The translations under genes and the position numbers were made by a program. This document shows, in pieces, positions 1 to 64,000 of a DNA stretch of 64,000 nucleotides. Source of the stretch: Patescibacteria group bacterium (GTDB lineage: Bacteria; Patescibacteriota; Gracilibacteria; UBA1369; PNNO01); NCBI GenBank assembly GCA_042568575.1, contig JBHPIO010000007.1, forward strand, positions 275 to 64,274. The letters run 5' to 3'. Below the pieces are notes generated by a model that worked only from the letters and a program-made list of their open reading frames with translations, made no database searches and was not told where the DNA came from. The number at the start of each line of letters is the position of its first letter. The stretch's first letter is position 1.

Positions 1-1
1 A

Positions 2-127
2 GTTGATTTAGCGTACTACAAATTCCTTGAAGATCGTTGGACCGCATTCAGAATCGATCTTGTAGACGAACATCAAAAGGTTAAAAAACAGCTTTATTTT
101 AAAGCGTTACCTCGCGAAGATCAGTAA
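2..127 (+). CDS. 3' end of an unidentified CDS cut by the window edge
   Basis: Frame 2 is open from the window edge to TAA at 125-127 (...YFKALPREDQ*). It is missing from the ORF track only because no start codon lies in the window. 41 aa is too little to name a product. Confidence 0.3.
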   Translation, partial: VDLAYYKFLEDRWTAFRIDLVDEHQKVKKQLYFKALPREDQ

Positions 128-852
128 TTTGCATAGAATAAGTACTCCTGATTCCCCTCTTTTCCTTTGAGTGGACTTTTTATCTCACCTTTAATTGAAA
201 AACCTTCATTTTTAAAGGCATCTCGCACCCTTTGGAGCGCATTTTCTGCCTCATCGGCATCATTTACTATCCCCTTTTTCACAAATCTCTTACCAACTTC
301 AAATTGTGGCTTAATTAAAGCGATAACTCGTGTCTTTTTTGACGAGAATTGCTTCAAAACATCAATAATTTCACAAATAGAGATAAAAGAGACGTCAATA
401 ACAATCAAATCAAGCTCCTCTTTAATATTTGAGGAGGAAAAACCCCGAATATCGCTACCTTCAAAGGAAATAACACGCTCATCTGATCGCAAAGACTTAT
501 GCAACTGATCCCTTCCCACATCTACCGCATATACCTTTAAAGCACCTTTTTGAAGCAAACAATCAGTAAAACCGCCTGTCGAAGAACCGATATCAAGACA
601 AGTAAAGCCTTTAACATCACAATTAAACTCGTTTAAGGCAGCTTCCAACTTCATTCCGCTACGACTCACGTACTTAATCCCCTCTTTCACCTCAACCGTA
701 TCCCCTTCTTTCACCTTCAAAGAAGGCTTTTTAGCTATTTGACTATTCAAAGTAACTTTCCCACTTTCTATAAGGAATTTAGCCTTTTCACGCGATTCAA
801 CTAAGCTTTTATTTACTAGATAACGATCTAATCGAACGATGCTCGCGTCCAT
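121..852 (-). CDS. tlyA: TlyA-family rRNA 2'-O-ribose methyltransferase (hemolysin A-like)
   Basis: S4-like N-terminus (RLDRYLVNKSL..REKAKFLIESGKV) followed by the FtsJ-type SAM motif LDIGSSTGGFTD. ATG at 850-852 (MDASIV..) is preferred to the track start at 912. Confidence 0.85.
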   Translation of the reverse strand: MDASIVRLDRYLVNKSLVESREKAKFLIESGKVTLNSQIAKKPSLKVKEGDTVEVKEGIKYVSRSGMKLEAALNEFNCDVKGFTCLDIGSSTGGFTDCLLQKGALKVYAVDVGRDQLHKSLRSDERVISFEGSDIRGFSSSNIKEELDLIVIDVSFISICEIIDVLKQFSSKKTRVIALIKPQFEVGKRFVKKGIVNDADEAENALQRVRDAFKNEGFSIKGEIKSPLKGKEGNQEYLFYANY

Positions 853-1420
853 TATTGTAAAGATTAGAAAACATTCGAATCCCCTGCTCAAACATACTAT
901 ACGTATAAGCATCTGTTGAAACGCTTTCTAAAAGCAAATCGAGGATATCCTCCCATACTTTATCATATTTTGCCTTATTTAAAAGCAACATTTCACGTAT
1001 TTTTGTGGCTTTCCCATGATAAATAAGACTTCTGAGATCACTTACATTATTCGATACATACTCATATACCGAACCACGCGAAATACCAATATAATCCATC
1101 ACGTACTCCCATTGATCTTCATACTCATTTTCCATCAATCTAAAACTCTTTCGAATCATTTCGGGCCCTTTATCAGCAAACATCTCATGAATATATTCAG
1201 CATTTTGCTTAACACAAGTCTTTACTATGTTTTTTTCATATAAAAGGTAGTCAAAAACCATCTTCCATAGGTCATCCTCTTTAATATCAAGCTTTTTACG
1301 TAACTCATAAGGCCCTTCATCAAGATAAAACTTAACTAGTTTTTTATCAAAACGTTTAAGAAGTTTGAAAATCCTTTCTCTACGAGCCGGCGAATTCATA
1401 ACATCTAGATTAGTATGCAA
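809..1420 (-). CDS. hypothetical protein
   Basis: 203-aa ORF with no family recognised by eye. Its 3' end overlaps the tlyA start by 44 nt. Called coding from its length and the lack of a better competing frame. Confidence 0.55.
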   Translation of the reverse strand: MHTNLDVMNSPARRERIFKLLKRFDKKLVKFYLDEGPYELRKKLDIKEDDLWKMVFDYLLYEKNIVKTCVKQNAEYIHEMFADKGPEMIRKSFRLMENEYEDQWEYVMDYIGISRGSVYEYVSNNVSDLRSLIYHGKATKIREMLLLNKAKYDKVWEDILDLLLESVSTDAYTYSMFEQGIRMFSNLYNNGREHRSIRSLSSK

Positions 1421-1551
1421 AGGTAGTCCATTATACGTAGTTTCGTCATTTTGTCAATACCAACTAGTACCTTTCATTTAAGGGAAGATTGCATTTTTTT
1501 TTAATGATCCTATAGTAGAAATACCATTTAATATATGACCCCCTTTAATAT

Positions 1552-1782
1552 ATGGATAAAAAAGATATGATCGCAAAAGATATGCGAATAACTGAAGTTA
1601 TTCATGAATTTCCAGAGACTTTGGAAATCTTTATGGATCATGGAGTAGGATGTGTAGGATGCCATGCAGCAGAGTATGAAACTCTTGAGGAAGGCATCTC
1701 CCTACATGGAATTGACGTAGATAAATTTGTAGAACTTTTGAATGAAAAAGTCGAGTTGGAGAGAGCCGGCAAAAAGGAGTAA
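1552..1782 (+). CDS. DUF1858 / hybrid-cluster-associated redox disulfide small protein
   Basis: 76 aa with HEFPETLEIFMDHGVGCVGCH, typical of the DUF1858 disulfide-containing family. Confidence 0.7.
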   Translation: MDKKDMIAKDMRITEVIHEFPETLEIFMDHGVGCVGCHAAEYETLEEGISLHGIDVDKFVELLNEKVELERAGKKE

Positions 1783-1801
1783 AAAAAACTCCACAACCCA
1801 C

Positions 1802-1830
1802 TTGACAACTTTGACAATTTGGCTTATTAT
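1802..1830 (+). promoter_or_regulatory. sigma70-like promoter for the adaptor/RND operon
   Basis: TTGACA (1802-1807), 17-nt spacer, TATTAT (1825-1830). This places the TSS downstream of the TTG start used in the track and supports the ATG at 1861. Confidence 0.55.
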
Positions 1831-1860
1831 TCTCTCTCTTTTTTTCTGACCAATAAAGCA

Positions 1861-3888
1861 ATGAATGAAACCAATCACCCAACCTATAAAAAAAGAGGGT
1901 TGCTAAGTAAAATTATAAATATCCTATTCTTTATAGGTATTATTGTTGGAGGCTATTACCTGTATCTTTACATGGCTGATACCTTCAATCCTGATGATGA
2001 CCCTCAAAACACTACAATTGAAGAATCAGTTTCTTCTGGGGATTCTAACAATGTAGACTCCGGCAATGCAACTGAAGTCGAAATTGCAGAAATCACTGAT
2101 GAGCCGCTTTCGCGAATAAATTTTAAGAAAGTTGGAACAGTTGAACCTTACAAGAAAGTAACAATAATGTCGGAAAGCTCAGGAACTATTAAAGATTTGG
2201 ATAAAACTGAAGGTGATACGGTTACAAAAGGAACTCAAATTGCAGAAATTAGCGATTCAGTATCAACTGAAATTGCTCAAATTAACTACGAAAATGCAGT
2301 AAAGACTCTCAATCTTGCGAAAGAATCGCTTTTGAGTACACAAAGTTCGATTTCACAAGATGCAAAAAGCGCAATTATTGGTGCAGAAACCGCTCTTCTT
2401 AATTATGAGAACGCAATCAATAGTTACAATAACCTGGCTGCAACTTTAGAAGAACAGATGCGTGTTGCTAGAATTGGTATACAGGCAGCAGAAATTGGAT
2501 TTAAAGCTGCTCAGGAATCATATTACACAAGTGTCGCATCAAATAAAGTAACGCTTGAAAATACACTCGATCAATCTCTTGGTGGAATTATTTCAGCGCT
2601 TTCTCTTGTTGATAGTTCAATTGAAACAATGGATTCTCTTTATGGAGTTAGAAAAGGTTCTAACAACGATAACTTAGAAGAAGTGCTTTATGAACATACA
2701 TCACGATCTACTGTAAATAACGCCAAAGACGACCTAGAAGATATTAATGACGAATATTACAATCTCTACAACGATTACGACGACGTAAGATCTTCAAACG
2801 ATGCGGATGACATTCAAGATCTTATTTATGATGTAACCGAACTTCTTGAAGATACTCAGGAACTTTTATACGACTCAAAAGAACTCATTAACGACGTTCT
2901 TCATGAAGACGGGGAAGATATTGACGCTGTAGAAGGAAGTTTAATTGGAACCAAATCTTCAATAAATGCATTTTTACCAAGCATTGATCAAAGCAAATCA
3001 GGTCTTAGACAAAGTAACCAAGGTATTGATGGCGCTCTAACAAACAATCAAATTCAGCCTGAAGGAGCTTTTACAGGCCTTCAGTCTTCTGAAACTCAAC
3101 TTCTTTCTGCAAAACAATCTCTTGAACAACTAGAGGCTGCAAACAAATCACAACTTGATAATGCATTAAACGGAATTGATCTTGCTGCTAAGCAGGTTGA
3201 TAACGCAAATGCTCAAATTGCTTCAATTCAAGCAAAAGGCAAACTTCAGGAAATCGGAGCAAAAACTCAAGTAGCACAATTAGAAGGTCAGGTTGCTATC
3301 ACTGAAACTAATTTGAGCGGAACAAAAATTAAAGCACCAATTGATGGAATTATCATTCAAACATTTATTGATGAAGGAAATTATGTAAATAATTCACAAA
3401 AAATAGTTTCTGTTGCGGATATGAGCAAAGTGAAAATAGTTGCTTTTCTAACAGCAGAAGAACTTTCATTCGTTAAACTTGGTCAAACTGTTAGCATTGA
3501 AGCGCCAGGAGGCATCAAACAGACAGGTAGAATTACAAAAGTTCTCCCTACAGTTGATCCTGTTAGCAAAAAGATACAAGTTGAAATCATTATTCCAAAC
3601 GATGATGATTCATTTAAATCTGGAATGTTTGCAGATGTTCTATTTGTGGACGCTCAGAAAGAGTCTCCGTCAATTAACGTTCCTTTTAAAAGTATAGTTT
3701 TTGAACAAAGCACCCCTTATATATATGTAGTTGAAAATGGCAAAGCTGTAAGAAAAAAAGTTGCCTTAGGACAAATTTCGGGAAATCTTGTTGAAATAAC
3801 TGATGGAATCACACGTGGTGACAAGTTAATCATAAAAGGAGCAAAGCTAGTTAAAGACGGAAGTCCTGTTACGATTGTATCTAAATAA
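1861..3888 (+). CDS. efflux RND periplasmic adaptor (HlyD/MFP family) with a very long alpha-helical insert
   Basis: N-terminal TM anchor. C-terminal MFP lipoyl/beta-barrel signatures (KIKAPIDGIIIQTFIDEGNYV, IVSVADMSKVKIV, SGMFADV, VVENGKAVRKKVALGQ). Lies directly upstream of the RND pump. About 675 aa from ATG 1861. Confidence 0.85.
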   Translation: MNETNHPTYKKRGLLSKIINILFFIGIIVGGYYLYLYMADTFNPDDDPQNTTIEESVSSGDSNNVDSGNATEVEIAEITDEPLSRINFKKVGTVEPYKKVTIMSESSGTIKDLDKTEGDTVTKGTQIAEISDSVSTEIAQINYENAVKTLNLAKESLLSTQSSISQDAKSAIIGAETALLNYENAINSYNNLAATLEEQMRVARIGIQAAEIGFKAAQESYYTSVASNKVTLENTLDQSLGGIISALSLVDSSIETMDSLYGVRKGSNNDNLEEVLYEHTSRSTVNNAKDDLEDINDEYYNLYNDYDDVRSSNDADDIQDLIYDVTELLEDTQELLYDSKELINDVLHEDGEDIDAVEGSLIGTKSSINAFLPSIDQSKSGLRQSNQGIDGALTNNQIQPEGAFTGLQSSETQLLSAKQSLEQLEAANKSQLDNALNGIDLAAKQVDNANAQIASIQAKGKLQEIGAKTQVAQLEGQVAITETNLSGTKIKAPIDGIIIQTFIDEGNYVNNSQKIVSVADMSKVKIVAFLTAEELSFVKLGQTVSIEAPGGIKQTGRITKVLPTVDPVSKKIQVEIIIPNDDDSFKSGMFADVLFVDAQKESPSINVPFKSIVFEQSTPYIYVVENGKAVRKKVALGQISGNLVEITDGITRGDKLIIKGAKLVKDGSPVTIVSK

Positions 3889-3900
3889 TTCTGAAACGAT

Positions 3901-6900
3901 ATGGTTAACATCCCAAAAGAAGAAATCAAGCAAATTGCAAAATCACCATGGAACTTTTTTGTAAGACATCCAAGAGTTACATCAATTGTAATTCTGATTA
4001 TTTTGATGTGGGGATTTGGATCTCTTACTCAAATACCTCAAGAGACTCAACCTGAAATTGACTTCCCTATCGCATCAGTTATGACTGTATATCCAGGCGC
4101 GAATCCTTTAGATGTCGAAGAACTGGTAACAAATGAAATTGAAAGCGCAGTTGGAAGAGTTGAAGATGTAAAAGATATATCATCCACATCAAGTTTTGGA
4201 ATCTCTACAGTATTACTTGAATTTGAATCAGGTGTTGATATAGACGACGTCATTAACGATGTTGAATCTGCAATTGATTTAGTTAAAGCAGATCTTCCAG
4301 AAGAAGCTAATGATCCGATGGTAAGTTCATTCGAGGCAAATTCTCAACCTGTAATTATTTTCTCTTTATTAAGTGAATTATCTGAAAAGGAGATTAAAGA
4401 TATTGCGAAGGATGTTCAGGATGAACTCAAAAGAACTAGTGGAATTTCAGATGTAAATATTATTGGAGCGCAACAAAAACAGATTGTTGTAGATTTAAAT
4501 CCATCACTTCTTGAAAGATATGGTGTTGGAATTTCAGATGTAAACATGGCTATCCAGGGAGCTAATATCAACTTCCCTATCGGAGAAATAACTACTGACG
4601 ATGTTAATTATGCTATTCGTATTGAATCAGCAGTGGACAGTTCAAACGAACTTGCTCAAATCCCTGTTAAACAATTTTTCAATGAAGATGGTGCAGTTCA
4701 AACAATTGTTTTGAGCGATATTGCATCTTTAAAAGAAGAGCTTGAAGAAAAACAAACTATTGCCCGAGTAGGATTAGTAGAAACAGGAACAATCAGAAAC
4801 GCTATTTCATTACAAGTTTATAAAAAGAAGGGTGGAAACATTGTTAGAGTTGCAGACAACGCAAAGGAAGCTCTCGAAGAAATGAAGGGCACAATCATTC
4901 CAGAAATGGTTGATATTCATATTGCAAACGATAACTCTGAATTTGTGAGGGAAGACCTGGAAGTTCTTGGAAGAAACGGAATCACGACAATTATTTTGAT
5001 TATTGTTCTTCTACTTATATTTATAGGACCCAAAGAAGCACTTATTTCGGGATTAAGTATTCCATTTGCAATGCTTATTACTTTTGGAGTTCTTTATCTT
5101 TGTGGTCAAACATTAAATACTCTTACATTATTCTCACTCGTATTTGCACTTGGACTTCTCATTGATAATGCCGTGATTATGATTGAAGGTATTTATGAGA
5201 ATTTAAAATCAGGAGAGTTAACTCCATTCGGCGCAGCAATCGCTGGTATATATCAATTTAAATGGCCAGTTATTGCAGGAACACTCACGACTGTTTTCGC
5301 ATTTTTACCAATTCTTACTGTAGGAGGAATAATGGGAGAATTCATGAGGATCATTCCAATTACTGTTACAACAGTTCTGTTGGCTTCGTTATTCGTAAAT
5401 CTGTCTATTACTCCGATGTTATCCGCAAGATTTCTAAAAAATGGACGAAAACGAAACATTTTTAAGCCACTTCAAAAATGGTATAGAAAATTCATTACAG
5501 GAGTAATGGATTCAGGATTCAAAAAATTCGTAGCAATTGGTTTAATGTCAATTGTTATGATAGTTAGCTTCACACTACCTATCACAGGAATATTAAAAAG
5601 CGAAGCATTTCCTGTAAGTGACTTCGGTTTCTTTTATGTTGATATAGAAACTCCTCCAGGAACAAGTCTTGAAGATACTGAAAAAGTTACAAGCAAAGTA
5701 GAAGCCATGCTCTTTGAGTTCCCTGAGGTTGAACACTTTACAACAAGCATAGGAACAAATGCCGGAAGTTCATTTAGAGATGTGATTAGTATTTCGCAAA
5801 GCATCACAAATATTGCAACAATAACAGTTAGTCTTGTTGATGAAGAAAATAGAGAAAAGAAAAGTTATGAAGTTTCAGAAGATATTAGGAAGAAAATAAC
5901 TGGCACACAAGGCGGAAGTGTTACAATAATTGATCTTCAAGGAGGCCCACCTTCGGGTGCTCCTATACAAGTACAACTTTCCGGACCGGATCTTGAAATA
6001 CTGGAAGAAATAACAGTAGATATTGCTGCAAAACTTGAAAAGATTAAAGGCACGCTCGATGTTGATACATCCATTGAACAAGGTGCAGGAGAATTCAATA
6101 TAACGCTAGATAGGGATAAACTTAATTTCTATGGAATTGCACCTGGTCAGGTTGCAGGACTGCTACGAAATGCACTTGCAGGAGTTGAGGCATCTGAGCT
6201 AAGAAAAGATGGTGACGATGTTAGCATTGTAGTTCAATACGATTTTCCACAGTTCAACAACTCAAGCAAGGAGATGACTATTGACGATCTACTTAATATT
6301 GATGTTGTATCGCCTGTTTCTGGATCTGTTCCAATTAGAACTCTTGCGGACGTAGAATTCCAACAAAACCTAACAGGAATTAGCCATTTAGATGAAGAAA
6401 GAGTTATGTATGTTACAAGTTATGCAAAAGACCGAACAACTACTGAAATAGTTGCAGATTTGCAGGAAATCATGAAAGACTCCCCTATCCCAAAAGGTTA
6501 TTCAATAAACTACGGTGGAGAATTCGAAGATGTAGCTCAATCTTTTACTGATTTGGGAAATTCAATGCTCGTAGGACTTCTTTTAATAGCAATTCTTCTT
6601 GTATTACAATTTAAATCATTTAGCCAGCCATTTGTCATAATGCTTTCATTACCGTTTGCATTAACAGGAGTATTCTTCGGACTAACCATAATGGGATTAA
6701 CTATCTCAATTCCTTCAGTAATTGGAATTGTAGGGCTCGGTGGTGTGGTTGTTAATGATGCCATAGTCTTAATTGATCAAATGAATCTAAATAGAAGAAG
6801 AGGCATGCTGCTTAAGGAAGCCATTATTGAGGGGGCGACATCTCGTTTGCAACCAGTATTCCTAACTACAGCAACATCAATTTTCGGAATTCTACCATTA

Positions 6901-7056
6901 GCGTTAACTGATGCGGTTTGGGGAGGTCTTGGATTTGCATTTATATTTGGACTTACAACGCAATTTTTCCTGGTTCTGCTCTTAGATCCAATTCTATATT
7001 CATTTTTCTCAAAGAAAACAAAATTTAAAGATCCAGAAATCTTTGTATCTCAATAG
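3901..7056 (+). CDS. RND efflux transporter permease (AcrB/HAE-like)
   Basis: 1051 aa. Two halves, each with a TM bundle plus a large loop. Conserved GLLIDNAVIMIEG and GLGGVVVNDAIVLID segments. Confidence 0.92.
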   Translation: MVNIPKEEIKQIAKSPWNFFVRHPRVTSIVILIILMWGFGSLTQIPQETQPEIDFPIASVMTVYPGANPLDVEELVTNEIESAVGRVEDVKDISSTSSFGISTVLLEFESGVDIDDVINDVESAIDLVKADLPEEANDPMVSSFEANSQPVIIFSLLSELSEKEIKDIAKDVQDELKRTSGISDVNIIGAQQKQIVVDLNPSLLERYGVGISDVNMAIQGANINFPIGEITTDDVNYAIRIESAVDSSNELAQIPVKQFFNEDGAVQTIVLSDIASLKEELEEKQTIARVGLVETGTIRNAISLQVYKKKGGNIVRVADNAKEALEEMKGTIIPEMVDIHIANDNSEFVREDLEVLGRNGITTIILIIVLLLIFIGPKEALISGLSIPFAMLITFGVLYLCGQTLNTLTLFSLVFALGLLIDNAVIMIEGIYENLKSGELTPFGAAIAGIYQFKWPVIAGTLTTVFAFLPILTVGGIMGEFMRIIPITVTTVLLASLFVNLSITPMLSARFLKNGRKRNIFKPLQKWYRKFITGVMDSGFKKFVAIGLMSIVMIVSFTLPITGILKSEAFPVSDFGFFYVDIETPPGTSLEDTEKVTSKVEAMLFEFPEVEHFTTSIGTNAGSSFRDVISISQSITNIATITVSLVDEENREKKSYEVSEDIRKKITGTQGGSVTIIDLQGGPPSGAPIQVQLSGPDLEILEEITVDIAAKLEKIKGTLDVDTSIEQGAGEFNITLDRDKLNFYGIAPGQVAGLLRNALAGVEASELRKDGDDVSIVVQYDFPQFNNSSKEMTIDDLLNIDVVSPVSGSVPIRTLADVEFQQNLTGISHLDEERVMYVTSYAKDRTTTEIVADLQEIMKDSPIPKGYSINYGGEFEDVAQSFTDLGNSMLVGLLLIAILLVLQFKSFSQPFVIMLSLPFALTGVFFGLTIMGLTISIPSVIGIVGLGGVVVNDAIVLIDQMNLNRRRGMLLKEAIIEGATSRLQPVFLTTATSIFGILPLALTDAVWGGLGFAFIFGLTTQFFLVLLLDPILYSFFSKKTKFKDPEIFVSQ

Positions 7057-7113
7057 GATCTTCACAAACGTCTTCAACATATGTACAATTGAAATCCTCA
7101 TATTTGATTGCAT

Positions 7114-9090
7114 ATGCCTGAATTTGCCAGAATCTGTCCTAAAAGACGGATGCCACAAAAATTAGATACATTAACTTACAAAGTCCCCGCATCTTTGCAG
7201 GAAAGTATTAAAGAAGGAAGTTATGTGAAAGTCCCTCTAAGGAATTCTTTTATTGAAGGGATCGTTATTGAAAAAAATAATGATAACCCAACCTATCCAA
7301 CTAAGGATATTAAAGAGGTTATTTATGATCATCCGATTTTACAAACATGGCAGATAAAACTTGCCCGGTGGATTTCGGATTATTATAAATGTTCTCTTCA
7401 AAAAGTTTTGCAGCTATTCTTGCCTCCAAAATTTTATTCGGACGATAAAGTTGAAAAATACTTTGAAGAAAGTAATAAAAATACAGAGATTAAGGAAAAG
7501 TTTTCTTTAACAGCGGCACAAAAAGAGGCTCTCGATAAAATTATTAAGACTAAAAAAACATGTAGCCTACTTCATGGAGTTACAAGTTCAGGCAAAACTG
7601 AAATTTATCTACACCTTGTGGAAAAATATCTTGAAGAAGGCAAGCAAAGCATTCTCGTAGTTCCGGAAATTTCTTTAACACCACAAATGGTGCAATATTT
7701 TGAAAGAATTTTTGGTGACAAAGTTGCCATTCTTCATAGCAGACTTACAGAGAAACAACGCTCTCTGGAATGGCTAAAAATATTTTTAAAAGAAACTCCG
7801 ATCATTATCGGTCCGAGGTCAGCAATTTTCGCTCCAGTTAAAAATCCTGGATTAATAATTCTGGACGAAGAGCATGAATTTTCATACAAACAGGAACAAT
7901 CTCCTCGATATCATTCACTCTCTGTAATAGAAAAAATGAGTGAGCTCATTGATATCAAAGTAATACTTGGAAGTGCAACTCCCTCGGTTTCGTCATATTA
8001 CAAAGCACTACAAAACGAATATGAATTAGTTGAAATTAATGAACGAATTGGCGAAGCTAAACTGCCACCTGTCTCACTTGTTGATTTACGCGAAGAATTT
8101 AAAAAGCAAAACTACTCTGTTTTGAGTGAATTGTTACAGGAAAAACTTGCAGCAACTTTACATGCAAAAAAACAGGCAATACTTTTCTTAAATAAACGAG
8201 GAAGTGCTTCTGCAATGGTATGTAGAGAATGTGGATATATGGAAAAATGCAATTCATGTGACGTCCCAATGACATATCACAAATATTCTCCGCAAATGCT
8301 TTCAAAAAAATCTTCATTAATTTGCCATCATTGCGGTGATATTAAACAAATTCCAATTCAATGCCCTGAGTGCAAAGGAGTTTCGATTAAATATGTTGGA
8401 GCCGGAACCCAAAGAGTAGAAGAAGAAGTTAAAGCCATGTTTCCTAACGCACGAGTTGCAAGAGTTGATAGAGATACAATCGCAAAACGTGGATCTTTTG
8501 AAAAAATATATGAAAAACTGAAAAAAGGAGAAATTGATATTTTGGTTGGAACACAAATGATCGGAAAAGGACTGCATTTCCCAAATGTAAATCTTGTTGG
8601 AGTAATTCTGGCTGATATTGGACTTCATTTCCCTGACTTTAGAAGCAGTGAAAGAACGTTTCAATTGTTAACTCAAGTTGCAGGACGCGCAGGAAGAGCA
8701 CAGACACCTGGAGAAGTTGTTATCCAAACCTACATGCCAGAAAATTATGCAATAGATTTCGCCAGAAACCATGATTATAAACATTTTTATGATTACGAAA
8801 TAAAAGAACGAAGCCAGTTCAACTATCCCCCATTTTCAAGACTAATAAAATTAACATTCGTTGATGAAAATGCAAAAAATGCATTCGAAAGCGCTCAAAA
8901 AATTTATAAACAATTAAAAGAAATCGTGCCAGCCGGAAATTTGAACATTTATCCGGCATTACTTTACAAACTCCACAACAAATTCAGATGGCATATACTG
9001 CTACAGGGAGAAAATCCGCAGGAATGGCTGGATAAAGTTGAAATAAGTGACAACTGCAGGGTTGATGTTGACCCTATTTCAGTGAGTTAA
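7114..9090 (+). CDS. priA: primosomal protein N' (replication restart helicase PriA)
   Basis: Walker A HGVTSSGKTE, DEEH box (ILDEEHEF) and Cys-rich zinc-finger insert (CRECG..CNSCD..CHHCG..CPECKG). ATG at 7114 is preferred to the TTG at 7108. Confidence 0.92.
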   Translation: MPEFARICPKRRMPQKLDTLTYKVPASLQESIKEGSYVKVPLRNSFIEGIVIEKNNDNPTYPTKDIKEVIYDHPILQTWQIKLARWISDYYKCSLQKVLQLFLPPKFYSDDKVEKYFEESNKNTEIKEKFSLTAAQKEALDKIIKTKKTCSLLHGVTSSGKTEIYLHLVEKYLEEGKQSILVVPEISLTPQMVQYFERIFGDKVAILHSRLTEKQRSLEWLKIFLKETPIIIGPRSAIFAPVKNPGLIILDEEHEFSYKQEQSPRYHSLSVIEKMSELIDIKVILGSATPSVSSYYKALQNEYELVEINERIGEAKLPPVSLVDLREEFKKQNYSVLSELLQEKLAATLHAKKQAILFLNKRGSASAMVCRECGYMEKCNSCDVPMTYHKYSPQMLSKKSSLICHHCGDIKQIPIQCPECKGVSIKYVGAGTQRVEEEVKAMFPNARVARVDRDTIAKRGSFEKIYEKLKKGEIDILVGTQMIGKGLHFPNVNLVGVILADIGLHFPDFRSSERTFQLLTQVAGRAGRAQTPGEVVIQTYMPENYAIDFARNHDYKHFYDYEIKERSQFNYPPFSRLIKLTFVDENAKNAFESAQKIYKQLKEIVPAGNLNIYPALLYKLHNKFRWHILLQGENPQEWLDKVEISDNCRVDVDPISVS

Positions 9091-9151
9091 GCTTGGCAAA
9101 AAAGAAGTACTTCTTTATACTCATGGTTAGAATTGATTAACCAATTCTTTA

Positions 9152-10129
9152 ATGAAACGAATTCTATCAGGTGTACAACCAAGTGGCACACCACATCTAG
9201 GAAATTATTTTGGAGCGATGAAAAATCACATCGCTATGCAGGATGAATACGAAAGTTATATTTTTATTGCTGATTATCACGCACTCACAACAGTTAGAGA
9301 TCCTGAAAAAATGAAGTCTATGACACTTCATTTAGTTTTGGACTATCTCGCACTAGGACTTGATCCTAAAAAGACAGTCTTTTTTAAACAAAGTGATGTT
9401 TACGAACATGCACAGTTAAAATGGATTTTGGATTGTGTGACTCCTCATGGATTACTTGAACGTGCACACGCTTGGAAAGATGCACTTGCGAAAGGAACAA
9501 AAGAACCAACCGCAGGACTGTTTAACTATCCTGTATTAATGGCTGCAGATATTCTTTTGTATAGTCCAGATTTAGTTCCCGTTGGAAAAGATCAGAAGCA
9601 ACACGTTGAAATGACGCGTGACATAGCAACAAAATTCAATAATCTATTTGGGGAAACATTTAAGTTACCTGAACCTTATATCCCTGAAGAAGTAGCGCTT
9701 ATAAAAGGGACGGATGGTCAAAAAATGAGTAAGAGTTATGGTAATGTTATTGAAATGTTTGCTGATGAAAAAGTACTGAAAAAGCAGGTAATGAGCGTTG
9801 TTACCGATTCAACTCCACTTGAGGAACCGAAAGATCCAAGTTCTTGTAATGTGTTCTATCTTTATTCACTTTTCGCTAGCGAAGATGAGAGAAATGATCT
9901 GGAGTCTAAATATAAAGCTGGTGGTTTCGGTTTTGGCGATGCAAAAAAACTGCTTCTAGGAAAGGTTTTAGGATATTTTGAGCCTTATAGGAAAAAAAGA
10001 TTTGAACTATCCAATAATTTAGACTACATTAATAAGGTGTTAAAAGAAGGAGCAGAGAAAGCGCGAGAAGAATCTGAAAAGATGATGGACAGAATACGAA
10101 AGGCAATCGGTTACGTCAACAATTTTTAA
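9152..10129 (+). CDS. trpS: tryptophan--tRNA ligase
   Basis: Class I aaRS with a HIGH-type motif (GTPHLGNY) and KMSKS. TrpRS-typical length of 325 aa. Confidence 0.92.
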   Translation: MKRILSGVQPSGTPHLGNYFGAMKNHIAMQDEYESYIFIADYHALTTVRDPEKMKSMTLHLVLDYLALGLDPKKTVFFKQSDVYEHAQLKWILDCVTPHGLLERAHAWKDALAKGTKEPTAGLFNYPVLMAADILLYSPDLVPVGKDQKQHVEMTRDIATKFNNLFGETFKLPEPYIPEEVALIKGTDGQKMSKSYGNVIEMFADEKVLKKQVMSVVTDSTPLEEPKDPSSCNVFYLYSLFASEDERNDLESKYKAGGFGFGDAKKLLLGKVLGYFEPYRKKRFELSNNLDYINKVLKEGAEKAREESEKMMDRIRKAIGYVNNF

Positions 10130-10136
10130 TTAATAT

Positions 10137-11759
10137 ATGGCAACGAAATACATATTTGTTACAGGAGGCGTATGTAGCTCACTTGGAAAAGGTATCACTA
10201 CCGCATCTATTGGCACCCTCCTAACGACATCGGGTTTTCGCGTATTCACACAAAAATTAGACCCCTATATTAACGTTGATCCGGGCACTATGAGCCCCTT
10301 TCAACATGGTGAAGTTTTTGTAACCGATGATGGTGCAGAAACAGATCTCGACCTTGGTCATTACGAAAGATATATTGATGTAAATTTATCAGCACTTTCG
10401 TCAGTAAGTACTGGAAAAATTTATTCACAAGTTATAGCAAACGAAAGAGAAGGAACATATCTTGGAGGGACTATCCAAATTATTCCACATATTACTAACG
10501 AGATTAAAAGACGTATTCGAGAAGCTGCAAAGAAAAGTAGATCAGACGTTATTATTGTTGAAATTGGAGGAACCGTCGGAGATATCGAAGGTCAGCCATT
10601 CCTTGAAGCACTACGTCAAATGAGGCATGAACATGGGGCAGAAAACACCCTCTTTGTTCATCTTACACTTCTACCCTATCTTCAAGGTTCAAAAGAATTA
10701 AAAACTAAACCTACTCAGGCATCTGTTAGAGAATTACGTGCAATGGGTATTATTCCTGACTTTATATTTGCAAGAGCAGATTATCCAATTGCAAAAGAAC
10801 TTCTTAAAAAGATTTCAAGATTCTGTGATGTACCAGTTGATCATGTTATCCCAGGAGAAACTGTAAGTTCAATTTATGAAGTGCCAATTAAATACGAAGA
10901 ATACAATGTTGCTGAGCTAATCGGGAAGAAACTTAATCTTGGAAAAGTAAAACCTAAACTTAAAGAATGGAAAAGGGTAATAAAAATGATTAAGAAAGAA
11001 CGAAAACCACTTAAAATTGCGCTTGTTGGAAAATATACAGGACTCGATGATGCATATATTAGTGTAATCGAATCATTAAAAATCGCATGTTATCACCAAG
11101 ATCGAAATCTAGATTTAATTTGGATTGATTCTGAGAAACTAGAAGAAGACGATCCAAAAACTTGGAAAAAATTGAAAGAAGCAGCTGGAATGGTTGTTCC
11201 CGGGGGCTTTGGTATTCGCGGAACAGAAGGAAAAATCCAAGCAGCAAAATATGCACGTGAAAATAAAATCCCATATCTTGGACTTTGTTTAGGAATGCAA
11301 ATTTTAACAATTGAATTTGCAAGATACGCACTAAAAGATCCAAAAATTACTTCAGAAGAATTTGATGAGAATGGAAAACTTGATGCAAGCAAATATGTAA
11401 TTCACTTCCTTCCGGGTCAATCAGCAGCTAGGGCTAAAGGAGGCACATTAAGACTTGGAGCTTATCCATGTAAACTAACTCCTCGAACTAAAACAAAAAA
11501 ACTATACGGAGGAAAAACAACTATTAGCGAAAGACACAGGCATAGATATGAATTTAATAATAAATTCAGGAAGAAATTAGAGAGCAAAGGCCTAGTCGTT
11601 TCAGGAATTTATCCAAAGCACAATCTTGTTGAAATAGCAGAAATTAAAGATCACCCATTCATGATCGGATCACAATTCCATCCTGAATTTTTATCTCGTC
11701 CTAATAGACCACATCCATTATTCTATGGATTTATTGAAGCGGGTATTCAAAATAGTTAG
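10137..11759 (+). CDS. pyrG: CTP synthase
   Basis: N-terminal synthetase domain (KYIFVTGGVCSSLGKG) and C-terminal glutamine amidotransferase (GLCLGMQ, HRHRYEFN). 540 aa. Confidence 0.95.
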   Translation: MATKYIFVTGGVCSSLGKGITTASIGTLLTTSGFRVFTQKLDPYINVDPGTMSPFQHGEVFVTDDGAETDLDLGHYERYIDVNLSALSSVSTGKIYSQVIANEREGTYLGGTIQIIPHITNEIKRRIREAAKKSRSDVIIVEIGGTVGDIEGQPFLEALRQMRHEHGAENTLFVHLTLLPYLQGSKELKTKPTQASVRELRAMGIIPDFIFARADYPIAKELLKKISRFCDVPVDHVIPGETVSSIYEVPIKYEEYNVAELIGKKLNLGKVKPKLKEWKRVIKMIKKERKPLKIALVGKYTGLDDAYISVIESLKIACYHQDRNLDLIWIDSEKLEEDDPKTWKKLKEAAGMVVPGGFGIRGTEGKIQAAKYARENKIPYLGLCLGMQILTIEFARYALKDPKITSEEFDENGKLDASKYVIHFLPGQSAARAKGGTLRLGAYPCKLTPRTKTKKLYGGKTTISERHRHRYEFNNKFRKKLESKGLVVSGIYPKHNLVEIAEIKDHPFMIGSQFHPEFLSRPNRPHPLFYGFIEAGIQNS

Positions 11760-11798
11760 TTTTTGCGGTATAATTAATTGAAATAAAACATTAAAATT

Positions 11799-13196
11799 AT
11801 GCCGAATTTTCGATATATCGTCGTAAATAAAGAAAATAGACAACTCTCAGGAGTTGTAGATGCCCCAAATGCTGACGTAGCACGCCAAGAACTAAAGGAT
11901 CTAGGCTTTTCTATCGTATCCCTTGAGAAGTCAGCACAAGAAGAAGAAAAGAAGCATACAGGAGTTGTTTTCGAATTCGCAGGCATAGATGCTCAAAATA
12001 AAAATGTTTCAGGAACTATCCGCTCGGAAAGTCGTTATCAGGCATTTAGAAGATTAATAACAGAATACGAACTTGATGTTCAATATGTTGTTGAATCTGA
12101 TCTTAAGGAGAAAGAAAAAGCAGCACAACAAAAGGAAGGCGTAATCTCTTTAATGAAAAAATATCAGGAAGAAGTAAAAAGTCTTACTCAGAAATTTCAT
12201 GAGAAAAAAATCAAAAAGATTGATCGCACTTTTGAAAAAGAAAAGGCGTTAATTATGAGACAAGTTGATTATGTACTGAAAAAAGTTAATTCAGCTGTTG
12301 ATACTTTCGGAAAAGAACTAAATCCACAAGATAAACAGACCATCATTAGTTATGTTAATAAAATCCTACGTTTAAAAAACACAACTAATCTAGATTATCT
12401 TAAAACTACTTGTAAAAGTTTACTTGAATATCTACAAAACGCAGAAATTTTTACACACAGAAAAGGGCAATTAGATGAAAAAATGCGACTTTATGCAGAC
12501 TCAAAAGACATGATTGAAACAATCGACAAAGGAAAAGATTTTGGACTATATGAAGACCTAGAAGACCAGATCGTCAGATGGAGATCTGAGCATATTAAAG
12601 GAAAAGGGAAAGTTCAATTTAGTGATAAATTAAAAGATGTCTATTATTCAACAATTCTAAAGATAATTCATGAAGGTGAAGAAACACGAACATTAAAAAA
12701 AGAACTTCATCACTTAAATCGTGAACTAAAACAGTATTATTCAATATATATTAAAGCAAAAGATCCAACTTTTAGAAAAGAGGCATCAGTAAGTATTAAA
12801 AAACTTCGTGAAAAGAAGAAAAAATTAAAACATGACATACGTGTAACTCGCAAAAAAGAAAGAAGCACTATGCATGAAGAGTTCGGTTTAACTGGCTTTG
12901 AAGCATTTATAGATATAATAAGAGGACTTTCGGGATGGCTTTTGTTTTTCTATCTAATTTATTACTTCACATCAGCTTATTTAATTACAAAACAGTTGGG
13001 ATTCCCTGGAAATGAACTCCCATCTTTCCTTTACTTATTCGATTCTGGTGCAATTAAGTATTTATTACCGGTAGTTTTCCTTTTGCACTCAATGTCGAGT
13101 TTAAAAATCATATTTTTCAAAAGAAACGCATTTGCAAATATACTACTAGTCCCTATTTTCCTTCTTACTTCATTAGTAGTTGTATTTAATTTCTAA
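11799..13196 (+). CDS. hypothetical membrane protein with GspF/PilC-like N-terminal repeats, a coiled coil and C-terminal TM helices
   Basis: Two tandem segments fit the F-x-Y..G..G.i.A....A...L pattern of T2SS-F/PilC N-termini (MPNFRYIVVNKENRQLSGVVDAPNADVARQELKDLGF; VVFEFAGIDAQNKNVSGTIRSESRYQAFRRL). A K/E-rich helical middle and about 3-4 C-terminal hydrophobic helices follow. Confidence 0.6.
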   Translation: MPNFRYIVVNKENRQLSGVVDAPNADVARQELKDLGFSIVSLEKSAQEEEKKHTGVVFEFAGIDAQNKNVSGTIRSESRYQAFRRLITEYELDVQYVVESDLKEKEKAAQQKEGVISLMKKYQEEVKSLTQKFHEKKIKKIDRTFEKEKALIMRQVDYVLKKVNSAVDTFGKELNPQDKQTIISYVNKILRLKNTTNLDYLKTTCKSLLEYLQNAEIFTHRKGQLDEKMRLYADSKDMIETIDKGKDFGLYEDLEDQIVRWRSEHIKGKGKVQFSDKLKDVYYSTILKIIHEGEETRTLKKELHHLNRELKQYYSIYIKAKDPTFRKEASVSIKKLREKKKKLKHDIRVTRKKERSTMHEEFGLTGFEAFIDIIRGLSGWLLFFYLIYYFTSAYLITKQLGFPGNELPSFLYLFDSGAIKYLLPVVFLLHSMSSLKIIFFKRNAFANILLVPIFLLTSLVVVFNF

Positions 13197-13259
13197 TTGC
13201 AGGTAGAGCCATATTTCGTTACAATTCCTTCGAACTTTTTTGGATTAAATAACTTATTT

Positions 13260-14057
13260 ATGTACCCAGTAATTCTAGAAATAGGACCTATCATCGTATA
13301 TTCATTATGGCTTTTTGCCGGTATTGCACTACTCGCAAGTGTTTTTATGTTTGAATATCTTGCACGCTTAAAAAGGCTACATATGAATTTCATTTACCAT
13401 CATAGTCTTGCCATATTCATTTGGGGACTAGTTGGATCAAGACTTTTATATGTACTTATAAACTTTCAAGTTTACTTCCCTGATTTCACACTATCGTCGT
13501 TTCTAAGAATTTTATACATTTGGAACGATAAAGGTCTTTCATTGATAGGTGCATTACTTGGAATCGGGATCTCTTTATTATATTTTTCAATTAAAGAAAA
13601 GGAACAAACAAAGAGATGGCTTGATATTTTTTCAATTTCAGTAATAACAGGACTAGGGATAGGGCACCTTGGGACATTTTTAGATGGTTCAGCTTACGGA
13701 AGAGAAACAAGTTTACCTTGGGGAATGGTTTTTGACAGCCCCTCAATAAAATATGCAGTACCTATTCATCCAGTTCAACTATATGCAGCTCTTTATAGCA
13801 TAATAATTGTGGTAGTTCTTTATCTCCTATATAGGAAGAGTAAATTTAAAGCCGGAGTAATCGCTGCGGCAGGAATTATTTCATACATGTCCATGACTTT
13901 TTTATCAGGATTTTTGCGCGGCGATGATGTTTTTGTATTTTTAGGATTAAGAGATGAGCAAATTTTTGCACTTGCCACATTAATTCTCACTGGAACTTAT
14001 CTCTTTTTACGCTATAATAAAAAAAGAAAGAAAAAATCCCCTCACCAACCAGCATAA
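13260..14057 (+). CDS. lgt: prolipoprotein diacylglyceryl transferase
   Basis: Multi-TM protein with the Lgt signature YGRETSLPWGMVF and HPVQLY. ATG at 13260 (MYPVILEIGP..) matches typical Lgt N-termini better than the TTG at 13197. Confidence 0.85.
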   Translation: MYPVILEIGPIIVYSLWLFAGIALLASVFMFEYLARLKRLHMNFIYHHSLAIFIWGLVGSRLLYVLINFQVYFPDFTLSSFLRILYIWNDKGLSLIGALLGIGISLLYFSIKEKEQTKRWLDIFSISVITGLGIGHLGTFLDGSAYGRETSLPWGMVFDSPSIKYAVPIHPVQLYAALYSIIIVVVLYLLYRKSKFKAGVIAAAGIISYMSMTFLSGFLRGDDVFVFLGLRDEQIFALATLILTGTYLFLRYNKKRKKKSPHQPA

Positions 14058-14426
14058 ATGCCTAGTTACACAGAAATTATTGAATGGCTCGTAACACCTG
14101 AAGTATCAACAACTATTGCTATCGGGTTAGTAAGTTATTTTCTTCTATTGTGGTTAGCTTTGATTATCTGGGCAACAAAAGATATTATTAGCAGGACAAA
14201 TAATATCCCTTTTCAAATTATTTCAATTTTCTTGGTAGTATTTTTAAATATATTTGGTTTAATTATTTATATCGCAGTAAGGCCTTCAAAAACTTTAATA
14301 GAAAAGTTCTTTGAGGATCTTGAATATGAAGCGCTAGTTCAAGAAACCAGAAAAGAAAAACCAAAGAATAAGCAAAAACCAGCTAAAGCTAAAAAGACTA
14401 CAAAAAAACCACGAAAAAAATCTTAA
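14058..14426 (+). CDS. small membrane protein (PLDc_N-like) with a poly-Lys tail
   Basis: Two TM helices with the W..D...R and G.iiY pattern of the PLD-nuclease N-terminal family. Lys-rich C-terminus. The start abuts the lgt stop. Confidence 0.55.
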   Translation: MPSYTEIIEWLVTPEVSTTIAIGLVSYFLLLWLALIIWATKDIISRTNNIPFQIISIFLVVFLNIFGLIIYIAVRPSKTLIEKFFEDLEYEALVQETRKEKPKNKQKPAKAKKTTKKPRKKS

Positions 14427-14441
14427 TAACTACTAATAATT

Positions 14442-14843
14442 ATGGAAATCGTAAGTTATCTATTTAGTCCAGTCCCTGGATCTACATTCACGTATGATAC
14501 TGCAGTATATATTTATGCAGCGGCACTATTTGTAATAGCTATTTTAATTAAAGTCCTTCTCGCGATTAAAAAGAATAACAAGGCACTAAAAAAAGTTCTA
14601 AGAGCAACTCCAGGTCAATTCGCATGGACAGCAATTCTTCTTGCTATCTTAACTGCATCTAGAAATAGCGGAGTTCCTTATTTAAGCATGCGCACTCTGC
14701 TTTTTATAATTATTGCACTTTCATTCTTCTATATCGGATTCACAATCTACAAAATGATTAAAAAGTATCCGGAAATGAAGGAGATAACAAAACCAAAGGT
14801 AAGGAAAGAGCAAGGACCTTCATATACAACAAGCAAGAAGTAA
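14442..14843 (+). CDS. hypothetical membrane protein
   Basis: 133 aa with 3-4 hydrophobic helices. No family recognised. Confidence 0.55.
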   Translation: MEIVSYLFSPVPGSTFTYDTAVYIYAAALFVIAILIKVLLAIKKNNKALKKVLRATPGQFAWTAILLAILTASRNSGVPYLSMRTLLFIIIALSFFYIGFTIYKMIKKYPEMKEITKPKVRKEQGPSYTTSKK

Positions 14844-14845
14844 CT

Positions 14846-16054
14846 CTATTCAAACAAATAAGTTGTGATCGATTCATCATCCACTATGATGAACTTTTCA
14901 TGGAAAGGGAATACTACGAATTTATCATCTTCATCAAGTTCTAGAATACTTACACAGTTATCAAAAGTAAGATCGCATAAACTTAAATTCTTCTGTTTTT
15001 GAAGAAAGATATGTTTACCATCAAAATACCATTCAACTTCCTCTACAGGCGACGCAAACCGTGCTAGAAGCTCTTTCGAGCTCTTAAACTTGTCATATAG
15101 CATTATTTCGCCATTCCCTCTCACAAGGGCAATATTTCTACCATCAGGCGCAACACCAGATAATGATTTAACTTTATTATCAATAAATACTAATTGCTTA
15201 TTTAAATATTGAAACAAATGATCCCCTTCCATAACAAACACATCCCCTTTTGAACTAATTACATCTAAAGTCAGATCAACATTTTGAGTTAAACTTTCAT
15301 ATAAAAGCGACGTTTCAATAAAACTACCGTCATCATTTATATCTGCAGAGTATAAATTATCATCAGTAAAATAAAAGCCTGTTAAATTTGGCGTTAGTGA
15401 AAGAATAAAATTATTAAATTCATTAGGGATAGGTATCGTTTTAACGGTCTTATCTTCCAAATTTAAAGTAAGAGCACTTTTGGAATCCGCAAATACAATA
15501 TTATTTGATCCAACAAGATAAGCTTTATTATTTTTAAGCTGATCCATCTTGTAATTAATAGTTTCTATATCAAATTCACCATTTTGATTTAATTTGTAGA
15601 TATAGATTTTATTTTCTTCATACGACAAAAAGATCAAAGAGTTTTCATTGTATATTAGTTCATTATATTCAAAATCAAGCGGAATTGATGTCGTGAATTT
15701 TTCAAGATCTTTAGGAATTAGAAGAACATCATCAATTTTTGCTACAAAATCTTCAGTAACTTTAACACTTCTTTTCCAAGTGACATATCCTTCCTTTTCA
15801 ATTACAACATGATGCTTTCCAGGAGCAATACTTTTGATTTGAATAGGCGCTTTTACTTCCATATGCTCTCCATCCACAAAAATGTTCACATTCTCAAGCT
15901 CACTATTAATATCAATTATGCTCGTTTTAACAATACTCTGCTGCAAAAGGTCAATCTGATAACCATACGCTGCCAAAAGAGCATATGTTGTTGCAGAAAT
16001 AAAGAAAAAAACAACAAAGACTTGGAAAAACAATCTAATTAACTTTTTAAACAT
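14846..16054 (-). CDS. PEGA-domain membrane-anchored protein
   Basis: N-terminal TM anchor, then a PEGA-like segment (VDGEHMEVKAPIQIKSIAPGKHHVVIEKEGYVTWKRSV), then a long beta-rich region. Confidence 0.6.
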   Translation of the reverse strand: MFKKLIRLFFQVFVVFFFISATTYALLAAYGYQIDLLQQSIVKTSIIDINSELENVNIFVDGEHMEVKAPIQIKSIAPGKHHVVIEKEGYVTWKRSVKVTEDFVAKIDDVLLIPKDLEKFTTSIPLDFEYNELIYNENSLIFLSYEENKIYIYKLNQNGEFDIETINYKMDQLKNNKAYLVGSNNIVFADSKSALTLNLEDKTVKTIPIPNEFNNFILSLTPNLTGFYFTDDNLYSADINDDGSFIETSLLYESLTQNVDLTLDVISSKGDVFVMEGDHLFQYLNKQLVFIDNKVKSLSGVAPDGRNIALVRGNGEIMLYDKFKSSKELLARFASPVEEVEWYFDGKHIFLQKQKNLSLCDLTFDNCVSILELDEDDKFVVFPFHEKFIIVDDESITTYLFE

Positions 16055-16071
16055 AAACTTTTAGAAAAATG

Positions 16072-16563
16072 CTACACAATATTCAAAATTTCATACTCTA
16101 CAACCCCAGATGGGACAGCAACTTTCACGCGATCTCCAACACTTTTATCTAAAAGTGCACTTCCTACAGGAGATTCGTTTGAAATCTTTGATTCCCAATC
16201 TGATTCAGTAGAACCAACAATAATAAATTCCTGCTTTTCAGCATTCTTTTTTGATTTATTCTTAACTTTAACTTTTGAACCAAGCTGAACAATTGCTCCT
16301 GCTTTCTTATGTTTTTCATCAATAACTTTTGCATATTTAACTTTATCTTCAAGATCAAGAATTCGTCCTTCAACAAAAGCTTGTTCATTTTTAGCTTCTT
16401 CATACTCAGAGTTTTCTGAAAGATCACCATAACTAATCGCCTCTTTAATACGACCAGCAACTTCTTTACGTTTTACATTCTTTAAACTATCTAGTTCTTC
16501 TAGAAGTTTTTTGTACCCATCTTTCGTGACAAGAACTACTTTTTCATCTTTGTCATCAGCCAT
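16072..16563 (-). CDS. greA: transcription elongation factor GreA
   Basis: GreA coiled-coil N-domain (ISYGDLSENSEYEEAKNEQAF) plus C-terminal domain. 163 aa. Confidence 0.92.
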   Translation of the reverse strand: MADDKDEKVVLVTKDGYKKLLEELDSLKNVKRKEVAGRIKEAISYGDLSENSEYEEAKNEQAFVEGRILDLEDKVKYAKVIDEKHKKAGAIVQLGSKVKVKNKSKKNAEKQEFIIVGSTESDWESKISNESPVGSALLDKSVGDRVKVAVPSGVVEYEILNIV

Positions 16564-16586
16564 AATTTAATAGTTAGTAATAATTA

Positions 16587-17705
16587 TTAGTGGGGTCGAA
16601 TTTTAATACTTGTAGGATGTTCTTTTAGTTTTTGCAGCACTTTTGCCTCAATCTGCCTAATACGTTCACGAGTAACATTGAATTCATGCCCTACTTCTTC
16701 AAGTGTATGACCTACGCCATCTTTCAAACCAAATCTCATTTCGATAATTTTTCTTTCACGAGGAGATAGATACTGAAGCATCTCATGAATGTTCTCTTTA
16801 ACAATTTGTCTGTTTGTAGCATCTGATGGAGAAAGCGCATCGTCATCTTCAATAAAGTCTCCCAGCTTACTATCTTCTTCTGTTCCCACAGGAGCTTCCA
16901 AAGAAACAATGTCTTGAGAAATCTTCATGATATGACGTACTTTCTTCACATCCATATCCATTTCAGCTGCAAGTTCTTCAATTAAAGGTTCACGTCCAAG
17001 TTCCTGAACAAGTCTTCTCTGTGCGTGTGTAAGTTTATTAATCGTTTCAACCATATGCACGGGAATCCTGATTGTTCGTGCCTGATCCGCAATTGCACGC
17101 GTAATAGCCTGACGAATCCACCATGTTGCATATGTAGAAAATTTAAATCCTCTGTTTGGATCAAATTTTTCAACCGCTCTAAACAGTCCGATATTTCCTT
17201 CCTGAATCAAATCAAGAAATGAAAGTCCACGACCAATATATTTTTTTGCGATACTAACTACTAATCTCAAGTTAGCTTCAGCAAGTTTTTGCTTTGCTGT
17301 TTGATCACCTCTTGTAATTGCGCGTGCTAAATCAACTTCCTCTTTTGCAGTCAATAGAGGAACTTTTCCAATTTCGCACAAATATAATCTAATTGAATCA
17401 TTTGCAATCTCTCTTAACTCAATTTCCTTTTTATCTTTCTTTTCTTTCTTATCACCTTCTTCTTTATTGTTCCAAATCATTGCATCTTTAACATCAATCA
17501 CATCAATACCAAGATCCAGGAATAAACTATAAATTTCATCTAAAAGAAGAACATCTTCTTCAATATTTGGAATTGCCTTCATTAACTCCTGTTGCGTAAC
17601 AAAACCTTGCTCGCGTCCTTTCTTAACGAGTTTTCGTACTTCAGGTGGAAATTGTGAAAGTTTATCGTCAGTTGGGTGAACTATAAACTTTTTCGTACGT
17701 GCCAT
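16587..17705 (-). CDS. rpoD: RNA polymerase primary sigma factor (sigma-70)
   Basis: Regions 2-4 present: [50 protein letters not shown]. Confidence 0.93.
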
Positions 17706-17715
17706 ATTAATTATT

Positions 17716-19485
17716 TTAAGAACTCACTAAGGATTGAAATTGTTGCAATAATTCTTTCGCTCTATCTTTTTCGCCATTCTTTTCCGCTTCTCGCATCTCA
17801 CGTGACAAGCTTCTTTTCTGCCTATCTAGCCACGTATTTTTAAGCTTATTAACTAGTGCCTTAAACTCAATTTCAATCTTGTTTTCATTAAAGCCTCCAT
17901 AGGATTCTTCAATAAATAACGAAATAACCTCCAGTTTTTTACACACATCATCATCGAAACACGCCAAAAATTCCTTCCTCTTATCCTCTGCTCGAAGCAA
18001 ATTATAGTTATCTTTAAGCGTATTGTAAATGCTTTTTTCATCTTCTGGGAGCTTCTCAGGATCAATTCCATTAAAATCATCTTCTAGGAGCTCTGGATTC
18101 TCATAAACAAGCCCTAAAATGAAATCAAACAATGAAAATTTCTTGTTTTCTTCCTGTGTTTTTACAGATTTTTTACGAACTTTCAAACTAGATGACTCCC
18201 CTGCTCGCTTCAATTCATCATATATCTGCACTTCTTTTGCATCTATCTTCTGCGCAATTTCACGAATATAGAAATCCTGTTCAAGCGAACTTGAAAGGAT
18301 AAGTAAATACTCAATCATTTCGTTCATAATTGCTTTTTTGCCATCAAGTTTAGTTGGATCATTACGTTCTAACGCATCATTTAAAGCAAATTCCATGAAT
18401 GGAACCGTGTTTTCAATAATTTGATTCCACTCCTCTCCATGATCTTTAATGTAATCAGCAGGATCTTTTGCTCCTGGAACACTTAAAACTCTTACATTTA
18501 CTCCTTCTTTTTGAGCAAGCGCGAAACCTCTTTTCGCCGCTGCTATACCAGCTTTATCTGTATCAAAACAAAAAATAAGATCTTTAGTTAATCTTTTTAA
18601 AAGTTTGATTTGCTGAACAGTAAGCGCAGTTCCAGAAGTAGCAACTACATTTTTAATTCCCATTTGATATGACATAATCACATCAAAATAACCTTCTACC
18701 AAAAGAACTTTTGAGCTTTTTTTAATAGAATCTTTTGCAAAATTATATCCATACATCACATCGCTTTTCTTATAAATTGGCGAATCAGAAGAATTAAGAT
18801 ATTTTGGCTCATCATCTTTTTTAAGAGCACGACCTCCAAATCCGACAATTCGTCCAAGCGAATCGTAAATTGGAATCATTAATCTTCTCCTAAATCGATC
18901 ATAAACCTTATCGCTATTCGTATCTTTTGATATTGCCATTCCGCTTAGAGCAAGTATTTTTCTTGAATAACCACTTTTCACAAGTTCCAAGTGAGTTTTA
19001 TCAAACGAATCAGGTGAAAGCCCAAAATTAAATTCACGAATTGAATCATCCGACATCCCTCTATTCCTCAAATACCCCAGAACTTTTTTCCCATCGTCAG
19101 TATTCCACAATAAATCCGAATAAAATTTTGCCGCTTTGGTGTGAATTTCATAAATTTCCTCTTTTTCGCTTTTACTGTGCTTGCTTTGAGAACTCATTTG
19201 ATAATCAGCAAGATCAAGACCACATTTCTCAGCGAGAATATTAACTGCTTCTTTAAATTCAATACCTTCAACTTCTTGGACAAATGCAATCATATCCCCT
19301 CCTTTATGGCAGCCAAAACAATAAGCAAGCTCCTTTTCCGGACTCACCATAAAACTTGGTGTTTTCTCCTGATGGAAAGGGCAAAGACCTTTTAGATTTC
19401 GTCCTGCGGGCTTTAACTGAACATATTGTGCAACAACATCTTCAATATTTAGCCGGGATTTTATTTCCGAAACAATGTCAGACAT
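17716..19485 (-). CDS. dnaG: DNA primase
   Basis: CHC2 zinc finger ([23 protein letters not shown]) and TOPRIM (LVEGYFDV). Sits in the classic dnaG-rpoD arrangement. Confidence 0.93.
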
Positions 19486-19535
19486 AAAAAAGTATCAAGG
19501 GGCTCTATTGTAAAGACCTTATTAAGGAAAATCAA

Positions 19536-20594
19536 TCAACTTTTCTTTAACTTTTTCAGCCCATAAAACACTATCATTGAAGCCATAATTACCATGAAAA
19601 CTCCCATGGATATAATTAAATACAATTTTTGTGTTGATCCAAGGAAAATTGCGCTTCCACCAAAGAATGTACACAACAAATATATGAGTACTAAAGCTTT
19701 TCTATCAGTTAATCCAACTTCAACAAGACGATGATGCAAATGTTTTAAATCTCCTTTCATTGGCGATTGGCCGCGAACAATTCGTCTTGTGATTACCCAA
19801 AATGCATCTAAAATCGGGAATCCAAGTACTAAAAAGGCAGTCGCAATCTTTCCACCAGAAAAAATAGCAAAAACCGCTAAAAGAAACCCAATAAACATAC
19901 TCCCAGTATCCCCCATTAATATTTTTGCGGGATAAAAATCAAAAAACCAGAATGCCAAACAAGTCGACGCCAAAATAACTGCAATCGTTGCAACAGTTGT
20001 TTGATCAATAACATTATGCTCTCCAATACTCAAAATAAATACTGTTATAGCAGCAATAAATCCAACTCCACTTACAAGTCCGTTCAATCCATCAAGGAAA
20101 TTCATTGTATTAACAATCAAAACAATCCAAATAATAGTAAATATATCCGCAAGAATAGTGAATTCTAGTACATTGTCACCAAAAGGAACGCCGATAATAA
20201 ACCTATTTAGTTCGATTACTCCTCCAAGAGGGTTTGTTATAGATTCAATTCCAATGCCTGAGATAACTATCGTAAAGGCCGCTAGAAACTGAACTATTAA
20301 GCGTATCCATGGACTCACACCTTTTAAATCATCAAGGAAGCTAATTCCTGCGATCATTAGTGCACCAATAAGTACTCCTAGCACATTTTTATCGATATCT
20401 GTAAAAATAATCACACTTAAAACAAAAACAAAGACAATAACTAGTCCTCCATAATACGGGATAGGCTTTCTTTTGAGGCCATATTTGTGTGGACGATCAA
20501 GAAGACCCCATTTCGGGAAAAGTTTAAGCGCCAACAAAGTTAAAATTCCCGTTAGAAGAAAGGAAAATAGAGCCGGAATGAGATAATCAATCAT
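19536..20594 (-). CDS. glycosyltransferase family 4 polyprenyl-phosphate sugar-1-phosphate transferase (WecA/TagO/MraY family)
   Basis: About 10 TM helices. Motifs KRKPIPYYGG, DDLKGVSP, NTMNFLDGLNGL and FMGDTGS-like (LMGDTGSMFIG). Confidence 0.85.
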   Translation of the reverse strand: MIDYLIPALFSFLLTGILTLLALKLFPKWGLLDRPHKYGLKRKPIPYYGGLVIVFVFVLSVIIFTDIDKNVLGVLIGALMIAGISFLDDLKGVSPWIRLIVQFLAAFTIVISGIGIESITNPLGGVIELNRFIIGVPFGDNVLEFTILADIFTIIWIVLIVNTMNFLDGLNGLVSGVGFIAAITVFILSIGEHNVIDQTTVATIAVILASTCLAFWFFDFYPAKILMGDTGSMFIGFLLAVFAIFSGGKIATAFLVLGFPILDAFWVITRRIVRGQSPMKGDLKHLHHRLVEVGLTDRKALVLIYLLCTFFGGSAIFLGSTQKLYLIISMGVFMVIMASMIVFYGLKKLKKS

Positions 20595-21462
20595 AATGTA
20601 ATATTTTTCGGAATTTAACTAAGTTATTTTCTCCACCGGAAACTTTTTTAAGAATCCCAACAAGCTTATTGTCGAAAAAAGCAGCAGATATTGCAATAGA
20701 ATCTGAAACATTGCTCTTTACTGCTTGGCCATTTCTTAACTTCTTATACTCCTCGGAAGTCAAAACCATTTTTTCCAAATCCTTAAACGCATCTTCAACA
20801 GCTATAAAACATTCATCGACACCCTTTTTCTCTACTTCTTCAAGGGAATATGCATTATTTAGTGAAAACTCCCCAACTTGCGTTCTAGTTAGCGCATTCA
20901 TATATGCTCCAACATCAAGTTTTTCACCCAAATCATGACAAATAGATCTAATATATGTCCCACTTCCACAATCTACCTCAATTTTTAAAGAAGGGTACTC
21001 GTAAGAAACAACTGTTATTTTTGAAATATGAACTTTTCGACTTTTCATCTCAACTTCTTCTCCTTTTCTTGCTAAATCATAAGCTCTTCTTCCTTCCAAT
21101 TTGATTGCACTAAATACAGGTGGAACTTGATCAATATCTCCAATAAATGTCTGAATAGCCTCTTCTATTTCATCAATAGTAGGTTTTTGAGTACTCACCT
21201 CTTCAATTTCCCCTTCAGCATCATATGTATTAGATTTTTTCCCAAAAATGAGCTCGGCCTCGTAACTTTTATTATTTCCCATCATGAATTCAATTAATTT
21301 TGTTGCCTGTCCTACCGCCATAATTAAAACACCTTCGGCCAAAGGATCCAAAGTTCCAGTGTGTCCCATTTTTCTTATTCCAGAAATCCTGCGCAATTTT
21401 CGGATCACATCAAAAGAACTTATCCCTTTCGGTTTATTAATATTTAGAAATCCAAAATTCAT
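20587..21462 (-). CDS. truB: tRNA pseudouridine(55) synthase
   Basis: Catalytic motif GHTGTLDPLAEGVL and TruB length. 8-nt overlap with the downstream GT4 gene. Confidence 0.92.
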   Translation of the reverse strand: MNFGFLNINKPKGISSFDVIRKLRRISGIRKMGHTGTLDPLAEGVLIMAVGQATKLIEFMMGNNKSYEAELIFGKKSNTYDAEGEIEEVSTQKPTIDEIEEAIQTFIGDIDQVPPVFSAIKLEGRRAYDLARKGEEVEMKSRKVHISKITVVSYEYPSLKIEVDCGSGTYIRSICHDLGEKLDVGAYMNALTRTQVGEFSLNNAYSLEEVEKKGVDECFIAVEDAFKDLEKMVLTSEEYKKLRNGQAVKSNVSDSIAISAAFFDNKLVGILKKVSGGENNLVKFRKILHYD

Positions 21463-21471
21463 AATTTACAT

Positions 21472-22821
21472 TTAGCCTTCTAAACAAACGTTTTCCTTGC
21501 TTTCGGTCTTGCCTTCACCGATTTCAATCACAACGTCTCGGCTAAGTAATTCACGAACTGCATGGCGGTCATCCCATGGAATTTTTTCCTTACCAATAAT
21601 CTGAATTTCCTCGCAACCTTTCCCTGCAATAATTACACTATCACCTTCTTTTGCTAAAGTTAACGCTAAACGAATTGCCTCATACCTATGCGGAATTTTC
21701 CAAAATCTATCGCCTTCTTTTCGCTTAATTCCTTCTGCAATACCTTCAATAATCTTCCATTCATCTTCCTCGTATGGATCATCATTAGTTAAAATAATAT
21801 AATCTGCAAATTCATCTGCAATCTGTCCCATTGTTGGACGCTTCGCCTTATCACGACCACCTCCAGTTGCACCAAAAACCGCAAATACACGTCCTGGAGT
21901 AAGCTTTTTATAAAGTTCCAGAAGCTTTTGAAGAGCATCGGGTGCGTGAGCATAATCAACAACTATAGAATAAGGTTGCCCACATTCTAGAACTTCAAGC
22001 CGCCCTGCAACACCTTGTGCTTTTTCCAAAGCATTCTTGATTGCCTGTACATTAATATTGTTTGCAAGAGCAACGGTAGCCGCCGCAAGCGCATTGTAAA
22101 TGTTAAACTCACCAGAAAGTTTTAATTCAACTTCTATTTCATTATTAGGAACATGAAGAGTAAAAGTTGATCCTCCAGGATACAAATCTATATCAGTTGC
22201 ATAACAAGTTCCTCTCTTTAAAGAGTAAGTATATTTTCGATCAACAATAAACTGATCAAAATAAGCGAATTGAGGATCATCCTGATTTAAAACAGAAACT
22301 TTTGGCATATTCGGTTTCCTTTTAGACTTATTCAAACGCTTAAACAAACTACCTTTCGCTTGAAGATACATTTGGAAACTACCATGATATTCAATGTGAT
22401 CCTCTGTAACATTAGTAAAAGCAGCTGTATCAAAATTAACTCCTAAAATACGTGATTGTGTGATTGCATGTGAAGAAACTTCCAAAACAGCATGGGTACA
22501 ACCTTCTTTCACCATGTCGCGAAGCATTTTCTGAAGTGTAAACGGACTCATAGTTGTTTGCTTTGTTGCATTAGTCCATTTGCTAGCTCCAATTTGAAAA
22601 TTTATCGTAGAAGCCATACCAACTTTATGCCCAGCCTCTTCCAGAATCATTGTTATCAAGTTCACAGTAGTAGTTTTACCATTAGTCCCAGTAACACCAA
22701 TTACATTCAAATTCTTTGAAGGGAAGCCATAAACAAGAACAGCAATAACTGCCTTAATCTGATGATAGAAAAGTCGTAGCGGATTTGTGTCTGAAATAAG
22801 ACGTTTTAGTTTATTTAGCAT
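21472..22821 (-). CDS. murE: UDP-N-acetylmuramoyl-tripeptide synthetase (MurE-type Mur ligase)
   Basis: P-loop GVTGTNGKTTT with Mur ligase middle and C-terminal domains. ATG at 22819-22821 is preferred to the extended track start. Confidence 0.85.
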   Translation of the reverse strand: MLNKLKRLISDTNPLRLFYHQIKAVIAVLVYGFPSKNLNVIGVTGTNGKTTTVNLITMILEEAGHKVGMASTINFQIGASKWTNATKQTTMSPFTLQKMLRDMVKEGCTHAVLEVSSHAITQSRILGVNFDTAAFTNVTEDHIEYHGSFQMYLQAKGSLFKRLNKSKRKPNMPKVSVLNQDDPQFAYFDQFIVDRKYTYSLKRGTCYATDIDLYPGGSTFTLHVPNNEIEVELKLSGEFNIYNALAAATVALANNINVQAIKNALEKAQGVAGRLEVLECGQPYSIVVDYAHAPDALQKLLELYKKLTPGRVFAVFGATGGGRDKAKRPTMGQIADEFADYIILTNDDPYEEDEWKIIEGIAEGIKRKEGDRFWKIPHRYEAIRLALTLAKEGDSVIIAGKGCEEIQIIGKEKIPWDDRHAVRELLSRDVVIEIGEGKTESKENVCLEG

Positions 22822-23209
22822 CTGAAAAGTATTTTTTAGCAATTTTGATATCACGTGAGATTTCCTCTGCAAGTTCCTGCTCACTATCGAATTCTCTCAC
22901 ATTACGGATTTTTTTCAATACATTAACCAAGACTTCTTCTCCATATATATCTTCATTAAACCTGAAAATATGAATTTCACAGAAAGTTTTCGCGAGATCA
23001 TCCGTCCCAATTGTTTTTGGACCATAGTGCATTGCACCTTGATAAAGCTCTTCCTTAACCGTCACATTGCAAATATAAACTCCAAAATCTAATTCAACAC
23101 CTCCACCAATTTCCATATTAATAGTTGGGTATCCAAGCTCCGTTCCCTTCTTGGAACCAGGCACAACTTTGCCTTTGAAACTGATTATATCTCTATCTAG
23201 ACTTGACAT
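22811..23209 (-). CDS. stand-alone riboflavin kinase (RibF C-terminal-domain type)
   Basis: GKVVPGSKKGTELGYPTINM plus the downstream GVY..HYGP.. pattern of bacterial riboflavin kinase. Only 132 aa, with no FMN adenylyltransferase domain. Confidence 0.8.
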   Translation of the reverse strand: MSSLDRDIISFKGKVVPGSKKGTELGYPTINMEIGGGVELDFGVYICNVTVKEELYQGAMHYGPKTIGTDDLAKTFCEIHIFRFNEDIYGEEVLVNVLKKIRNVREFDSEQELAEEISRDIKIAKKYFSDAK

Positions 23210-23259
23210 ATTTGCAAATTCGTATTAAATTTAAGATTGGACATTTTAATTTATCTATA

Positions 23260-23619
23260 ATGGATTCTAGCCCAGCAACATCTCCGGATCAACCAAGTAG
23301 TGAAAAAATCACTACATTTGCTGAATTAAGTATTGAGGTTAAAGGCGCTGTAGACGCCATTCCAAATCTTAGTGAATCACAACGCAGATCTATTGCAACT
23401 CGTGTTCTTCGTGCACATTTAAGAAGCAAAGAAGACGTTACTCAAGCTCAAATATATGAGACGCTTAAAAGTGTTTGTGAAGAACTTGGGATAGAGCAAG
23501 AAATACCTGAGCCTGCTCCTGCATTAATAATGAAACCAATGAGAAAGGTAACAAAAATCAAAGCAAAGGGTATTTTAGAGGGCGAATCATCAGAAGATGA
23601 AGAATCAGCTACGGGGTAA
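23260..23619 (+). CDS. hypothetical acidic protein
   Basis: 119-aa ORF from ATG 23260. No family recognised. Convergent 15-nt overlap with the next gene. Confidence 0.45.
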   Translation: MDSSPATSPDQPSSEKITTFAELSIEVKGAVDAIPNLSESQRRSIATRVLRAHLRSKEDVTQAQIYETLKSVCEELGIEQEIPEPAPALIMKPMRKVTKIKAKGILEGESSEDEESATG

Positions 23620-25002
23620 TTTCGTTTGAGCAAATATACTTCCAACAACCAGCCAGAAAAGTAAGGCTAGGTCGTTTTTCCAAAATGGTACATCAATTAA
23701 TCCGTGTAGCATTATATAAGTAAGTATAACTAATCCCGCGATTTGTATATGCTTATCGCTGCGAGATAATGGCTTTAGGATTTGCATATATGCAAGCACA
23801 ACAATCCAAATAAAACTTATAAGCCCCAGTAGTCCTGAATTCAGCCAAAATTCCAAAAATATATTATGCGAATGAAGACGTTTTTCTTCGTAAGGTTTTT
23901 TTCCTAAAATTTCTTCCGCGCGCTCAACATAGTTTGCCTCATATTGCCCAAGTCCAATTCCAAGAAGCGGATTTTCTTTAATTAGATGCGTTCCAACACT
24001 CCAAATTTCAACACGAGTTGCGATGGAAGTTTGCTCATCTAGCTTAGTTAAGTTGGTGAATTTTTCGCTATTTAAAGCCACGGTAAGAGCACTTCCAGCA
24101 ACAAATATTAAAACAATAAAAACTATTAGTTTATTTAAAAAAGTACGTCCAATCCCCTTCGGCATTATGCTTCTTTCATAAATTATATAAATGAATAAAG
24201 CCCCAAATACTCCTATCACTCCACCGTAAGATTGGGTCAAAACCAACACTGCAAAAAGTAATGCAACTATTGGCGCAACATATACTCGTCTTTCTACGTC
24301 GTTCCACATTTTGTCTGCAGTTTCAAATCGCCTGTGAAGAAAAGTTTGAATAAAACGAACACTCACAAATATAAGTGCGGGAGACATATAAAGTGCTAAA
24401 TAATTAGCAGATTCAAAAGGTCCCGAAACACGATCATCAATAGTAACATATTGCCCAGAAAGTGCTTGATAAAGAGCCCAGAGAGCAAGCACAATTACCG
24501 AAGCAACATACGCTTTCATCGCAAAGGAAATGTCTCGTTTGCTCTTAACAGTTTTATAAAAAATCACGAAAAATATCAACGGAACAATAATCCAACTTTT
24601 TAAAATTCCAAGTGCTTGTTTGAATGATTCACCCGGAACAATAGTTGCCGAAATCAAACACGCTATTAAAAAAAGTGAAATCGGAAGAAATGGAGATTTC
24701 AGAAAATCAACAAATGGTTTTTCCTTTTTTCCAAATAGATTTTTGAAAAAGAATTTTATTTTCTCAGGAATATCTTTGGACAAAATCTCGTGGTGCTCCC
24801 CTTTTAGAATCTTGTAAAAAACAGGTATGGCAGCCAAAACTATGAGTCCTTCAACAAAATAAATCGGAATTCCAGAAACATCAATTCTTAATAAATAGAA
24901 TGGAAAAAAGATTGGCAATAACAAAACTGCAATTCGCGTTCTATATATAACGACACCAAACCATAGTGCATAAAGCACTCCATATACTATTAATTCATAC
25001 AT
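23605..25002 (-). CDS. O-antigen ligase-like (Wzy_C) polytopic membrane protein
   Basis: More than 10 TM helices and a Wzy_C-type loop (RLHSHNIFLEFWLNSGLLGL). Confidence 0.75.
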   Translation of the reverse strand: MYELIVYGVLYALWFGVVIYRTRIAVLLLPIFFPFYLLRIDVSGIPIYFVEGLIVLAAIPVFYKILKGEHHEILSKDIPEKIKFFFKNLFGKKEKPFVDFLKSPFLPISLFLIACLISATIVPGESFKQALGILKSWIIVPLIFFVIFYKTVKSKRDISFAMKAYVASVIVLALWALYQALSGQYVTIDDRVSGPFESANYLALYMSPALIFVSVRFIQTFLHRRFETADKMWNDVERRVYVAPIVALLFAVLVLTQSYGGVIGVFGALFIYIIYERSIMPKGIGRTFLNKLIVFIVLIFVAGSALTVALNSEKFTNLTKLDEQTSIATRVEIWSVGTHLIKENPLLGIGLGQYEANYVERAEEILGKKPYEEKRLHSHNIFLEFWLNSGLLGLISFIWIVVLAYMQILKPLSRSDKHIQIAGLVILTYIMLHGLIDVPFWKNDLALLFWLVVGSIFAQTKLPRS

Positions 25003-25013
25003 TTAGATTTTCG

Positions 25014-25589
25014 TTAGTATTGTTTTTTCTCAAGTTCGATAAGTCCGTAATCACCATCTTGTCTTCTGTATACAACAGAGAAAAGATCTGTATCTTCATT
25101 TACAAAAGCGTAAAAATCGTGACTCAGAAGCTCCATTTGCTCAACTGCTTCGTCTTCACGCATCGGTTCAAGATCTGCATATTTTTTTCTCTTAACTACT
25201 TTTTCAATTTCTTCTTCGGTCATACCACCTTGAACAGACTCAAGCGTTGATTCAGGAATCCACTGACCACCTCTATCTCGTCGATGCTTTTTCGTCTTGT
25301 ATCTTTCGATCTGTTTTTTAAGTTTTTCAACTGCAAGATCAGCAGTTTCTTCAACTGTAGACCCTTTAACTTCCGCTCTAATAACTGCATTTGGAACATA
25401 CATAGTAATCTGAGTTGCTATAGATTGCCCATCAGATTTCGACTTCGTATATTCAACATCAACTCGAATCATTGTTGCTTCATCAGCTACTCTTTGTTCG
25501 TATTTTTTAAGATTGGTAACCTTTTCATTTATGTACTCCTTCTGGTTATCTCCAAGTGAAACCGACTGACTAAAAATTTGAATTTGCAT
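25014..25589 (-). CDS. hpf: ribosome hibernation promoting factor (long HPF/RaiA)
   Basis: RaiA/S30AE N-domain plus C-terminal dimerisation domain (HDFYAFVNEDT..VVYRRQDGDYGLIE). Confidence 0.88.
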   Translation of the reverse strand: MQIQIFSQSVSLGDNQKEYINEKVTNLKKYEQRVADEATMIRVDVEYTKSKSDGQSIATQITMYVPNAVIRAEVKGSTVEETADLAVEKLKKQIERYKTKKHRRDRGGQWIPESTLESVQGGMTEEEIEKVVKRKKYADLEPMREDEAVEQMELLSHDFYAFVNEDTDLFSVVYRRQDGDYGLIELEKKQY

Positions 25590-25626
25590 AAGAAAATTTT
25601 ATTAAATTGCATTAGCGATTATACGT

Positions 25627-26286
25627 TTACTGAAGACCTTTTGCAAGATCGAGAAGAACCGCATATGGATCATCAGCTTTAGTTACTCCAGAAGCAAGAA
25701 GTACACCAGATGCACCAAGTTCAATAGCCTTTTTCGTATCTTCACCAGTTTTCACACCTGCGCCAACAAGCACTTTTCCATCTCCAATAAGTTCAACTGA
25801 TTCTGTAATTACCTCTGGCTGAGCATTTGAAACAGAAATATTTCCGCCAATAAGTTCTGGTGGTTCAACAGCTATCAAATCGGGATCATACTGCGCTATT
25901 TGCGCTCCCATTTCAGGAGTATTTGCACAAACAACCGTGTAAAGTCCAACTTCTTTTGCTCTTTGAATAGATTTTTTTAGCGTTTCTTCATCAATTTGAC
26001 GTTCTGCATGATTCAAAAGTGTTCCAAAAGCTCCTGCCTCTTTCATTGATTCGGGCATTACATAGCCGGTATTAGAACCATAAACAACCGGATCTATGTG
26101 CTGTGCGAATACAGGAATCGACACTTCTTGTGAAACTCTGTAAACATCCGCAGGTTGCACACAAACTGCAAAAGAAAGTCCTGTTTCTTGTGCTACTTTT
26201 TCGTGAATTTTAGCAAGCTTGAGAGCTTTATCCCCTGTCGCAGATTCGTATGTTTTGAAATTAACAATGATCGTTGGAAGATTCAT
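25627..26286 (-). CDS. tpiA: triosephosphate isomerase, short archaeal type
   Basis: 219 aa. Long stretches match archaeal TIMs as I recall them (INFKTY.EATG, IPVFAQHIDP, GTLLNH.E, AVEPPELIG, GAG..TGED.KKAIELG..GVLLASGVTKA). Confidence 0.88.
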   Translation of the reverse strand: MNLPTIIVNFKTYESATGDKALKLAKIHEKVAQETGLSFAVCVQPADVYRVSQEVSIPVFAQHIDPVVYGSNTGYVMPESMKEAGAFGTLLNHAERQIDEETLKKSIQRAKEVGLYTVVCANTPEMGAQIAQYDPDLIAVEPPELIGGNISVSNAQPEVITESVELIGDGKVLVGAGVKTGEDTKKAIELGASGVLLASGVTKADDPYAVLLDLAKGLQ

Positions 26287-26378
26287 ACCAAAATTAGGTT
26301 AAAATTCATCAATATTCTTACTCACTCACTCTACAAAAAAAAGCCCGGAATACCAAGGATTTTTTTCACGCTACACCG

Positions 26379-26407
26379 TTGACTTATCGGCGATTTTTTG
26401 ATAAACT
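26379..26407 (+). promoter_or_regulatory. promoter of the giant-ORF operon
   Basis: TTGACT (26379-26384), 17-nt spacer ending in TG (extended -10), TAAACT (26402-26407). Lies about 40 nt upstream of ATG 26447. Confidence 0.5.
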
Positions 26408-26446
26408 ATATGGATAAACTTTAAAGTATAAATAAAAACAAAAAAT

Positions 26447-26836
26447 ATGTTTTCCAAACTAATACACTCATTTTTCAATGATGATGACTCGCTCCTTGGC
26501 GCAAGTGAGCGTAGACTCGTAAACATGGCTCCAGGTGGTAAGAGAGCACCAAGAAATAAATTCGTGCCTCCAAAACCTGAAACTGCTAAGCGCCCAGAAA
26601 AACTTTCTGCATACGAGTATCACCAGAAGTTCGACAAAGTGATGAAACTAATGAAAGCGAACAAGGCGAAAGTGAGTCTTAGAATTATTCCAAGCCAAGG
26701 TAACAAAGTTGATCTTCCAACATTAAAAGCCGGATTAATTTCAAAAACAAAAAGACTGGCAGAACTCACTGTTGGGACAATTATAAAGAACACCCCCCCC
26801 AAGACAAAAAGCAAAAATGAAACAGCTTTTGAATAA
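26447..26836 (+). CDS. hypothetical basic protein; possibly the true N-terminus of the 2446-aa ORF
   Basis: 129 aa, K/P/R-rich like the linkers of the next ORF. Overlaps it by 20 nt. The C8 tract at 26793-26800 separates the two frames by exactly one nucleotide. Confidence 0.6.
   Translation: MFSKLIHSFFNDDDSLLGASERRLVNMAPGGKRAPRNKFVPPKPETAKRPEKLSAYEYHQKFDKVMKLMKANKAKVSLRIIPSQGNKVDLPTLKAGLISKTKRLAELTVGTIIKNTPPKTKSKNETAFE
26793..26800 (+). repeat. C8 homopolymer tract
   Basis: cacccccccc aag read directly. It is the only long G/C homopolymer I saw in this AT-rich window. Confidence 0.95.
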
Positions 26837-29800
26837 ATTCAAGGAAAATTTACTCGCAAGTATAAGAGATAAAATAACAACAAGAACTGCACTACTAAGA
26901 TTAAGTACAAAAGGCCTTCACTATTTGACTATCGATAAAGATGGGATGATTACGCTTAGCAAAAAAGGAACTGTAGATTATTCAAGTTTAAGTCTTGCAC
27001 CTGCATACGCAGCTAAACCTACTACAAAACCAGGTCAAAAAGCTGCTCCATCAGGAAGACGTAAGGCTACTGCTCCTACAAAAACACCAAAACCAAAACT
27101 AACTCCAAAACAACAAGCACAACTCGAAACTCAACAAAGAAAAGAGCTAATTAGAAAAGCTACTGTTCAGGCTCGAGCATTCCAAAGCCTTCTTAAGACA
27201 CCATACACTTGTACAGTTGATACTAAAAAAACAAGCGTCAATGTAAAAACCCAAACAATCTATATCGATATCCAAAAAAATGGAAAACCATTTGGAACTG
27301 TGCTTTGGGGACCAAAAATTAGCATTTTCCGATTTGAGTACTACGACGTAAATACAAAACAGTACAAAAAATATGGACCGCTTGTTACTACTAAGCAGTT
27401 AAGATCGCGAGTTCAAGATGTAACGAAGATGTGGAAAGTGGTTGGGAAAACACCTCCACTACCACAAAAACCTGGAAAAAAACCAGCCCATGCTACTAAA
27501 CCTACTCCAACAGCAACAAAGAAAGTAGCGCAAAAGCCAACTGCAAAACCTGCAGCGTCTGCAGAATTAAATAAACAAATCGTAGACCTCAAGAAAACTC
27601 TTGGACCAAAATATACTTACATATCAAAGCCTAAGTATGGAACTATTGAACTTTCGCTTCCTGGAAAACAACCATTCACAGCTTTAAAGAAAAGCGCAGA
27701 TGGTTCATGGGTTGTATACAAAAAAGAAGGCGGAAGATGGAAAGAATCTTATAGAGGAAAAAATATGGCAGCGTTTAAAGCTGATGTTGTAAGGCTTGCA
27801 GGAAGAAAGGCGGCACCAAAACCGCTTGCAAAACCTGCAACAGGACCTGTTGAAGTTGCAAAACAAAAAGCTATTCAAGCTGCAGAGAGAATTATTGGAA
27901 GAATCGAATATTATGACAAAGCTAGACAATATACTTTTACAATCGACAAAGCTAACAGTCATAAACATCTAGTAATTCTTGATGTTAAAAAAGGCGGAAA
28001 GGATTTAGGATCAATTCACATCTATAATCCTTTGGATGCAAAACCAACAATTACGTACACAGATACAACCAATAAGATGCATCGATACAGAAGAGCAGAT
28101 GCAACATTTATTGCAATTAACGCATACGCAAACAAAGTTGCTCCTGGGAAAGTACCTCCTGTTTCAAGAGGTGTTGCAAAGAAACCAACTGCTAAACCTG
28201 CAACTAAAGAGATCGACAAATCAAGTCCGCAATACAAAAGAGCTAGAGTAATATTCAAGCAAGGTATAAAAGAATTTGATGGTGGACATTATAAAAAAGC
28301 AATCATTACATTTAAAAAATCGCTTTCCTTAAGTCGAGATCCAAAAATTCATACTAGAATTGCATTATCATATAAATGGCTTGGAGAACCTAGAAAAGCA
28401 TTGAAACATTACAAATTATTTCTTAAGGATTTCAAACCCAAAACTGATAGAGACAAAGCATTACGAAGTCTCGTAGTTAGTAAAATGATCCCACAACTCG
28501 AAAAAGCCATTGCGAAACAGGGAGAAAAACAAAAAACTTCTCCAGAAAAGCAAAAGGCAATCGAAGCCGGAAAACTAAGAATCAAACAGCTTCAAAGAGT
28601 TCCTGGAGGAAAAGATTATAACTATAAAATAGATAGTGTTGTCAAAGGGTTTGCTTTTATACGTATTACAAATAAAAAAGGAGAACGGGTTGGATTTGCT
28701 GCGTTAGATCTTAGAAATAAGAGCAATGATATTGACTACAGCACTCCAGAAAGTAATAAAATACATAATCTAAAAGGCCCAAAAGCCCTAATAGCAGCAA
28801 TAAAAGCATACGAAAAAACTCTCGCTAAAAAAGAGGCGGTTAAAAAACGTACAACAGTTGATCGCAAAAAACTACGATCACAGATTGGACTTTCACAAGC
28901 TGCGGCAACTGAGAAATTCGGAAATCAAATGAATCCTGAAGTTAAAGGTCAGGTTACTTTCGAATTTGGAAAAGACAAACGTGGATCGTTTATTATTGTT
29001 AAATTTAAAGGTGGACGTAAAGGTCTGGCTGAACGCAAATTAACACTTGGTGAGTTATTCAAGTTCGTTGGAAACGACATCCCTCACAACATTCGTGTTA
29101 TAGGAAGAACATGGGGTGGCAGACAAGATAAAATAGGAACTTATTATTCTCATCTTAAAGAATTCCATCATATAAAAGGATCACGTCTTAGAGTTTACCA
29201 CGGAAATAAACTCTACTTTGGACCACGAAGATCTATCGCTATTGCCTCTTCTGCTGCAGAACCACTTAAGCAAGCACAACTTCGTGCAGAAGCTGCAAAA
29301 CGTAAAATAGAAGATACAAAAGAAAGAAAAAATTACGAAGCATTTAAAAAGAAATTAGGCGAGAGAGTTAGAATGCATGATGAAAGCATCAACTTAGCTC
29401 ATTTTGAGGCTTTTATGAATGATGAAGACTACGACGTTCCAAGATTTCTTCAAAGCGATTCTGATTGGAAAACTAACTGGAAATTTGTAAGCAGAGATCT
29501 TCTTAAAACACTAGCTTATCCTCCATTTAAAATTGGAAGAGTTGAGGCTCAAAGAAAATTCTTACAGGAAGCAATCCAACTTAGACTTGATAAATACATC
29601 CAACCAAGTGATTTCTTCAAAGTTAAAATTGAAGGACGATCTATATATAATGGTAGTTATTCTAAATTTAAGGGACGATACGAAGATTTACTTACAACAT
29701 TCGACAAAAAGGAAGTTGATCCATGGGGTGATACTTCAAAACTAAAACCTGCGGATAAAAAACTCGTTGCAGAATTCTTAAAAATGAACGAAACCATTAA

Positions 29801-32800
29801 AGGAATCGCTCGAGTTCTTGATGCACTTTCTAATGTAACTTTACACAAAAGAATGCCGGAAACTGCTGACGATAGATACAGACCACTTATGGTTGGTATT
29901 GGAGTTGCAGGAAAAGGTCAGAAAGAACATTACAAAAATGTTCCGAGTAAAAATTATCACTCATTAAAATCATTACTACATAAGCATGATGGTGCCCCTG
30001 AAGGAATTGCAATCGGAGCATCAGATAAAGTACTGGCAAATTTCAAAGGAGTATATTTTAATTACTTCCACGATGCTGAGCAAATAGCAGATTTTAAGAA
30101 AAAATATGTAGATGGTCCTGCAAATAAAGGGGGCTTGAAACTATTATTCATGTCATTTGGATTCAACTATCTAGTTGCCAAAGGATACCTTAGAAAACTT
30201 TCTAGCGATCCAAAAGACAAACGGTATATTCTTGTTAAAACACCTACAAGAAAAGAATGGGCAACTGCATTAAGCATGTTACCAAAACACAAACCAGCAC
30301 TATGGAGTAACGGAAAAGACAACTTCCAAAAATGGGAAAGAATCCGTGAATCACTTAACAGAAATAAAGCTGCTCAAAGATTTATTAATAAAATCTTTAG
30401 TAACTCACCTGCGGTTGATACTCGTCTAAAAGGACGATTAAAAAGCATGTTCAAAGCAGGTCGAAAGACTCTCGACATGGCGTACTTAAGTAAAGTTACT
30501 TATAACAATGAATTCTACGCAAGATTCATTTCGCCAGAACGAGGAAGAATCAGCTTTACTAACGACAACTTAAAAGACGCTCCTGAAAAAGGATCAAACG
30601 TATATGAATTAAATTCTCAAAAAGTACTCACAAAAGCTAACCTATATATATGGTTATCTTTATGGCACGATCTTTCATACGGATCTGCAGAAGGTAAATA
30701 CGAACAAACTGTAAATAAAATTGCAAAGGATTTCCATATTCCTGGAAGTGTACTTGCTAAGTTTGATACTTCAAATAATGCACCTCCAAAAGCAAGAAAA
30801 GCATTACTTGCAGAAATCTACAAAAGAATCGAATTAAAAAACCTTAATCCATCTAAAATTAATCCGGCTTACGGAGAATTTATCCGAACTGGTTTCGTAC
30901 TAGCTCGGCAACAACAGATGGCTGGAAACTTCGACAGCTTTGTTAAATCGCTTCCAGAAGGACTTTCTACAAAACCAATGTACAGAAAGCTTCAAATTGA
31001 AGCGTTCAAGAGAGGTTGTCCTATACATCAACTTCCTCAAATTGAACAACGTGTAAATGCGGCAATCTTTGCGACATTGAACATGGGATTTGATGCGGCA
31101 AAAAAGCTTGATTACGTTGAAGCATCAGCTGGTGGAGTTGTAAGTGTAAATATTGGTAAATGGCTTGGTGCGGAATGGAAAATTGGAATTTCTGGATTAG
31201 TTACTCTTGCTGGAGTTGCTGCAAGTGGAGGAATAGAAGCAGCATGGGCATGGGGTAAAGCAAAAAGATGGCAACTTGGATTCAAACTTGGTGCAGGTGC
31301 AGATGTAAGTTACGGTGGCGGTGTTGGATTCCACGCCGGTGCAGAAGCTACTTTCCAATTCCCTCTTGGGAAATCTGCATGGGATATGTACGCAAGTGCA
31401 TGGGCAGGTATTAGATACAAACAAGCAGCTCTTGGAATTGGTGGTGGTATTGATATCGGTGCTAAATGGAACCAGGCAGTTGCAGATAGAAAAGCAGAAA
31501 TTAAATCTGACTCAAAACGCAAGATTAAGGATATTGAAAAACTAAGATCAGCAGGAAAGATTAAAGAACTTGCTGCTGCACTTCGAAAACATCCTGTATT
31601 CGGAGACTGGTTCAAAGAATACGAAAGAAAAATGACTTCAATGAACTTACATGTTTCAGACGAAGTAATGGTAGATTTGTATACTCGAACAAAAGCATAC
31701 TGGCAGAACAAAGCTCGCGAAGGAGTTAAAGTTCCACCTGTAGTTGGAGTTGGAATACGAGTTATTCCATACCCTCCATTCGTTATACCTTATATAGATA
31801 TCAACATTGGTGGAAACAAAGTAATCTACACTACTCGTCGTGAACATCCTTTATATAACGAGAGAACTCAAACAAGGGTAAGTAATGAAGCAATAAATCA
31901 GAAACTCAAAAAACAAATCATGGCTAGGCACGGTTCAAGAGTTGTTTCTAAACTTAGCATCTTGGCAAAGAGTGGATCTCCATTCTACGATGCACGCGTT
32001 GGACGAACCAACGTTGTAAACCGTCCTGGAAAAGGTAGAGAAACAAGCTCGGTTAACTTTGGATCACGATTTGAATCGATCAAAAGTGCATTTGCTAAAC
32101 ATCACATACACATAAGACGAGTTAAATTAGCAGGTCATGGAAACGTAATTGAGCTTACTCCTTTAAGAACAGAGGGAAGTAACGTTGAATTCGTGATGCC
32201 TCCAGGACTTGGAAAAGCTGTAATTCTTGATAAAAGCAAGAACAGAGTACTTCTTGCAGCTAGCATGTTAAAGAAACTCTATATTACACGTCAAAGAATT
32301 GAACTCCCATATAGAGGGCATGGTGATGCTGTTAATAAAGAAGTAATCGTATTCAAGACAAACAGATATCAAACAACTAGTGAGATCAGACAGACTGCTC
32401 CACACACTATATATAAATACAGAAATCAAAAATACAGAATCGTTGCAGGATCTAGACGTGATTCAATTGAAGGCGGTGGAGACATTATAACACTTGCAGA
32501 ATTCAATAAACGAAGAGACCTTGCAAAAGAGCGCGCATCAAGAAAGATTCCAAAAATTCTTGATTACAAAACATATATGGCTCTTATCACACGTAAACCT
32601 CCTTTAAGTGATAAAGAATTGAGACTACATTTCGGTCATAGATATGGAAAATATGAAACCACTCAGGCCATTAGTAGATTCCAGGATCGTCTTAAAAAAG
32701 ACCGAGGTGATACAGCTGATATGCGCAAAGCATTACAATTTGAAAAAAAGGTTGGATTAGACGTAAAGAGAAGTGCTGAACTTCTTACTACAGTGAGTAT

Positions 32801-34157
32801 AGATTATTATAAGGATAATAAAAAATCGTTTGATAACCTTGTTGGAAGTATTAGCGGTGCAAGAGACAACGAAATGGGTATTAAACAGAAAATCTTTAAG
32901 AATATTCAATCATACGTAATCGGTGTAGTTGAGAAAGCCAAAGGTCGCAAACTTACAGCTGCAGAACGTGCTAAAGCAATGCCAACACAACACGAGCTGA
33001 ACTTGATGTATTCAATCATATTAGATCACAGTTTCGTTAAAGTACTTGGCGGACCTGATTGGAAGATTAAACGTCGAATTGAGGCACGTAACAAACTATT
33101 TAAAGCTTATTTAAAAACATCAATTAAAGATTGGAAACGAAAATATCCAAATCAATGGAAGCGCATTAAAGAGAATGTTGATAATATGCCGGAATCAAAA
33201 CGAATTGGTTTCAAACTTACTATCGAAACTCTTGCAAACCACATTGTTCTAACAATGCCTCAAACAGTTAAACAGCTAAAGGAATTTATTAAATCAAAAA
33301 CAAAGCCAATCGGTGCAGGTATGAGATTCGCATCTTACTCACAAAGAAGTGCGAAAAACAAAGCAATGCCGGCAACATATGGTATGGAAAATCATCCAGT
33401 AGCACTCGCTAAGTCTGGAATTTTCAGATTGATTAATGCTCAGCCACAAAACTTAAACTCTCCAAAACCTTTGGAAAGAGCTGCAGCTAGAACAATTCTA
33501 TCAATGCTTTCACCTTTGGATACAGGTAAAAAGAGGCTTGATAGTCCAAATGAAACTATTAAAGCAAAATCACGAGCTGCATTCTTGAAGTCAGACTTAC
33601 CAATACTATTACTGTCGCTTCAAGATCCAAACCTAAAAGTATCTCCTCTGATAAGAGTTCTTGGAAGAGATAAATTTAATCAAATTACCGAGCTTTATAA
33701 GGGTATTAAAAAAGGATTAGACAAACCGAAAGATCCTAAAGAATGGATCACACTATTAAATAAAAATGAAGCTGCATTCCAAATCTTTAGAGCGTTTGTA
33801 GAAAAAGTAAGACACGCTCAATTAAACAATCCTCCAGTTAATAAAGAAGGAGATAAGGAAGTAGTGTTCGGGAAATCAATTATCCGAATCCATACAGAAC
33901 TAGGATCAGGAGGATACCTAAAATGTATGAACGGAACAGTTTACCTAAAACGAAGCTTCTCATTCAGTTCAACTGATACAGAAAGACACGAATGGGTGGT
34001 TGCAAGCGACAAACGTCGAACAGGAGTTATCAACAGATCGGGTAAAGCTGCTAGAAAACTCGCTGTTGGTGCAGGATTATGGGCATCCGCTAAAGGCAAA
34101 AAACGGCCCCCAGGTGGAAGACGTCCACCTAAGCAAACAGCACAAGGTAGACGTTAG
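26817..34157 (+). CDS. giant Lys/Arg-rich protein (2446 aa), function unknown
   Basis: Uninterrupted 7.3-kb ORF. N-terminal repeated modules joined by P/T/K/A linkers, a TPR-like stretch, a central Gly/Ala/Trp-rich segment and a basic C-terminal tail (KGKKRPPGGRRPPKQTAQGRR). No N-terminal signal peptide seen. Confidence 0.85.
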   Translation: MKQLLNKFKENLLASIRDKITTRTALLRLSTKGLHYLTIDKDGMITLSKKGTVDYSSLSLAPAYAAKPTTKPGQKAAPSGRRKATAPTKTPKPKLTPKQQAQLETQQRKELIRKATVQARAFQSLLKTPYTCTVDTKKTSVNVKTQTIYIDIQKNGKPFGTVLWGPKISIFRFEYYDVNTKQYKKYGPLVTTKQLRSRVQDVTKMWKVVGKTPPLPQKPGKKPAHATKPTPTATKKVAQKPTAKPAASAELNKQIVDLKKTLGPKYTYISKPKYGTIELSLPGKQPFTALKKSADGSWVVYKKEGGRWKESYRGKNMAAFKADVVRLAGRKAAPKPLAKPATGPVEVAKQKAIQAAERIIGRIEYYDKARQYTFTIDKANSHKHLVILDVKKGGKDLGSIHIYNPLDAKPTITYTDTTNKMHRYRRADATFIAINAYANKVAPGKVPPVSRGVAKKPTAKPATKEIDKSSPQYKRARVIFKQGIKEFDGGHYKKAIITFKKSLSLSRDPKIHTRIALSYKWLGEPRKALKHYKLFLKDFKPKTDRDKALRSLVVSKMIPQLEKAIAKQGEKQKTSPEKQKAIEAGKLRIKQLQRVPGGKDYNYKIDSVVKGFAFIRITNKKGERVGFAALDLRNKSNDIDYSTPESNKIHNLKGPKALIAAIKAYEKTLAKKEAVKKRTTVDRKKLRSQIGLSQAAATEKFGNQMNPEVKGQVTFEFGKDKRGSFIIVKFKGGRKGLAERKLTLGELFKFVGNDIPHNIRVIGRTWGGRQDKIGTYYSHLKEFHHIKGSRLRVYHGNKLYFGPRRSIAIASSAAEPLKQAQLRAEAAKRKIEDTKERKNYEAFKKKLGERVRMHDESINLAHFEAFMNDEDYDVPRFLQSDSDWKTNWKFVSRDLLKTLAYPPFKIGRVEAQRKFLQEAIQLRLDKYIQPSDFFKVKIEGRSIYNGSYSKFKGRYEDLLTTFDKKEVDPWGDTSKLKPADKKLVAEFLKMNETIKGIARVLDALSNVTLHKRMPETADDRYRPLMVGIGVAGKGQKEHYKNVPSKNYHSLKSLLHKHDGAPEGIAIGASDKVLANFKGVYFNYFHDAEQIADFKKKYVDGPANKGGLKLLFMSFGFNYLVAKGYLRKLSSDPKDKRYILVKTPTRKEWATALSMLPKHKPALWSNGKDNFQKWERIRESLNRNKAAQRFINKIFSNSPAVDTRLKGRLKSMFKAGRKTLDMAYLSKVTYNNEFYARFISPERGRISFTNDNLKDAPEKGSNVYELNSQKVLTKANLYIWLSLWHDLSYGSAEGKYEQTVNKIAKDFHIPGSVLAKFDTSNNAPPKARKALLAEIYKRIELKNLNPSKINPAYGEFIRTGFVLARQQQMAGNFDSFVKSLPEGLSTKPMYRKLQIEAFKRGCPIHQLPQIEQRVNAAIFATLNMGFDAAKKLDYVEASAGGVVSVNIGKWLGAEWKIGISGLVTLAGVAASGGIEAAWAWGKAKRWQLGFKLGAGADVSYGGGVGFHAGAEATFQFPLGKSAWDMYASAWAGIRYKQAALGIGGGIDIGAKWNQAVADRKAEIKSDSKRKIKDIEKLRSAGKIKELAAALRKHPVFGDWFKEYERKMTSMNLHVSDEVMVDLYTRTKAYWQNKAREGVKVPPVVGVGIRVIPYPPFVIPYIDINIGGNKVIYTTRREHPLYNERTQTRVSNEAINQKLKKQIMARHGSRVVSKLSILAKSGSPFYDARVGRTNVVNRPGKGRETSSVNFGSRFESIKSAFAKHHIHIRRVKLAGHGNVIELTPLRTEGSNVEFVMPPGLGKAVILDKSKNRVLLAASMLKKLYITRQRIELPYRGHGDAVNKEVIVFKTNRYQTTSEIRQTAPHTIYKYRNQKYRIVAGSRRDSIEGGGDIITLAEFNKRRDLAKERASRKIPKILDYKTYMALITRKPPLSDKELRLHFGHRYGKYETTQAISRFQDRLKKDRGDTADMRKALQFEKKVGLDVKRSAELLTTVSIDYYKDNKKSFDNLVGSISGARDNEMGIKQKIFKNIQSYVIGVVEKAKGRKLTAAERAKAMPTQHELNLMYSIILDHSFVKVLGGPDWKIKRRIEARNKLFKAYLKTSIKDWKRKYPNQWKRIKENVDNMPESKRIGFKLTIETLANHIVLTMPQTVKQLKEFIKSKTKPIGAGMRFASYSQRSAKNKAMPATYGMENHPVALAKSGIFRLINAQPQNLNSPKPLERAAARTILSMLSPLDTGKKRLDSPNETIKAKSRAAFLKSDLPILLLSLQDPNLKVSPLIRVLGRDKFNQITELYKGIKKGLDKPKDPKEWITLLNKNEAAFQIFRAFVEKVRHAQLNNPPVNKEGDKEVVFGKSIIRIHTELGSGGYLKCMNGTVYLKRSFSFSSTDTERHEWVVASDKRRTGVINRSGKAARKLAVGAGLWASAKGKKRPPGGRRPPKQTAQGRR
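27114..29200 (+). repeat. protein-level repeats: about 5 diverged modules of 80-100 aa plus a TPR-like insert
   Basis: Recurring cores: YTCTVDTKKTSVNVKTQTIYIDIQKNGKPFGTV / YTYISKPKYGTIELSLPGKQPF / YTFTIDKANSHKHLVILDVKKGGKDLGSIHIY / YNYKIDSVVKGFAFIRITNKKGERVGFAALD / VTFEFGKDKRGSFIIVKFKGGRKGLAE. They are separated by KP/TP/AP-rich linkers. Confidence 0.6.
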
Positions 34158-34197
34158 CATTATTCATTAATTACTTATATATATAACTTTATAAAAA

Positions 34198-34689
34198 ATG
34201 AAAACACCAAACAGACTAAAAAATGTTTTTATCGGAGTCGTTATCCTAGCAATTATTCTACTTGGGATAGGATGGCTCTACCTACAATCTCAAGACACAG
34301 CTCTTGAAATTATCACTGACAAACCCGCGTATTTCGCAACTGATAACCCAGAGCTGCAAATCGTTCTCCGAAACCCTAAGGGAGCAAATGAAGGAGAGGT
34401 GATTGTAAACTATCCAGAATCTTTGATCTCAATCATGGAATCCGAGGTAGCTACAGGAGTTAATATGAGAAACATGGATAACGCCATCGTTTTTGAACTT
34501 TCTGATGAATATTTCAAAAACTATACGGCGGTGATCGCGACATTAAAAATGGAAAAAGTAGAGAGAGAGCAAATTGATATCGAGTTCGATCAAGAGAAAT
34601 CAAGTTTAAACTCACCTGAAGGAGCGGTCCAGGTAGCAAGCTACAAAGATGCTCATTTTGCATATGGACAAGCCGGAGGGCGTAGATAA
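34198..34689 (+). CDS. hypothetical signal-anchored protein
   Basis: 163 aa with an N-terminal hydrophobic helix (VFIGVVILAIILLGIGWLYL) then a beta-rich domain. Located between the two giant ORFs. Confidence 0.65.
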   Translation: MKTPNRLKNVFIGVVILAIILLGIGWLYLQSQDTALEIITDKPAYFATDNPELQIVLRNPKGANEGEVIVNYPESLISIMESEVATGVNMRNMDNAIVFELSDEYFKNYTAVIATLKMEKVEREQIDIEFDQEKSSLNSPEGAVQVASYKDAHFAYGQAGGRR

Positions 34690-34722
34690 TCATATCATTT
34701 AAATCATTAATAAATATAAAAA

Positions 34723-37700
34723 ATGAAAACAAAAAACCTCATAAAAAGCATTGTAGCTCTGATAGTAACAGGAGCTTTGCTATCTCTCTTTTCTTATGTT
34801 GCTATTGCGGCATTTGGATCCCAGCACAATCATTCCAGTAAATGTGATAGCCAAAATTGTGTAACCTGGCATAACAATGGTTATTCAATGAACGGCAAAT
34901 ACAAGAATGGTGTACCTTTCGCTACATTTAACGGATATAAAGACAATAGATCCGAAGATGGAATGCCATTTGATGAACGTCAGTTCATGTATATTGAATC
35001 AGAATATGCTGATCATGACGGACAATACCCTGCTCCAAGAAGTCCTTGGGACTTTAGAGTAGAAGATCATGGTTTACAACCATATAACTTCTCACAGGGA
35101 ACAAGCCATCACATTAATTTTGGAAACAGCGACGAACCCGTTTATGTAGGTTTTTGGGCATATGTTCATAACAATGGTGTAGCAGATCAACACGAAGCAG
35201 AATATTCACGAATAAAAATTACAGACTATTACGGGACATCGACATCACACAATCCAAAATATACTTTATGGGCACAGAACACTAAACCTCGAATTGTTTT
35301 TGCTGACACACAAGTAACTGGTAGCAAACCTTTCTCTCTTAACCTAGTAGAAGGATATTATGATAGAGAATCTAATTCTCCAGGATTTGCAGATAACAGA
35401 AAAATGACACAAGCACAATTAAATCAAGTTAGAAGCGCAGGTGGATTATCAATTAGTAGTAATGCACAGTATGACAACAATACTAAAGCAGGGATCATAG
35501 ATTCTTCAGATCTTCACTATATGGTTGTATATCTGGAATTCGAAGCAGTTCCGCAGGATACGCCAGAATGTAGATCTCTAAATATCAGCTTCCCATCAGA
35601 TGCTGTTGATGGTCAATCAAACATCTTCAATGTTCCATCTTGGGAATCTCCCGAGGGTGGTTTCTCTGATCAAATCATGCAAATTCAGATTGATGCTGAT
35701 CCAGGATCATACACAAGATTCCAATACATCACTCCAAATCCGGATGATGTTAAATTTAAAAGATATATTGCAGACACAGATCTAACTCAGAACTTATTTA
35801 CAAACAATCAATACGTATACCTCGATGGTGAACCTGATGAAGGTGACACTCAATACCTAATGGTATTCGCAGTTGATGAAAATGATGACTGGGTAGGTGG
35901 AAGCTGTGCGGATGCAGTTAAAATAGTAAGACCAGATATATCTGAATGTGCAGAATTAAACACAGATCCAGGTCGATCACATCAATATGATCTAATGGCT
36001 GGAGAAGAAGTAGACATTAGTGTTGATAATATTACTGATACTGATGGAGAGGATTTCCGTCCTGAAGGAGAAGTTCCTTTACTTGAATACTGTTACTCAG
36101 GAGATATTGATTGGAACTGGAGTGAAAATAATATTTTCCCATCTCCTGGTGGTGATGAACCAGAAATTGCACCATTTGCACGACCTGAACTTCAACTAAT
36201 GAGACCTGAATTACAAATTGCACCATATTTAACTGATGATTTCCTAATTAATCCGGAAATTCAGGCTCCTTTCGATCCGGAAGAAGTAATGAACCCGGAA
36301 TCAAATTATCTACAAGTTACTGAAGGGATGATTCTTAAAACAAAAGTACTTCCAGGAGTAGCTGAATCGTACGACCTTAATGCAACAGCAACAGGCGTAG
36401 CGGTTCCTGCCGTAACTGGAACGGCAATTGGTGAAGCAGTTACTAGTGAACCGTATGAACTACCTTTATCACTTGGAGAACCAATTTCTATTGATGCTCT
36501 ACAGTTTGCACCTGCTATTGCAGCTGTAGATGTTGAAAGCACTTCACTAACAGCACCAAGAGCAATTGAAGCATCACCTGCAGCAATTTCAGCACCTGGA
36601 CTGGCTGTTGAAGCTACTCTAGCACCTGTTGCAGAAAGCTTAGTTTCTCCAAGACTACAACTTATACCTCAATTATTATACTTTAATCCACATTGTGTAA
36701 TCGCACCAGCTGACCAAGTGCTAAACGATGTTGTACCACTAGAACCGGGAACAATGACAATCCGTGCACTTGATGCTCCTGAAATTTGTTGGGACAGCTT
36801 TGATGTTGGAGGCGGACAATGTATAGACCTTGAAATTAATGAAGATTCATTTGAACCAGACAATTCAGTTTACACAGTTACTGTAAACGTTAATCCAGAT
36901 ACAACTGATTACAGTGTTACATGGATTGTAGAACGTCCAGGTCATGATGGACCACTTATCGCAGTAACAACTGAAGGTACTGATCGTGACACTGTTGATC
37001 TTTCGGAACATGGTTACACATATGAAGACGGAGACAGACTACACGCTCAAGCAATCTCTGATAACCAGGAGTTTGATCCTAATGCAGTTTGTGTGGATGT
37101 ACTAGAACGTGCAGCTGGTCAGTGTGTGGATCTCGATATTGATCAAGATGAATTCACTGAAGACAACTCACAGTATTCAGTTACCGTAGATGTTGAACCA
37201 GATGACGAAGATTACAGAGTAAGATGGACTGTATTTAGAGACGGTGAACCTAACCCTGTACTTGATGTTACAACAGAAGGTGCAGCAGTTAACGAAATCG
37301 ACCTAGACGACTACTCTACTTATACATATGAAGAAGGAGATACTCTCCATGTTGAAGCAATTGATATTAACGATCCAAATAATAACTGTATCGACGAATT
37401 GGTTGCCGAACTAGGAGAATGTCTTGATTTATACCTCGATCAGGATGAATTTGAAATCGAAGATCCTACATACAATGTAAATGTAGAAACAGATCCATCA
37501 AATGCAGAATACGATGTTCTTTGGACAATCGAGCGTGATGGTGACACAGAACTTGAGGTTGTTACAGAAGGTGACTTCCTTGATCTTCGAGATTACTCAA
37601 ACTACACACCTGAAGCTGGAGATTCACTTCGAGCGCAGGCAATTGCAATTGATGATCCTGACAATCTTTGTATAGATGAAATCGATAGCCAAACACCGGA

Positions 37701-40050
37701 AGGTGAATGTCTTGATCTTGATATCGAACAAAACAGATTTGATCCTTCTGAGGATGAATATTCTGTAGATGTTGAGACAGATCCAGATGGCGAATACTAC
37801 AGAGTTGAATGGACTGTTGAACGTGACGGAGACTTTGTATTCCGTGCACGACTTTCAGACGACGAAATCGACTTTGATGATTATCCTGGATTCGACGCAG
37901 AATTCGGAGATACTCTGGAAGCTAGAGCAATCGATATTAGCGATCCAGACGATGTGTGTATCGATGCAATCTCTTCTCCAATTGAAGAAGGAGAATGTAT
38001 CGACCTAAACTTTAATCAAAGTGAATTTAATGTTAGCGATTCTACTTACAGTGTAGATGTTGAAGTAGATCCTGACTCAGCAGCATATCGTGTTGAATGG
38101 ACTGTACATCGTGGTAGAGATACTGTCCTAAGAGTTCGAACACGAAGAGATTATGTAGATTTAAGTGACTATCCAGGATACTGGAATTCAGCACAGCCAG
38201 GTGATGTATTACGTGCTCGTGCTATTGATATCGAAGATCCTGACAACGAATGTAGAGACGTACTTGAAAGTGAAGAAGAAGTATGTCGAGAATTCGAACT
38301 TGATCGAAACACATTCTCGAGAACAAGTGATCAGGAAATCTGTGTCGATTATACTGATTGGCCATACTTCGATGAATTACGTTACAGAATTGATGGTCAT
38401 GATGAAGGTTACGTTAACGTAGACGAATCACTTTGCTTCATCCTTGAAGAAGAAGACGTGAGAAACGCAAGCGATATCGAAATCTGGATAGATGGATTCT
38501 ATCAGGATTGTAGAGACGATCTTGAATATAAAGAACGTCCACCTCGATTCGATAAACGTGTTACAGACACAGCTCCGTCAAACTATACTCATAGAGCAGT
38601 TACCGATTGGGTTGGAGGAGATGTAGACTACATAATTAATTATGAACATTCTAACGCCAACGAACAAACTGTTGTAATTACAGATACAATCGGACGAAAT
38701 GGTGGTTATATCCAAGGTTATATTAAAAACAATAGAGGAGAAATCCTTGGAGAAAGCGGATCCCTTGATTATAACAATGACATGGAAATCAACGTCCCTG
38801 AATGTGACGGCGAAGATTACGATAGTGATTCCGACTTCTGTTATGAAGGAGATATTGGTGACGAGGACGGAGTAACTGTTTACAACGTTCCTGATAGCAG
38901 AGAAATCATTATTAGATATTCTGCTGAAATTAATAGTGAAGTTGATCCTAAAGAATGTAGTGACCCAACTTCAGCCTTTAACCGTCTTGGTTACTGTGGT
39001 GAAATTTACGACAACACTTCGGACTTCGTGGACGACACTGATAACGGTGCAAGAAGCACTGAAGTTTACATCCCTTGTCCTTATATCGTAATCCGAGCTG
39101 GTGGTGATGTATTCCTAGAAAACCCATTCGATTATGGTGTTGATACTCTAGTTTGTGCGGAAATCGCGAACGTTCCAGAAACAATTATCGAACCGGAACC
39201 TCCAAAACCAGAAGAGCTTGAAAAGACTGGTGGAGAAAACACTATTATCCCGGTAATGGATCACAGACTATGTCAGCAACAAGGTGAAATGTCACCTGAA
39301 GGATATAGAGGAATCGACAAGCTTTCTAGTTTGATTTGTGAAGTTTCTTTGGAAGTTTCTGAAGAACTTACACAAGCTGCAATTGTTCAAAACATCAATA
39401 CAAATAAGGAACGAATTGCAAGATACGATAAGAATCTAAACCTTTCTACTGGATGGAATAAAAATATTACTGGTGACAGTTCTGATGCACTTCCTAAATC
39501 TAATAATAATGTATATTACAAAGATGACGGAGATCTTCACTTCGATAATGGTGCTGCCGACGTAGTATTCACAAAAGGAGCACGAACATTCATCGTAGAA
39601 GGTCATGATGTATATATTGATAGCAATATCAGATACGAAGACGCATCACTTGCTGATCCTCGTGATATTCCATCAATCGCAATTATCGTAATTGGCGGAA
39701 ACATTGTAATCGCTGACGAAGTTTCGGAAACTACTGGTGTATTCTTCGTTCAAGAAGATCCAAAACGAGGCGTTGGAGGACAAATCTGTGAAGAACCTGT
39801 TGATCCGGCTAACCTTTGTGACGAAGATGCTGAAGCAGACGTGAGAGAGGCATATAACTCAAAGCGATATACTCAATTCGGGTCGATCTATGGTGATCTC
39901 CAACATCTATTCAAGTTTAGAACTGCTGCTGGTGATCCAAGATTCGAAGAAGGTGCTGTAGTTATCAGATTTGATAACAGGGTATTCCTAAATACTCCAC
40001 CGATCTTAAATGAACTTGTTCAGTTAAGTATCTCTGAAGCAGCGCTTTAA
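34723..40050 (+). CDS. giant Asp/Glu-rich secreted or surface protein (1775 aa), function unknown
   Basis: N-terminal signal/anchor (SIVALIVTGALLSLFSYVAIAAF), a globular N-domain, a P/A/V-rich spacer, 5-6 Cys-bracketed tandem repeats and a large C-terminal region. Confidence 0.88.
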   Translation: MKTKNLIKSIVALIVTGALLSLFSYVAIAAFGSQHNHSSKCDSQNCVTWHNNGYSMNGKYKNGVPFATFNGYKDNRSEDGMPFDERQFMYIESEYADHDGQYPAPRSPWDFRVEDHGLQPYNFSQGTSHHINFGNSDEPVYVGFWAYVHNNGVADQHEAEYSRIKITDYYGTSTSHNPKYTLWAQNTKPRIVFADTQVTGSKPFSLNLVEGYYDRESNSPGFADNRKMTQAQLNQVRSAGGLSISSNAQYDNNTKAGIIDSSDLHYMVVYLEFEAVPQDTPECRSLNISFPSDAVDGQSNIFNVPSWESPEGGFSDQIMQIQIDADPGSYTRFQYITPNPDDVKFKRYIADTDLTQNLFTNNQYVYLDGEPDEGDTQYLMVFAVDENDDWVGGSCADAVKIVRPDISECAELNTDPGRSHQYDLMAGEEVDISVDNITDTDGEDFRPEGEVPLLEYCYSGDIDWNWSENNIFPSPGGDEPEIAPFARPELQLMRPELQIAPYLTDDFLINPEIQAPFDPEEVMNPESNYLQVTEGMILKTKVLPGVAESYDLNATATGVAVPAVTGTAIGEAVTSEPYELPLSLGEPISIDALQFAPAIAAVDVESTSLTAPRAIEASPAAISAPGLAVEATLAPVAESLVSPRLQLIPQLLYFNPHCVIAPADQVLNDVVPLEPGTMTIRALDAPEICWDSFDVGGGQCIDLEINEDSFEPDNSVYTVTVNVNPDTTDYSVTWIVERPGHDGPLIAVTTEGTDRDTVDLSEHGYTYEDGDRLHAQAISDNQEFDPNAVCVDVLERAAGQCVDLDIDQDEFTEDNSQYSVTVDVEPDDEDYRVRWTVFRDGEPNPVLDVTTEGAAVNEIDLDDYSTYTYEEGDTLHVEAIDINDPNNNCIDELVAELGECLDLYLDQDEFEIEDPTYNVNVETDPSNAEYDVLWTIERDGDTELEVVTEGDFLDLRDYSNYTPEAGDSLRAQAIAIDDPDNLCIDEIDSQTPEGECLDLDIEQNRFDPSEDEYSVDVETDPDGEYYRVEWTVERDGDFVFRARLSDDEIDFDDYPGFDAEFGDTLEARAIDISDPDDVCIDAISSPIEEGECIDLNFNQSEFNVSDSTYSVDVEVDPDSAAYRVEWTVHRGRDTVLRVRTRRDYVDLSDYPGYWNSAQPGDVLRARAIDIEDPDNECRDVLESEEEVCREFELDRNTFSRTSDQEICVDYTDWPYFDELRYRIDGHDEGYVNVDESLCFILEEEDVRNASDIEIWIDGFYQDCRDDLEYKERPPRFDKRVTDTAPSNYTHRAVTDWVGGDVDYIINYEHSNANEQTVVITDTIGRNGGYIQGYIKNNRGEILGESGSLDYNNDMEINVPECDGEDYDSDSDFCYEGDIGDEDGVTVYNVPDSREIIIRYSAEINSEVDPKECSDPTSAFNRLGYCGEIYDNTSDFVDDTDNGARSTEVYIPCPYIVIRAGGDVFLENPFDYGVDTLVCAEIANVPETIIEPEPPKPEELEKTGGENTIIPVMDHRLCQQQGEMSPEGYRGIDKLSSLICEVSLEVSEELTQAAIVQNINTNKERIARYDKNLNLSTGWNKNITGDSSDALPKSNNNVYYKDDGDLHFDNGAADVVFTKGARTFIVEGHDVYIDSNIRYEDASLADPRDIPSIAIIVIGGNIVIADEVSETTGVFFVQEDPKRGVGGQICEEPVDPANLCDEDAEADVREAYNSKRYTQFGSIYGDLQHLFKFRTAAGDPRFEEGAVVIRFDNRVFLNTPPILNELVQLSISEAAL
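36811..38540 (+). repeat. tandem protein repeats (5 clear units plus 1 degenerate), about 288-306 nt each
   Basis: Unit starts are at about 36811, 37117, 37414, 37702 and 37990, with a degenerate unit from 38281. Each unit runs G(E/Q)C(I/L/V)DL..(E/Q)..F......Y.V.V...PD...Y.V.W.V.R.G........... D(L/F)..Y......GD.L.A.AI...DP.N.C(I/V)D. Confidence 0.9.
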
Positions 40051-40070
40051 GAAAACAAATTTTAATTGAA

Positions 40071-40103
40071 AGAGTCCCGTAGAAATGCGGGGCTCTTTTT
40101 TTA
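40071..40103 (+). terminator. rho-independent terminator of the giant-ORF operon
   Basis: 9-bp stem (agagtcccg / cggggctct, one G-U pair), 8-nt loop, then a T-rich run starting 21 nt after the stop codon. Confidence 0.8.
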
Positions 40104-40118
40104 GAGTACTAAGTACTC
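40104..40118. promoter_or_regulatory. perfect 15-nt palindrome (candidate operator)
   Basis: GAGTACT-A-AGTACTC read directly. It abuts the -35 element of the holA promoter. Confidence 0.4.
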
Positions 40119-40119
40119 C

Positions 40120-40148
40120 TTGAATACACACCACGCTTTCTTTATAAT
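40120..40148 (+). promoter_or_regulatory. holA promoter
   Basis: TTGAAT (40120-40125), 17-nt spacer, TATAAT (40143-40148). About 29 nt upstream of ATG 40177. Confidence 0.55.
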
Positions 40149-40176
40149 GACCTCCCTACTTCCATAAATCCCCAAA

Positions 40177-41163
40177 ATGGCAAAAAAGAATAACGTATTT
40201 CTTTTTTACGGAGAGGAAACTTACTTAGCTCATCAGAAGCTAAAGCTTTGGCGTGAAAAGTTTGAGGAGAAGTATGGTGGGGATATGAACATTGCCCAAT
40301 TGGAAGGCAAGGGTTTGCAATCTTCAGATTTGGAGAGCGATATCCAGTCAGCTCCTTTTTTGGCTGAAAAGAGGCTTGTTATAGTTACAGACTTTTTAGC
40401 AAAGGGAACAAAAGACGAACAAAAAAAAGTTGCGGAGATATTAGAAAAAGAAGTCCCTGACTTCTGCATTCTCGTTTTTTCGGAAGATAAAATGCCAGAC
40501 AAACGTGCGTCACTTTATAAAAAACTAAATAAAGTCGGAAATCTGGAAGAATTTACTGCATTAATGGGGCACTCGCTTGCAAAATGGATTATGGATAGAG
40601 CGGTAGAGAAAGAAATGAAGATTCCAATGGCAATGGCAGATTATCTCGGAGAAGTTGCAGGGAGTGATCTTTGGAATCTTGAAAACGAACTAAATAAACT
40701 AAAAATGTATAGTCGAGAAAAACCAATCACGAAGGAAGCAATCGACGATCTTGTTCATCCGAATTTAACAACAACTATCTTTAAGTTTACAGACTATCTT
40801 GCTCAAAGAAATCCGAAAGGTTCACTTCACACCTTGCATATTTTGCTTGAAAGCGGCGAAGATATTGTGAAAATTTTGTTTATGATTGTGAGACATTTCA
40901 GAATTCTTATTCAAGTTAAAGATCTTGTAGATCGTGGAACAAGAAAGCCTGATATTGTTTCTAGGCTCAAGCAGCACCCTTATACAATCTCAACAACAAT
41001 GCAACAAAGCCCCAACTTTTCTCCGCAATCACTACGGAAAGTTTATGAGGCTTTGCTACAAATTGATATAGGTCTTAAGACCGGTAAGATACGACTTTTA
41101 GCTGATGACAAGAAAGAAATCTTGCTGGCACTCGAACAGTTTGTTCATACTGTTTGTGCCTAG
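40177..41163 (+). CDS. holA: DNA polymerase III subunit delta
   Basis: 328 aa with a delta-subunit N-terminal pattern (VFLFYGEETYL..) and a C-terminal helical domain. Confidence 0.8.
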   Translation: MAKKNNVFLFYGEETYLAHQKLKLWREKFEEKYGGDMNIAQLEGKGLQSSDLESDIQSAPFLAEKRLVIVTDFLAKGTKDEQKKVAEILEKEVPDFCILVFSEDKMPDKRASLYKKLNKVGNLEEFTALMGHSLAKWIMDRAVEKEMKIPMAMADYLGEVAGSDLWNLENELNKLKMYSREKPITKEAIDDLVHPNLTTTIFKFTDYLAQRNPKGSLHTLHILLESGEDIVKILFMIVRHFRILIQVKDLVDRGTRKPDIVSRLKQHPYTISTTMQQSPNFSPQSLRKVYEALLQIDIGLKTGKIRLLADDKKEILLALEQFVHTVCA

Positions 41164-41166
41164 AAA

Positions 41167-42600
41167 TTAAATCGATTCGTAAGCGTCCCCGACCCTCAAA
41201 ATAAGATCTTCTTTAAATTGAGGACCAATAATTTGCATACCAATTGGAAGATCCTTTTTTGTTTTTCCACAAGGAACATTCAATGCAGGAACACCTGCAA
41301 TCGAAACTGGAATTGTAAGTGCATCAGCCAAATACATCTGCAATGGATCATCTTTCTTTTCACCTGCTTTAAATGGAGGGAATGGAGAAGTTGGACCAAT
41401 CAAAACATCAACCTTTTCAAAAGCTTTATTAAAATCCTCAATAATCAAAGTTCGAACTTTTTGAGCTTTTTTATAATATGCATCATAATAACCAGCAGAT
41501 AAAACATAAGTCCCCATCATAATTCGACGTTTAATTTCGTCACCAAAATTTTCCCCTCGTGAATTGTAATAATAATCCTGCAGACTATCCCCTTCTTCAG
41601 ATGGTTTTCTTCCAAAACGAATTGAATCAAAACGCGCAAGATTAGCACTTAATTCAGCCGGCATAATAATATAATAAGCCGCAACAGCGTATTTGGTAGT
41701 TGGAAGAGACACTTGTTCGATTATTGCACCCGCATCTTCAAACTTTTTAAGAGCATTTTCAATTGATTCTTTAACTTCAGGGTCTGTATTCTCATCCATA
41801 TATTCTTTTGGCACTCCAATTTTAAGACCTTTCACGTCTCTGGTAAGACTTTCGACATAATTAGGAACATCTACAGCTGGAGTTGTTGAATCCAAATTGT
41901 CCGTGCCAGCAATATTTTGCAAAACAAGTGCGCAATCACGAACATTTTTTGCAAAAGGACCTATCGTATCTAAAGAAGAAGCCATTGAAGTAACGCCACT
42001 TCTAGAAACACGTCCGTATGTAACTTTTAAACCAACAACACCACAAAAAGATGCTGGTTGTCTTATTGAGCCTCCTGTATCTGTCCCGAGAGAATATAAG
42101 CATGAATTGGTTGCAACTGCTGCTGCAGAGCCTCCTGAGGAACCACCAGGAACGTAATCAGGATTATGTGGATTTTTTGTTGAACCAAAATGACTATGTT
42201 CTGTTGAACTTCCGCATGCAAATTCATCTAAATTAGTTTTTCCAATCATTAACATTCCTGCATCGCGTAATCTTTTTACTACTGTTGCATCGTATGGCGG
42301 CACAAAATCCTCAAGCATTTTCGAAGCACATGTACTTTTTACACCTTTCGTATTAATTAAATCTTTAATTCCACATGGGATTCCCTCTAAAACTCCAATT
42401 TTTTCTCCAGATTGAATTTTTTTGTCGACTTTTTCTGCTTGTTCCAAAGCTTCTTCATCAGTAATTGTGACAAAAACATTAAACTCATCGTTTGAAGCAC
42501 GAGCCTGCTTTAAAGCTTCCTCAGTTAACTCCGTACAAGAAAATTCTTTTTCCTTAAACCCTTTATGTGCACTCTCTATCGTAAATCCAGATAAATTCAT
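41167..42600 (-). CDS. gatA: Glu/Asp-tRNA amidotransferase subunit A
   Basis: Amidase signature GGSSGGSAAAVA and GTDTGGSIRQPASFCG. 477 aa. Lies downstream of gatC. Confidence 0.95.
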   Translation of the reverse strand: MNLSGFTIESAHKGFKEKEFSCTELTEEALKQARASNDEFNVFVTITDEEALEQAEKVDKKIQSGEKIGVLEGIPCGIKDLINTKGVKSTCASKMLEDFVPPYDATVVKRLRDAGMLMIGKTNLDEFACGSSTEHSHFGSTKNPHNPDYVPGGSSGGSAAAVATNSCLYSLGTDTGGSIRQPASFCGVVGLKVTYGRVSRSGVTSMASSLDTIGPFAKNVRDCALVLQNIAGTDNLDSTTPAVDVPNYVESLTRDVKGLKIGVPKEYMDENTDPEVKESIENALKKFEDAGAIIEQVSLPTTKYAVAAYYIIMPAELSANLARFDSIRFGRKPSEEGDSLQDYYYNSRGENFGDEIKRRIMMGTYVLSAGYYDAYYKKAQKVRTLIIEDFNKAFEKVDVLIGPTSPFPPFKAGEKKDDPLQMYLADALTIPVSIAGVPALNVPCGKTKKDLPIGMQIIGPQFKEDLILRVGDAYESI

Positions 42601-42609
42601 CAGTATTTT

Positions 42610-42900
42610 TTACATTTTAATAACCGGCTTAACCCGCACCTGCTTGCGTTCTTTAGGTAAAGGTGAACATAATAAAAGATCTTCACCATCACACTTTCGT
42701 GTAATCTCATCTTTTTCAGTAACATTTTGAAGACCTGTAACTTGAGAAGTTTCCTCTACTCCTTCGGTATCAACAGAGTTTAAAAGTTCTACATATTCAA
42801 ATACATCACTCAACTGAGTCGAAAAAGTTTTAATTTCTTTCTCGGTTAGCGTGAGCCTAGCCAGTTTTGCTATGTGTTTTACTTCGTCTTCTGAAATCAT
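42610..42900 (-). CDS. gatC: Glu/Asp-tRNA amidotransferase subunit C
   Basis: MISEDEVKHIAKLARLTLTEKEI is a typical GatC N-terminus. ATG at 42898-42900 is preferred to the track start. Confidence 0.88.
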   Translation of the reverse strand: MISEDEVKHIAKLARLTLTEKEIKTFSTQLSDVFEYVELLNSVDTEGVEETSQVTGLQNVTEKDEITRKCDGEDLLLCSPLPKERKQVRVKPVIKM

Positions 42901-42981
42901 AAAAATTTGAATTAACCAAAGCCAGTTTAGCGAAAAGTATCCCAAAAGTTAATATGTTTTTTTACAGGCGATTCTTGTATA

Positions 42982-43323
42982 ATGGACGTTGATGCATGCA
43001 CAACTTTTTTAAAAGGTATGAACTTAGAACACAACATTCAGAAAATAGCACTTATCTTCTTTTTCATAACTGGTACGGCACATATTATTTCGTATCTTAT
43101 GATCCTCAATGGATATGCGCCAGATACAGCCTTTATGATAAGGACGATTGTTGAAATACCTTTCATTATTACTGCAGCAATTTATGGATTTATAAGTTTA
43201 AAAATAAGCATTGCGCAGCCGGATAAAAAACACAAAATAAGTAACATTTTATTTATTGCGTTCATTATCGTTCTTTTCGCGGCACTTATATATCTTAACC
43301 TCTTTATTCCTGACAGATTCTAA
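42982..43323 (+). CDS. hypothetical membrane protein
   Basis: 113 aa with 3 hydrophobic helices. No family recognised. Confidence 0.5.
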   Translation: MDVDACTTFLKGMNLEHNIQKIALIFFFITGTAHIISYLMILNGYAPDTAFMIRTIVEIPFIITAAIYGFISLKISIAQPDKKHKISNILFIAFIIVLFAALIYLNLFIPDRF

Positions 43324-43782
43324 ATGACGCCCGAAAAAGATGATGGAAAAAAAATTATGGTATTTGGAACATTCGATGTATTTCACGCAGGACATGAATA
43401 TTTCTTAAGAGAAGCAAAACAGCTTGGAGACTACCTAATTGCAGTTATTGCAAGAGACAGTACAGTTCAAAAAGTAAAAGGCGAACTCCCGCAGCACGAT
43501 GAAAGAGACCGACTTCACGCTGTAAAAGAGAGTGGATACGCAGACAAAGTCACACTGGGAAGCGAAGATGACAAATACAAAGTAATTCGAAAATATAAAC
43601 CAGATATAATAGCACTCGGATACGACCAATTTGTATTCACATATGCATTAAATAAAATAATAATAGACGAAAATCTGGATACGGAAATCATAAGACTTGA
43701 GCCGTATGAACCATCAATGTATAAATCATCATTAATTAAAACCCTTGCCGAAGATGAAGAAGAAAACGAAAAAGCATCATAA
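43324..43782 (+). CDS. cytidylyltransferase-fold nucleotidyltransferase, RibL-like (archaeal-type FAD synthase candidate)
   Basis: (T/H)xGH motif GTFDVFHAGH, then LIAVIARDSTVQKVKG..P...E.R. Resembles archaeal RibL as I recall it. 152 aa. Confidence 0.65.
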   Translation: MTPEKDDGKKIMVFGTFDVFHAGHEYFLREAKQLGDYLIAVIARDSTVQKVKGELPQHDERDRLHAVKESGYADKVTLGSEDDKYKVIRKYKPDIIALGYDQFVFTYALNKIIIDENLDTEIIRLEPYEPSMYKSSLIKTLAEDEEENEKAS

Positions 43783-44725
43783 GCCTCATAAGAGGAAACA
43801 CGTGTTTATAAAGCATATATGGAAAGCACTGCGCTTAAGCTCATCTAACATGTGGCGAAATAAATTCCTAAGTATTGCTACTATTTTTGTGATGGGAATT
43901 TTGATTTTTATTTTCAATATTATTCTTGGAGTTAATTATGTTACTAAATCCGCGTTAGACGATCTAACAAGAAAAGTTGATATCGTTGTTTATTTGAAAG
44001 ATAACACTGAGTATTATCAAATCCAGCAAATGACAGGTGAACTTAATGCACTTGATGGAGTTGTAGAGGTCTCATACACATCAAAAAGTGATGCACTTGA
44101 GATTGTCTCGCAAACACATCCCAAAACAGCGGACTTTTTAACTAGATATGGTGTTGATAATCCCCTTCCGGCAAGTATTAATGTAAGAACAGAGCATCCT
44201 GAACTTCATATAATGGTTCAACAATTTTTGAATCAGGAAAAATACAGGCACATGCTTGCAAATGTTGTCACAGACACGGAAGCGCAAAATACAGCAAGCA
44301 ACGCAGTAACAAAAAACTTGATTAATCTTTCAAATGCAACTAACCAAATCATTTTCTGGGTATTTGTTGTGTTTATTACAGGAGCGGTTTTAATTGTTTC
44401 TAATGCGATTCAGCTTACAATTTATACTCGGCAACGCGAAATTTATATTATGAGACTCGTTGGAGCGACACGAAGCTTCATACAGCTTCCATTTTTGTTT
44501 GAAGGACTATTTTACGGAGTTATAGCAATGCTTTTAGCATCACTTCTTCTGGTTATAATGGCTACTCAAATTCAAATCGCACAAATAAGTATTGCGGAGT
44601 ATATCAAAAACATACCCCTTATAACTGTATTCTTTATTGAACTTGCAGCAGTTGTAGTTATTGGAATTTTATGCAGCTTCATTGCTGTTTACAGATACAT
44701 GCAAAATAAATTAATTCACGATTAA
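43754..44725 (+). CDS. ftsX: cell division permease-like protein FtsX
   Basis: N-terminal TM, extracellular domain, then 3 C-terminal TM helices with MRLVGATRSFIQLPFLFEG. ATG at 43754 is preferred to the TTG at 43745. Confidence 0.85.
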   Translation: MKKKTKKHHKPHKRKHVFIKHIWKALRLSSSNMWRNKFLSIATIFVMGILIFIFNIILGVNYVTKSALDDLTRKVDIVVYLKDNTEYYQIQQMTGELNALDGVVEVSYTSKSDALEIVSQTHPKTADFLTRYGVDNPLPASINVRTEHPELHIMVQQFLNQEKYRHMLANVVTDTEAQNTASNAVTKNLINLSNATNQIIFWVFVVFITGAVLIVSNAIQLTIYTRQREIYIMRLVGATRSFIQLPFLFEGLFYGVIAMLLASLLLVIMATQIQIAQISIAEYIKNIPLITVFFIELAAVVVIGILCSFIAVYRYMQNKLIHD

Positions 44726-44729
44726 AAGC

Positions 44730-45347
44730 ATGCGGACTTACAAGACCACAGGAATAGTTCTTCATAAAAGATCGCTTGGTGAAAAAGATTACGCGGTAAC
44801 TCTTTTTACTCCGTGTCATGGAAAAATTCAAGTTATGGCACGAGGCGCACGAAATATAAAAAGTAAATTCACAGGACATGTTGATCTGTTAAATATTTGC
44901 GAAGTGCAAATTTATAACGGTCCAAGAAATTCAATCCTTTCCGACTGCAATCTAGATATAAATTACGCACATTTCAGAGAAGACCTAAACAAGTTCTACA
45001 TATGTGAGGAAATCGCAAAAATGATTAGAAATTTCACTAAGGAAGATGAAAACAGTGAAGATATTTACGACCTGCTCATGGAAACATTTGCAGCATTAAA
45101 TATTTACAACAAAGAAACATTAATTTTCGAAGCATTTAAAGTGAAATTATTCTACCTACTCGGAAATATGCCTGACGTTTATAGTCTTTCTGATACAGAA
45201 TTCTCACATTTTGACATTCGGCAAAAAAAACTACTCAAGTTTTTACTTTCCCAGGCCTATAGCGAAATAATTCGAGTATATTTAGATAAAAAAGACACAC
45301 ATTTATTGCAAAAGATGACGAACGACCTACTTGCATACGCTACGTAA
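44730..45347 (+). CDS. recO: DNA repair protein RecO
   Basis: OB-fold N-terminus typical of RecO (TTGIVLHKRSLGEKDYAVTLFTPCHGKIQVMARGAR). 205 aa. Confidence 0.82.
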   Translation: MRTYKTTGIVLHKRSLGEKDYAVTLFTPCHGKIQVMARGARNIKSKFTGHVDLLNICEVQIYNGPRNSILSDCNLDINYAHFREDLNKFYICEEIAKMIRNFTKEDENSEDIYDLLMETFAALNIYNKETLIFEAFKVKLFYLLGNMPDVYSLSDTEFSHFDIRQKKLLKFLLSQAYSEIIRVYLDKKDTHLLQKMTNDLLAYAT

Positions 45348-47547
45348 CCTTTTTAACTGATTGAACACCCGCGGTTCTTTCTATAGATGAAAGAATTTTT
45401 TCAAATTGGTTAAAATCTGATATTTCAACAAGTAATTCCCACAAGAAACTTCTTTGGGTTTCCTTTTTAATATAAAACTGCAAAATCGAACCTTTCGATT
45501 TCTCAATCTCCTTTGTTACATCACGCATAACATAAGTATTTGGTGCTGTTTCAACATATAAAGAAACCTGCCTCAGCATTTCATCTTCAAGCGTCCCAAC
45601 CCAGTGAGCATTAATATACCGATCTTCGTTACTCATCTTTAGAATTTTGCATCCTTTCTTATGGATACTTATCGCTCTACCACGAGTAACATATCCAGCA
45701 ATAGGCTGTCCGAAACCAGGCTTACAACACTGTGCACGTTTAACAGGAAGCCCTTTTTCTCCACCAGCTACAACATACTTCCCTATCTCGCTTTCTTTCT
45801 TTATATCAACAATTTTTGAAGGCGCAACTTTCTTAACTTTTTTCTTTCCGATAATTTCATCATACGAAAAAACTTTGCTAATAGCAGAGGATGGAAGCAT
45901 AGACCCATTCCCAACCTGCCTTACAAGTTCTTCACGCTCTTTATAGCTCAAAGCTTTTCCATCAATATTTCTAAAAAGTGACATTTTCGGATCCAGGATA
46001 GGCTTTCCAATTTGCGTAAGCTTAGCGTTAATCAATTCTCTTCCTTCTCTAAGATTGTCCTCTTTATCAAAACTTCGAAAATAACTCTTAATTTTCGTTC
46101 TCGCGCCGGAAGTTTTTGCAAAAGCCAACCACTCGAGCTTCGGTTCAACATTATTTCTAGTAAGAATTTCAATAACCTCACCGTTTTGAAGTTCATGATG
46201 AAGAGGAATAATAGATCCATTTGCTTTAGCCATCGTACATTTGTGTCCAACATCAGTATGAATTGCATAGGCGAAATCAATTGGAGTCGATCCTACAGGC
46301 AAATCGAGGACTTCTCCGTCTGGAGTAAAAACAAAAATCCGATCCTGAAAAAGATCTACTTTCAAATCATTTAAAACTTCCTCATCGTCCTCGTTTTCAA
46401 AATGTGAACTTACTTTTGTAAGATTTGTAATCCATTCCAGGTGTGCTTTTTGTCGATCCTGAGAATTCCCATTAGATTCCTTGTAAAGCCAGTGAGAAGC
46501 GATTCCATATTCAGCCTCTTCATGCATTTTGTCGGTACGCACCTGAATTTCAACAGGCTCCTTAACAGAATGAGGCGCTAGCCCAATCACGGTTGTATGC
46601 AAACTTCTGTAACCATTAGGTTTTGGAAATCCGATATAATCTTTAAAACGACCAGGCAAAGGCTTCCAATTCGTATGGATATGACCAATAAGACGATACA
46701 AATCATCTACTTTTTCCTTTCCACCTTTCTCAAATTTTGACGGAAGAATAATTCGAAGCGCAAAAATATCATGAATTTCATCAATAGATGTTTTTCCCTT
46801 TTTCTTTAATTTTTTGTAAATACTGTAAGTGTTCTTAAAACGTCCGGCAACACGGGCATCGTATCCGTTCTCCTTCAAATAATCCTCTGCTGCAAGGGTA
46901 ATATCGTCGACAACATTTTTTCGCTTTTTACCAAGAAGTTTTAATTGTTCCTGAATATTTTTATACTCACTGTTATTCAAATTTTTGAAACACAAATCTT
47001 CAAGCGTGGATCTAATATGATACACACCTAATCGTGATGCAATCGGCACATAAATTTCGAGAGTTTCACGCGCAATACGTTTTCTCTTTTCGGGTTTTAC
47101 ATATTCGAGCGTTTGCAAATTGTGAAGTCGATCCGCAAGTTTAATAAGTACAACTCTGAGATCTTTCGCCATCACAAGAAACATTTTTCGAAGCGTTTCA
47201 AGCTCTGCTCCTTTAACAGACGACCTTACGGTTCCAATTCTTTCAAATGCCGAAACAAGCAAACTTACATTTTTTCCGAATTTTTTCTCGATATCTTTAA
47301 TTTTAAAATCCGTATATTGAGGAACTTCATGAAGAAGAGCTGCAATTAAAGTTTCTTCATCAACTTTTAAAGTTGAAAGAATTTTTGCAGTTTCAAGAGT
47401 ATGACTAATAACGGGATCACCCGAAAAACGACTGTGCCCTTCGTACGCTTCATTTGCAAAAGCAAAAGCTGTTGCCAGATTTTGCTCTGATATTGAAGAG
47501 TTGTAGTCCTTAACCCGCTTTAAGAAATTACTGAATTCGCGCTGCAT
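45340..47547 (-). CDS. RelA/SpoT homologue (long RSH, (p)ppGpp synthetase; hydrolase site looks degenerate)
   Basis: Synthetase motifs GRFKNTYSIYKKL, RFKDYIGFPKPNGYRSLHTTV and EIQVRTDKMHEEAEYG. TGS and ACT-like C-terminal domains. The HD region reads LLHEVPQYTD rather than LHDV(V/I)EDT. Confidence 0.9.
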   Translation of the reverse strand: MQREFSNFLKRVKDYNSSISEQNLATAFAFANEAYEGHSRFSGDPVISHTLETAKILSTLKVDEETLIAALLHEVPQYTDFKIKDIEKKFGKNVSLLVSAFERIGTVRSSVKGAELETLRKMFLVMAKDLRVVLIKLADRLHNLQTLEYVKPEKRKRIARETLEIYVPIASRLGVYHIRSTLEDLCFKNLNNSEYKNIQEQLKLLGKKRKNVVDDITLAAEDYLKENGYDARVAGRFKNTYSIYKKLKKKGKTSIDEIHDIFALRIILPSKFEKGGKEKVDDLYRLIGHIHTNWKPLPGRFKDYIGFPKPNGYRSLHTTVIGLAPHSVKEPVEIQVRTDKMHEEAEYGIASHWLYKESNGNSQDRQKAHLEWITNLTKVSSHFENEDDEEVLNDLKVDLFQDRIFVFTPDGEVLDLPVGSTPIDFAYAIHTDVGHKCTMAKANGSIIPLHHELQNGEVIEILTRNNVEPKLEWLAFAKTSGARTKIKSYFRSFDKEDNLREGRELINAKLTQIGKPILDPKMSLFRNIDGKALSYKEREELVRQVGNGSMLPSSAISKVFSYDEIIGKKKVKKVAPSKIVDIKKESEIGKYVVAGGEKGLPVKRAQCCKPGFGQPIAGYVTRGRAISIHKKGCKILKMSNEDRYINAHWVGTLEDEMLRQVSLYVETAPNTYVMRDVTKEIEKSKGSILQFYIKKETQRSFLWELLVEISDFNQFEKILSSIERTAGVQSVKKVT

Positions 47548-47600
47548 TGCTTCCTTTGCTTATTTGACTAGAGTGTTAATTATATGTCAAAGAAACCCTT

Positions 47601-47681
47601 GAGTAAAGAATAGAAATAACCCCGGGGCGCTCAACTGGTATAGGTAGGATGGACGTGGAGTCCGCCAGTTGCGCCCCGGGG
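47601..47681 (-). terminator. strong GC-rich hairpin terminator of the small GC-rich gene
   Basis: Arms 47620-47638 and 47665-47681 (ccccggggcgc[tc]aactgg / ccagttgcgccccgggg), about 17 bp with a 2-nt bulge. On the minus strand it is followed by TTATTTCTATTCTTT. Confidence 0.7.
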
Positions 47682-47703
47682 TGGAGGGATGTGTGTGGGA
47701 AGG

Positions 47704-47919
47704 TCAGAAGTGGAAGGGAGAGATGAAGAAGTGAGTGATCAGCAGTACTCCAGCGGCGAGTACAAAGCCGATGACCATGGTGACCATGTCCTGCTTCTCC
47801 TTCGAAGGAATCACCTTGTAGAGACTCCAAGAGAAAAGCCCGGTCAGCACTGCAGCGGCCAACGCGAGGAGAGGCAAAGCTATCAGTGGCGATAACTTTG
47901 CAAGAATCAAACTCGTCAT
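47704..47919 (-). CDS. small two-TM hydrophobic protein (71 aa) in a GC-rich island
   Basis: MTSLILAKLSPLIALPLLALAAAVLTGLFSWSLYKVIPSKEKQDMVTMVIGFVLAAGVLLITHFFISPFHF: two clean hydrophobic helices split by a charged loop. The alternative GTG start at 48003 gives 99 aa. Confidence 0.6.
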   Translation of the reverse strand: MTSLILAKLSPLIALPLLALAAAVLTGLFSWSLYKVIPSKEKQDMVTMVIGFVLAAGVLLITHFFISPFHF

Positions 47920-47951
47920 TCTAGAAACCCATCCTTTCTTTGCATACTTTC

Positions 47952-47973
47952 CACACTCCCAGTTGAGAGTGTG
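47952..47973 (-). other. 5' leader hairpin of the small gene
   Basis: 7-bp stem cacactc/gagtgtg with an 8-nt loop, between the promoter and the ATG at 47919. Confidence 0.45.
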
Positions 47974-48012
47974 CCGGATTGTCAAACAACCAACATACTT
48001 CACGATGGGCTA

Positions 48013-48040
48013 ATTATAGTTCGTTCCTAGGATTTGTCAA
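48013..48040 (-). promoter_or_regulatory. consensus sigma70 promoter (minus strand)
   Basis: The minus strand reads TTGACA (48040-48035), a 16-nt spacer, then TATAAT (48018-48013). Both hexamers are perfect consensus. Confidence 0.7.
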
Positions 48041-48065
48041 TCTCCTCCCGGGTGGAATCTAAAAA

Positions 48066-49880
48066 TTAAATCTCCTCTTCATGGATAATCAAATCCAACG
48101 TTGAGCCTCTAATATCAACAACTTTCACTCCTTTAATTAAAGCTGGCTTATTATATTCTACATCTTTTATACGCGCTTCCATGTTTGCTGTTGCTATTTC
48201 AAACATACCAACCAATTTAGCTAAACTGTTATACTCAGCCTTTAAATCGATCTGTTCTTGTGAAACGTTAATAAATTCATTTAATAATGTATTGGATTTA
48301 GAACTTTCAAGCTTTTCCATCGCAGTAAAGAAATCATCCTCATACTGCTCTTTTAAAGTCGTAACCTCATTAAATTGAACCTTTAGCGCATCTTTTCTCA
48401 CGTTAATTTCATGCATAGTCGAAATTGCCTCATCTTGCGCATCGTTAAGTTCATCCAAATGAAACTCAAGTGCCTTTTGTCTATTTGAAGAATTATCTAG
48501 TAATTGATGAATATCCGTTGAGAAAGTATTTTGAAGTTTTGCTAGAGCCTGCATGTATGTAGCAATTCGATCTGCTTTATCTTCAGGAGTTTCCGGAAGC
48601 CCAACGCTAAATACAGACTGAATTCCCGAAGAAATTCTTTTGATTTGCGGGATATCTTCGCCGGTAACAAAAATTGTCTGGATACCTTCTTCAAATTTTT
48701 CCAAAGAAGTTCCTTTGTTTGATCCTGCTACAAAAAGCGTAATCAAACCATCGGTGTATTCACCCGAAGGCTGCGTAACTTCGCCTGTATCCCCAACTGG
48801 TTGAGTAACTTCTGTCTGATCACCTCCATAAATAAAATCAACAACACCTCCATAAATCAATTGTGGAACCTTGAAAAGAAAAATCGCTAAAAGAATACCT
48901 ATAACAAGACAACCACGAATAACGTATTTAATAATAATTCCAATTACTTCTTTTCTTTCAGCATCATCATCCGCGAGTGTTTCAGTCGGCGCAACTGGAG
49001 ATGCTGGCTCTGGTTCTATTGTTTCTGGTTCAATTATCTCTTCAGGAATCTCTGCTGGTGCCTCTTCTACTACTTTTTCTTCTGATTCTGGTTCCTGCGG
49101 AGCTTCTTCGACAGGTGCAGGAATAGGCACAGGAATTGGAGTAACTGAGTCTCCCGTATCATCATAATCTTTTTTAATTGCGTCTTTCAACTGATTCCAT
49201 CCAACTGGTCCCGCCGGTTTTTCTTCCATATGAAATGGCGATGGTTCATTTGGTTTTGGTCCTCCTTTCGGCTCTGGTTCAGCAGGCACTGGTGTTGGCT
49301 CCGAAACTGGTTCCGACGTAGGTGATTCTGGCACAACAGGTGCTTCTGGAGGAGGCGGAACACCTAAAAGCTCATCATCTGTAAGTTCCTCTTCAACAGG
49401 TTCTGGTTCTGCTACCGGTGGTTCTGGCGCAGAAGGTAAAACTTCCTCTTCTGGCTCTGCTACCGGTGGTTCCTCTGGCGCTTCAATATCAAAAGTTTCC
49501 GGCTCAACTGGAGCCATGGGTTCTTCAGGAGCTGAAACTGGAGCAGGAGCAGGCATCGGTTCAGTTTTTGTAGACTCTTCTGGTTCTCCTAAAACTAAAT
49601 CTTCAAGACTTTTCGATTCTTCCTCAATCTTTTCTGGTTTTGGCTGAGCAGGCTGCTCGACAGACTTTGGTACAACCTGTTTTTGAGACTGCTGCTGCCC
49701 TTGCTGCGATGATTGCCCAGTCGTTGGCTTCTTCTTTTTCCTTCTTCGACGTTTTTTCTTTGGAGGCTGAGAAGTTTGCCCACCTTGAACACTGCCAGTT
49801 TTTTGCTGCGGATTTCCACCCTGCGGCTTAGCTGGTTTAGTATTATCGTCCTGTTTCTGTGCACCTTGATCTTCAGCCAT
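48066..49880 (-). CDS. hypothetical membrane protein with a polybasic/PE-rich disordered N-region and a coiled-coil C-domain
   Basis: 604 aa. Q/G/P-rich start with KKKRRRRKKKK, about 250 aa of P/E/A/V-rich low complexity, one TM (IRGCLVIGILLAIFLF), then a helical C-terminal domain. Confidence 0.7.
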   Translation of the reverse strand: MAEDQGAQKQDDNTKPAKPQGGNPQQKTGSVQGGQTSQPPKKKRRRRKKKKPTTGQSSQQGQQQSQKQVVPKSVEQPAQPKPEKIEEESKSLEDLVLGEPEESTKTEPMPAPAPVSAPEEPMAPVEPETFDIEAPEEPPVAEPEEEVLPSAPEPPVAEPEPVEEELTDDELLGVPPPPEAPVVPESPTSEPVSEPTPVPAEPEPKGGPKPNEPSPFHMEEKPAGPVGWNQLKDAIKKDYDDTGDSVTPIPVPIPAPVEEAPQEPESEEKVVEEAPAEIPEEIIEPETIEPEPASPVAPTETLADDDAERKEVIGIIIKYVIRGCLVIGILLAIFLFKVPQLIYGGVVDFIYGGDQTEVTQPVGDTGEVTQPSGEYTDGLITLFVAGSNKGTSLEKFEEGIQTIFVTGEDIPQIKRISSGIQSVFSVGLPETPEDKADRIATYMQALAKLQNTFSTDIHQLLDNSSNRQKALEFHLDELNDAQDEAISTMHEINVRKDALKVQFNEVTTLKEQYEDDFFTAMEKLESSKSNTLLNEFINVSQEQIDLKAEYNSLAKLVGMFEIATANMEARIKDVEYNKPALIKGVKVVDIRGSTLDLIIHEEEI

Positions 49881-49964
49881 TATTAAGATTCGTCAAACGT
49901 AATAATTCTCTAAATTATAGCATAAAAACACGCATTTTGGAACCTTATATGCCTGAAATAACTA

Positions 49965-50612
49965 TTAAAATCCGTACAGACCACTTTCAAACATATATGA
50001 TGGCCAGAATCCGAAAATCATATTAAGAACCCACATTAGAACTCCAATTACAAGAATTGAAATAATAATAGTAAATACAGTATGAGTAGGATTCATCTTC
50101 TTAACTGTAGCTAAAGCTTTATAACTAATCACTAAGTACCAAAGGCCCACAAGCCCTCCAACAACAGGAATTATTGAAGCAACTATTATCAGACTTCCAT
50201 ATCCAAGCACTCTAAACAACTCTCCGTACTTCCCTTTTCCTTTAAAGAACTGGCTCGCAACAAAATCATAAACAAATACCATCACAACGTATCCAACAAA
50301 AGTTACCAACGCTGAGATCAAAACACTTCCCAGAGGGAATCCGAATCTAATCCACGGCAAATACATCCCTAGACTTGACCCAATAGCAGCAAGAATAAAG
50401 AACAAAAGCGCTGCTGTGGCAGTTGTTTTTCGCATAGATACATCGTGCATCTTTTTAGTATCGAGCTTGATGATCGCCCAAGCATTTTCCACTTCTTTCT
50501 TTAGATCAAACTTCCCAGGATTGTTCATTCCTTTAAATGTATCAACCGCGTCATTAAAATGGGTTTTCAGTTCGTCCTGCATATCGTCATGTTTCTTGTG
50601 ATGTGAGTCCAT
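49965..50612 (-). CDS. Yip1-domain-like membrane protein
   Basis: 215 aa with a soluble N-region then 4-5 TM helices, in the arrangement of the YIP1 family. Confidence 0.55.
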   Translation of the reverse strand: MDSHHKKHDDMQDELKTHFNDAVDTFKGMNNPGKFDLKKEVENAWAIIKLDTKKMHDVSMRKTTATAALLFFILAAIGSSLGMYLPWIRFGFPLGSVLISALVTFVGYVVMVFVYDFVASQFFKGKGKYGELFRVLGYGSLIIVASIIPVVGGLVGLWYLVISYKALATVKKMNPTHTVFTIIISILVIGVLMWVLNMIFGFWPSYMFESGLYGF

Positions 50613-50681
50613 ATTATTAGTTTTAAGAATAGTGCTGAACGCATTTTACTAGAAAAAAAATTTAGGCACTAGAGTTAACTA

Positions 50682-50710
50682 TTGACTGATTGGGCTAAAA
50701 GTGCTCTAAT
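50682..50710 (+). promoter_or_regulatory. candidate promoter for the 50815 gene
   Basis: TTGACT (50682-50687), 17-nt spacer, TCTAAT (50705-50710). Predicts a structured leader of about 100 nt. Confidence 0.4.
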
Positions 50711-50814
50711 TCAACCAGGTTTCATGTCATGGCCTTATAAGACTTTTAGGCATGTGAACATGTCCTTTAAATTATAGGCCGGAACAAAAGGTTTTCAACA
50801 AGGGAGAAAAGATA

Positions 50815-51432
50815 ATGGATAAATCGCAAGAAGAGAAAAATGGTCGTAGTTTGAAATCGCGTGGAGTGAGATTCGCCACTTGGCTGGGTAATGTCACAAG
50901 TACAAAAAGACGCTCAGGCAAAATTATCTCCGGAATCTTCATCGCTATTATAGCAGGACTTACCTGCTACCTTTTTTGGTCGCAACGTTATATCAAAGGA
51001 GAAATCTCCAGCTTTCGCAAGACAGTTGAAAGCAAAAAAATACTAAGCACAATCAGAAAGGAGTGCAAAAAAAATCCGGATCTGGGTGCTTACAATAAGT
51101 GCTTAAACAGCAAACTTACCGCATCAGTTGATCTACATGCGTCAAAACTGTATGCGAAGTTAAAAAGCATATGCTCCTACAATAAGGTCAAGAAATTCCC
51201 CTATTGTGTACAAAGTTCTCTTCGCAAATTTGCGTGGGATAGCAAAGATCTAGTGCTCAAACTGATCGCGATGAGGGTCATCGACAAGCTCGAAGACCCA
51301 CCCAAAGACCTCAAAGATGACGCGGACAAGTACTACGGCGACGCCGTAAAGCTCGAAAGAAAAGGCCGCCTCGTCTTCATCACGCCAGTCTGCCCGTGCA
51401 AGTCAAAACCCTCAAAAAAACCTACCCCATAG
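50815..51432 (+). CDS. hypothetical Cys-rich type-II membrane protein, compositionally atypical
   Basis: 205 aa. GGGAG Shine-Dalgarno about 10 nt upstream, one TM (IISGIFIAIIAGLTCYLFW) and 7 Cys in the ectodomain. The 3' 170 nt are about 52% GC. Confidence 0.6.
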   Translation: MDKSQEEKNGRSLKSRGVRFATWLGNVTSTKRRSGKIISGIFIAIIAGLTCYLFWSQRYIKGEISSFRKTVESKKILSTIRKECKKNPDLGAYNKCLNSKLTASVDLHASKLYAKLKSICSYNKVKKFPYCVQSSLRKFAWDSKDLVLKLIAMRVIDKLEDPPKDLKDDADKYYGDAVKLERKGRLVFITPVCPCKSKPSKKPTP

Positions 51433-51605
51433 GCATTCCGACCTATTTTCCCCCTCAAGTCGTCAAAACAAAACGAAATTTGCCAACAAATCTCTAAAGA
51501 AGGCAAATCTTTATTAGGACTCTCCCTTCACTTTTTGCGCTTCTACAGCTAGAATCTTACAGGTCATGTTTTTTTATATATATTATTTACCTAACATCAT
51601 TTCAC

Positions 51606-53687
51606 ATGGATTTCTTCGATGTGCCAGTGATCTCTATCATCGTGAGTATAATCGCTCTTATGTATGCGGTTGGGCTAATCATTCACGTTGTACTAAAGGA
51701 TAGTGGATCTCAAAAAATGCAATCTATTGCAAAATCTATTCAAGAAGGTGCTTCCGCATACCTTCACAGACAGACATTAACTGTACTCTTCTTCGCGATT
51801 CTGGTTTTTCTAGTTCTCGCATACACAATCCCACAAGGAGATTACAATAATGGTCTTTTAATTGCTGTCGGATTCTTTGTTGGTGCTGTATTTTCGGCAC
51901 TTGCAGGATATATCGGTATGAGCGTTTCTGTTCGTGCTAATGTCCGAACTGCTCAAGCTGCAAAAACAAGTCTAAGTAAAGCATTGGATGTTGCTTTCCG
52001 TGGAGGAGCCGTAACAGGACTTGCTGTTGTAGGTCTTGCGCTTCTTGGTGTAGCAGGATTCTATTTTGTTTTCACAAGATTACTTGAAATCCCAGCTGGT
52101 GAAGTTCCAAACCTTCTTATTGGATTCGCTTTTGGTGCGTCATTAATCTCACTCTTCGCTCGTGTTGGAGGAGGAATTTACACAAAAGCTGCTGACGTAG
52201 GAGCTGACATCGTAGGAAAAATTGAAAAAGGAATACCTGAAGACGATCCAAGAAACCCTGCAGTAATCGCTGATAACGTTGGTGACAACGTTGGTGATTG
52301 TGCGGGAATGGGAGCTGATCTTTTTGAAACTTATGCAGTTACATTGATTGCTGCGATGATTCTTGCATCTTCAACATTAACAACTACACTTGGAATTTCT
52401 GGAATTGAATATCCAATGGCTTTAGGTGCAATTGCTGTTCTTGCTTCAATTGTTGGAACTTGGTTCGTAAAACTTGGAAAGAGAAAGAAGAATATTATGG
52501 GAGCTCTATACAGAGGAATGCTTGTAACAGGAATTCTTTCTGCTATCGGATTCTATTTTGTTACTGAATATATGATCGGTGATATTTATGTTTTCCTTTC
52601 AGCAGTTGTTGGTCTTTTTGTTACAGTGTTCATCACTTTAATTACAGAATATTACACTTCAACTAAATATAGCCCTGTTAAAAAGATTGCTAAAGCTTCT
52701 GAAACAGGAGCAGGAACAAACGTAATTGCAGGACTTGCTGTAGGACTTGAAAGTACATTCCTTCCAGTTATCTTAATTGTTACTGCAATTATCGTTGCAT
52801 ACTTCTTCGGAGAAGCTTCTTCAGCTGAAAATGGTATCTACGGTATAGCAATCGCTGCAGTGGCAATGTTATCAACTACAGGACTTGTTATCGCTACTGA
52901 TTCATACGGTCCAATTACAGACAACGCAGGAGGAATCGCTGAAATGGCAAACCTTCCTGAAAAAGTTCGAAAAAATACAGATGCACTTGATGCAGTTGGA
53001 AACACAACAAAAGCTGTTACAAAAGGTTATGCTATTAGTTCTGCTGCACTTGCAGCACTTGTTCTTTTCCAGGCATATACAGAAGAACTAGCGAAAAGCA
53101 GTAGTGAAGAATTTGTATTTAGCATCGCGGATTACAGAGTATTAATCGGATTATTTATTGGAGGACTTTTACCATTCCTATTCTCGGCTTCATTAATGGA
53201 ATCAGTAGGAAAAGCTGCTCATAAAGTTGTAGTAGAGGTACGAAGACAATTCAAACAAATTAAAGGAATTATGACTGGGAAATCTCAACCAGATTATGGT
53301 CGATGCGTAGATATCGTAACCAAAGCAGCTCTTAAAGAGATGGTATTCCCTGGATTACTTGCTGTAGTATCACCAATTTTAGTCGGTGTATTCCTAGGAC
53401 CTCTAGCACTTGGAGGATTACTTGCAGGTGTAATTGTGGTTGGATTCCTAATGGCTCTTAACATGTCTACTGGTGGTGGAGCTTGGGACAACGCAAAAAA
53501 ATATATCGAAGACGGACACTTTGGAGGAAAAGGATCTGAAGCTCACAAAGCTGCAGTAGTTGGAGACACTGTTGGTGATCCATACAAAGATACTGCAGGT
53601 CCAGCGTTAAACGCGCTAATTAAAGTTATTAACACAATTGCTTTGATTATCGCACCACTTATTGCCGGGTTGGTAATATGGGGATAA
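51606..53687 (+). CDS. hppA: membrane-bound proton-translocating pyrophosphatase (K+-independent signature)
   Basis: 693 aa, about 16 TM helices. Motifs [43 protein letters not shown] and [12 protein letters not shown]. Confidence 0.95.
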
Positions 53688-53755
53688 CAGTTGCGACGGA
53701 GGAGCAACCTTCTTCAAAAAAACTTAAGCACAAACCAAATTTTGTTCGCAAAGAT

Positions 53756-53782
53756 GAGGGGGCTATAAAGTCCCCTCTTTTT
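53756..53782 (+). terminator. candidate rho-independent terminator after hppA
   Basis: 6-bp GC stem gagggg/cccctc with a 10-nt loop, followed by TTTTT. Confidence 0.5.
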
Positions 53783-53843
53783 CAACTTAAAAAAACACAA
53801 AAATATTGCCTGCATTTTTCCAAAGGGATAACATGAAGACAAT

Positions 53844-54122
53844 ATGAATGAAGCTAATTTTAAAAACAAATTACCCGCAACTCTTCAATCAATTGAAGGA
53901 GATTATGCTTACTTTAAATTTCAGGAAGAAACAGAAGTTGATGAGCCTAACTTTAAATGGCCCATTAAAAGGCTACCGGAAGGCTTGGAAATAGGAGATC
54001 AAATAGATGTCCAACTTGTTTTCGAAATGGCAGAAGATCGCAAAGCAGAACTAATGAAAAGAGAAGAAATGGAAACCGAATACAGCGAAAAACGAAAGCT
54101 TTTAGAAGAGCTTGTGAATTAA
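53844..54122 (+). CDS. hypothetical small protein (DUF3006-like)
   Basis: 92 aa. IEGDYAYFKF....LPEGLEIGDQIDV resembles the DUF3006 pattern. Weak call. Confidence 0.45.
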   Translation: MNEANFKNKLPATLQSIEGDYAYFKFQEETEVDEPNFKWPIKRLPEGLEIGDQIDVQLVFEMAEDRKAELMKREEMETEYSEKRKLLEELVN

Positions 54123-54194
54123 TTAGCAAAAAAGTACAAGGAGTGAACGTGGGGGTTGTTCGGGCTCTCAGTTGTACGGTTGGGCAGACATATC

Positions 54195-54530
54195 TTATTC
54201 TGATAGACCTTCTAAGAAAGCTAGAACCACCAAGAAGGTAATTGGTACAATTGACCATACAAATACAAATGGGGAAGGATAAAAAATATACAATACGATA
54301 CAACCAGCCCCCAAAATCCATTTCCAGGCCTGACGCCTTCTTGTGAAAAACATTGAGCCAATTAAAGCTAATCCAAGTGTCATAAAATTTAATGGCCACC
54401 ATGAAATCCTATACATCACATCCAATAATTGTACAATCAAAACTGACAGCAAAAGTATGGTTCCAAGCATTGGATTATAAGGTATGGAAATCTCAATCGA
54501 CCGATCATTTGTCGCCATCACTACGCTCAT
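54195..54530 (-). CDS. hypothetical membrane protein
   Basis: 111 aa with 3 hydrophobic helices. Preferred over the overlapping ORF at 53965-54402. Confidence 0.5.
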   Translation of the reverse strand: MSVVMATNDRSIEISIPYNPMLGTILLLSVLIVQLLDVMYRISWWPLNFMTLGLALIGSMFFTRRRQAWKWILGAGCIVLYIFYPSPFVFVWSIVPITFLVVLAFLEGLSE

Positions 54531-54732
54531 ATCTCACTTCTCTTTCTCAGAGATGATTCTCCGCTTCTTCCATTTAAAATACTTAAATAAGAGAAGTCGG
54601 GAATCACCTTATTGAGATAAAAGATAATACGTTCACTCCACTTTTTTACCAATTATTTTGTATTTTCAAAGAACAGGAGGCAGATAATACCAGCCATAGT
54701 CCTTTTCGTCAAGAAGTGCCGCTTTGAAACAC

Positions 54733-55812
54733 CTACTCCCACTGCAAACCACCCTGGAAATTAACAACTGATACCCACGTATTCCCCTCTTCAAACTTCA
54801 ACTCAACATCATTTTCATCATAGAATTTCAAAGTATCTTGGCTATTTAGCTTACTCCACGTTCCTGAATGAACTTTTCCGTTTCTAAACAAATACATTGA
54901 ACCGCTTCCTTCTGTTTTTAAATATAAACGACCTTCTTCGTCTGTTGGATAATAATTTGTAATCATAACTACAACATTTGCAGCTGTAATCTGAGTTTCT
55001 GTTGCATGATCAATATGGGGTGCGCCAGCCTGATTTCTTTCGTACACATCGTTTTCTTCATCATAATCGTATCGCACGAAATACTGCGGGAAAGGATAGT
55101 AAATATGAACCGTATCAGCACTGTAAGCCTCTTCACCTAATGGATCATCTATCTCTTGTTCACCAAAAGTAACAAAAGGATCTTCAATTGGCTTATCCCA
55201 CCCTCTATCGTCCATTAGCTCCCTAAGCTCTTCCAAATTTGCAAAAAGATTGTGAGGCGCATAATACGTATAATCACGTATGAAATATTCATCAGCTCCT
55301 TCAAGGGCAAGACCTTCTAGGTCGTAAGCTCTTCCACTATTATATATTGCAGACAATCCCATATCGCTTCCACCTGCATGTGCAAGGGCACTATCAAATT
55401 GTTCTGCCCAACGTACAAAATAAGGACGCACACTACGAACAGGTCCTACTTTTTCTGTATTTTGATATGGATAAAACGCAAGAAAGCGAGTAATACCACC
55501 TTCTGCTTCTGTTTCAAAAACTAGACTCGCCTCTGCCAAACCCGACATCTGACGACGGGAATCTGTATGATTCTCAATCATAACGGCTATCATTTTCTCT
55601 TCCTCTACCTCTATTGGCTGAGCATCAATTAAAGAAAGTACTGAATCTTCCTCGATAACAGCAACATCTGATTCTGTTTCAACAGCCTCTTCAGACATAA
55701 CCTCTGAAGCAGGTTTTGGTAATGAAAAAATGAATACCCAAATAATGATAACGATAAGCAATGGTACTGCAATAGCAGCTGCAATAAGAATGTTGCGCTT
55801 CTTGTTGTCCAT
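54733..55812 (-). CDS. DUF3048-domain protein (YerB-like)
   Basis: N-terminal anchor, then VMIENHTDSRRQMSGLAEASLVFETEAEGGITRFLAFY and VRSVRPYFV, typical of DUF3048. Confidence 0.78.
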   Translation of the reverse strand: MDNKKRNILIAAAIAVPLLIVIIIWVFIFSLPKPASEVMSEEAVETESDVAVIEEDSVLSLIDAQPIEVEEEKMIAVMIENHTDSRRQMSGLAEASLVFETEAEGGITRFLAFYPYQNTEKVGPVRSVRPYFVRWAEQFDSALAHAGGSDMGLSAIYNSGRAYDLEGLALEGADEYFIRDYTYYAPHNLFANLEELRELMDDRGWDKPIEDPFVTFGEQEIDDPLGEEAYSADTVHIYYPFPQYFVRYDYDEENDVYERNQAGAPHIDHATETQITAANVVVMITNYYPTDEEGRLYLKTEGSGSMYLFRNGKVHSGTWSKLNSQDTLKFYDENDVELKFEEGNTWVSVVNFQGGLQWE

Positions 55813-55821
55813 AAAAAAGGT

Positions 55822-56520
55822 TTATGCTTCTTTTTCCTTATTTCCTGAATCTCCTTCGCCTCCTTCTTTAGCACCCTCTTCTTTCTTAGCTTCTCCGCCT
55901 TCTGCTGGAGCTTCACCCTCAGCACCTTCTTCGCCTTCTGCAACTTCTTCTTCTGGTTCTTCTTCAACTTTCGGAGCAACAACTGTTGCAATAGTTAATT
56001 TTTCGTCATCAACTGCAACTGCCCCTTCAGGCATAGCAATATCACCAATATGAATTGATGAATGGAAGTCTTCAAGCCCTGAAATATCAAATTCAAGCTG
56101 CTTTGGAATGTTACGCGCAATACATTTAACTGTAAGCGTATCACGGTTTTGCATCAATGTACCCCCATCTTCACGTACAGCTTTTGATTCTCCAACTGCA
56201 ATAAGAGGAACTTCTGTTGTAACCTCTTTATCAAGATCAACAAATACAAAATCAATGTGTGTAAATTTATCTGTAACAGGATCATACTGAATATCGTGTA
56301 CAAGTACATTTATTTTATCCTTTCCATCTACCACAAGCTCGAGGACTGTATTCCCTCCGGCTTTTCCGTAAGTTCTTCTAAAACTTTGATATTCAACAAC
56401 CAAATTCTGGTTTTTCTTATTTGTCCCATAAAAATTAGCTGGGATTAGACCTGAAGTCCTAACTCCATTGGCCTTAATTCCCTCGTCGCGAGATTGTACT
56501 TCCAGTGTTATTGTGTCCAT
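55822..56520 (-). CDS. rplY: 50S ribosomal protein L25 / Ctc form with an acidic Gly/Glu/Ala-rich tail
   Basis: L25 N-domain (RDEGIKANGVRTSGLIPANFYG) plus the Ctc C-domain. The last 50 aa or so are E/G/A low complexity. Confidence 0.88.
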   Translation of the reverse strand: MDTITLEVQSRDEGIKANGVRTSGLIPANFYGTNKKNQNLVVEYQSFRRTYGKAGGNTVLELVVDGKDKINVLVHDIQYDPVTDKFTHIDFVFVDLDKEVTTEVPLIAVGESKAVREDGGTLMQNRDTLTVKCIARNIPKQLEFDISGLEDFHSSIHIGDIAMPEGAVAVDDEKLTIATVVAPKVEEEPEEEVAEGEEGAEGEAPAEGGEAKKEEGAKEGGEGDSGNKEKEA

Positions 56521-56669
56521 TTTAATTATTAATTATTGATTACTAATTGCTAATAAGCGTGCAAAGTTTAGCGAAAAAGGAAGCGAAGTGCAAGGGATTT
56601 TAGATCATACTTTACTAATTATTACCCACGAGCTATTATACGATTCGTGATACTAATAATTTTTACATT

Positions 56670-56963
56670 ATGAACAAATTCAAAGACCTATATAAACTTC
56701 AAAAACAAGCAAAACAAATTCAACAAAAACTTGTAAACACGCATGTTGAAGCGGAAGTTGAAGGTGTTACTGTGACAGTTAACGGAAAACAGGAAATTAT
56801 GTCGGTTGATATGACTGATGACGCATACGGAAACAAGAAAAAAGCTATGCAAAATGTAGTTAAAGCCCTAAACAAAGCAATCACAAGATCGCAGCAAATT
56901 GGCGCGGACGAAATGAAAGACGTCATGGGTGATATGGGGCTAGGAAATATGCCTGGAATGTAA
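56670..56963 (+). CDS. ybaB: YbaB/EbfC-family nucleoid-associated protein
   Basis: 97 aa with the (K)LQKQAKQIQQKL..VEAEVEGVTVTVNGKQEI pattern of YbaB. Confidence 0.85.
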   Translation: MNKFKDLYKLQKQAKQIQQKLVNTHVEAEVEGVTVTVNGKQEIMSVDMTDDAYGNKKKAMQNVVKALNKAITRSQQIGADEMKDVMGDMGLGNMPGM

Positions 56964-56973
56964 ACCAATCAAT

Positions 56974-57975
56974 ATGAAAAAAATTCTTGCAGGATTTATA
57001 ATCCTTCTGATAATTGGAGTTGGCTATATTTACTATACAATTTATATACCTGTTGATAGCAACGATACAGAAAATATATCGTTTGTTATTGATCGCGGAA
57101 GTAGCGTAAATGAAGTAACAAATGAACTTAAAGAAGAAGGCTTAATAAAGTGTAAGATTAGCTTTTATGGATACGTACGTTTATATGGTTTCGACACAAA
57201 AATTACTGCCGGAAGATACGTTTTAAACAAATCAATGGATGTTCCTGAAATTTTAGAAACAATTATGACTCCTACTCTTTCAGAAACCGTGGTTACTATT
57301 CAAGAAGGACTTACAATTAGTGATATTGACGATAAACTTACCGAACTTACATTAGTTCAAGATGGCGAATTTGAAGCTGCAGTTAAGCAATTCAACGAAT
57401 ATGAAACATATGATTTTTTAGATAGAGAAAAGATTGAGGATTTAGAATTTCCTCTAGAAGGATACCTCTATCCAGATACTTATTATGTTGATGCAATTGA
57501 TTTTAACAGCAACCGTCTTATCGAAAAAATGCTTAATAATTTTGAAACTAAATTTGCCACGGTTGAAGATTTGTTTGATGCACAAGATAAATCTTTGCAC
57601 GATATCATTACAATGTCTTCAATTCTGCAACGAGAAGTGAGAACAGAAAAGGATTTGGCAATTGTTGCTGGAATTTTATGGAAACGATTCGATTCTGGTT
57701 GGCACATTGGTGCTGACGCAACAATTTTATATGTAACCAAGAAAAAAACTATCGACGTAGAAGATCTTGAAGTTGATTCACCTTATAATACTAGGTTGCA
57801 TGTTGGAATGCCTCCTGGCCCTATAAGTAATCCTGATATTGAACATATCGAAGCTTCGATAATGCCCGAAGATAGCGATTATTGGTACTATCTTACAACT
57901 TTAGATACTGGAGAAGTTATATATGGGCGTAACAACGACGAGCATAATACGAATAAGGCTAAATACCTTTACTAG
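56974..57975 (+). CDS. mltG: endolytic murein transglycosylase MltG (YceG-like)
   Basis: N-terminal TM. Motifs EGYLYPDTY, SSILQREV and YNTRLHVGMPPGPISNP. Confidence 0.9.
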   Translation: MKKILAGFIILLIIGVGYIYYTIYIPVDSNDTENISFVIDRGSSVNEVTNELKEEGLIKCKISFYGYVRLYGFDTKITAGRYVLNKSMDVPEILETIMTPTLSETVVTIQEGLTISDIDDKLTELTLVQDGEFEAAVKQFNEYETYDFLDREKIEDLEFPLEGYLYPDTYYVDAIDFNSNRLIEKMLNNFETKFATVEDLFDAQDKSLHDIITMSSILQREVRTEKDLAIVAGILWKRFDSGWHIGADATILYVTKKKTIDVEDLEVDSPYNTRLHVGMPPGPISNPDIEHIEASIMPEDSDYWYYLTTLDTGEVIYGRNNDEHNTNKAKYLY

Positions 57976-58038
57976 TCTCAAAATCTTGCAAAATCTTTGA
58001 TTTGGAGTATCATTACGTCTCGATATTAATTTTTACGA

Positions 58039-60084
58039 ATGGATTCTTCCGAAAAAGTTGATGTTTTAAGTCTTGATCCACGAATCGCCGAGCTAATTGA
58101 ATTAATTAGTGAACATGAACAACGAGTGCTGGATGATCCAAGAGCACGCGGAGACGAACTCAGAGAGCCAACGGCAGTAAAGGCTTTATTGACAATCGAT
58201 CCTGAATTTGCAAAAAAGTATGCACGAGCAATGTTTGAAGCTTTTTTGGATACCATGGATTGTGGAGATTTAATGTACACTAAAAGATACGCTGCATCTT
58301 ATTTGGCAGAAGTTTGTAATGCAACAGAAATTCCTGAAAGCGATGATGAGAAATTAGCCTTTTTGACCAAGAAATTTGGAACAATGGGTGAAAGAGGAAC
58401 CCTGGGTTCTTTATTAAATTTAGTTATACAAAATCATCTAAGGAAAGATAAAGAATACAAAGCAACAGAGGCATCAAGAAAAACAGTTTTCGGTGTTATC
58501 GATCCAGAACGAGAAGCAATAAAAGAAGAATGGTGCGAATTAGTTGGAGAAATAATTGAAGGGTTTAAGGCACTTGATCAAGAAGAGTTTGCACATGATG
58601 ACTTAGAACAGCTCGCTTACGTTCTTGCCGAGACTATGAATAGACATTTCGCAGTAGATTCAAATAGATTGAATCAAAGAAACACTGAGTCTTCAAAAGA
58701 TATTTCCGCATTCATTTCACTTTTCATGGATAGAGCCAAAGATAGTGCAATAAATATACAAGAAGTTATAGAAATCCTTGCAGAGGTATTCAAAATTTAT
58801 CCAATGAATATAGGTAGCGTACTTCCCCACTTTGAATTACCACCTCCTGCAGCCTCACTAAAAGCAGTACAAGAAGCAGTGCCAGAATTCTCCGCATATG
58901 GACATCCGATGGGAGAAAAACCTTTAAGAGAACTGTTTGCTGAAGTTAATACATTGCGTATGAAACTTCATGGCCTAGAAGATAAAAAAATAGATCCAAA
59001 CGATATCGTTATTGGTGATGGAGGATCTGAATTGATTCAATATATAATGATCGCAATGCTTGAAGGAGAAGATAACGCAAGCGCTATAAGTCCACTATAT
59101 CCCCTATTTAGAGCTCAGGCAGATCAACAGGGCGTAGAAATAAGAACAGCGCCGCTAACAGTAACTCCAGATAATGAATTCGAACTGGCTATTGATCAAC
59201 TTGAAGCAAATATCGACACTAATACGAAAGTAATTTTCATAAATACACCAAATAATCCTTCCGGTGCAATATTGAGTGAACATCAAATGCGTAAAATATT
59301 TGGAATAGCTAAAAAATATGGCCTTCCTGTTGTGTCAGATGAAACATATCAGAATGACCACATCCTTTCTGTTGAGGAACCATATGTTTCAGCTCTAAGT
59401 TTTGCTTACGAATCTAAAGTACCCACAATTATAATTAGTTCATATTCAAAGCCCGAACAAGGTGGGAACTGTGCTTTAAGATTAGGTGCCGCAATGCGTA
59501 TCGATCCAAATGACAAGATCAAAGATATTTGGGAAACCGGACTTGGAAACTTAATGAGAGTTGTTGGATCACCGAATGTTCCGTCACAATTCTTTATGCA
59601 ACCAATTGAAGAAGCTAAAAGAGCTTTATTTGAAGCATTAGAAGGCGAAGATCTTGCAACCGAAAAGAAAGCTTTGCTTGCAAAAATACTTGCAGGCGAA
59701 GAAATCGAAGGAATGACGGAGCAAGACAAACAGATCTTATTACATTTTGAAACAACTCATACAGAACTTGAGAAAAGACGACAACTTGCAATTGATGTAT
59801 TTACAGATGATGAACAAAACGCGTGCAAAGCAATCCCTGCAGATGGAGCATTATATTTAATGGTCAAAGTTGAAGGCATTGAAAATGAAGCACAAGAGGA
59901 TGAATTTTTGCGTGGATTGAATACAAGAAAACGTGTTGATGCAACTAAGGTGTCAGGATTTAGTTATCCATTTAATGGATACATAAGACTAACAATCCTT
60001 CCAATACTCGAAGATATTGAAGAAGCTGGAAAAAGATTCGTTGAATATGCCAGAGAATGGCAAACAGCTAGAAAAGAGGCTTAA
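58039..60084 (+). CDS. class I/II PLP-dependent aminotransferase with a 250-aa N-terminal extension
   Basis: NTPNNPSGAIL and SYSKPEQGG..RLG (PLP-Lys) motifs lie in the C-terminal 430 aa or so. Residues 1-250 have no aminotransferase counterpart. Confidence 0.8.
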   Translation: MDSSEKVDVLSLDPRIAELIELISEHEQRVLDDPRARGDELREPTAVKALLTIDPEFAKKYARAMFEAFLDTMDCGDLMYTKRYAASYLAEVCNATEIPESDDEKLAFLTKKFGTMGERGTLGSLLNLVIQNHLRKDKEYKATEASRKTVFGVIDPEREAIKEEWCELVGEIIEGFKALDQEEFAHDDLEQLAYVLAETMNRHFAVDSNRLNQRNTESSKDISAFISLFMDRAKDSAINIQEVIEILAEVFKIYPMNIGSVLPHFELPPPAASLKAVQEAVPEFSAYGHPMGEKPLRELFAEVNTLRMKLHGLEDKKIDPNDIVIGDGGSELIQYIMIAMLEGEDNASAISPLYPLFRAQADQQGVEIRTAPLTVTPDNEFELAIDQLEANIDTNTKVIFINTPNNPSGAILSEHQMRKIFGIAKKYGLPVVSDETYQNDHILSVEEPYVSALSFAYESKVPTIIISSYSKPEQGGNCALRLGAAMRIDPNDKIKDIWETGLGNLMRVVGSPNVPSQFFMQPIEEAKRALFEALEGEDLATEKKALLAKILAGEEIEGMTEQDKQILLHFETTHTELEKRRQLAIDVFTDDEQNACKAIPADGALYLMVKVEGIENEAQEDEFLRGLNTRKRVDATKVSGFSYPFNGYIRLTILPILEDIEEAGKRFVEYAREWQTARKEA

Positions 60085-61607
60085 ACACCAGCATCTGCAG
60101 TAGCAGGTTCCTCAGAAACAGGTTCTTCAGCTGGTTTGTTATATGTAATCGTAACTTGAGTAGACTTTTCAGTTCCATCAGGAGCAACCGCGACAACAGT
60201 GTATGAATTTTCACCTGCATCCAGATTTCCAAGTGATTCTTTTGCATAATAAGTCCAAGTTGTGTCTCCTGGCTCAAATGCACTTAAAGTGTAGCCATTA
60301 ACAACCACCTTTTCAGCACCAGAAACAGATCCAGATACTTTCACAGTATCAACATCTACTTCGTTTGAAGCACCACCATTATATGTTTCAACTTCTGGCG
60401 TAGTTAAAGTTCCAAGATTCAAATCAGTTTCTTCATCTTCCTCATCATCTGCTGTAGGATCTTCTGTATCTTCCGCATCTTCTTCAGAACCATAAGTAAT
60501 AACTACATTAGTTTTAGCACTACGTTTTTCATCTTCACCAAGTGAGTAGAAAGCGTAAGTATTTTTTCCTGGTTCCATATTTCCTTTAGCATGCGAAATT
60601 GCAAAACTCCATTCAGTATTTCCAGGAACGTATAAGTTTAATTCATAAGTTTGACTTTCTCCACCAACAACTGCGTCAACCATCATCTTCTTTGTCTCTG
60701 CCGAAGTTGTTCCTCTAATAGATAATGATGATTCCGGTGTTGTGAAGTCTAACGTTGAAGGTACCGTAATTACAGGCTTTGGAAGATCCCCTTCTTCAAG
60801 GATTTCCGCATCTTCTGTAGCGCCGTCATCAAATAATGCGCTATCAAAAGTTCCACCTGAAATTGAATAATCAGTAGGATCTGAATCTTCAGACATATTC
60901 CATTTGTAGAATCCACTATTTCTAAATTCATCGGAAATAGCATCAATTACAGAAGGACTCTTTCTTTCAGCGTATTCTTTTAAAGCTTTATCAGTAAGAA
61001 GAGCTTCTTGCCCCACACCAATAGAAATTGATTCAACTTTTTTCTTTTGCCCATCCTCATCTACAAGGATATCAGCAACTATACTTCCTTTGATTACTCG
61101 AACCGCCTGAGCCGCATCTGTTTGCTCTACTTCATAGATAGTTGAAACTGTTTTTACAATAGTATTATCAGTTTTCACGACAAATTTAACAGGACTGTCT
61201 GATGTTTCATCATTATTAATCCAAATCTTTCCATCCAATAACATAACGCTAATCTCATAAACACCACCGCTTTCTTTAATCTCGCTAATAGAAATCTCAG
61301 ATTTTTCATCAACTCTTAAATAATGATCTTCAAAAAATTCAACTACAGTACGACCGCCTTTTTGGGTTTTAATAGAATCTCCCTGTAATAAACGTGTTCC
61401 ATTGTATGCTTTCTCCCACTCACCCGCTCCCCACGGCAAAATCTTTACATTTCCTTGTGCGGTATACATATATATATCTTTTTCATCTTCAGAAGGTTGC
61501 ACACTACTCCACAATTGATATGCGAGAACCACAATAACTCCGGCACAAATCATGATAAGAAAAGGCAGGATATAATCTATCGGCCTTTTACGAGGCATTC
61601 GAGGCAT
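60081..61607 (-). CDS. membrane-anchored FecR-like domain protein with two Ig-like repeats
   Basis: TM anchor (ILPFLIMICAGVIVVLAY). FecR-like segment (GTRLLQGDSIKTQKGGRTVVEFFEDHYLRVDEKSEISI). Acidic linker. Two related modules of about 95 aa ending ..VVITYG / ..VTITYN. Confidence 0.65.
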   Translation of the reverse strand: MPRMPRKRPIDYILPFLIMICAGVIVVLAYQLWSSVQPSEDEKDIYMYTAQGNVKILPWGAGEWEKAYNGTRLLQGDSIKTQKGGRTVVEFFEDHYLRVDEKSEISISEIKESGGVYEISVMLLDGKIWINNDETSDSPVKFVVKTDNTIVKTVSTIYEVEQTDAAQAVRVIKGSIVADILVDEDGQKKKVESISIGVGQEALLTDKALKEYAERKSPSVIDAISDEFRNSGFYKWNMSEDSDPTDYSISGGTFDSALFDDGATEDAEILEEGDLPKPVITVPSTLDFTTPESSLSIRGTTSAETKKMMVDAVVGGESQTYELNLYVPGNTEWSFAISHAKGNMEPGKNTYAFYSLGEDEKRSAKTNVVITYGSEEDAEDTEDPTADDEEDEETDLNLGTLTTPEVETYNGGASNEVDVDTVKVSGSVSGAEKVVVNGYTLSAFEPGDTTWTYYAKESLGNLDAGENSYTVVAVAPDGTEKSTQVTITYNKPAEEPVSEEPATADAGV

Positions 61608-61720
61608 AGTTTTATTTTTTTAAGAGAAGCAAACGTAACTTTAGAACATGGACAGTATAAAAATCCGATGGTTAAAAGTAAAGTTGATTACCAAAATATT
61701 GAACAAAAAAATTATACAAA

Positions 61721-63142
61721 CTATATCCCCATCTCCTTTTTAAGCGCAGTAACATCACGCATTAAACGATGATCCGTTTTTAGCTTTTGTGTAATTGTAT
61801 TGAAAGCATGAAGAACAGTCGTATGATTGCGTCCCCCAAAAGTTTCTCCAATTTTTTCGTATGAATGATCAAGCTCTCTTCTGATCAAATACATGCAAAT
61901 TTGCCTAGGAGTTAGAATTTCTTTCTTTCGAATCGGTCCAACAAGGTCGTTTGCCGAGATATTAAAATAGTGAGCTGTAGTAGTAATAATTTTTTGCATA
62001 GTACATGGAGAAATCGTGCTCGGAGAAAAACTTTTTCTTCCATGAATCTCCTGGATTTTATGTTGTGACTCAAGAATGTCAGATACAAGTGAGATATCAG
62101 GAGCAATATCATTCAAAGACGACTGAGAAATAACCTGCATAAGTACACCAATAAGGTCTCTCACATTTTTCTCGATATGGAAGGCAATAAATTCAAGAAC
62201 CTCCGGGTCAATCATGAACTGGAGATCGCGCACACGTTGATGCAAAATCGCAAGACGTGTTTCATAATCAGGAGGAAGAATTTCTACAACAGTACCCATT
62301 CCAAAACGTCCACGAAGACGTTCTTTAAATCCTTCAAGATCCCGAGGAGGACTGTCTGAACTCAAAATAATCTGTTTATTGTTTTCATATAAGTCGTTGA
62401 ACGTGTGAAAAAATTCCATCTGACTCATGTCTTTGTTTTCTAAAAACTGAATATCATCAAGAATGAAACAATCTACTGTTCTATATTTATCTTTAAACTG
62501 CTTTGTTCTTCTTTTTCCTATTGCTTCAACGATTTCATTAGTGAATTGTTCAGCAGTCATATAAACAACTCTAGAGTCAGGGTCGTTTTTAAGGATTTCT
62601 AGACCTGCTGCTTGCAAAAGGTGAGTCTTTCCTAGACCAACCCCTGAAAACACATATAAGGGATTGTAAATGCCTCCAGGCATGTTTGCAGCAGCGAGAC
62701 AAGCAGCGTGAGCAAGCTTATTATCTTTACCTACTACAAAGTTATCTAAAGAATATTTAATGCTTAGTTTTCGACTTGTAACACCACTTCCAAGATGAAC
62801 CTCATTTTTCCCTCTTACTTTACGAACCTTCTTTTCATCCGTTTCAACTAATAAAGACTTCATAGGCACCTTTAAAGGAGAATCTTCATGAGCCAAAGAA
62901 GAATGTACTTCATATGTTATTTCAGTAATAGATTCATCAACTTCCTGTGCAGCCTGAAGAATTTTTATACGATATTTATCCATCACCCATTTCTTTGCGA
63001 AAGGGGTTGGAAGACCGATTTTTAGTTTGTTTTCTTCTTTGTCCAGGATACCTGTGTCAGCGAACCATGTCATAAATGAAGGTAGTTTCATGGTCGGCTT
63101 TAGCCGCATAAGTATCTGTTTCCAAAGATCTTTGTTTGACAT
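61721..63142 (-). CDS. dnaA: chromosomal replication initiator protein DnaA
   Basis: AAA+ Walker A GVGLGKTHLL, Walker B FILDDIQF and the C-terminal DnaA-box-binding domain (LTPRQICMYLIRRE..GGRNHTTVLHA). ATG at 63140-63142 is preferred to the track start. Confidence 0.93.
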   Translation of the reverse strand: MSNKDLWKQILMRLKPTMKLPSFMTWFADTGILDKEENKLKIGLPTPFAKKWVMDKYRIKILQAAQEVDESITEITYEVHSSLAHEDSPLKVPMKSLLVETDEKKVRKVRGKNEVHLGSGVTSRKLSIKYSLDNFVVGKDNKLAHAACLAAANMPGGIYNPLYVFSGVGLGKTHLLQAAGLEILKNDPDSRVVYMTAEQFTNEIVEAIGKRRTKQFKDKYRTVDCFILDDIQFLENKDMSQMEFFHTFNDLYENNKQIILSSDSPPRDLEGFKERLRGRFGMGTVVEILPPDYETRLAILHQRVRDLQFMIDPEVLEFIAFHIEKNVRDLIGVLMQVISQSSLNDIAPDISLVSDILESQHKIQEIHGRKSFSPSTISPCTMQKIITTTAHYFNISANDLVGPIRKKEILTPRQICMYLIRRELDHSYEKIGETFGGRNHTTVLHAFNTITQKLKTDHRLMRDVTALKKEMGI

Positions 63143-63373
63143 AGGGGTTGCAAAAATAAGATAGGCTTTCGTTGGTTGGGCTCTAATATTAGTGGGACAT
63201 AAATTAAAAAACAAGACGATATAGAGCAACTTTTTTGAACCTATATATAGTTAAACATTGGATAATCAATACACAATATATTGAAATAAGAACTGTTTTA
63301 TAAAATATTTTAAAAATCCAGGCAATAAGTTTAGACCCTATCTTAAGTTTTAGCGCAACCCTTTTATAAAATC

Positions 63374-64000
63374 CTACCTAAAGATATTTAGGATATCGCT
63401 GTAGGTAATAATGAAAATCAAACCTATTAGAAGCACAAAACCTAGTGCATGAATCGAAGCTTCCCATTTTGCAGGCACCCTTTTTCTCCTTACAGCCTCA
63501 ATTAGCAAGAAGAATAATCTTCCGCCATCAAGAGCCGGGAAAGGAATAATGTTAATAACAGCCAAACTTAACGAAAGAAGCGCAGTAAATCTCAATAATG
63601 ACCAAATCCCCTGCTGTACAAACATATGCGTCAAACTCGCTATACCAACAGGACCCGCTACTCCTTCAGGAACTGAAAATTGCGTGACAATGCTTCTTAC
63701 AACGTTTCCAAACATTTCAACAGTTAACACAGCAAGTCTGCCAGATTCACTTAAAGCCATACCCATAGATTGTGGGAAAGGAAGCTTAACATCATTAATT
63801 TGAGTCACAGAAGCAATATAATCTGACGGATAAACCGCTAACTGATAATTTTTAAAGGTCCTCTTATTAAAAAGACGAATTCCAACTCTGCCGTCGTCTG
63901 CGGGCTTAACATTAAGATTGAGCGTTTGCCCGTTTCGTTTTACCTTGAAAACTAACTCTTCTCCAACATGTTCACCAGTGTATGCAATTGAATCTTCTTT
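63374..64000 (-). CDS. rseP: RIP metalloprotease RseP (M50 site-2 protease), 5'-truncated by the window edge
   Basis: C-terminal TM region with FPALDGGRLFFLLIE. I translated 63809-64000 in the same frame and it is open to the window end (PDZ-like ..GEHVGEELVFKVKRNGQTLNLNVKP..). The GTG at 63808 is therefore not the true start. Confidence 0.85.
   Translation of the reverse strand, partial: KEDSIAYTGEHVGEELVFKVKRNGQTLNLNVKPADDGRVGIRLFNKRTFKNYQLAVYPSDYIASVTQINDVKLPFPQSMGMALSESGRLAVLTVEMFGNVVRSIVTQFSVPEGVAGPVGIASLTHMFVQQGIWSLLRFTALLSLSLAVINIIPFPALDGGRLFFLLIEAVRRKRVPAKWEASIHALGFVLLIGLIFIITYSDILNIFR

What the first reader, a model, noticed from the sequence alone, without database searches (positions are those of the whole stretch)
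26379..40103. 13.7-kb self-contained operon built around two giant, oppositely charged ORFs with no recognisable catalytic domain
**Layout.** A promoter-like element (TTGACT-N17 with TG-TAAACT, 26379-26407) precedes four co-directional ORFs:
- 129 aa, basic
- 2446 aa, very Lys/Arg-rich, with no N-terminal signal peptide
- 163 aa, signal-anchored
- 1775 aa, very Asp/Glu-rich, with a signal/anchor helix

The operon closes with the clearest terminator in the window (40071-40103).

**Why it stands out.** The cassette takes more than 20% of a window that is otherwise streamlined housekeeping genes. I could find no HExxH, P-loop, GxSxG, CxxC or other catalytic motif in either giant.

**Hypothesis.** A strongly cationic giant encoded next to a strongly anionic secreted giant suggests an electrostatically matched pair. 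This could be, for example, a surface or host-attachment apparatus of an episymbiotic small-genome bacterium. The function is pure inference.
Basis: partly seen in the sequence, partly recalled or inferred. Interest (0 to 1): 0.85.

Follow-up and report, generated by a model that had tools for sequence, protein, structure and literature searches.

The report
Conserved giant-protein envelope operon in Peregrinibacteria
A three-gene operon (not four) encoding a giant basic protein, a small membrane protein and a large acidic secreted protein sits at the same chromosomal spot in every related Peregrinibacteria (CPR) genome I could inspect, matches no known protein family, and most likely builds a cell-surface or attachment structure.

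Summary
The ORFs, charges (+257 and −254), N-terminal anchors, promoter and terminator are all real. One correction: the 129-aa ORF is the frameshifted N-terminus of the giant. The break lies in a C8 run, the only G/C homopolymer of 7 or more in 64 kb, so there are three genes.

The triad giant – small TM protein – acidic Cys-rich secreted protein lies between tpiA and holA in every informative Peregrinibacteria/Peribacteria locus (11 of 11). This holds even where the giants share about 21–24% identity. All three genes are under purifying selection (dN/dS 0.08–0.16).

Pfam, NCBIfam, PHROGs, PADLOC, PDB sequence and profile searches and Foldseek gave no significant match. An exhaustive HMMER scan of 1.84 billion proteins found only 23 relatives of the giant.

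Low-to-moderate-confidence models suggest the acidic protein is a chain of β-sandwich domains with five ~96-aa repeats. The giant appears to be an α/β scaffold with a Gly/Ala/Trp-rich β-meander that weakly resembles membrane β-barrels.

The electrostatic-pair idea is only partly supported. Charges nearly cancel in 6 of 11 loci, but the deepest relatives have near-neutral giants, and the phylogenetically corrected correlation is not significant (r=0.43, p=0.18).

Most likely this is a clade-specific envelope or attachment apparatus. The mechanism is inferred, not shown.

The parts
26379..26407 (+). Sigma-70-type promoter: TTGACT, 17-nt spacer, extended -10 TG-TAAACT
   Evidence: Found by the scan. 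The -35 TTGAC and TGnTAnAnT are invariant across six divergent loci whose flanks are otherwise unalignable.
26447..26836 (+). N-terminal ~120 codons of the giant gene, read as a separate 129-aa ORF because of a frameshift. It carries the family's N-terminal motif E[SNQ][RK]x[VIA][FW] (here SERRLVN).
   Evidence: Aligns to residues 1-119 of the uninterrupted giants in L001 and L005. N-terminal alignment of 13 family members.
26793..26800 (+). C8 homopolymer at the frame break. A C7 tract would restore one ~2566-aa ORF.
   Evidence: It is the only G/C run of 7 nt or more in 64 kb and is absent from the relatives. Whether it is a sequencing error, phase variation or slippage cannot be decided without reads.
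26817..34157 (+). Main ORF of the giant basic protein: 2446 aa, pI 10.2, net charge +257, 3 Cys, no signal peptide, no TM helix
   Evidence: dN/dS is 0.13-0.16. Only 23 relatives were found among 1.84 billion representative proteins.
26817..28766 (+). Lineage-specific, fast-evolving N-terminal expansion (residues 1 to ~650): small beta-like modules separated by K/P/A/T-rich linkers, plus a weak TPR-like stretch at about residues 470-540
   Evidence: This region is gapped in the distant relatives. pN/pS is 0.4-0.6 here against 0.1-0.2 in the core. Weak TPR hits.
31125..31469 (+). Gly/Ala/Trp-rich block (residues 1437-1551), modelled as a meander of seven long antiparallel beta-strands. Candidate membrane-interacting element.
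   Evidence: AF2 model. Local Foldseek hits to BamA, FapF, LptD, OmpT and designed TM barrels at E 0.2-1. Composition is 22% G, 18% A, 7% W, with the highest beta-amphipathic moment in the protein. One family member gives a weak Pfam OMP_b-brl hit.
31743..31832 (+). Second conserved hydrophobic element (residues ~1643-1672, VVGVGIRVIPYPPFVIPYI...)
   Evidence: This is the most hydrophobic 19-mer in the close relatives. The aligned region in distant L014 is a 43-residue TM-grade stretch with KD 2.5.
32043..32492 (+). Most conserved beta-rich domain of the giant (residues ~1743-1892)
   Evidence: Identity to the distant relatives is highest here, 0.42-0.44. Modelled as beta-rich with pLDDT 75-87.
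34198..34689 (+). Small bitopic membrane protein: 163 aa, an N-terminal TM anchor at residues 4-32 and a ~130-aa beta-rich domain predicted to lie outside the membrane
   Evidence: Ten-member alignment. dN/dS 0.09. Reduced to a 56-aa TM-only ORF in L014 and absent in L015.
34723..40050 (+). Acidic, Cys-rich exported protein: 1775 aa, pI 4.05, net charge -254, 32 Cys, with an N-terminal signal peptide or anchor at residues 4-33
   Evidence: dN/dS 0.08. The AF2 model of homologue P0006 is all-beta. Foldseek matches are generic Ig/FN3/MG beta-sandwich chains and S-layer proteins.
36817..38283 (+). Five tandem ~96-aa repeats (residues ~699-1187), each bracketed by a Cys pair. This is a variable-length 'stalk'. 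It is preceded by a P/A/E-rich linker at residues ~470-660.
   Evidence: The repeats are visible by eye and confirmed by repeated hits of the family HMM. Relatives of ~1180 aa carry fewer copies. There is no DNA-level tandem repeat.
38290..40047 (+). Conserved C-terminal module of the acidic protein (residues ~1190-1775), shared with even the most distant partners
   Evidence: Many invariant columns. hmmsearch against the L014 and L015 partners gives E 1e-71 to 1e-91 over this module.
40068..40103 (+). Intrinsic terminator: a GC-rich hairpin followed by a U-run
   Evidence: dG -23.6 kcal/mol, z -5.7, and none of 200 shuffles folds as well.

Best explanation
This is a vertically inherited three-gene operon, specific to Peregrinibacteria, that builds part of the cell envelope or surface.

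Proposed roles:
- Gene 3, the acidic, disulfide-rich chain of beta-sandwich domains, is exported through Sec. It forms the exposed component: a fibre, coat or adhesin. Its length is set by the number of ~96-aa repeats.
- Gene 2, the small bitopic protein, acts as a membrane tether or assembly adaptor.
- Gene 1, the giant with no signal peptide, stays on the cytoplasmic side or partly within the membrane. It would be held there by two conserved hydrophobic elements, the Gly/Ala/Trp beta-meander and the element at residues ~1643-1672. There it would serve as the anchoring scaffold.
- In most lineages the giant's strong positive charge suits binding to anionic lipids or polymers. It may also be balanced against the acidic partner.

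Shown here: operon structure, conserved co-occurrence, purifying selection, exported versus non-exported sequence features, repeat architecture, and absence of any known family.

Inferred: localisation of the giant, physical association of the three proteins, and the attachment or coat function.
For: - Synteny: tpiA<-|->giant-small-acidic->holA occurs in 11 of 11 informative loci from Peregrinibacteria/Peribacteria MAGs, SAGs and one closed chromosome. It persists where the giants share about 21-24% identity.
- A promoter conserved by phylogenetic footprint, gaps of only 33-40 nt between the genes, and a strong terminator together indicate one transcription unit.
- dN/dS is 0.08-0.16, similar to the neighbouring tpiA at 0.11.
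- The acidic protein has an N-terminal signal or anchor, 24-32 conserved Cys, an all-beta model, and Foldseek matches to strings of Ig/FN3/MG domains and to S-layer proteins. Its repeat number varies between lineages.
- The giant has no signal peptide in any of 13 members and is only 0.1% Cys, against 1.8% in its exported partner.
- The giant's two conserved hydrophobic elements include one that is TM-grade in L014. Its beta-meander weakly matches membrane beta-barrels.
- Literature: Peribacteria encode large Cys-rich extracellular proteins proposed to function in attachment (PMC4736985). The sister-clade Vampirococcus has a fibrous coat attributed to giant membrane proteins (PMC8080830).
Against: - There is no experimental or expression evidence.
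- Model confidence is low for the acidic family (mean pLDDT 54) and moderate for the giant (mean pLDDT 66).
- All Foldseek matches are either generic or non-significant (E of 0.2 or more for the barrel-like hits).
- Most giants lack a clear TM helix, so membrane association is conjecture.
- A barrel-like beta-meander would normally lie outside the cytoplasm, which conflicts with a cytoplasmic location.
- The middle gene is dispensable in the deepest relatives.
- A housekeeping neighbourhood with strict single-copy synteny would also fit a non-surface, cell-biological role.
Confidence: 0.5

Rival explanations
1. Electrostatic 1:1 complex. The basic giant and the acidic protein bind each other through complementary charge. 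The giant would be exported by an unknown route, and the neutral complex would form the surface structure.
For: - Net charges nearly cancel in 6 of 11 loci: +272/-254, +215/-217, +90/-96, +100/-97, +147/-137 and +180/-158. The magnitudes differ threefold across these loci.
- The raw correlation is r=0.67, p=0.02, and 8 of 10 independent contrasts have the same sign.
- The two genes always co-occur.
Against: - The phylogenetically corrected correlation is r=0.43, p=0.18.
- Five loci do not cancel, with sums of -58 to -197. These include the two deepest relatives, whose giants are near-neutral.
- No member of the giant family has a signal peptide, so the two proteins are predicted to sit in different compartments.
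- Acidity is common in Ca-binding tandem-repeat surface proteins and needs no basic partner (general knowledge, not tested here).
Confidence: 0.2
2. Contact-dependent pore or effector. The giant is delivered to a host cell, and its Gly/Ala/Trp beta-meander oligomerises into a beta-barrel in the host's outer membrane. The acidic protein and the small protein would serve as the attachment and delivery parts.
For: - The beta-meander has TM-barrel-like composition and strand lengths.
- The only structural matches are to BamA, FapF, LptD, OmpT and designed TM barrels, plus one weak Pfam OMP_b-brl hit.
- Seven strands cannot close a barrel alone, which suggests oligomerisation (inference).
- CPR bacteria are thought to have a single membrane, and the related Vampirococcus attacks Gram-negative hosts (PMC8080830).
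Against: - All barrel matches are non-significant (E 0.2-1).
- No secretion signal or dedicated secretion genes lie in the operon.
- Conservation is uniform, with no polymorphic toxin-like C-terminus: pN/pS is 0.13-0.2 at the C-terminus.
- There are no PADLOC or PHROG hits.
- The host of this organism is unknown.
Confidence: 0.12
3. The giant is a cytoplasmic, nucleic-acid- or membrane-binding cell-biological scaffold (nucleoid, division or polarity). It would merely be co-transcribed with an unrelated S-layer-like exoprotein.
For: - The giant has pI about 10, is Lys-rich, carries H1-like K/P/A/T linkers, and has no signal peptide and almost no Cys.
- It sits among replication, translation and cell-wall genes in strict single-copy synteny.
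Against: - The deepest homologues are not basic.
- The tight gene pairing has been kept over deep divergence, which argues for a functional link.
- The conserved hydrophobic elements are unexplained by this reading.
- No nucleic-acid-binding domain was detected.
Confidence: 0.13
4. Artefact, or mobile or phage-derived DNA. The long ORFs would be assembly errors, or a horizontally acquired cassette such as a tape-measure-like or polymorphic toxin gene.
For: - The frameshift at the C8 run could hint at sequence error.
- There are weak HK97-gp10-like and tape-measure hits.
- GC content is slightly higher in the acidic gene (0.40 against ~0.36).
Against: - The same ORFs are intact in independent assemblies from different studies.
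- dN/dS is far below 1.
- The locus sits at a fixed core-genome position with no integrase, tRNA or repeats nearby.
- No PHROG family matches.
- The weak Pfam hits do not recur across family members.
Confidence: 0.02

Closest known systems
Large, Cys-rich extracellular proteins of Peribacteria (Anantharaman et al. 2016, PMC4736985)
   Same: Same phylum-level lineage. The acidic protein is large, carries a signal peptide, contains many conserved Cys, has no functional annotation, and differs between related lineages in length and repeat number. Attachment is the role proposed for these proteins.
   Different: The cluster in that paper averages 7.2% Cys, whereas this protein has 1.8%. The paper does not describe a conserved pairing with a giant basic protein lacking a signal peptide, nor the tpiA/holA synteny. 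I did not test homology to the proteins listed there.
Giant membrane/surface proteins of Vampirococcus lugosii (Absconditabacteria; PMC8080830)
   Same: A sister CPR clade with a single membrane and a fibrous coat. Its proteins of 1392-4163 aa are proposed to mediate host recognition and attachment.
   Different: Those proteins carry recognisable domains (WD40, PKD, DUF11, integrin, fibronectin, saposin). Neither giant here matches any Pfam family. No homologues outside the Peregrinibacteria-type family turned up in the exhaustive search.
Tandem Ig-like-repeat surface adhesins and S-layer proteins (RTX/Bap-type adhesins, cadherin-like repeat proteins, Sap/SbsB-type S-layers)
   Same: Acidic pI, an all-beta multi-domain chain, a variable number of ~100-aa repeats forming an extender, and Foldseek matches that include S-layer proteins and cadherins.
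   Different: No SLH, CWB2, LPxTG, RTX or T1SS-signal features are present. The global TM-scores of about 0.1 support only a generic fold class. The Cys pairs bracketing each repeat are atypical for S-layer proteins.
Outer-membrane beta-barrel proteins (BamA/FapF/OmpT class; Pfam OMP_b-brl)
   Same: The Gly/Ala/aromatic-rich alternating pattern, strands of 12-14 residues, and these being the only local structural matches for the giant's central block.
   Different: The block lies in the middle of a ~2500-aa protein without a signal peptide. It has seven strands, the matches are non-significant (E 0.2-1), and the organism presumably lacks an outer membrane.
Homopolymer-tract contingency (phase-variable) surface-protein genes, e.g. 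the poly-G/C tracts of Campylobacter and Neisseria (general knowledge)
   Same: A unique C8 tract in a 36% GC genome sits in the 5' coding region of an envelope-related gene, in the out-of-frame state.
   Different: The tract is absent from the relatives. No read-level or between-assembly length variation could be examined. A homopolymer sequencing error explains it equally well.

Membership tests
Any curated protein family (Pfam-A, NCBIfam, PHROGs, PADLOC) | A profile-HMM match at or above the curated cutoff, or a weak match that recurs across divergent family members | tested here: not met
   No family reaches its cutoff for any of the three proteins. Scanning 9 acidic-family and 8 basic-family members individually gave no recurring weak hit. 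Distant homologues also have none.
Proteins with solved structures (PDB) | Sequence, profile or fold similarity to a solved chain | tested here: not met
   phmmer and profile hmmsearch gave nothing below E 0.01. For the giant, Foldseek gave no match at E <= 0.001. For the acidic family, only generic Ig/FN3-chain matches appeared, with TM about 0.1.
Tandem-repeat surface adhesin / S-layer protein | N-terminal export signal | tested here: met
   A hydrophobic segment at residues 4-33 preceded by Lys residues and followed by an AxA-like site. It is conserved across the family.
Tandem-repeat surface adhesin / S-layer protein | Tandem beta-sandwich repeats forming an extender | tested here: met
   Five ~96-aa repeats, in a low-confidence all-beta model.
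Tandem-repeat surface adhesin / S-layer protein | A known cell-wall or membrane anchoring or secretion module (SLH, CWB2, LPxTG sortase motif, RTX/T1SS C-terminus) | tested here: not met
   No such Pfam domains and no LPxTG motif.
Outer-membrane beta-barrel / autotransporter (T5SS) | A signal peptide plus a beta-barrel domain with a significant profile or fold match | tested here: not met
   None of 13 giants has a signal peptide. Barrel-like matches reach only E 0.2-1. One member gives a weak OMP_b-brl hit at E 0.0016, below the cutoff.
Polymorphic toxin / CDI / Rhs systems | A variable C-terminal toxin domain with an adjacent small immunity gene; Rhs/YD or filamentous haemagglutinin repeats | tested here: not met
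   The giant's C-terminus is conserved (pN/pS 0.13-0.2). No such repeats or domains are present. The locus is in fixed core synteny.
Phage tape-measure or tail proteins | A PHROG or Pfam tail-family match and a phage gene neighbourhood | tested here: not met
   No PHROG hits. The HK97-gp10-like hit falls below the cutoff and appears in 2 of 8 members. The neighbours are housekeeping genes.
Phase-variable contingency locus | A homopolymer tract in the coding region whose length changes switch the reading frame | tested here: met
   C8 at 26793-26800 breaks the frame, and C7 would restore it.
Phase-variable contingency locus | Tract-length polymorphism within the population or between strains | not testable with these tools
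   No reads are available. The junction was not found in other public assemblies. The relatives lack the tract.
   In 6 of 11 loci the net charges sum to within 22 of zero. The raw correlation is r=0.67, p=0.02. Independent contrasts give r=0.43, p=0.18. The deepest relatives have neutral giants.

The most novel reading that the evidence does not exclude
The triad is a previously unrecognised type of envelope-spanning or host-contact machine, specific to Peregrinibacteria. A giant cationic protein is exported without a signal peptide and carries an embedded, oligomerising beta-barrel-forming segment. It is stoichiometrically charge-neutralised by, and assembled with, an acidic disulfide-rich stalk protein. 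The structure would bridge to, or perforate, the membrane of a host cell. Expression in this strain may be switched by a poly-C tract.
Probability: 0.1. Interest if true: 0.85.

Novelty: new variant of a known kind. Interest (0 to 1): 0.6.

Why it matters
CPR bacteria such as Peregrinibacteria are uncultured, have small genomes and are thought to live attached to other cells. How they attach and build their envelope is largely unknown.

This locus takes about 13.7 kb of a genome likely to be little over 1 Mb; the one closed relative is 1.37 Mb. It is kept at the same position under housekeeping-level constraint across the clade. It has no detectable relative among 1.84 billion representative proteins outside that clade. 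That marks it as a lineage-defining structural system and a concrete target for cryo-ET, proteomics and heterologous expression.

If the charge compensation or the barrel-like segment proves functional, it would be a new way to assemble a surface or contact structure.

Tried and rejected
- The third word-indexed homology search, using the basic-family alignment, was saturated by Lys-rich words. It returned only the three close homologues.
It was rerun with three permitted rows.
- The A7 alignment was too divergent to derive DNA patterns. A3 was used instead.
- Self-BLAST for internal repeats listed no off-diagonal hits. The repeats were confirmed with the family HMM instead.
- TRF found no DNA-level repeats.
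- A search for the frameshift junction in genome and metagenome collections found nothing. An exact-match lookup of the small protein also found nothing. The homopolymer question therefore stays open.
- Weak single-sequence hits were rejected as noise because they fall below cutoff and do not recur across family members. These were TPR/MamA, HK97-gp10-like, Polyketide_cyc2, DUF7604, SpoIIIAF and others.
- Phage, defence-system, polymorphic-toxin and assembly-artefact readings were considered and rejected (see rivals and membership tests).
- Rfam and tRNA scans of the window found nothing.

Full report
**Observation**

The four co-directional ORFs exist exactly as described.
- The 2446-aa ORF has pI 10.2 and net charge +257, spread along its whole length. 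It has 3 Cys and no hydrophobic segment.
- The 163-aa ORF has an N-terminal TM-grade segment at residues 4-32.
- The 1775-aa ORF has pI 4.05, net charge -254, 32 Cys and an N-terminal hydrophobic segment at residues 4-33.
- These two giants have the most extreme charge densities among the large ORFs in the window.
- Regex confirms that HExxH, P-loop, GxSxG, CxxC and LPxTG are absent.
- The neighbours are ordinary chromosomal genes: tpiA, hpf, a Wzy_C protein, murein ligase, truB, dnaG and rpoD upstream; holA, gatA, ftsX and relA downstream.

**Correction: three genes, not four**

The 129-aa ORF aligns to residues 1 to ~119 of the uninterrupted giant in the two closest relatives. Residue 1 of the 2446-aa ORF aligns to their residue ~115-120.

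Reading the three frames shows frame 0 (...IIKNTPP) continuing in frame +1 (PRQKAKMKQLLNKFKENLLASIR). This matches the relatives' ILRNTPASQRAKMRKFLQKFQKNLLASIR.

The switch occurs in a C8 tract at 26793-26800. It is the only G/C homopolymer of 7 nt or more in the 64-kb window, and the relatives lack it. A C7 tract would restore one ORF of about 2566 aa.

No other public copy of this junction could be found. I therefore cannot distinguish between a homopolymer sequencing error, a phase-variable 'off' state, and rescue by slippage.

**Operon signals**

The promoter-like site at 26379-26407 is one of many consensus matches; the region has fewer such matches than shuffled sequence. However, an alignment of the upstream regions of six divergent loci shows an invariant TTGAC and an extended -10 (TGnTAnAnT) at fixed spacing, within otherwise unalignable DNA. 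That is a good phylogenetic footprint.

The gaps between the genes are 40 and 33 nt. The hairpin at about 40068-40103 has dG -23.6 kcal/mol and z -5.7, and is followed by a U-run.

**Conservation and co-occurrence**

The word-indexed search found only two close homologues of the giant and nine of the acidic protein. All come from Patescibacteria/Peregrinibacteria sources and none is annotated.

Genomic context shows the order tpiA<-|->giant-small-acidic->holA in all of the following:
- L001 and L002 (the same contig as L005);
- a Peregrinibacteria MAG;
- seven further species-representative genomes, including a closed 1.37-Mb chromosome;
- a single-cell genome found by searching from the giant's side.

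An exhaustive HMMER search of 1.84 billion representative proteins with the giant's C-terminal 1200 residues returned only 23 proteins, nearly all of them family members or fragments.

The most distant hits, P0030 and P0034, share ~21-24% identity where BLAST can align them. They occupy the same tpiA/holA slot. Each is followed by an acidic, Cys-rich protein with a signal peptide that shares the C-terminal ~450-aa module (E 1e-71 to 1e-91). In these two loci the small gene is reduced to 56 aa or absent.

In every locus where downstream sequence exists (11 of 11), the giant is followed by the acidic partner.

Codon analysis gives dN/dS of 0.13-0.16 for the giant, 0.09 for the small gene and 0.08 for the acidic gene, against 0.11 for tpiA. 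Only the giant's N-terminal ~700 residues evolve faster. These are real, constrained, vertically inherited genes.

**What the proteins look like: the acidic family**

This family has strongly conserved N-terminal (~1-460) and C-terminal (~1190-1775) modules with many invariant Cys.

Between them, the window's protein has a P/A/E-rich linker and five tandem ~96-aa repeats, each bracketed by a Cys pair. Relatives of ~1180 aa have fewer repeats.

An AF2 model of the 1186-aa homologue P0006 has low confidence (pLDDT 54) but is all-beta. Foldseek returns only generic chains of Ig/FN3/MG domains, S-layer proteins and cadherins, at global TM about 0.1.

**What the proteins look like: the giant**

The first ~650 residues of the 2446-aa ORF are a lineage-specific expansion of small modules and K/P/A/T-rich linkers.

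The AF2 model of residues 1247-2446 used 16 sequences and reached pLDDT 66. It shows, in order:
- a helical domain;
- a meander of seven long beta-strands at residues 1437-1551;
- a conserved beta-domain;
- a large helical domain;
- a C-terminal sheet.

No Foldseek match is significant. The only recurring local matches are of the meander to transmembrane beta-barrels at E 0.2-1.

That block is 22% Gly, 18% Ala and 7% Trp, and has the highest beta-amphipathic moment in the protein. One family member gives a weak OMP_b-brl hit.

A second hydrophobic element at residues ~1643-1672 becomes a 43-residue TM-grade stretch in L014.

No giant has a signal peptide, but they share a short N-terminal motif, E[SNQ][RK]x[VIA][FW].

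Pfam, NCBIfam, PHROGs, PADLOC and PDB sequence and profile searches found nothing at accepted thresholds, and no weak hit recurs across members.

**The charge hypothesis**

The giant/acidic net charges at the 11 loci are:

| Locus | Giant | Acidic |
|---|---|---|
| window | +272 | -254 |
| L001 | +143 | -244 |
| L005 | +215 | -217 |
| L007 | +90 | -96 |
| L008 | +100 | -97 |
| L010 | +31 | -124 |
| L011 | +147 | -137 |
| L013 | +35 | -119 |
| L021 | +180 | -158 |
| L014 | -8 | -50 |
| L015 | -16 | -181 |

Six loci cancel to within 22 charges. The raw Pearson correlation is r=0.67, p=0.02.

Independent contrasts on an NJ tree of the giants give r=0.43, p=0.18, with 8 of 10 contrasts of the same sign.

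Acidity of the exported partner is universal. Basicity of the giant is not. The matched-pair idea is therefore suggestive but unproven, and the two proteins are predicted to lie on opposite sides of the membrane.

**Interpretation**

The best-supported reading is a clade-specific envelope or surface apparatus:
- an exported, disulfide-stabilised, repeat-extended acidic surface protein;
- a small bitopic adaptor;
- a giant, membrane-associated internal scaffold.

This fits what the literature proposes for large Cys-rich exoproteins in Peribacteria (PMC4736985). It also fits the account of giant membrane proteins forming the fibrous coat of the sister-clade Vampirococcus (PMC8080830).

Localisation of the giant, physical association of the products and the attachment function are all inferences.

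The rivals are set out separately: an electrostatic complex, a host-directed pore or effector, a cytoplasmic scaffold co-transcribed with an S-layer-like protein, and an artefact or mobile element. The last is essentially excluded.

**Novelty and score**

Large unannotated surface proteins are a known feature of this part of the CPR. What was not found in the literature searched here:
- the conserved triad and its fixed position;
- the giant partner without a signal peptide and its barrel-like block;
- the partial charge compensation.

None of the three proteins belongs to any known family. I rate it a new variant of a known kind, with interest 0.6. It is a real, well-defined experimental target, but its function is still inferred.

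Noticed in passing
window 26793-26800: A C8 tract, the only G/C homopolymer of 7 nt or more in 64 kb of ~36% GC DNA, lies exactly at the frameshift that splits the giant gene. It could be a phase-variation switch, a slippage site or a sequencing error.
   Followed up: partly
L005 (= L002) 7532-12799: In the closest NCBI relative (GCA_024275695.1), the acidic gene is split into three consecutive ORFs of 1315, 126 and 268 aa that together align to the window's single 1775-aa ORF. These are either frameshifts or stops in that MAG, or real decay.
   Followed up: partly
window 41163-41167; L001 24411-26708; L005 13966-16332: A glnA (- strand) plus trmB-family regulator pair sits between holA and gatA in L001, L005 and L014. 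glnA also follows holA in L008, L011 and several other loci. The pair is missing in the window, where holA abuts gatA, as it does in L007, L010 and L013. This is an indel polymorphism right next to the cassette.
   Followed up: no
window 1819-7056: A long HlyD-type membrane-fusion protein (689 aa) is followed by an AcrB-type RND pump (1051 aa). No outer-membrane factor gene was noticed nearby, in a lineage presumed to have a single membrane.
   Followed up: no
window 50815-51432 and 48066-49880: Two further ORFs have no convincing Pfam match. One is a 205-aa basic (net +26), 3.4% Cys protein with no hit. The other is a 604-aa acidic (net -61) protein with only a below-cutoff DUF713 hit. A 504-aa unannotated ORF occupies the same position, between relA and a Yip1-domain gene, in L003.
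   Followed up: no
window 11799-13196 and 58039-60084: A 465-aa ORF downstream of pyrG has no Pfam match. A 681-aa protein carries a class I/II aminotransferase domain only in residues ~269-472, so it has large unannotated N- and C-terminal parts.
   Followed up: no
window 1-64000: No tRNA, tmRNA or Rfam family at gathering threshold was found anywhere in the 64 kb.
   Followed up: yes
L014 9477-9974: In the most divergent locus, an extra 165-aa ORF with no Pfam hit lies between tpiA and the giant. It is absent from all other loci.
   Followed up: no

Follow-up and report, generated by a model that had tools for sequence, protein, structure and literature searches.

How did the strongest compositional outlier in 64 kb of Patescibacteria DNA come to lie directly ahead of a RelA/SpoT gene, and what might it encode? 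The window, by which we mean the whole 64-kb stretch that was analysed, belongs to a Peregrinibacteria-like contig of about 37% GC from an uncultured organism. The outlier occupies positions 47620-48060 and is read on the minus strand. Its overall G+C content is 52%, its composition and codon usage lie 5-7 standard deviations from those of the host, and no other 200 nt of the window are as rich in G+C as 47620-47819, at 0.575 (mean 0.367, standard deviation 0.041). The counts with which the original prediction drew attention to this locus, 53 G+C in the 100 nt at 47701-47800 and 20 in the 60 nt at 48121-48180, were exact on recount. Nothing about the neighborhood is exotic: RelA/SpoT, RecO, FtsX, Yip1 and an H+-PPase make up a housekeeping chromosomal block of conserved synteny, and the 604-aa gene upstream of RelA/SpoT is likewise conserved and has a membrane/coiled-coil product.

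Overall, we believe that the island is probably a horizontally acquired, self-contained transcription unit of one gene, lodged between the 604-aa gene and the RelA/SpoT promoter. The best reading is that of a phage "moron"-like unit for an orphan small membrane protein, and in itself the island is a real and fairly ordinary single-gene acquisition. The locus had been proposed to hold a foreign, autonomously expressed small membrane protein, perhaps a toxin or a holin. The insertion, the composition, the sequence motifs and the hydrophobic ORF bear out the first part of that proposal, with expression as a prediction, but the toxin and holin labels find no support.

The insertion itself is seen most directly by comparison with relatives. 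The spacer between the 604-aa gene and RelA/SpoT measures 518 nt in the window, against 48-84 nt in all seven syntenic relatives compared, and gene order at the site is the same in the relatives whose flanks are readable. The closest of these, L001, has a RelA/SpoT protein that is 89% identical and a spacer of about 84 nt; in L009 the protein is 84% identical and the spacer 65 nt; L002 has a spacer of 48 nt; and in L098-L101, at about 60% identity, the spacers run to 72-76 nt. Since the island is absent from all seven, it represents a lineage-specific insertion of about 441 bp, the ends of which can be placed to within 2 nt from the alignment with L001 and L009, the intergenic lengths and the change in G+C. 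The point of insertion falls in a short interval, some 20-35 bp long, that follows the stop codon of the 604-aa gene and reaches to the -35 element of the promoter native to RelA/SpoT. That promoter, predicted on the minus strand at 47579-47607 (TTTACT-17-TATAAT) by promoter scan and three-way alignment, lies outside the insert, is conserved in L001 and L009, and was left undamaged. The island had been thought to fill the whole gap between its neighbors; in fact the 72 nt at 47548-47619, with 29% GC, are the host's own DNA and comprise its conserved RelA/SpoT promoter and leader.

What was inserted looks like a complete gene. On the minus strand, at 48013-48040, lies a sigma-70-type promoter that agrees with consensus at 12 of 12 positions, as had been claimed: TTGACA (48040-48035), a 16-nt spacer and TATAAT (48018-48013). 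Such a match would be expected by chance about 1.6e-4 times in 441 bp. Only two occur in the 64 kb, that of the island and one belonging to the host at 1457(-), and the presence of the latter indicates that consensus promoters are native style in this genome. Going by the usual 7-nt distance, transcription would start near A48006, which predicts a 5' leader of about 87 nt (47920-48006, minus strand) containing a 7-bp hairpin (47973-47952), an AAAGGA motif and a 3-codon mini-ORF, ATG GGT TTC TAG (47932-47921), that stops one nucleotide ahead of the main ATG at 47919. The hairpin and the mini-ORF are both present as first described, but the leader folds no better than its shuffles (z = -0.92), and the description "structured" has no statistical support. 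The SD-like motif of the island stands 12 nt from ATG 47919, and Shine-Dalgarno (SD) motifs are missing before 31 of 33 host genes. Because the host so rarely uses them, the start codon is uncertain and could be either ATG 47919 or the in-frame GTG at 48003, the latter giving the 99-aa form recorded by a gene caller (P0001).

At its other end, the unit closes with an exceptional hairpin. A C/U-rich, G-free spacer (47683-47703, minus strand; CCUUCCCACACACAUCCCUCC), unpaired in the fold, leads from the stop codon to inverted repeats at 47619-47682 (minus strand), a predicted intrinsic terminator with a folding energy of -38.8 kcal/mol (z = -6.4); no other 80 nt of the window fold so stably. Its outer stem of 12 bp (47682-47671 with 47630-47619) is separated by a GA bulge (47632-47631) from an inner stem of 6 bp (47670-47665 with 47638-47633), and the top of 26 nt holds a further small stem of 4 bp. 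The hairpin is thus as strong as originally predicted, and it does have a U-rich tail, but the stem comprises 18 bp (12 + 6) rather than 17. A simple terminator scanner misses it because the loop exceeds 8 nt. Twelve of the 24 nt directly after the hairpin are T, and the U-rich tract itself (47603-47618, minus strand; UAUUUCUAUUCUUUAC) is host DNA, aligned with L001 and L009, and continues into the -35 element of the host's RelA/SpoT promoter.

Between these signals lies the predicted ORF of 71 aa, which is indeed present on translation (47704-47919 on the minus strand, with its TGA stop at 47706-47704; MTSLILAKLSPLIALPLLALAAAVLTGLFSWSLYKVIPSKEKQDMVTMVIGFVLAAGVLLITHFFISPFHF). Two hydrophobic helices flank the loop YKVIPSKEKQD, and an AlphaFold2 model shows a helical hairpin with helices at residues 2-36 and 40-69 (pLDDT 79). 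The codon usage is foreign to the host, as had been proposed: CTG and CTC supply 8 of the 14 leucine codons, against a background of 13% in neighboring genes, and GC3 is 0.667 where host ORFs have 0.241 +/- 0.060 and no 72-codon host window reads as high. G+C at the three codon positions is 0.50, 0.375 and 0.667, respectively.

Is this ORF a gene, or an accident of GC-rich DNA? The alternative that survives best, possible if rather unlikely in our estimation, is that the DNA is foreign but the ORF fortuitous or decaying, so that the insert would be either a scrap without function or the gene of a small non-coding RNA. Length alone offers no defense, because an ATG-initiated ORF of at least 71 aa arises in 31% of dinucleotide shuffles and is not significant. 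Two further frames of the island are also open, for 68 and 84 aa, and the transcribed strand is pyrimidine-rich. Against this, the mean hydropathy of the ORF is 1.30, and the longest ORFs of 2000 dinucleotide shuffles never matched its hydrophobicity and two-helix pattern; the remaining reading frames of the island are not hydrophobic. The hydrophobic two-helix pattern is non-random. In addition, the periodicity GC3 > GC1 > GC2 is strongest in the 71-aa frame, and the perfect promoter and strong terminator flank exactly that ORF.

The absence of relatives lends the same alternative some support. A word search of 5.8 billion protein clusters returned only the window's own protein, and HMMER against 1.84 billion representative proteins returned the self-hit together with tandem-repeat artefacts (P0002, P0003). 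Back-translated patterns of the ORF had no match in the viral, metagenome and genome collections, and tblastn found no relative in phages or plasmids. A sequence search of PDB and Foldseek with the AlphaFold2 model were likewise empty, and an exact-sequence look-up of the 99-aa product retrieved no record. Pfam, PHROGs, NCBIfam and PADLOC gave sub-threshold transmembrane noise only (PycTM at 14 bits and a Mbov_0395 pilin-like family at 13 bits), with no PHROGs match below E = 0.02. At the nucleotide level, blastn of the island against phages and plasmids yielded a single chance match of 47 nt.

The specific suggestion of an RNA gene fares less well. The test originally recommended, a covariance-model search for a known structured RNA, was run with Rfam 15 over the whole window and produced no match at the gathering threshold, and a permissive scan (E <= 10) of 47300-48300 gave as its best result a spurious 18-bit match to the model of a mammalian lncRNA. 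Scans for tRNA and tmRNA found none. Once the terminator is left out, the transcript shows no excess structure on either strand (z = -0.88 on the minus strand, -0.82 on the plus). We return to a self-contained gene for a small membrane protein, and to the question of what kind of gene it might be.

Small hydrophobic peptides encoded by stand-alone intergenic loci call to mind the type I toxins (Hok, Ldr, Fst, TisB, TxpA). On such a reading, which we regard as very unlikely, the island would be a type I toxin-antitoxin-like locus or would encode some other toxic membrane peptide, its translation restrained by an RNA antitoxin or by the leader and mini-ORF. There are points of likeness: the encoded membrane peptide is small and hydrophobic, the locus is a lone insertion between genes and has its own promoter, the leader is long at 87 nt, and a tiny upstream ORF of three codons abuts the start codon in a manner reminiscent of translational coupling. 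Typical type I toxins, however, are smaller than a 71-aa protein with two helices, having fewer than 60 aa and one helix. A sequence scan shows no sigma-70-like promoter on the opposite strand, either within or beside the ORF and the 3' UTR, from which an antisense or overlapping RNA might be made. On the plus strand near the ORF there is a single -10-like site, TATAGT at 48015; its -35 is poor, and it faces away from the ORF. The leader is without unusual structure, no match to Hok, Ldr, Fst, TisB, Ibs or any other Pfam, NCBIfam or PADLOC family was found, and a perfect-consensus promoter would presumably be hazardous if it drove an unrepressed toxin. The suggestion of a holin can be answered more briefly. 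Class II holins and pinholins, such as S of phage 21, do resemble the ORF in having about 70 aa and two transmembrane helices, but the C-terminus of the island protein (...ITHFFISPFHF) has no charged tail, there is no dual-start motif, and no endolysin, spanin or other lysis cassette lies nearby, the flanks being the 604-aa gene and RelA/SpoT.

A different kind of objection is that the island might never have existed in a living cell. It is known from one metagenome assembly and from one contig in all the public data searched, and its composition changes abruptly at the edges, as might be expected if 441 bp from a GC-richer organism had been spliced into the contig during assembly or amplification. 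We give such an artefact very little credence. Misassembly in particular is unlikely, because the host sequence picks up again on both sides at one intergenic point, give or take a few ambiguous nucleotides, and because the island has no repeat of more than 12 nt in common with the rest of the window by which a graph assembler might be misled. The splice would also have had to spare both the stop codon of the 604-aa gene and the native promoter. Moreover, the island promoter is in the host's own consensus style, and a second GC3-rich orphan lies 3 kb off on the same contig. Nor does rarity count for much against the island, since the organism itself has likewise been seen only once, its RelA/SpoT protein (P0004) being single-member.

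That the island is a non-autonomous mobile element, a MITE or palindrome-associated element with the hairpin as recombination signal and the promoter reading outward or into cargo, is highly improbable: the insertion is small and precise, with TA/TTA at both junctions, a 10-nt near-repeat TCCACCC(C)GG close to each end and a very strong subterminal hairpin, but there is no second copy in the 64-kb window or the collections searched, no phage or plasmid match, and no convincing terminal inverted repeat, the ends pairing only as a weak 7/11 (CaCCcGGG / CcCCgGGG), and neither genome_contigs nor viral_contigs contains this particular hairpin. A pattern for the outer stem did match 81 metagenome contigs, all of which proved to be unrelated GC-rich hairpins in which the similarity goes no further. 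The TA/TTA at the junctions, where L001 has a single TTTA, could be a short target duplication, and is too short to tell from chance. The hairpin also differs from the attC site of an integron cassette, where R'' (RYYYAAC) and R' (GTTRRRY) stand at the base of the stem; here the stem base is CCCCGGGG/CCCCGGGG, and the GCAAC/GTTGAGC-like motifs sit in the inner stem. No integrase or cassette array was seen in the gene content of the surroundings.

Two further leads on the origin of the island were followed and set aside. The first was a 21-mer at its left end, CCACCCGGGAGGAGATTGACA, considered as a pointer to the donor. It has seven matches in Clostridia MAGs, all inside unrelated coding sequences (by inspection, five are PurC-like, one resembles the C-terminus of a PfkB-type kinase and one a class-V aminotransferase), and all at a T-R-E-E-I-D peptide motif, with similarity ending at 21-22 nt. 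The second was that the left end might be what remains of the C-terminus of an upstream-gene homologue, which is unsupported: the C-termini of the relatives (…DLIIQE…) are unlike …DSTREEIDKS. Neither a donor nor an insertion mechanism was found in the window or in the genome, viral, metagenome, phage and plasmid collections.

Regardless of its source, the acquired unit has a familiar architecture. The hallmarks of a phage moron are extra DNA between otherwise adjacent genes, a deviating G+C content, and a promoter and terminator of its own (PMC3594210). Like HK97 gene 15, for example, the island separates two genes that lie side by side in relatives, has a promoter and terminator predicted from sequence, and deviates in composition at the level of both G+C (0.52-0.575 against 0.367) and GC3. 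The setting is where the comparison breaks down, for the island belongs to a housekeeping block of the chromosome rather than to a phage or prophage, and the searches turned up no relative among phages. Horizontal transfer, of single genes as well as of genomic islands, is also documented for Patescibacteria (PMC12455944). The island resembles such transferred genes and ORFans in being lineage-specific and of atypical composition within a syntenic, streamlined genome, but differs from them in being a very small, complete unit, with promoter, ORF and terminator in 441 bp.

The general behavior of the unit can still be pictured, and we infer its transcription, translation, topology and termination, as well as any cellular role, from these features. 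The consensus promoter, in the host's own style, would drive strong constitutive transcription from about 48006, and the resulting mRNA of about 390 nt would be translated from ATG 47919 into the 71-residue protein. This protein would then enter the cytoplasmic membrane as a helical hairpin, with the lysine-rich loop most likely cytoplasmic according to the positive-inside rule. The hairpin and U-tract would end the island transcript and, as a side effect, may shield the RelA/SpoT promoter from read-through, both from the island and from the upstream gene. Because the terminator now stands between the upstream gene and RelA/SpoT, transcription of RelA/SpoT may have changed. As for a role, the analogy with phage morons hints, with low confidence, at an accessory membrane peptide that might, for example, act in exclusion or immunity or modulate the membrane. 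In the founding moron, too, the cargo, HK97 gp15, is a small membrane protein.

A broader model would take in a second locus. Consider that the island and a 205-aa orphan gene might together show that this strictly syntenic Peregrinibacteria block has recently taken foreign, GC3-rich coding DNA into its intergenic spacers at least twice, by a recurrent route through which ready-made modules ("chromosomal morons") reach such ultra-small symbionts, perhaps from the organism's own host or its phages, with the 71-aa protein founding a new family of small membrane effectors such as phage-exclusion, immunity or toxin peptides. We offer this as a tentative idea, and one that is rather improbable as a whole. 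If the island is real and expressed, it would show in minimal and clean form how a streamlined Patescibacteria genome gained a gene, with a whole promoter-ORF-terminator unit placed in a spacer of 65-84 nt and the neighbors undisturbed, and it would mean that moron-type modules occur beyond phage genomes. Because the protein is an orphan, the finding alone opens no long-standing question; its value is that it adds a candidate to the search for small membrane proteins and marks recent horizontal transfer in the lineage. The 205-aa orphan gene lies at 50815-51432, 3 kb from the island, and the 3' third of its sequence has a GC3 of 0.667.

The GC-rich island 5' of the RelA/SpoT gene is a real feature of this genome. 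In our judgement it most probably represents an orphan small-membrane-protein gene gained by horizontal transfer. Its 3' neighbour encodes a 735-aa RelA/SpoT homologue (HD_4, RelA_SpoT, TGS and ACT domains), and a search with this protein places the organism in the Patescibacteria, Peregrinibacteria-like; its 5' neighbour encodes a 604-aa protein whose N-terminal half is rich in Pro and Glu, and Yip1, H+-pyrophosphatase, RecO and FtsX lie farther out. The locus is readable in seven relatives, where the gap from the upstream stop to the RelA/SpoT ATG spans ~84 nt in contig L001 (RelA/SpoT identity 89%), 65 nt in L009 (84%), 48 nt in L002 (57%) and 72-76 nt in L098-L101 (about 60-62%), against 518 nt in the window. 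Among the relatives readable on both sides (L002 and L098-L101), the order PPase, Yip1, 5xx-aa gene, RelA/SpoT, RecO, FtsX is the same, and L009 and L001 agree up to their contig ends. Alignment confines the extra DNA to about 48060-47620 (~441 bp); the 72 nt adjoining the RelA/SpoT ATG are host DNA of 29% G+C, with a TTTACT-17-TATAAT promoter that is conserved in both L001 and L009. Given spacers of 48-84 nt in seven relatives versus 518 nt here, and the aligned host promoter DNA, this lineage has gained the island, which is a genuine insertion specific to it. The new DNA entered between the upstream stop codon and the native RelA/SpoT -35 element, leaving both undamaged.

Nearly all the elements listed in the original prediction were found on reading the minus strand, and its hand-counted G+C values were exact on recount. 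The promoter (TTGACA 48040-48035, 16-nt spacer, TATAAT 48018-48013) scores 12/12 in a promoter scan, a match for which simple arithmetic estimates ~1.6e-4 chance occurrences per 441 bp. It is followed by a leader of ~87 nt with a 7-bp hairpin (47973-47952), a mini-ORF (ATG GGT TTC TAG, 47932-47921) overlapped by AAAGGA and, 1 nt past the mini-ORF, a 71-codon ORF from ATG 47919 to TGA 47706-47704. A C/U-rich spacer devoid of G then leads to the 3' hairpin (47682-47619; 12-bp perfect outer stem, GA bulge, 6-bp inner stem, 26-nt top), with a U-rich tract directly past it. At -38.8 kcal/mol (z = -6.4 against dinucleotide shuffles), this hairpin is the most stable 80-nt fold across the whole window (mean -11.4, sd 4.5). 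It is also the only remarkable RNA structure of the island: the leader had been described as structured, a claim left unsupported because its fold is not significant (z = -0.92) and neither is that of the transcript body once the hairpin is removed (minus strand z = -0.88, plus strand z = -0.82).

Composition and hydrophobicity set the island apart. The 200-nt G+C maximum of the 64-kb window falls here (0.575 versus a mean of 0.367, sd 0.041), and GC3 of the ORF is 0.667 versus a host-ORF mean of 0.241 (sd 0.060), a value reached by none of 1580 72-codon windows. It is possible that the ORF is fortuitous, or the island a non-coding scrap, as the lack of homologues would allow. Searches with the protein against 5.8 billion clusters and 1.84 billion representatives returned self-hits only, besides two tandem-repeat matches (database entries P0002 and P0003) that proved artefactual; viral, metagenome, genome, phage and plasmid collections and the PDB yielded nothing, and no Pfam, PHROGs, NCBIfam or PADLOC family reached threshold. 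No Rfam family matches the RNA, blastn against phages and plasmids found no similarity, the window holds no second copy, and the specific 3' hairpin was not found in genome and viral collections. Of 81 metagenome matches to the outer stem, all are GC-rich hairpins with no relation to this one. ORF length is likewise not significant, an ATG-initiated ORF of at least 71 aa arising in 31% of shuffles. Against a fortuitous ORF or scrap stand the hydrophobicity and codon-periodicity tests: the mean hydropathy of 1.30 was unreached by the longest ORF in all 2000 shuffles, and the remaining five frames are not hydrophobic. Single-sequence AlphaFold2 predicts two helices (2-36 and 40-69) folded as a hairpin, with a mean pLDDT of 79. 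Absence from seven relatives, deviant GC3, a hydrophobic two-helix ORF, and promoter and hairpin together bear out the earlier proposal of a foreign small-membrane-protein unit.

An assembly chimera is unlikely, since the host sequence picks up again on either flank, within a few ambiguous nucleotides of a single point, and shared repeats do not exceed 12 nt. For a MITE-like element there is only an ambiguous TA/TTA at the junctions; terminal inverted repeats are absent and no further copies were found in the window or in the collections searched, and this reading is not supported. Nor are the two specific identities offered originally: a type I toxin-antitoxin is opposed by the absence of an antisense promoter in a scan of the island, of any family match and of a structured leader, and by a protein bigger than typical type I toxins, and a holin by the absence of a charged tail and of lysis context. 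Against an integron cassette, attC core sites are missing at the hairpin base.

The anatomy of the acquired gene is, on its sequence, that of an independent transcription unit. Transcription would be strong and constitutive from near 48006 and would end at the 3' hairpin and U-tract; the 71-aa product would enter the membrane as a hairpin of two helices, its three-lysine loop probably cytoplasmic. Because it lies directly 5' of the native RelA/SpoT -35 element, the predicted terminator should also stop read-through from the 604-aa gene, whose counterpart in relatives is parted from RelA/SpoT by a short spacer only. The promoter is in the host's own style: the window has a second perfect TTGACA-16-TATAAT, 5' of a native gene at 1457(-), besides several 11/12 sites. 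That second site (1430-1457, minus strand) precedes a 203-aa ORF (809-1420, minus), and three 11/12 sites lie at 1802(+), 18029(-) and 50798(-). Perfect promoters number two in 64 kb versus ~0.02 expected by chance; promoters of this genome sit unusually near consensus.

The start codon may be ATG 47919 (71 aa) or GTG 48003, the gene caller's choice (99 aa, P0001). The AAAGGA 12 nt upstream says little, because 31 of 33 host genes have no Shine-Dalgarno (SD) motif. The count covers ORFs of at least 200 aa and the 25 nt 5' of the start, the exceptions being RelA/SpoT and a 205-aa orphan; translation in this lineage seems to start mostly without SD pairing.

In how it works, the closest analogue is the phage moron: a stretch of added DNA, differing in G+C and carrying its own promoter and terminator, between genes that relatives have side by side (PMC3594210). 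The island shares these three of the four defining features and differs in the fourth, as it does not lie in a phage genome, and for this reason we describe it as moron-like rather than filing it as a moron. By analogy with morons, and as a low-confidence guess, its product may be an accessory peptide of the membrane with a role in exclusion, immunity or membrane modulation. Transfer of individual genes is documented in Patescibacteria (PMC12455944), and the island fits that pattern too. A bolder reading, of low probability, is that this lineage has captured foreign gene modules repeatedly; another GC3-rich orphan gene, 3 kb from the island, hints at it.

This second lineage-specific orphan, the 205-aa ORF at 50815-51432(+), especially 51230-51460, lies between the divergent Yip1 and H+-PPase genes, which are 993 nt apart in the window versus about 155-190 nt in L002 and L098-L101. 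GC3 is 0.667 over its last 66 codons, the island ORF value, versus 0.414 over the first 140. It has an SD-like GGAG, rare in this genome, 8 nt 5' of its ATG; the search for homologues returned only itself (P0124), and neither Pfam nor NCBIfam gave a match.

At the left end of the island, the frame stays open for 12 codons past the TAA of the 604-aa gene (FLDSTREEIDKS; 48027-48065, minus) to a TAG inside the island, and GAGGAGATT occurs twice, at 48077-48069 where that gene ends and at 48047-48039 within the island. A 21-mer spanning the island copy recurs in seven Clostridia genomes, always in unrelated genes at a stretch coding for the peptide motif TREEID, where similarity stops. The open frame with GAGGAGATT may be a short coding remnant from the donor, or chance. 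In the 604-aa protein itself (48066-49880, minus), the N-terminal half, about 330 aa, is low-complexity and Pro/Glu/Ala/Gln-rich with a KKKRRRRKKKK run, a composition that accounts for a G+C peak at 49282-49481; this half is followed by a single transmembrane helix and a C-terminal domain that resembles a coiled coil (weak DUF713 and DruC matches). Homologues in relatives span 329-688 aa, with the C-terminus conserved.

Elsewhere, no tRNA, tmRNA or Rfam family at gathering score was found across the 64-kb window. Two further long, stable hairpins, neither resembling that of the island, lie at about 40985-41065(-) (15 + 8 bp, -42 kcal/mol over 121 nt, z = -4.5), inside a 328-aa ORF, in its 3' part, near a convergent gene end, and at 54541-54620(-), an AT-rich intergenic structure of about 60 nt (z = -4.1) past a 359-aa gene. 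A local G+C peak of 0.51 at 31209-31408 falls inside a 2446-aa ORF (26817-34157, plus strand).
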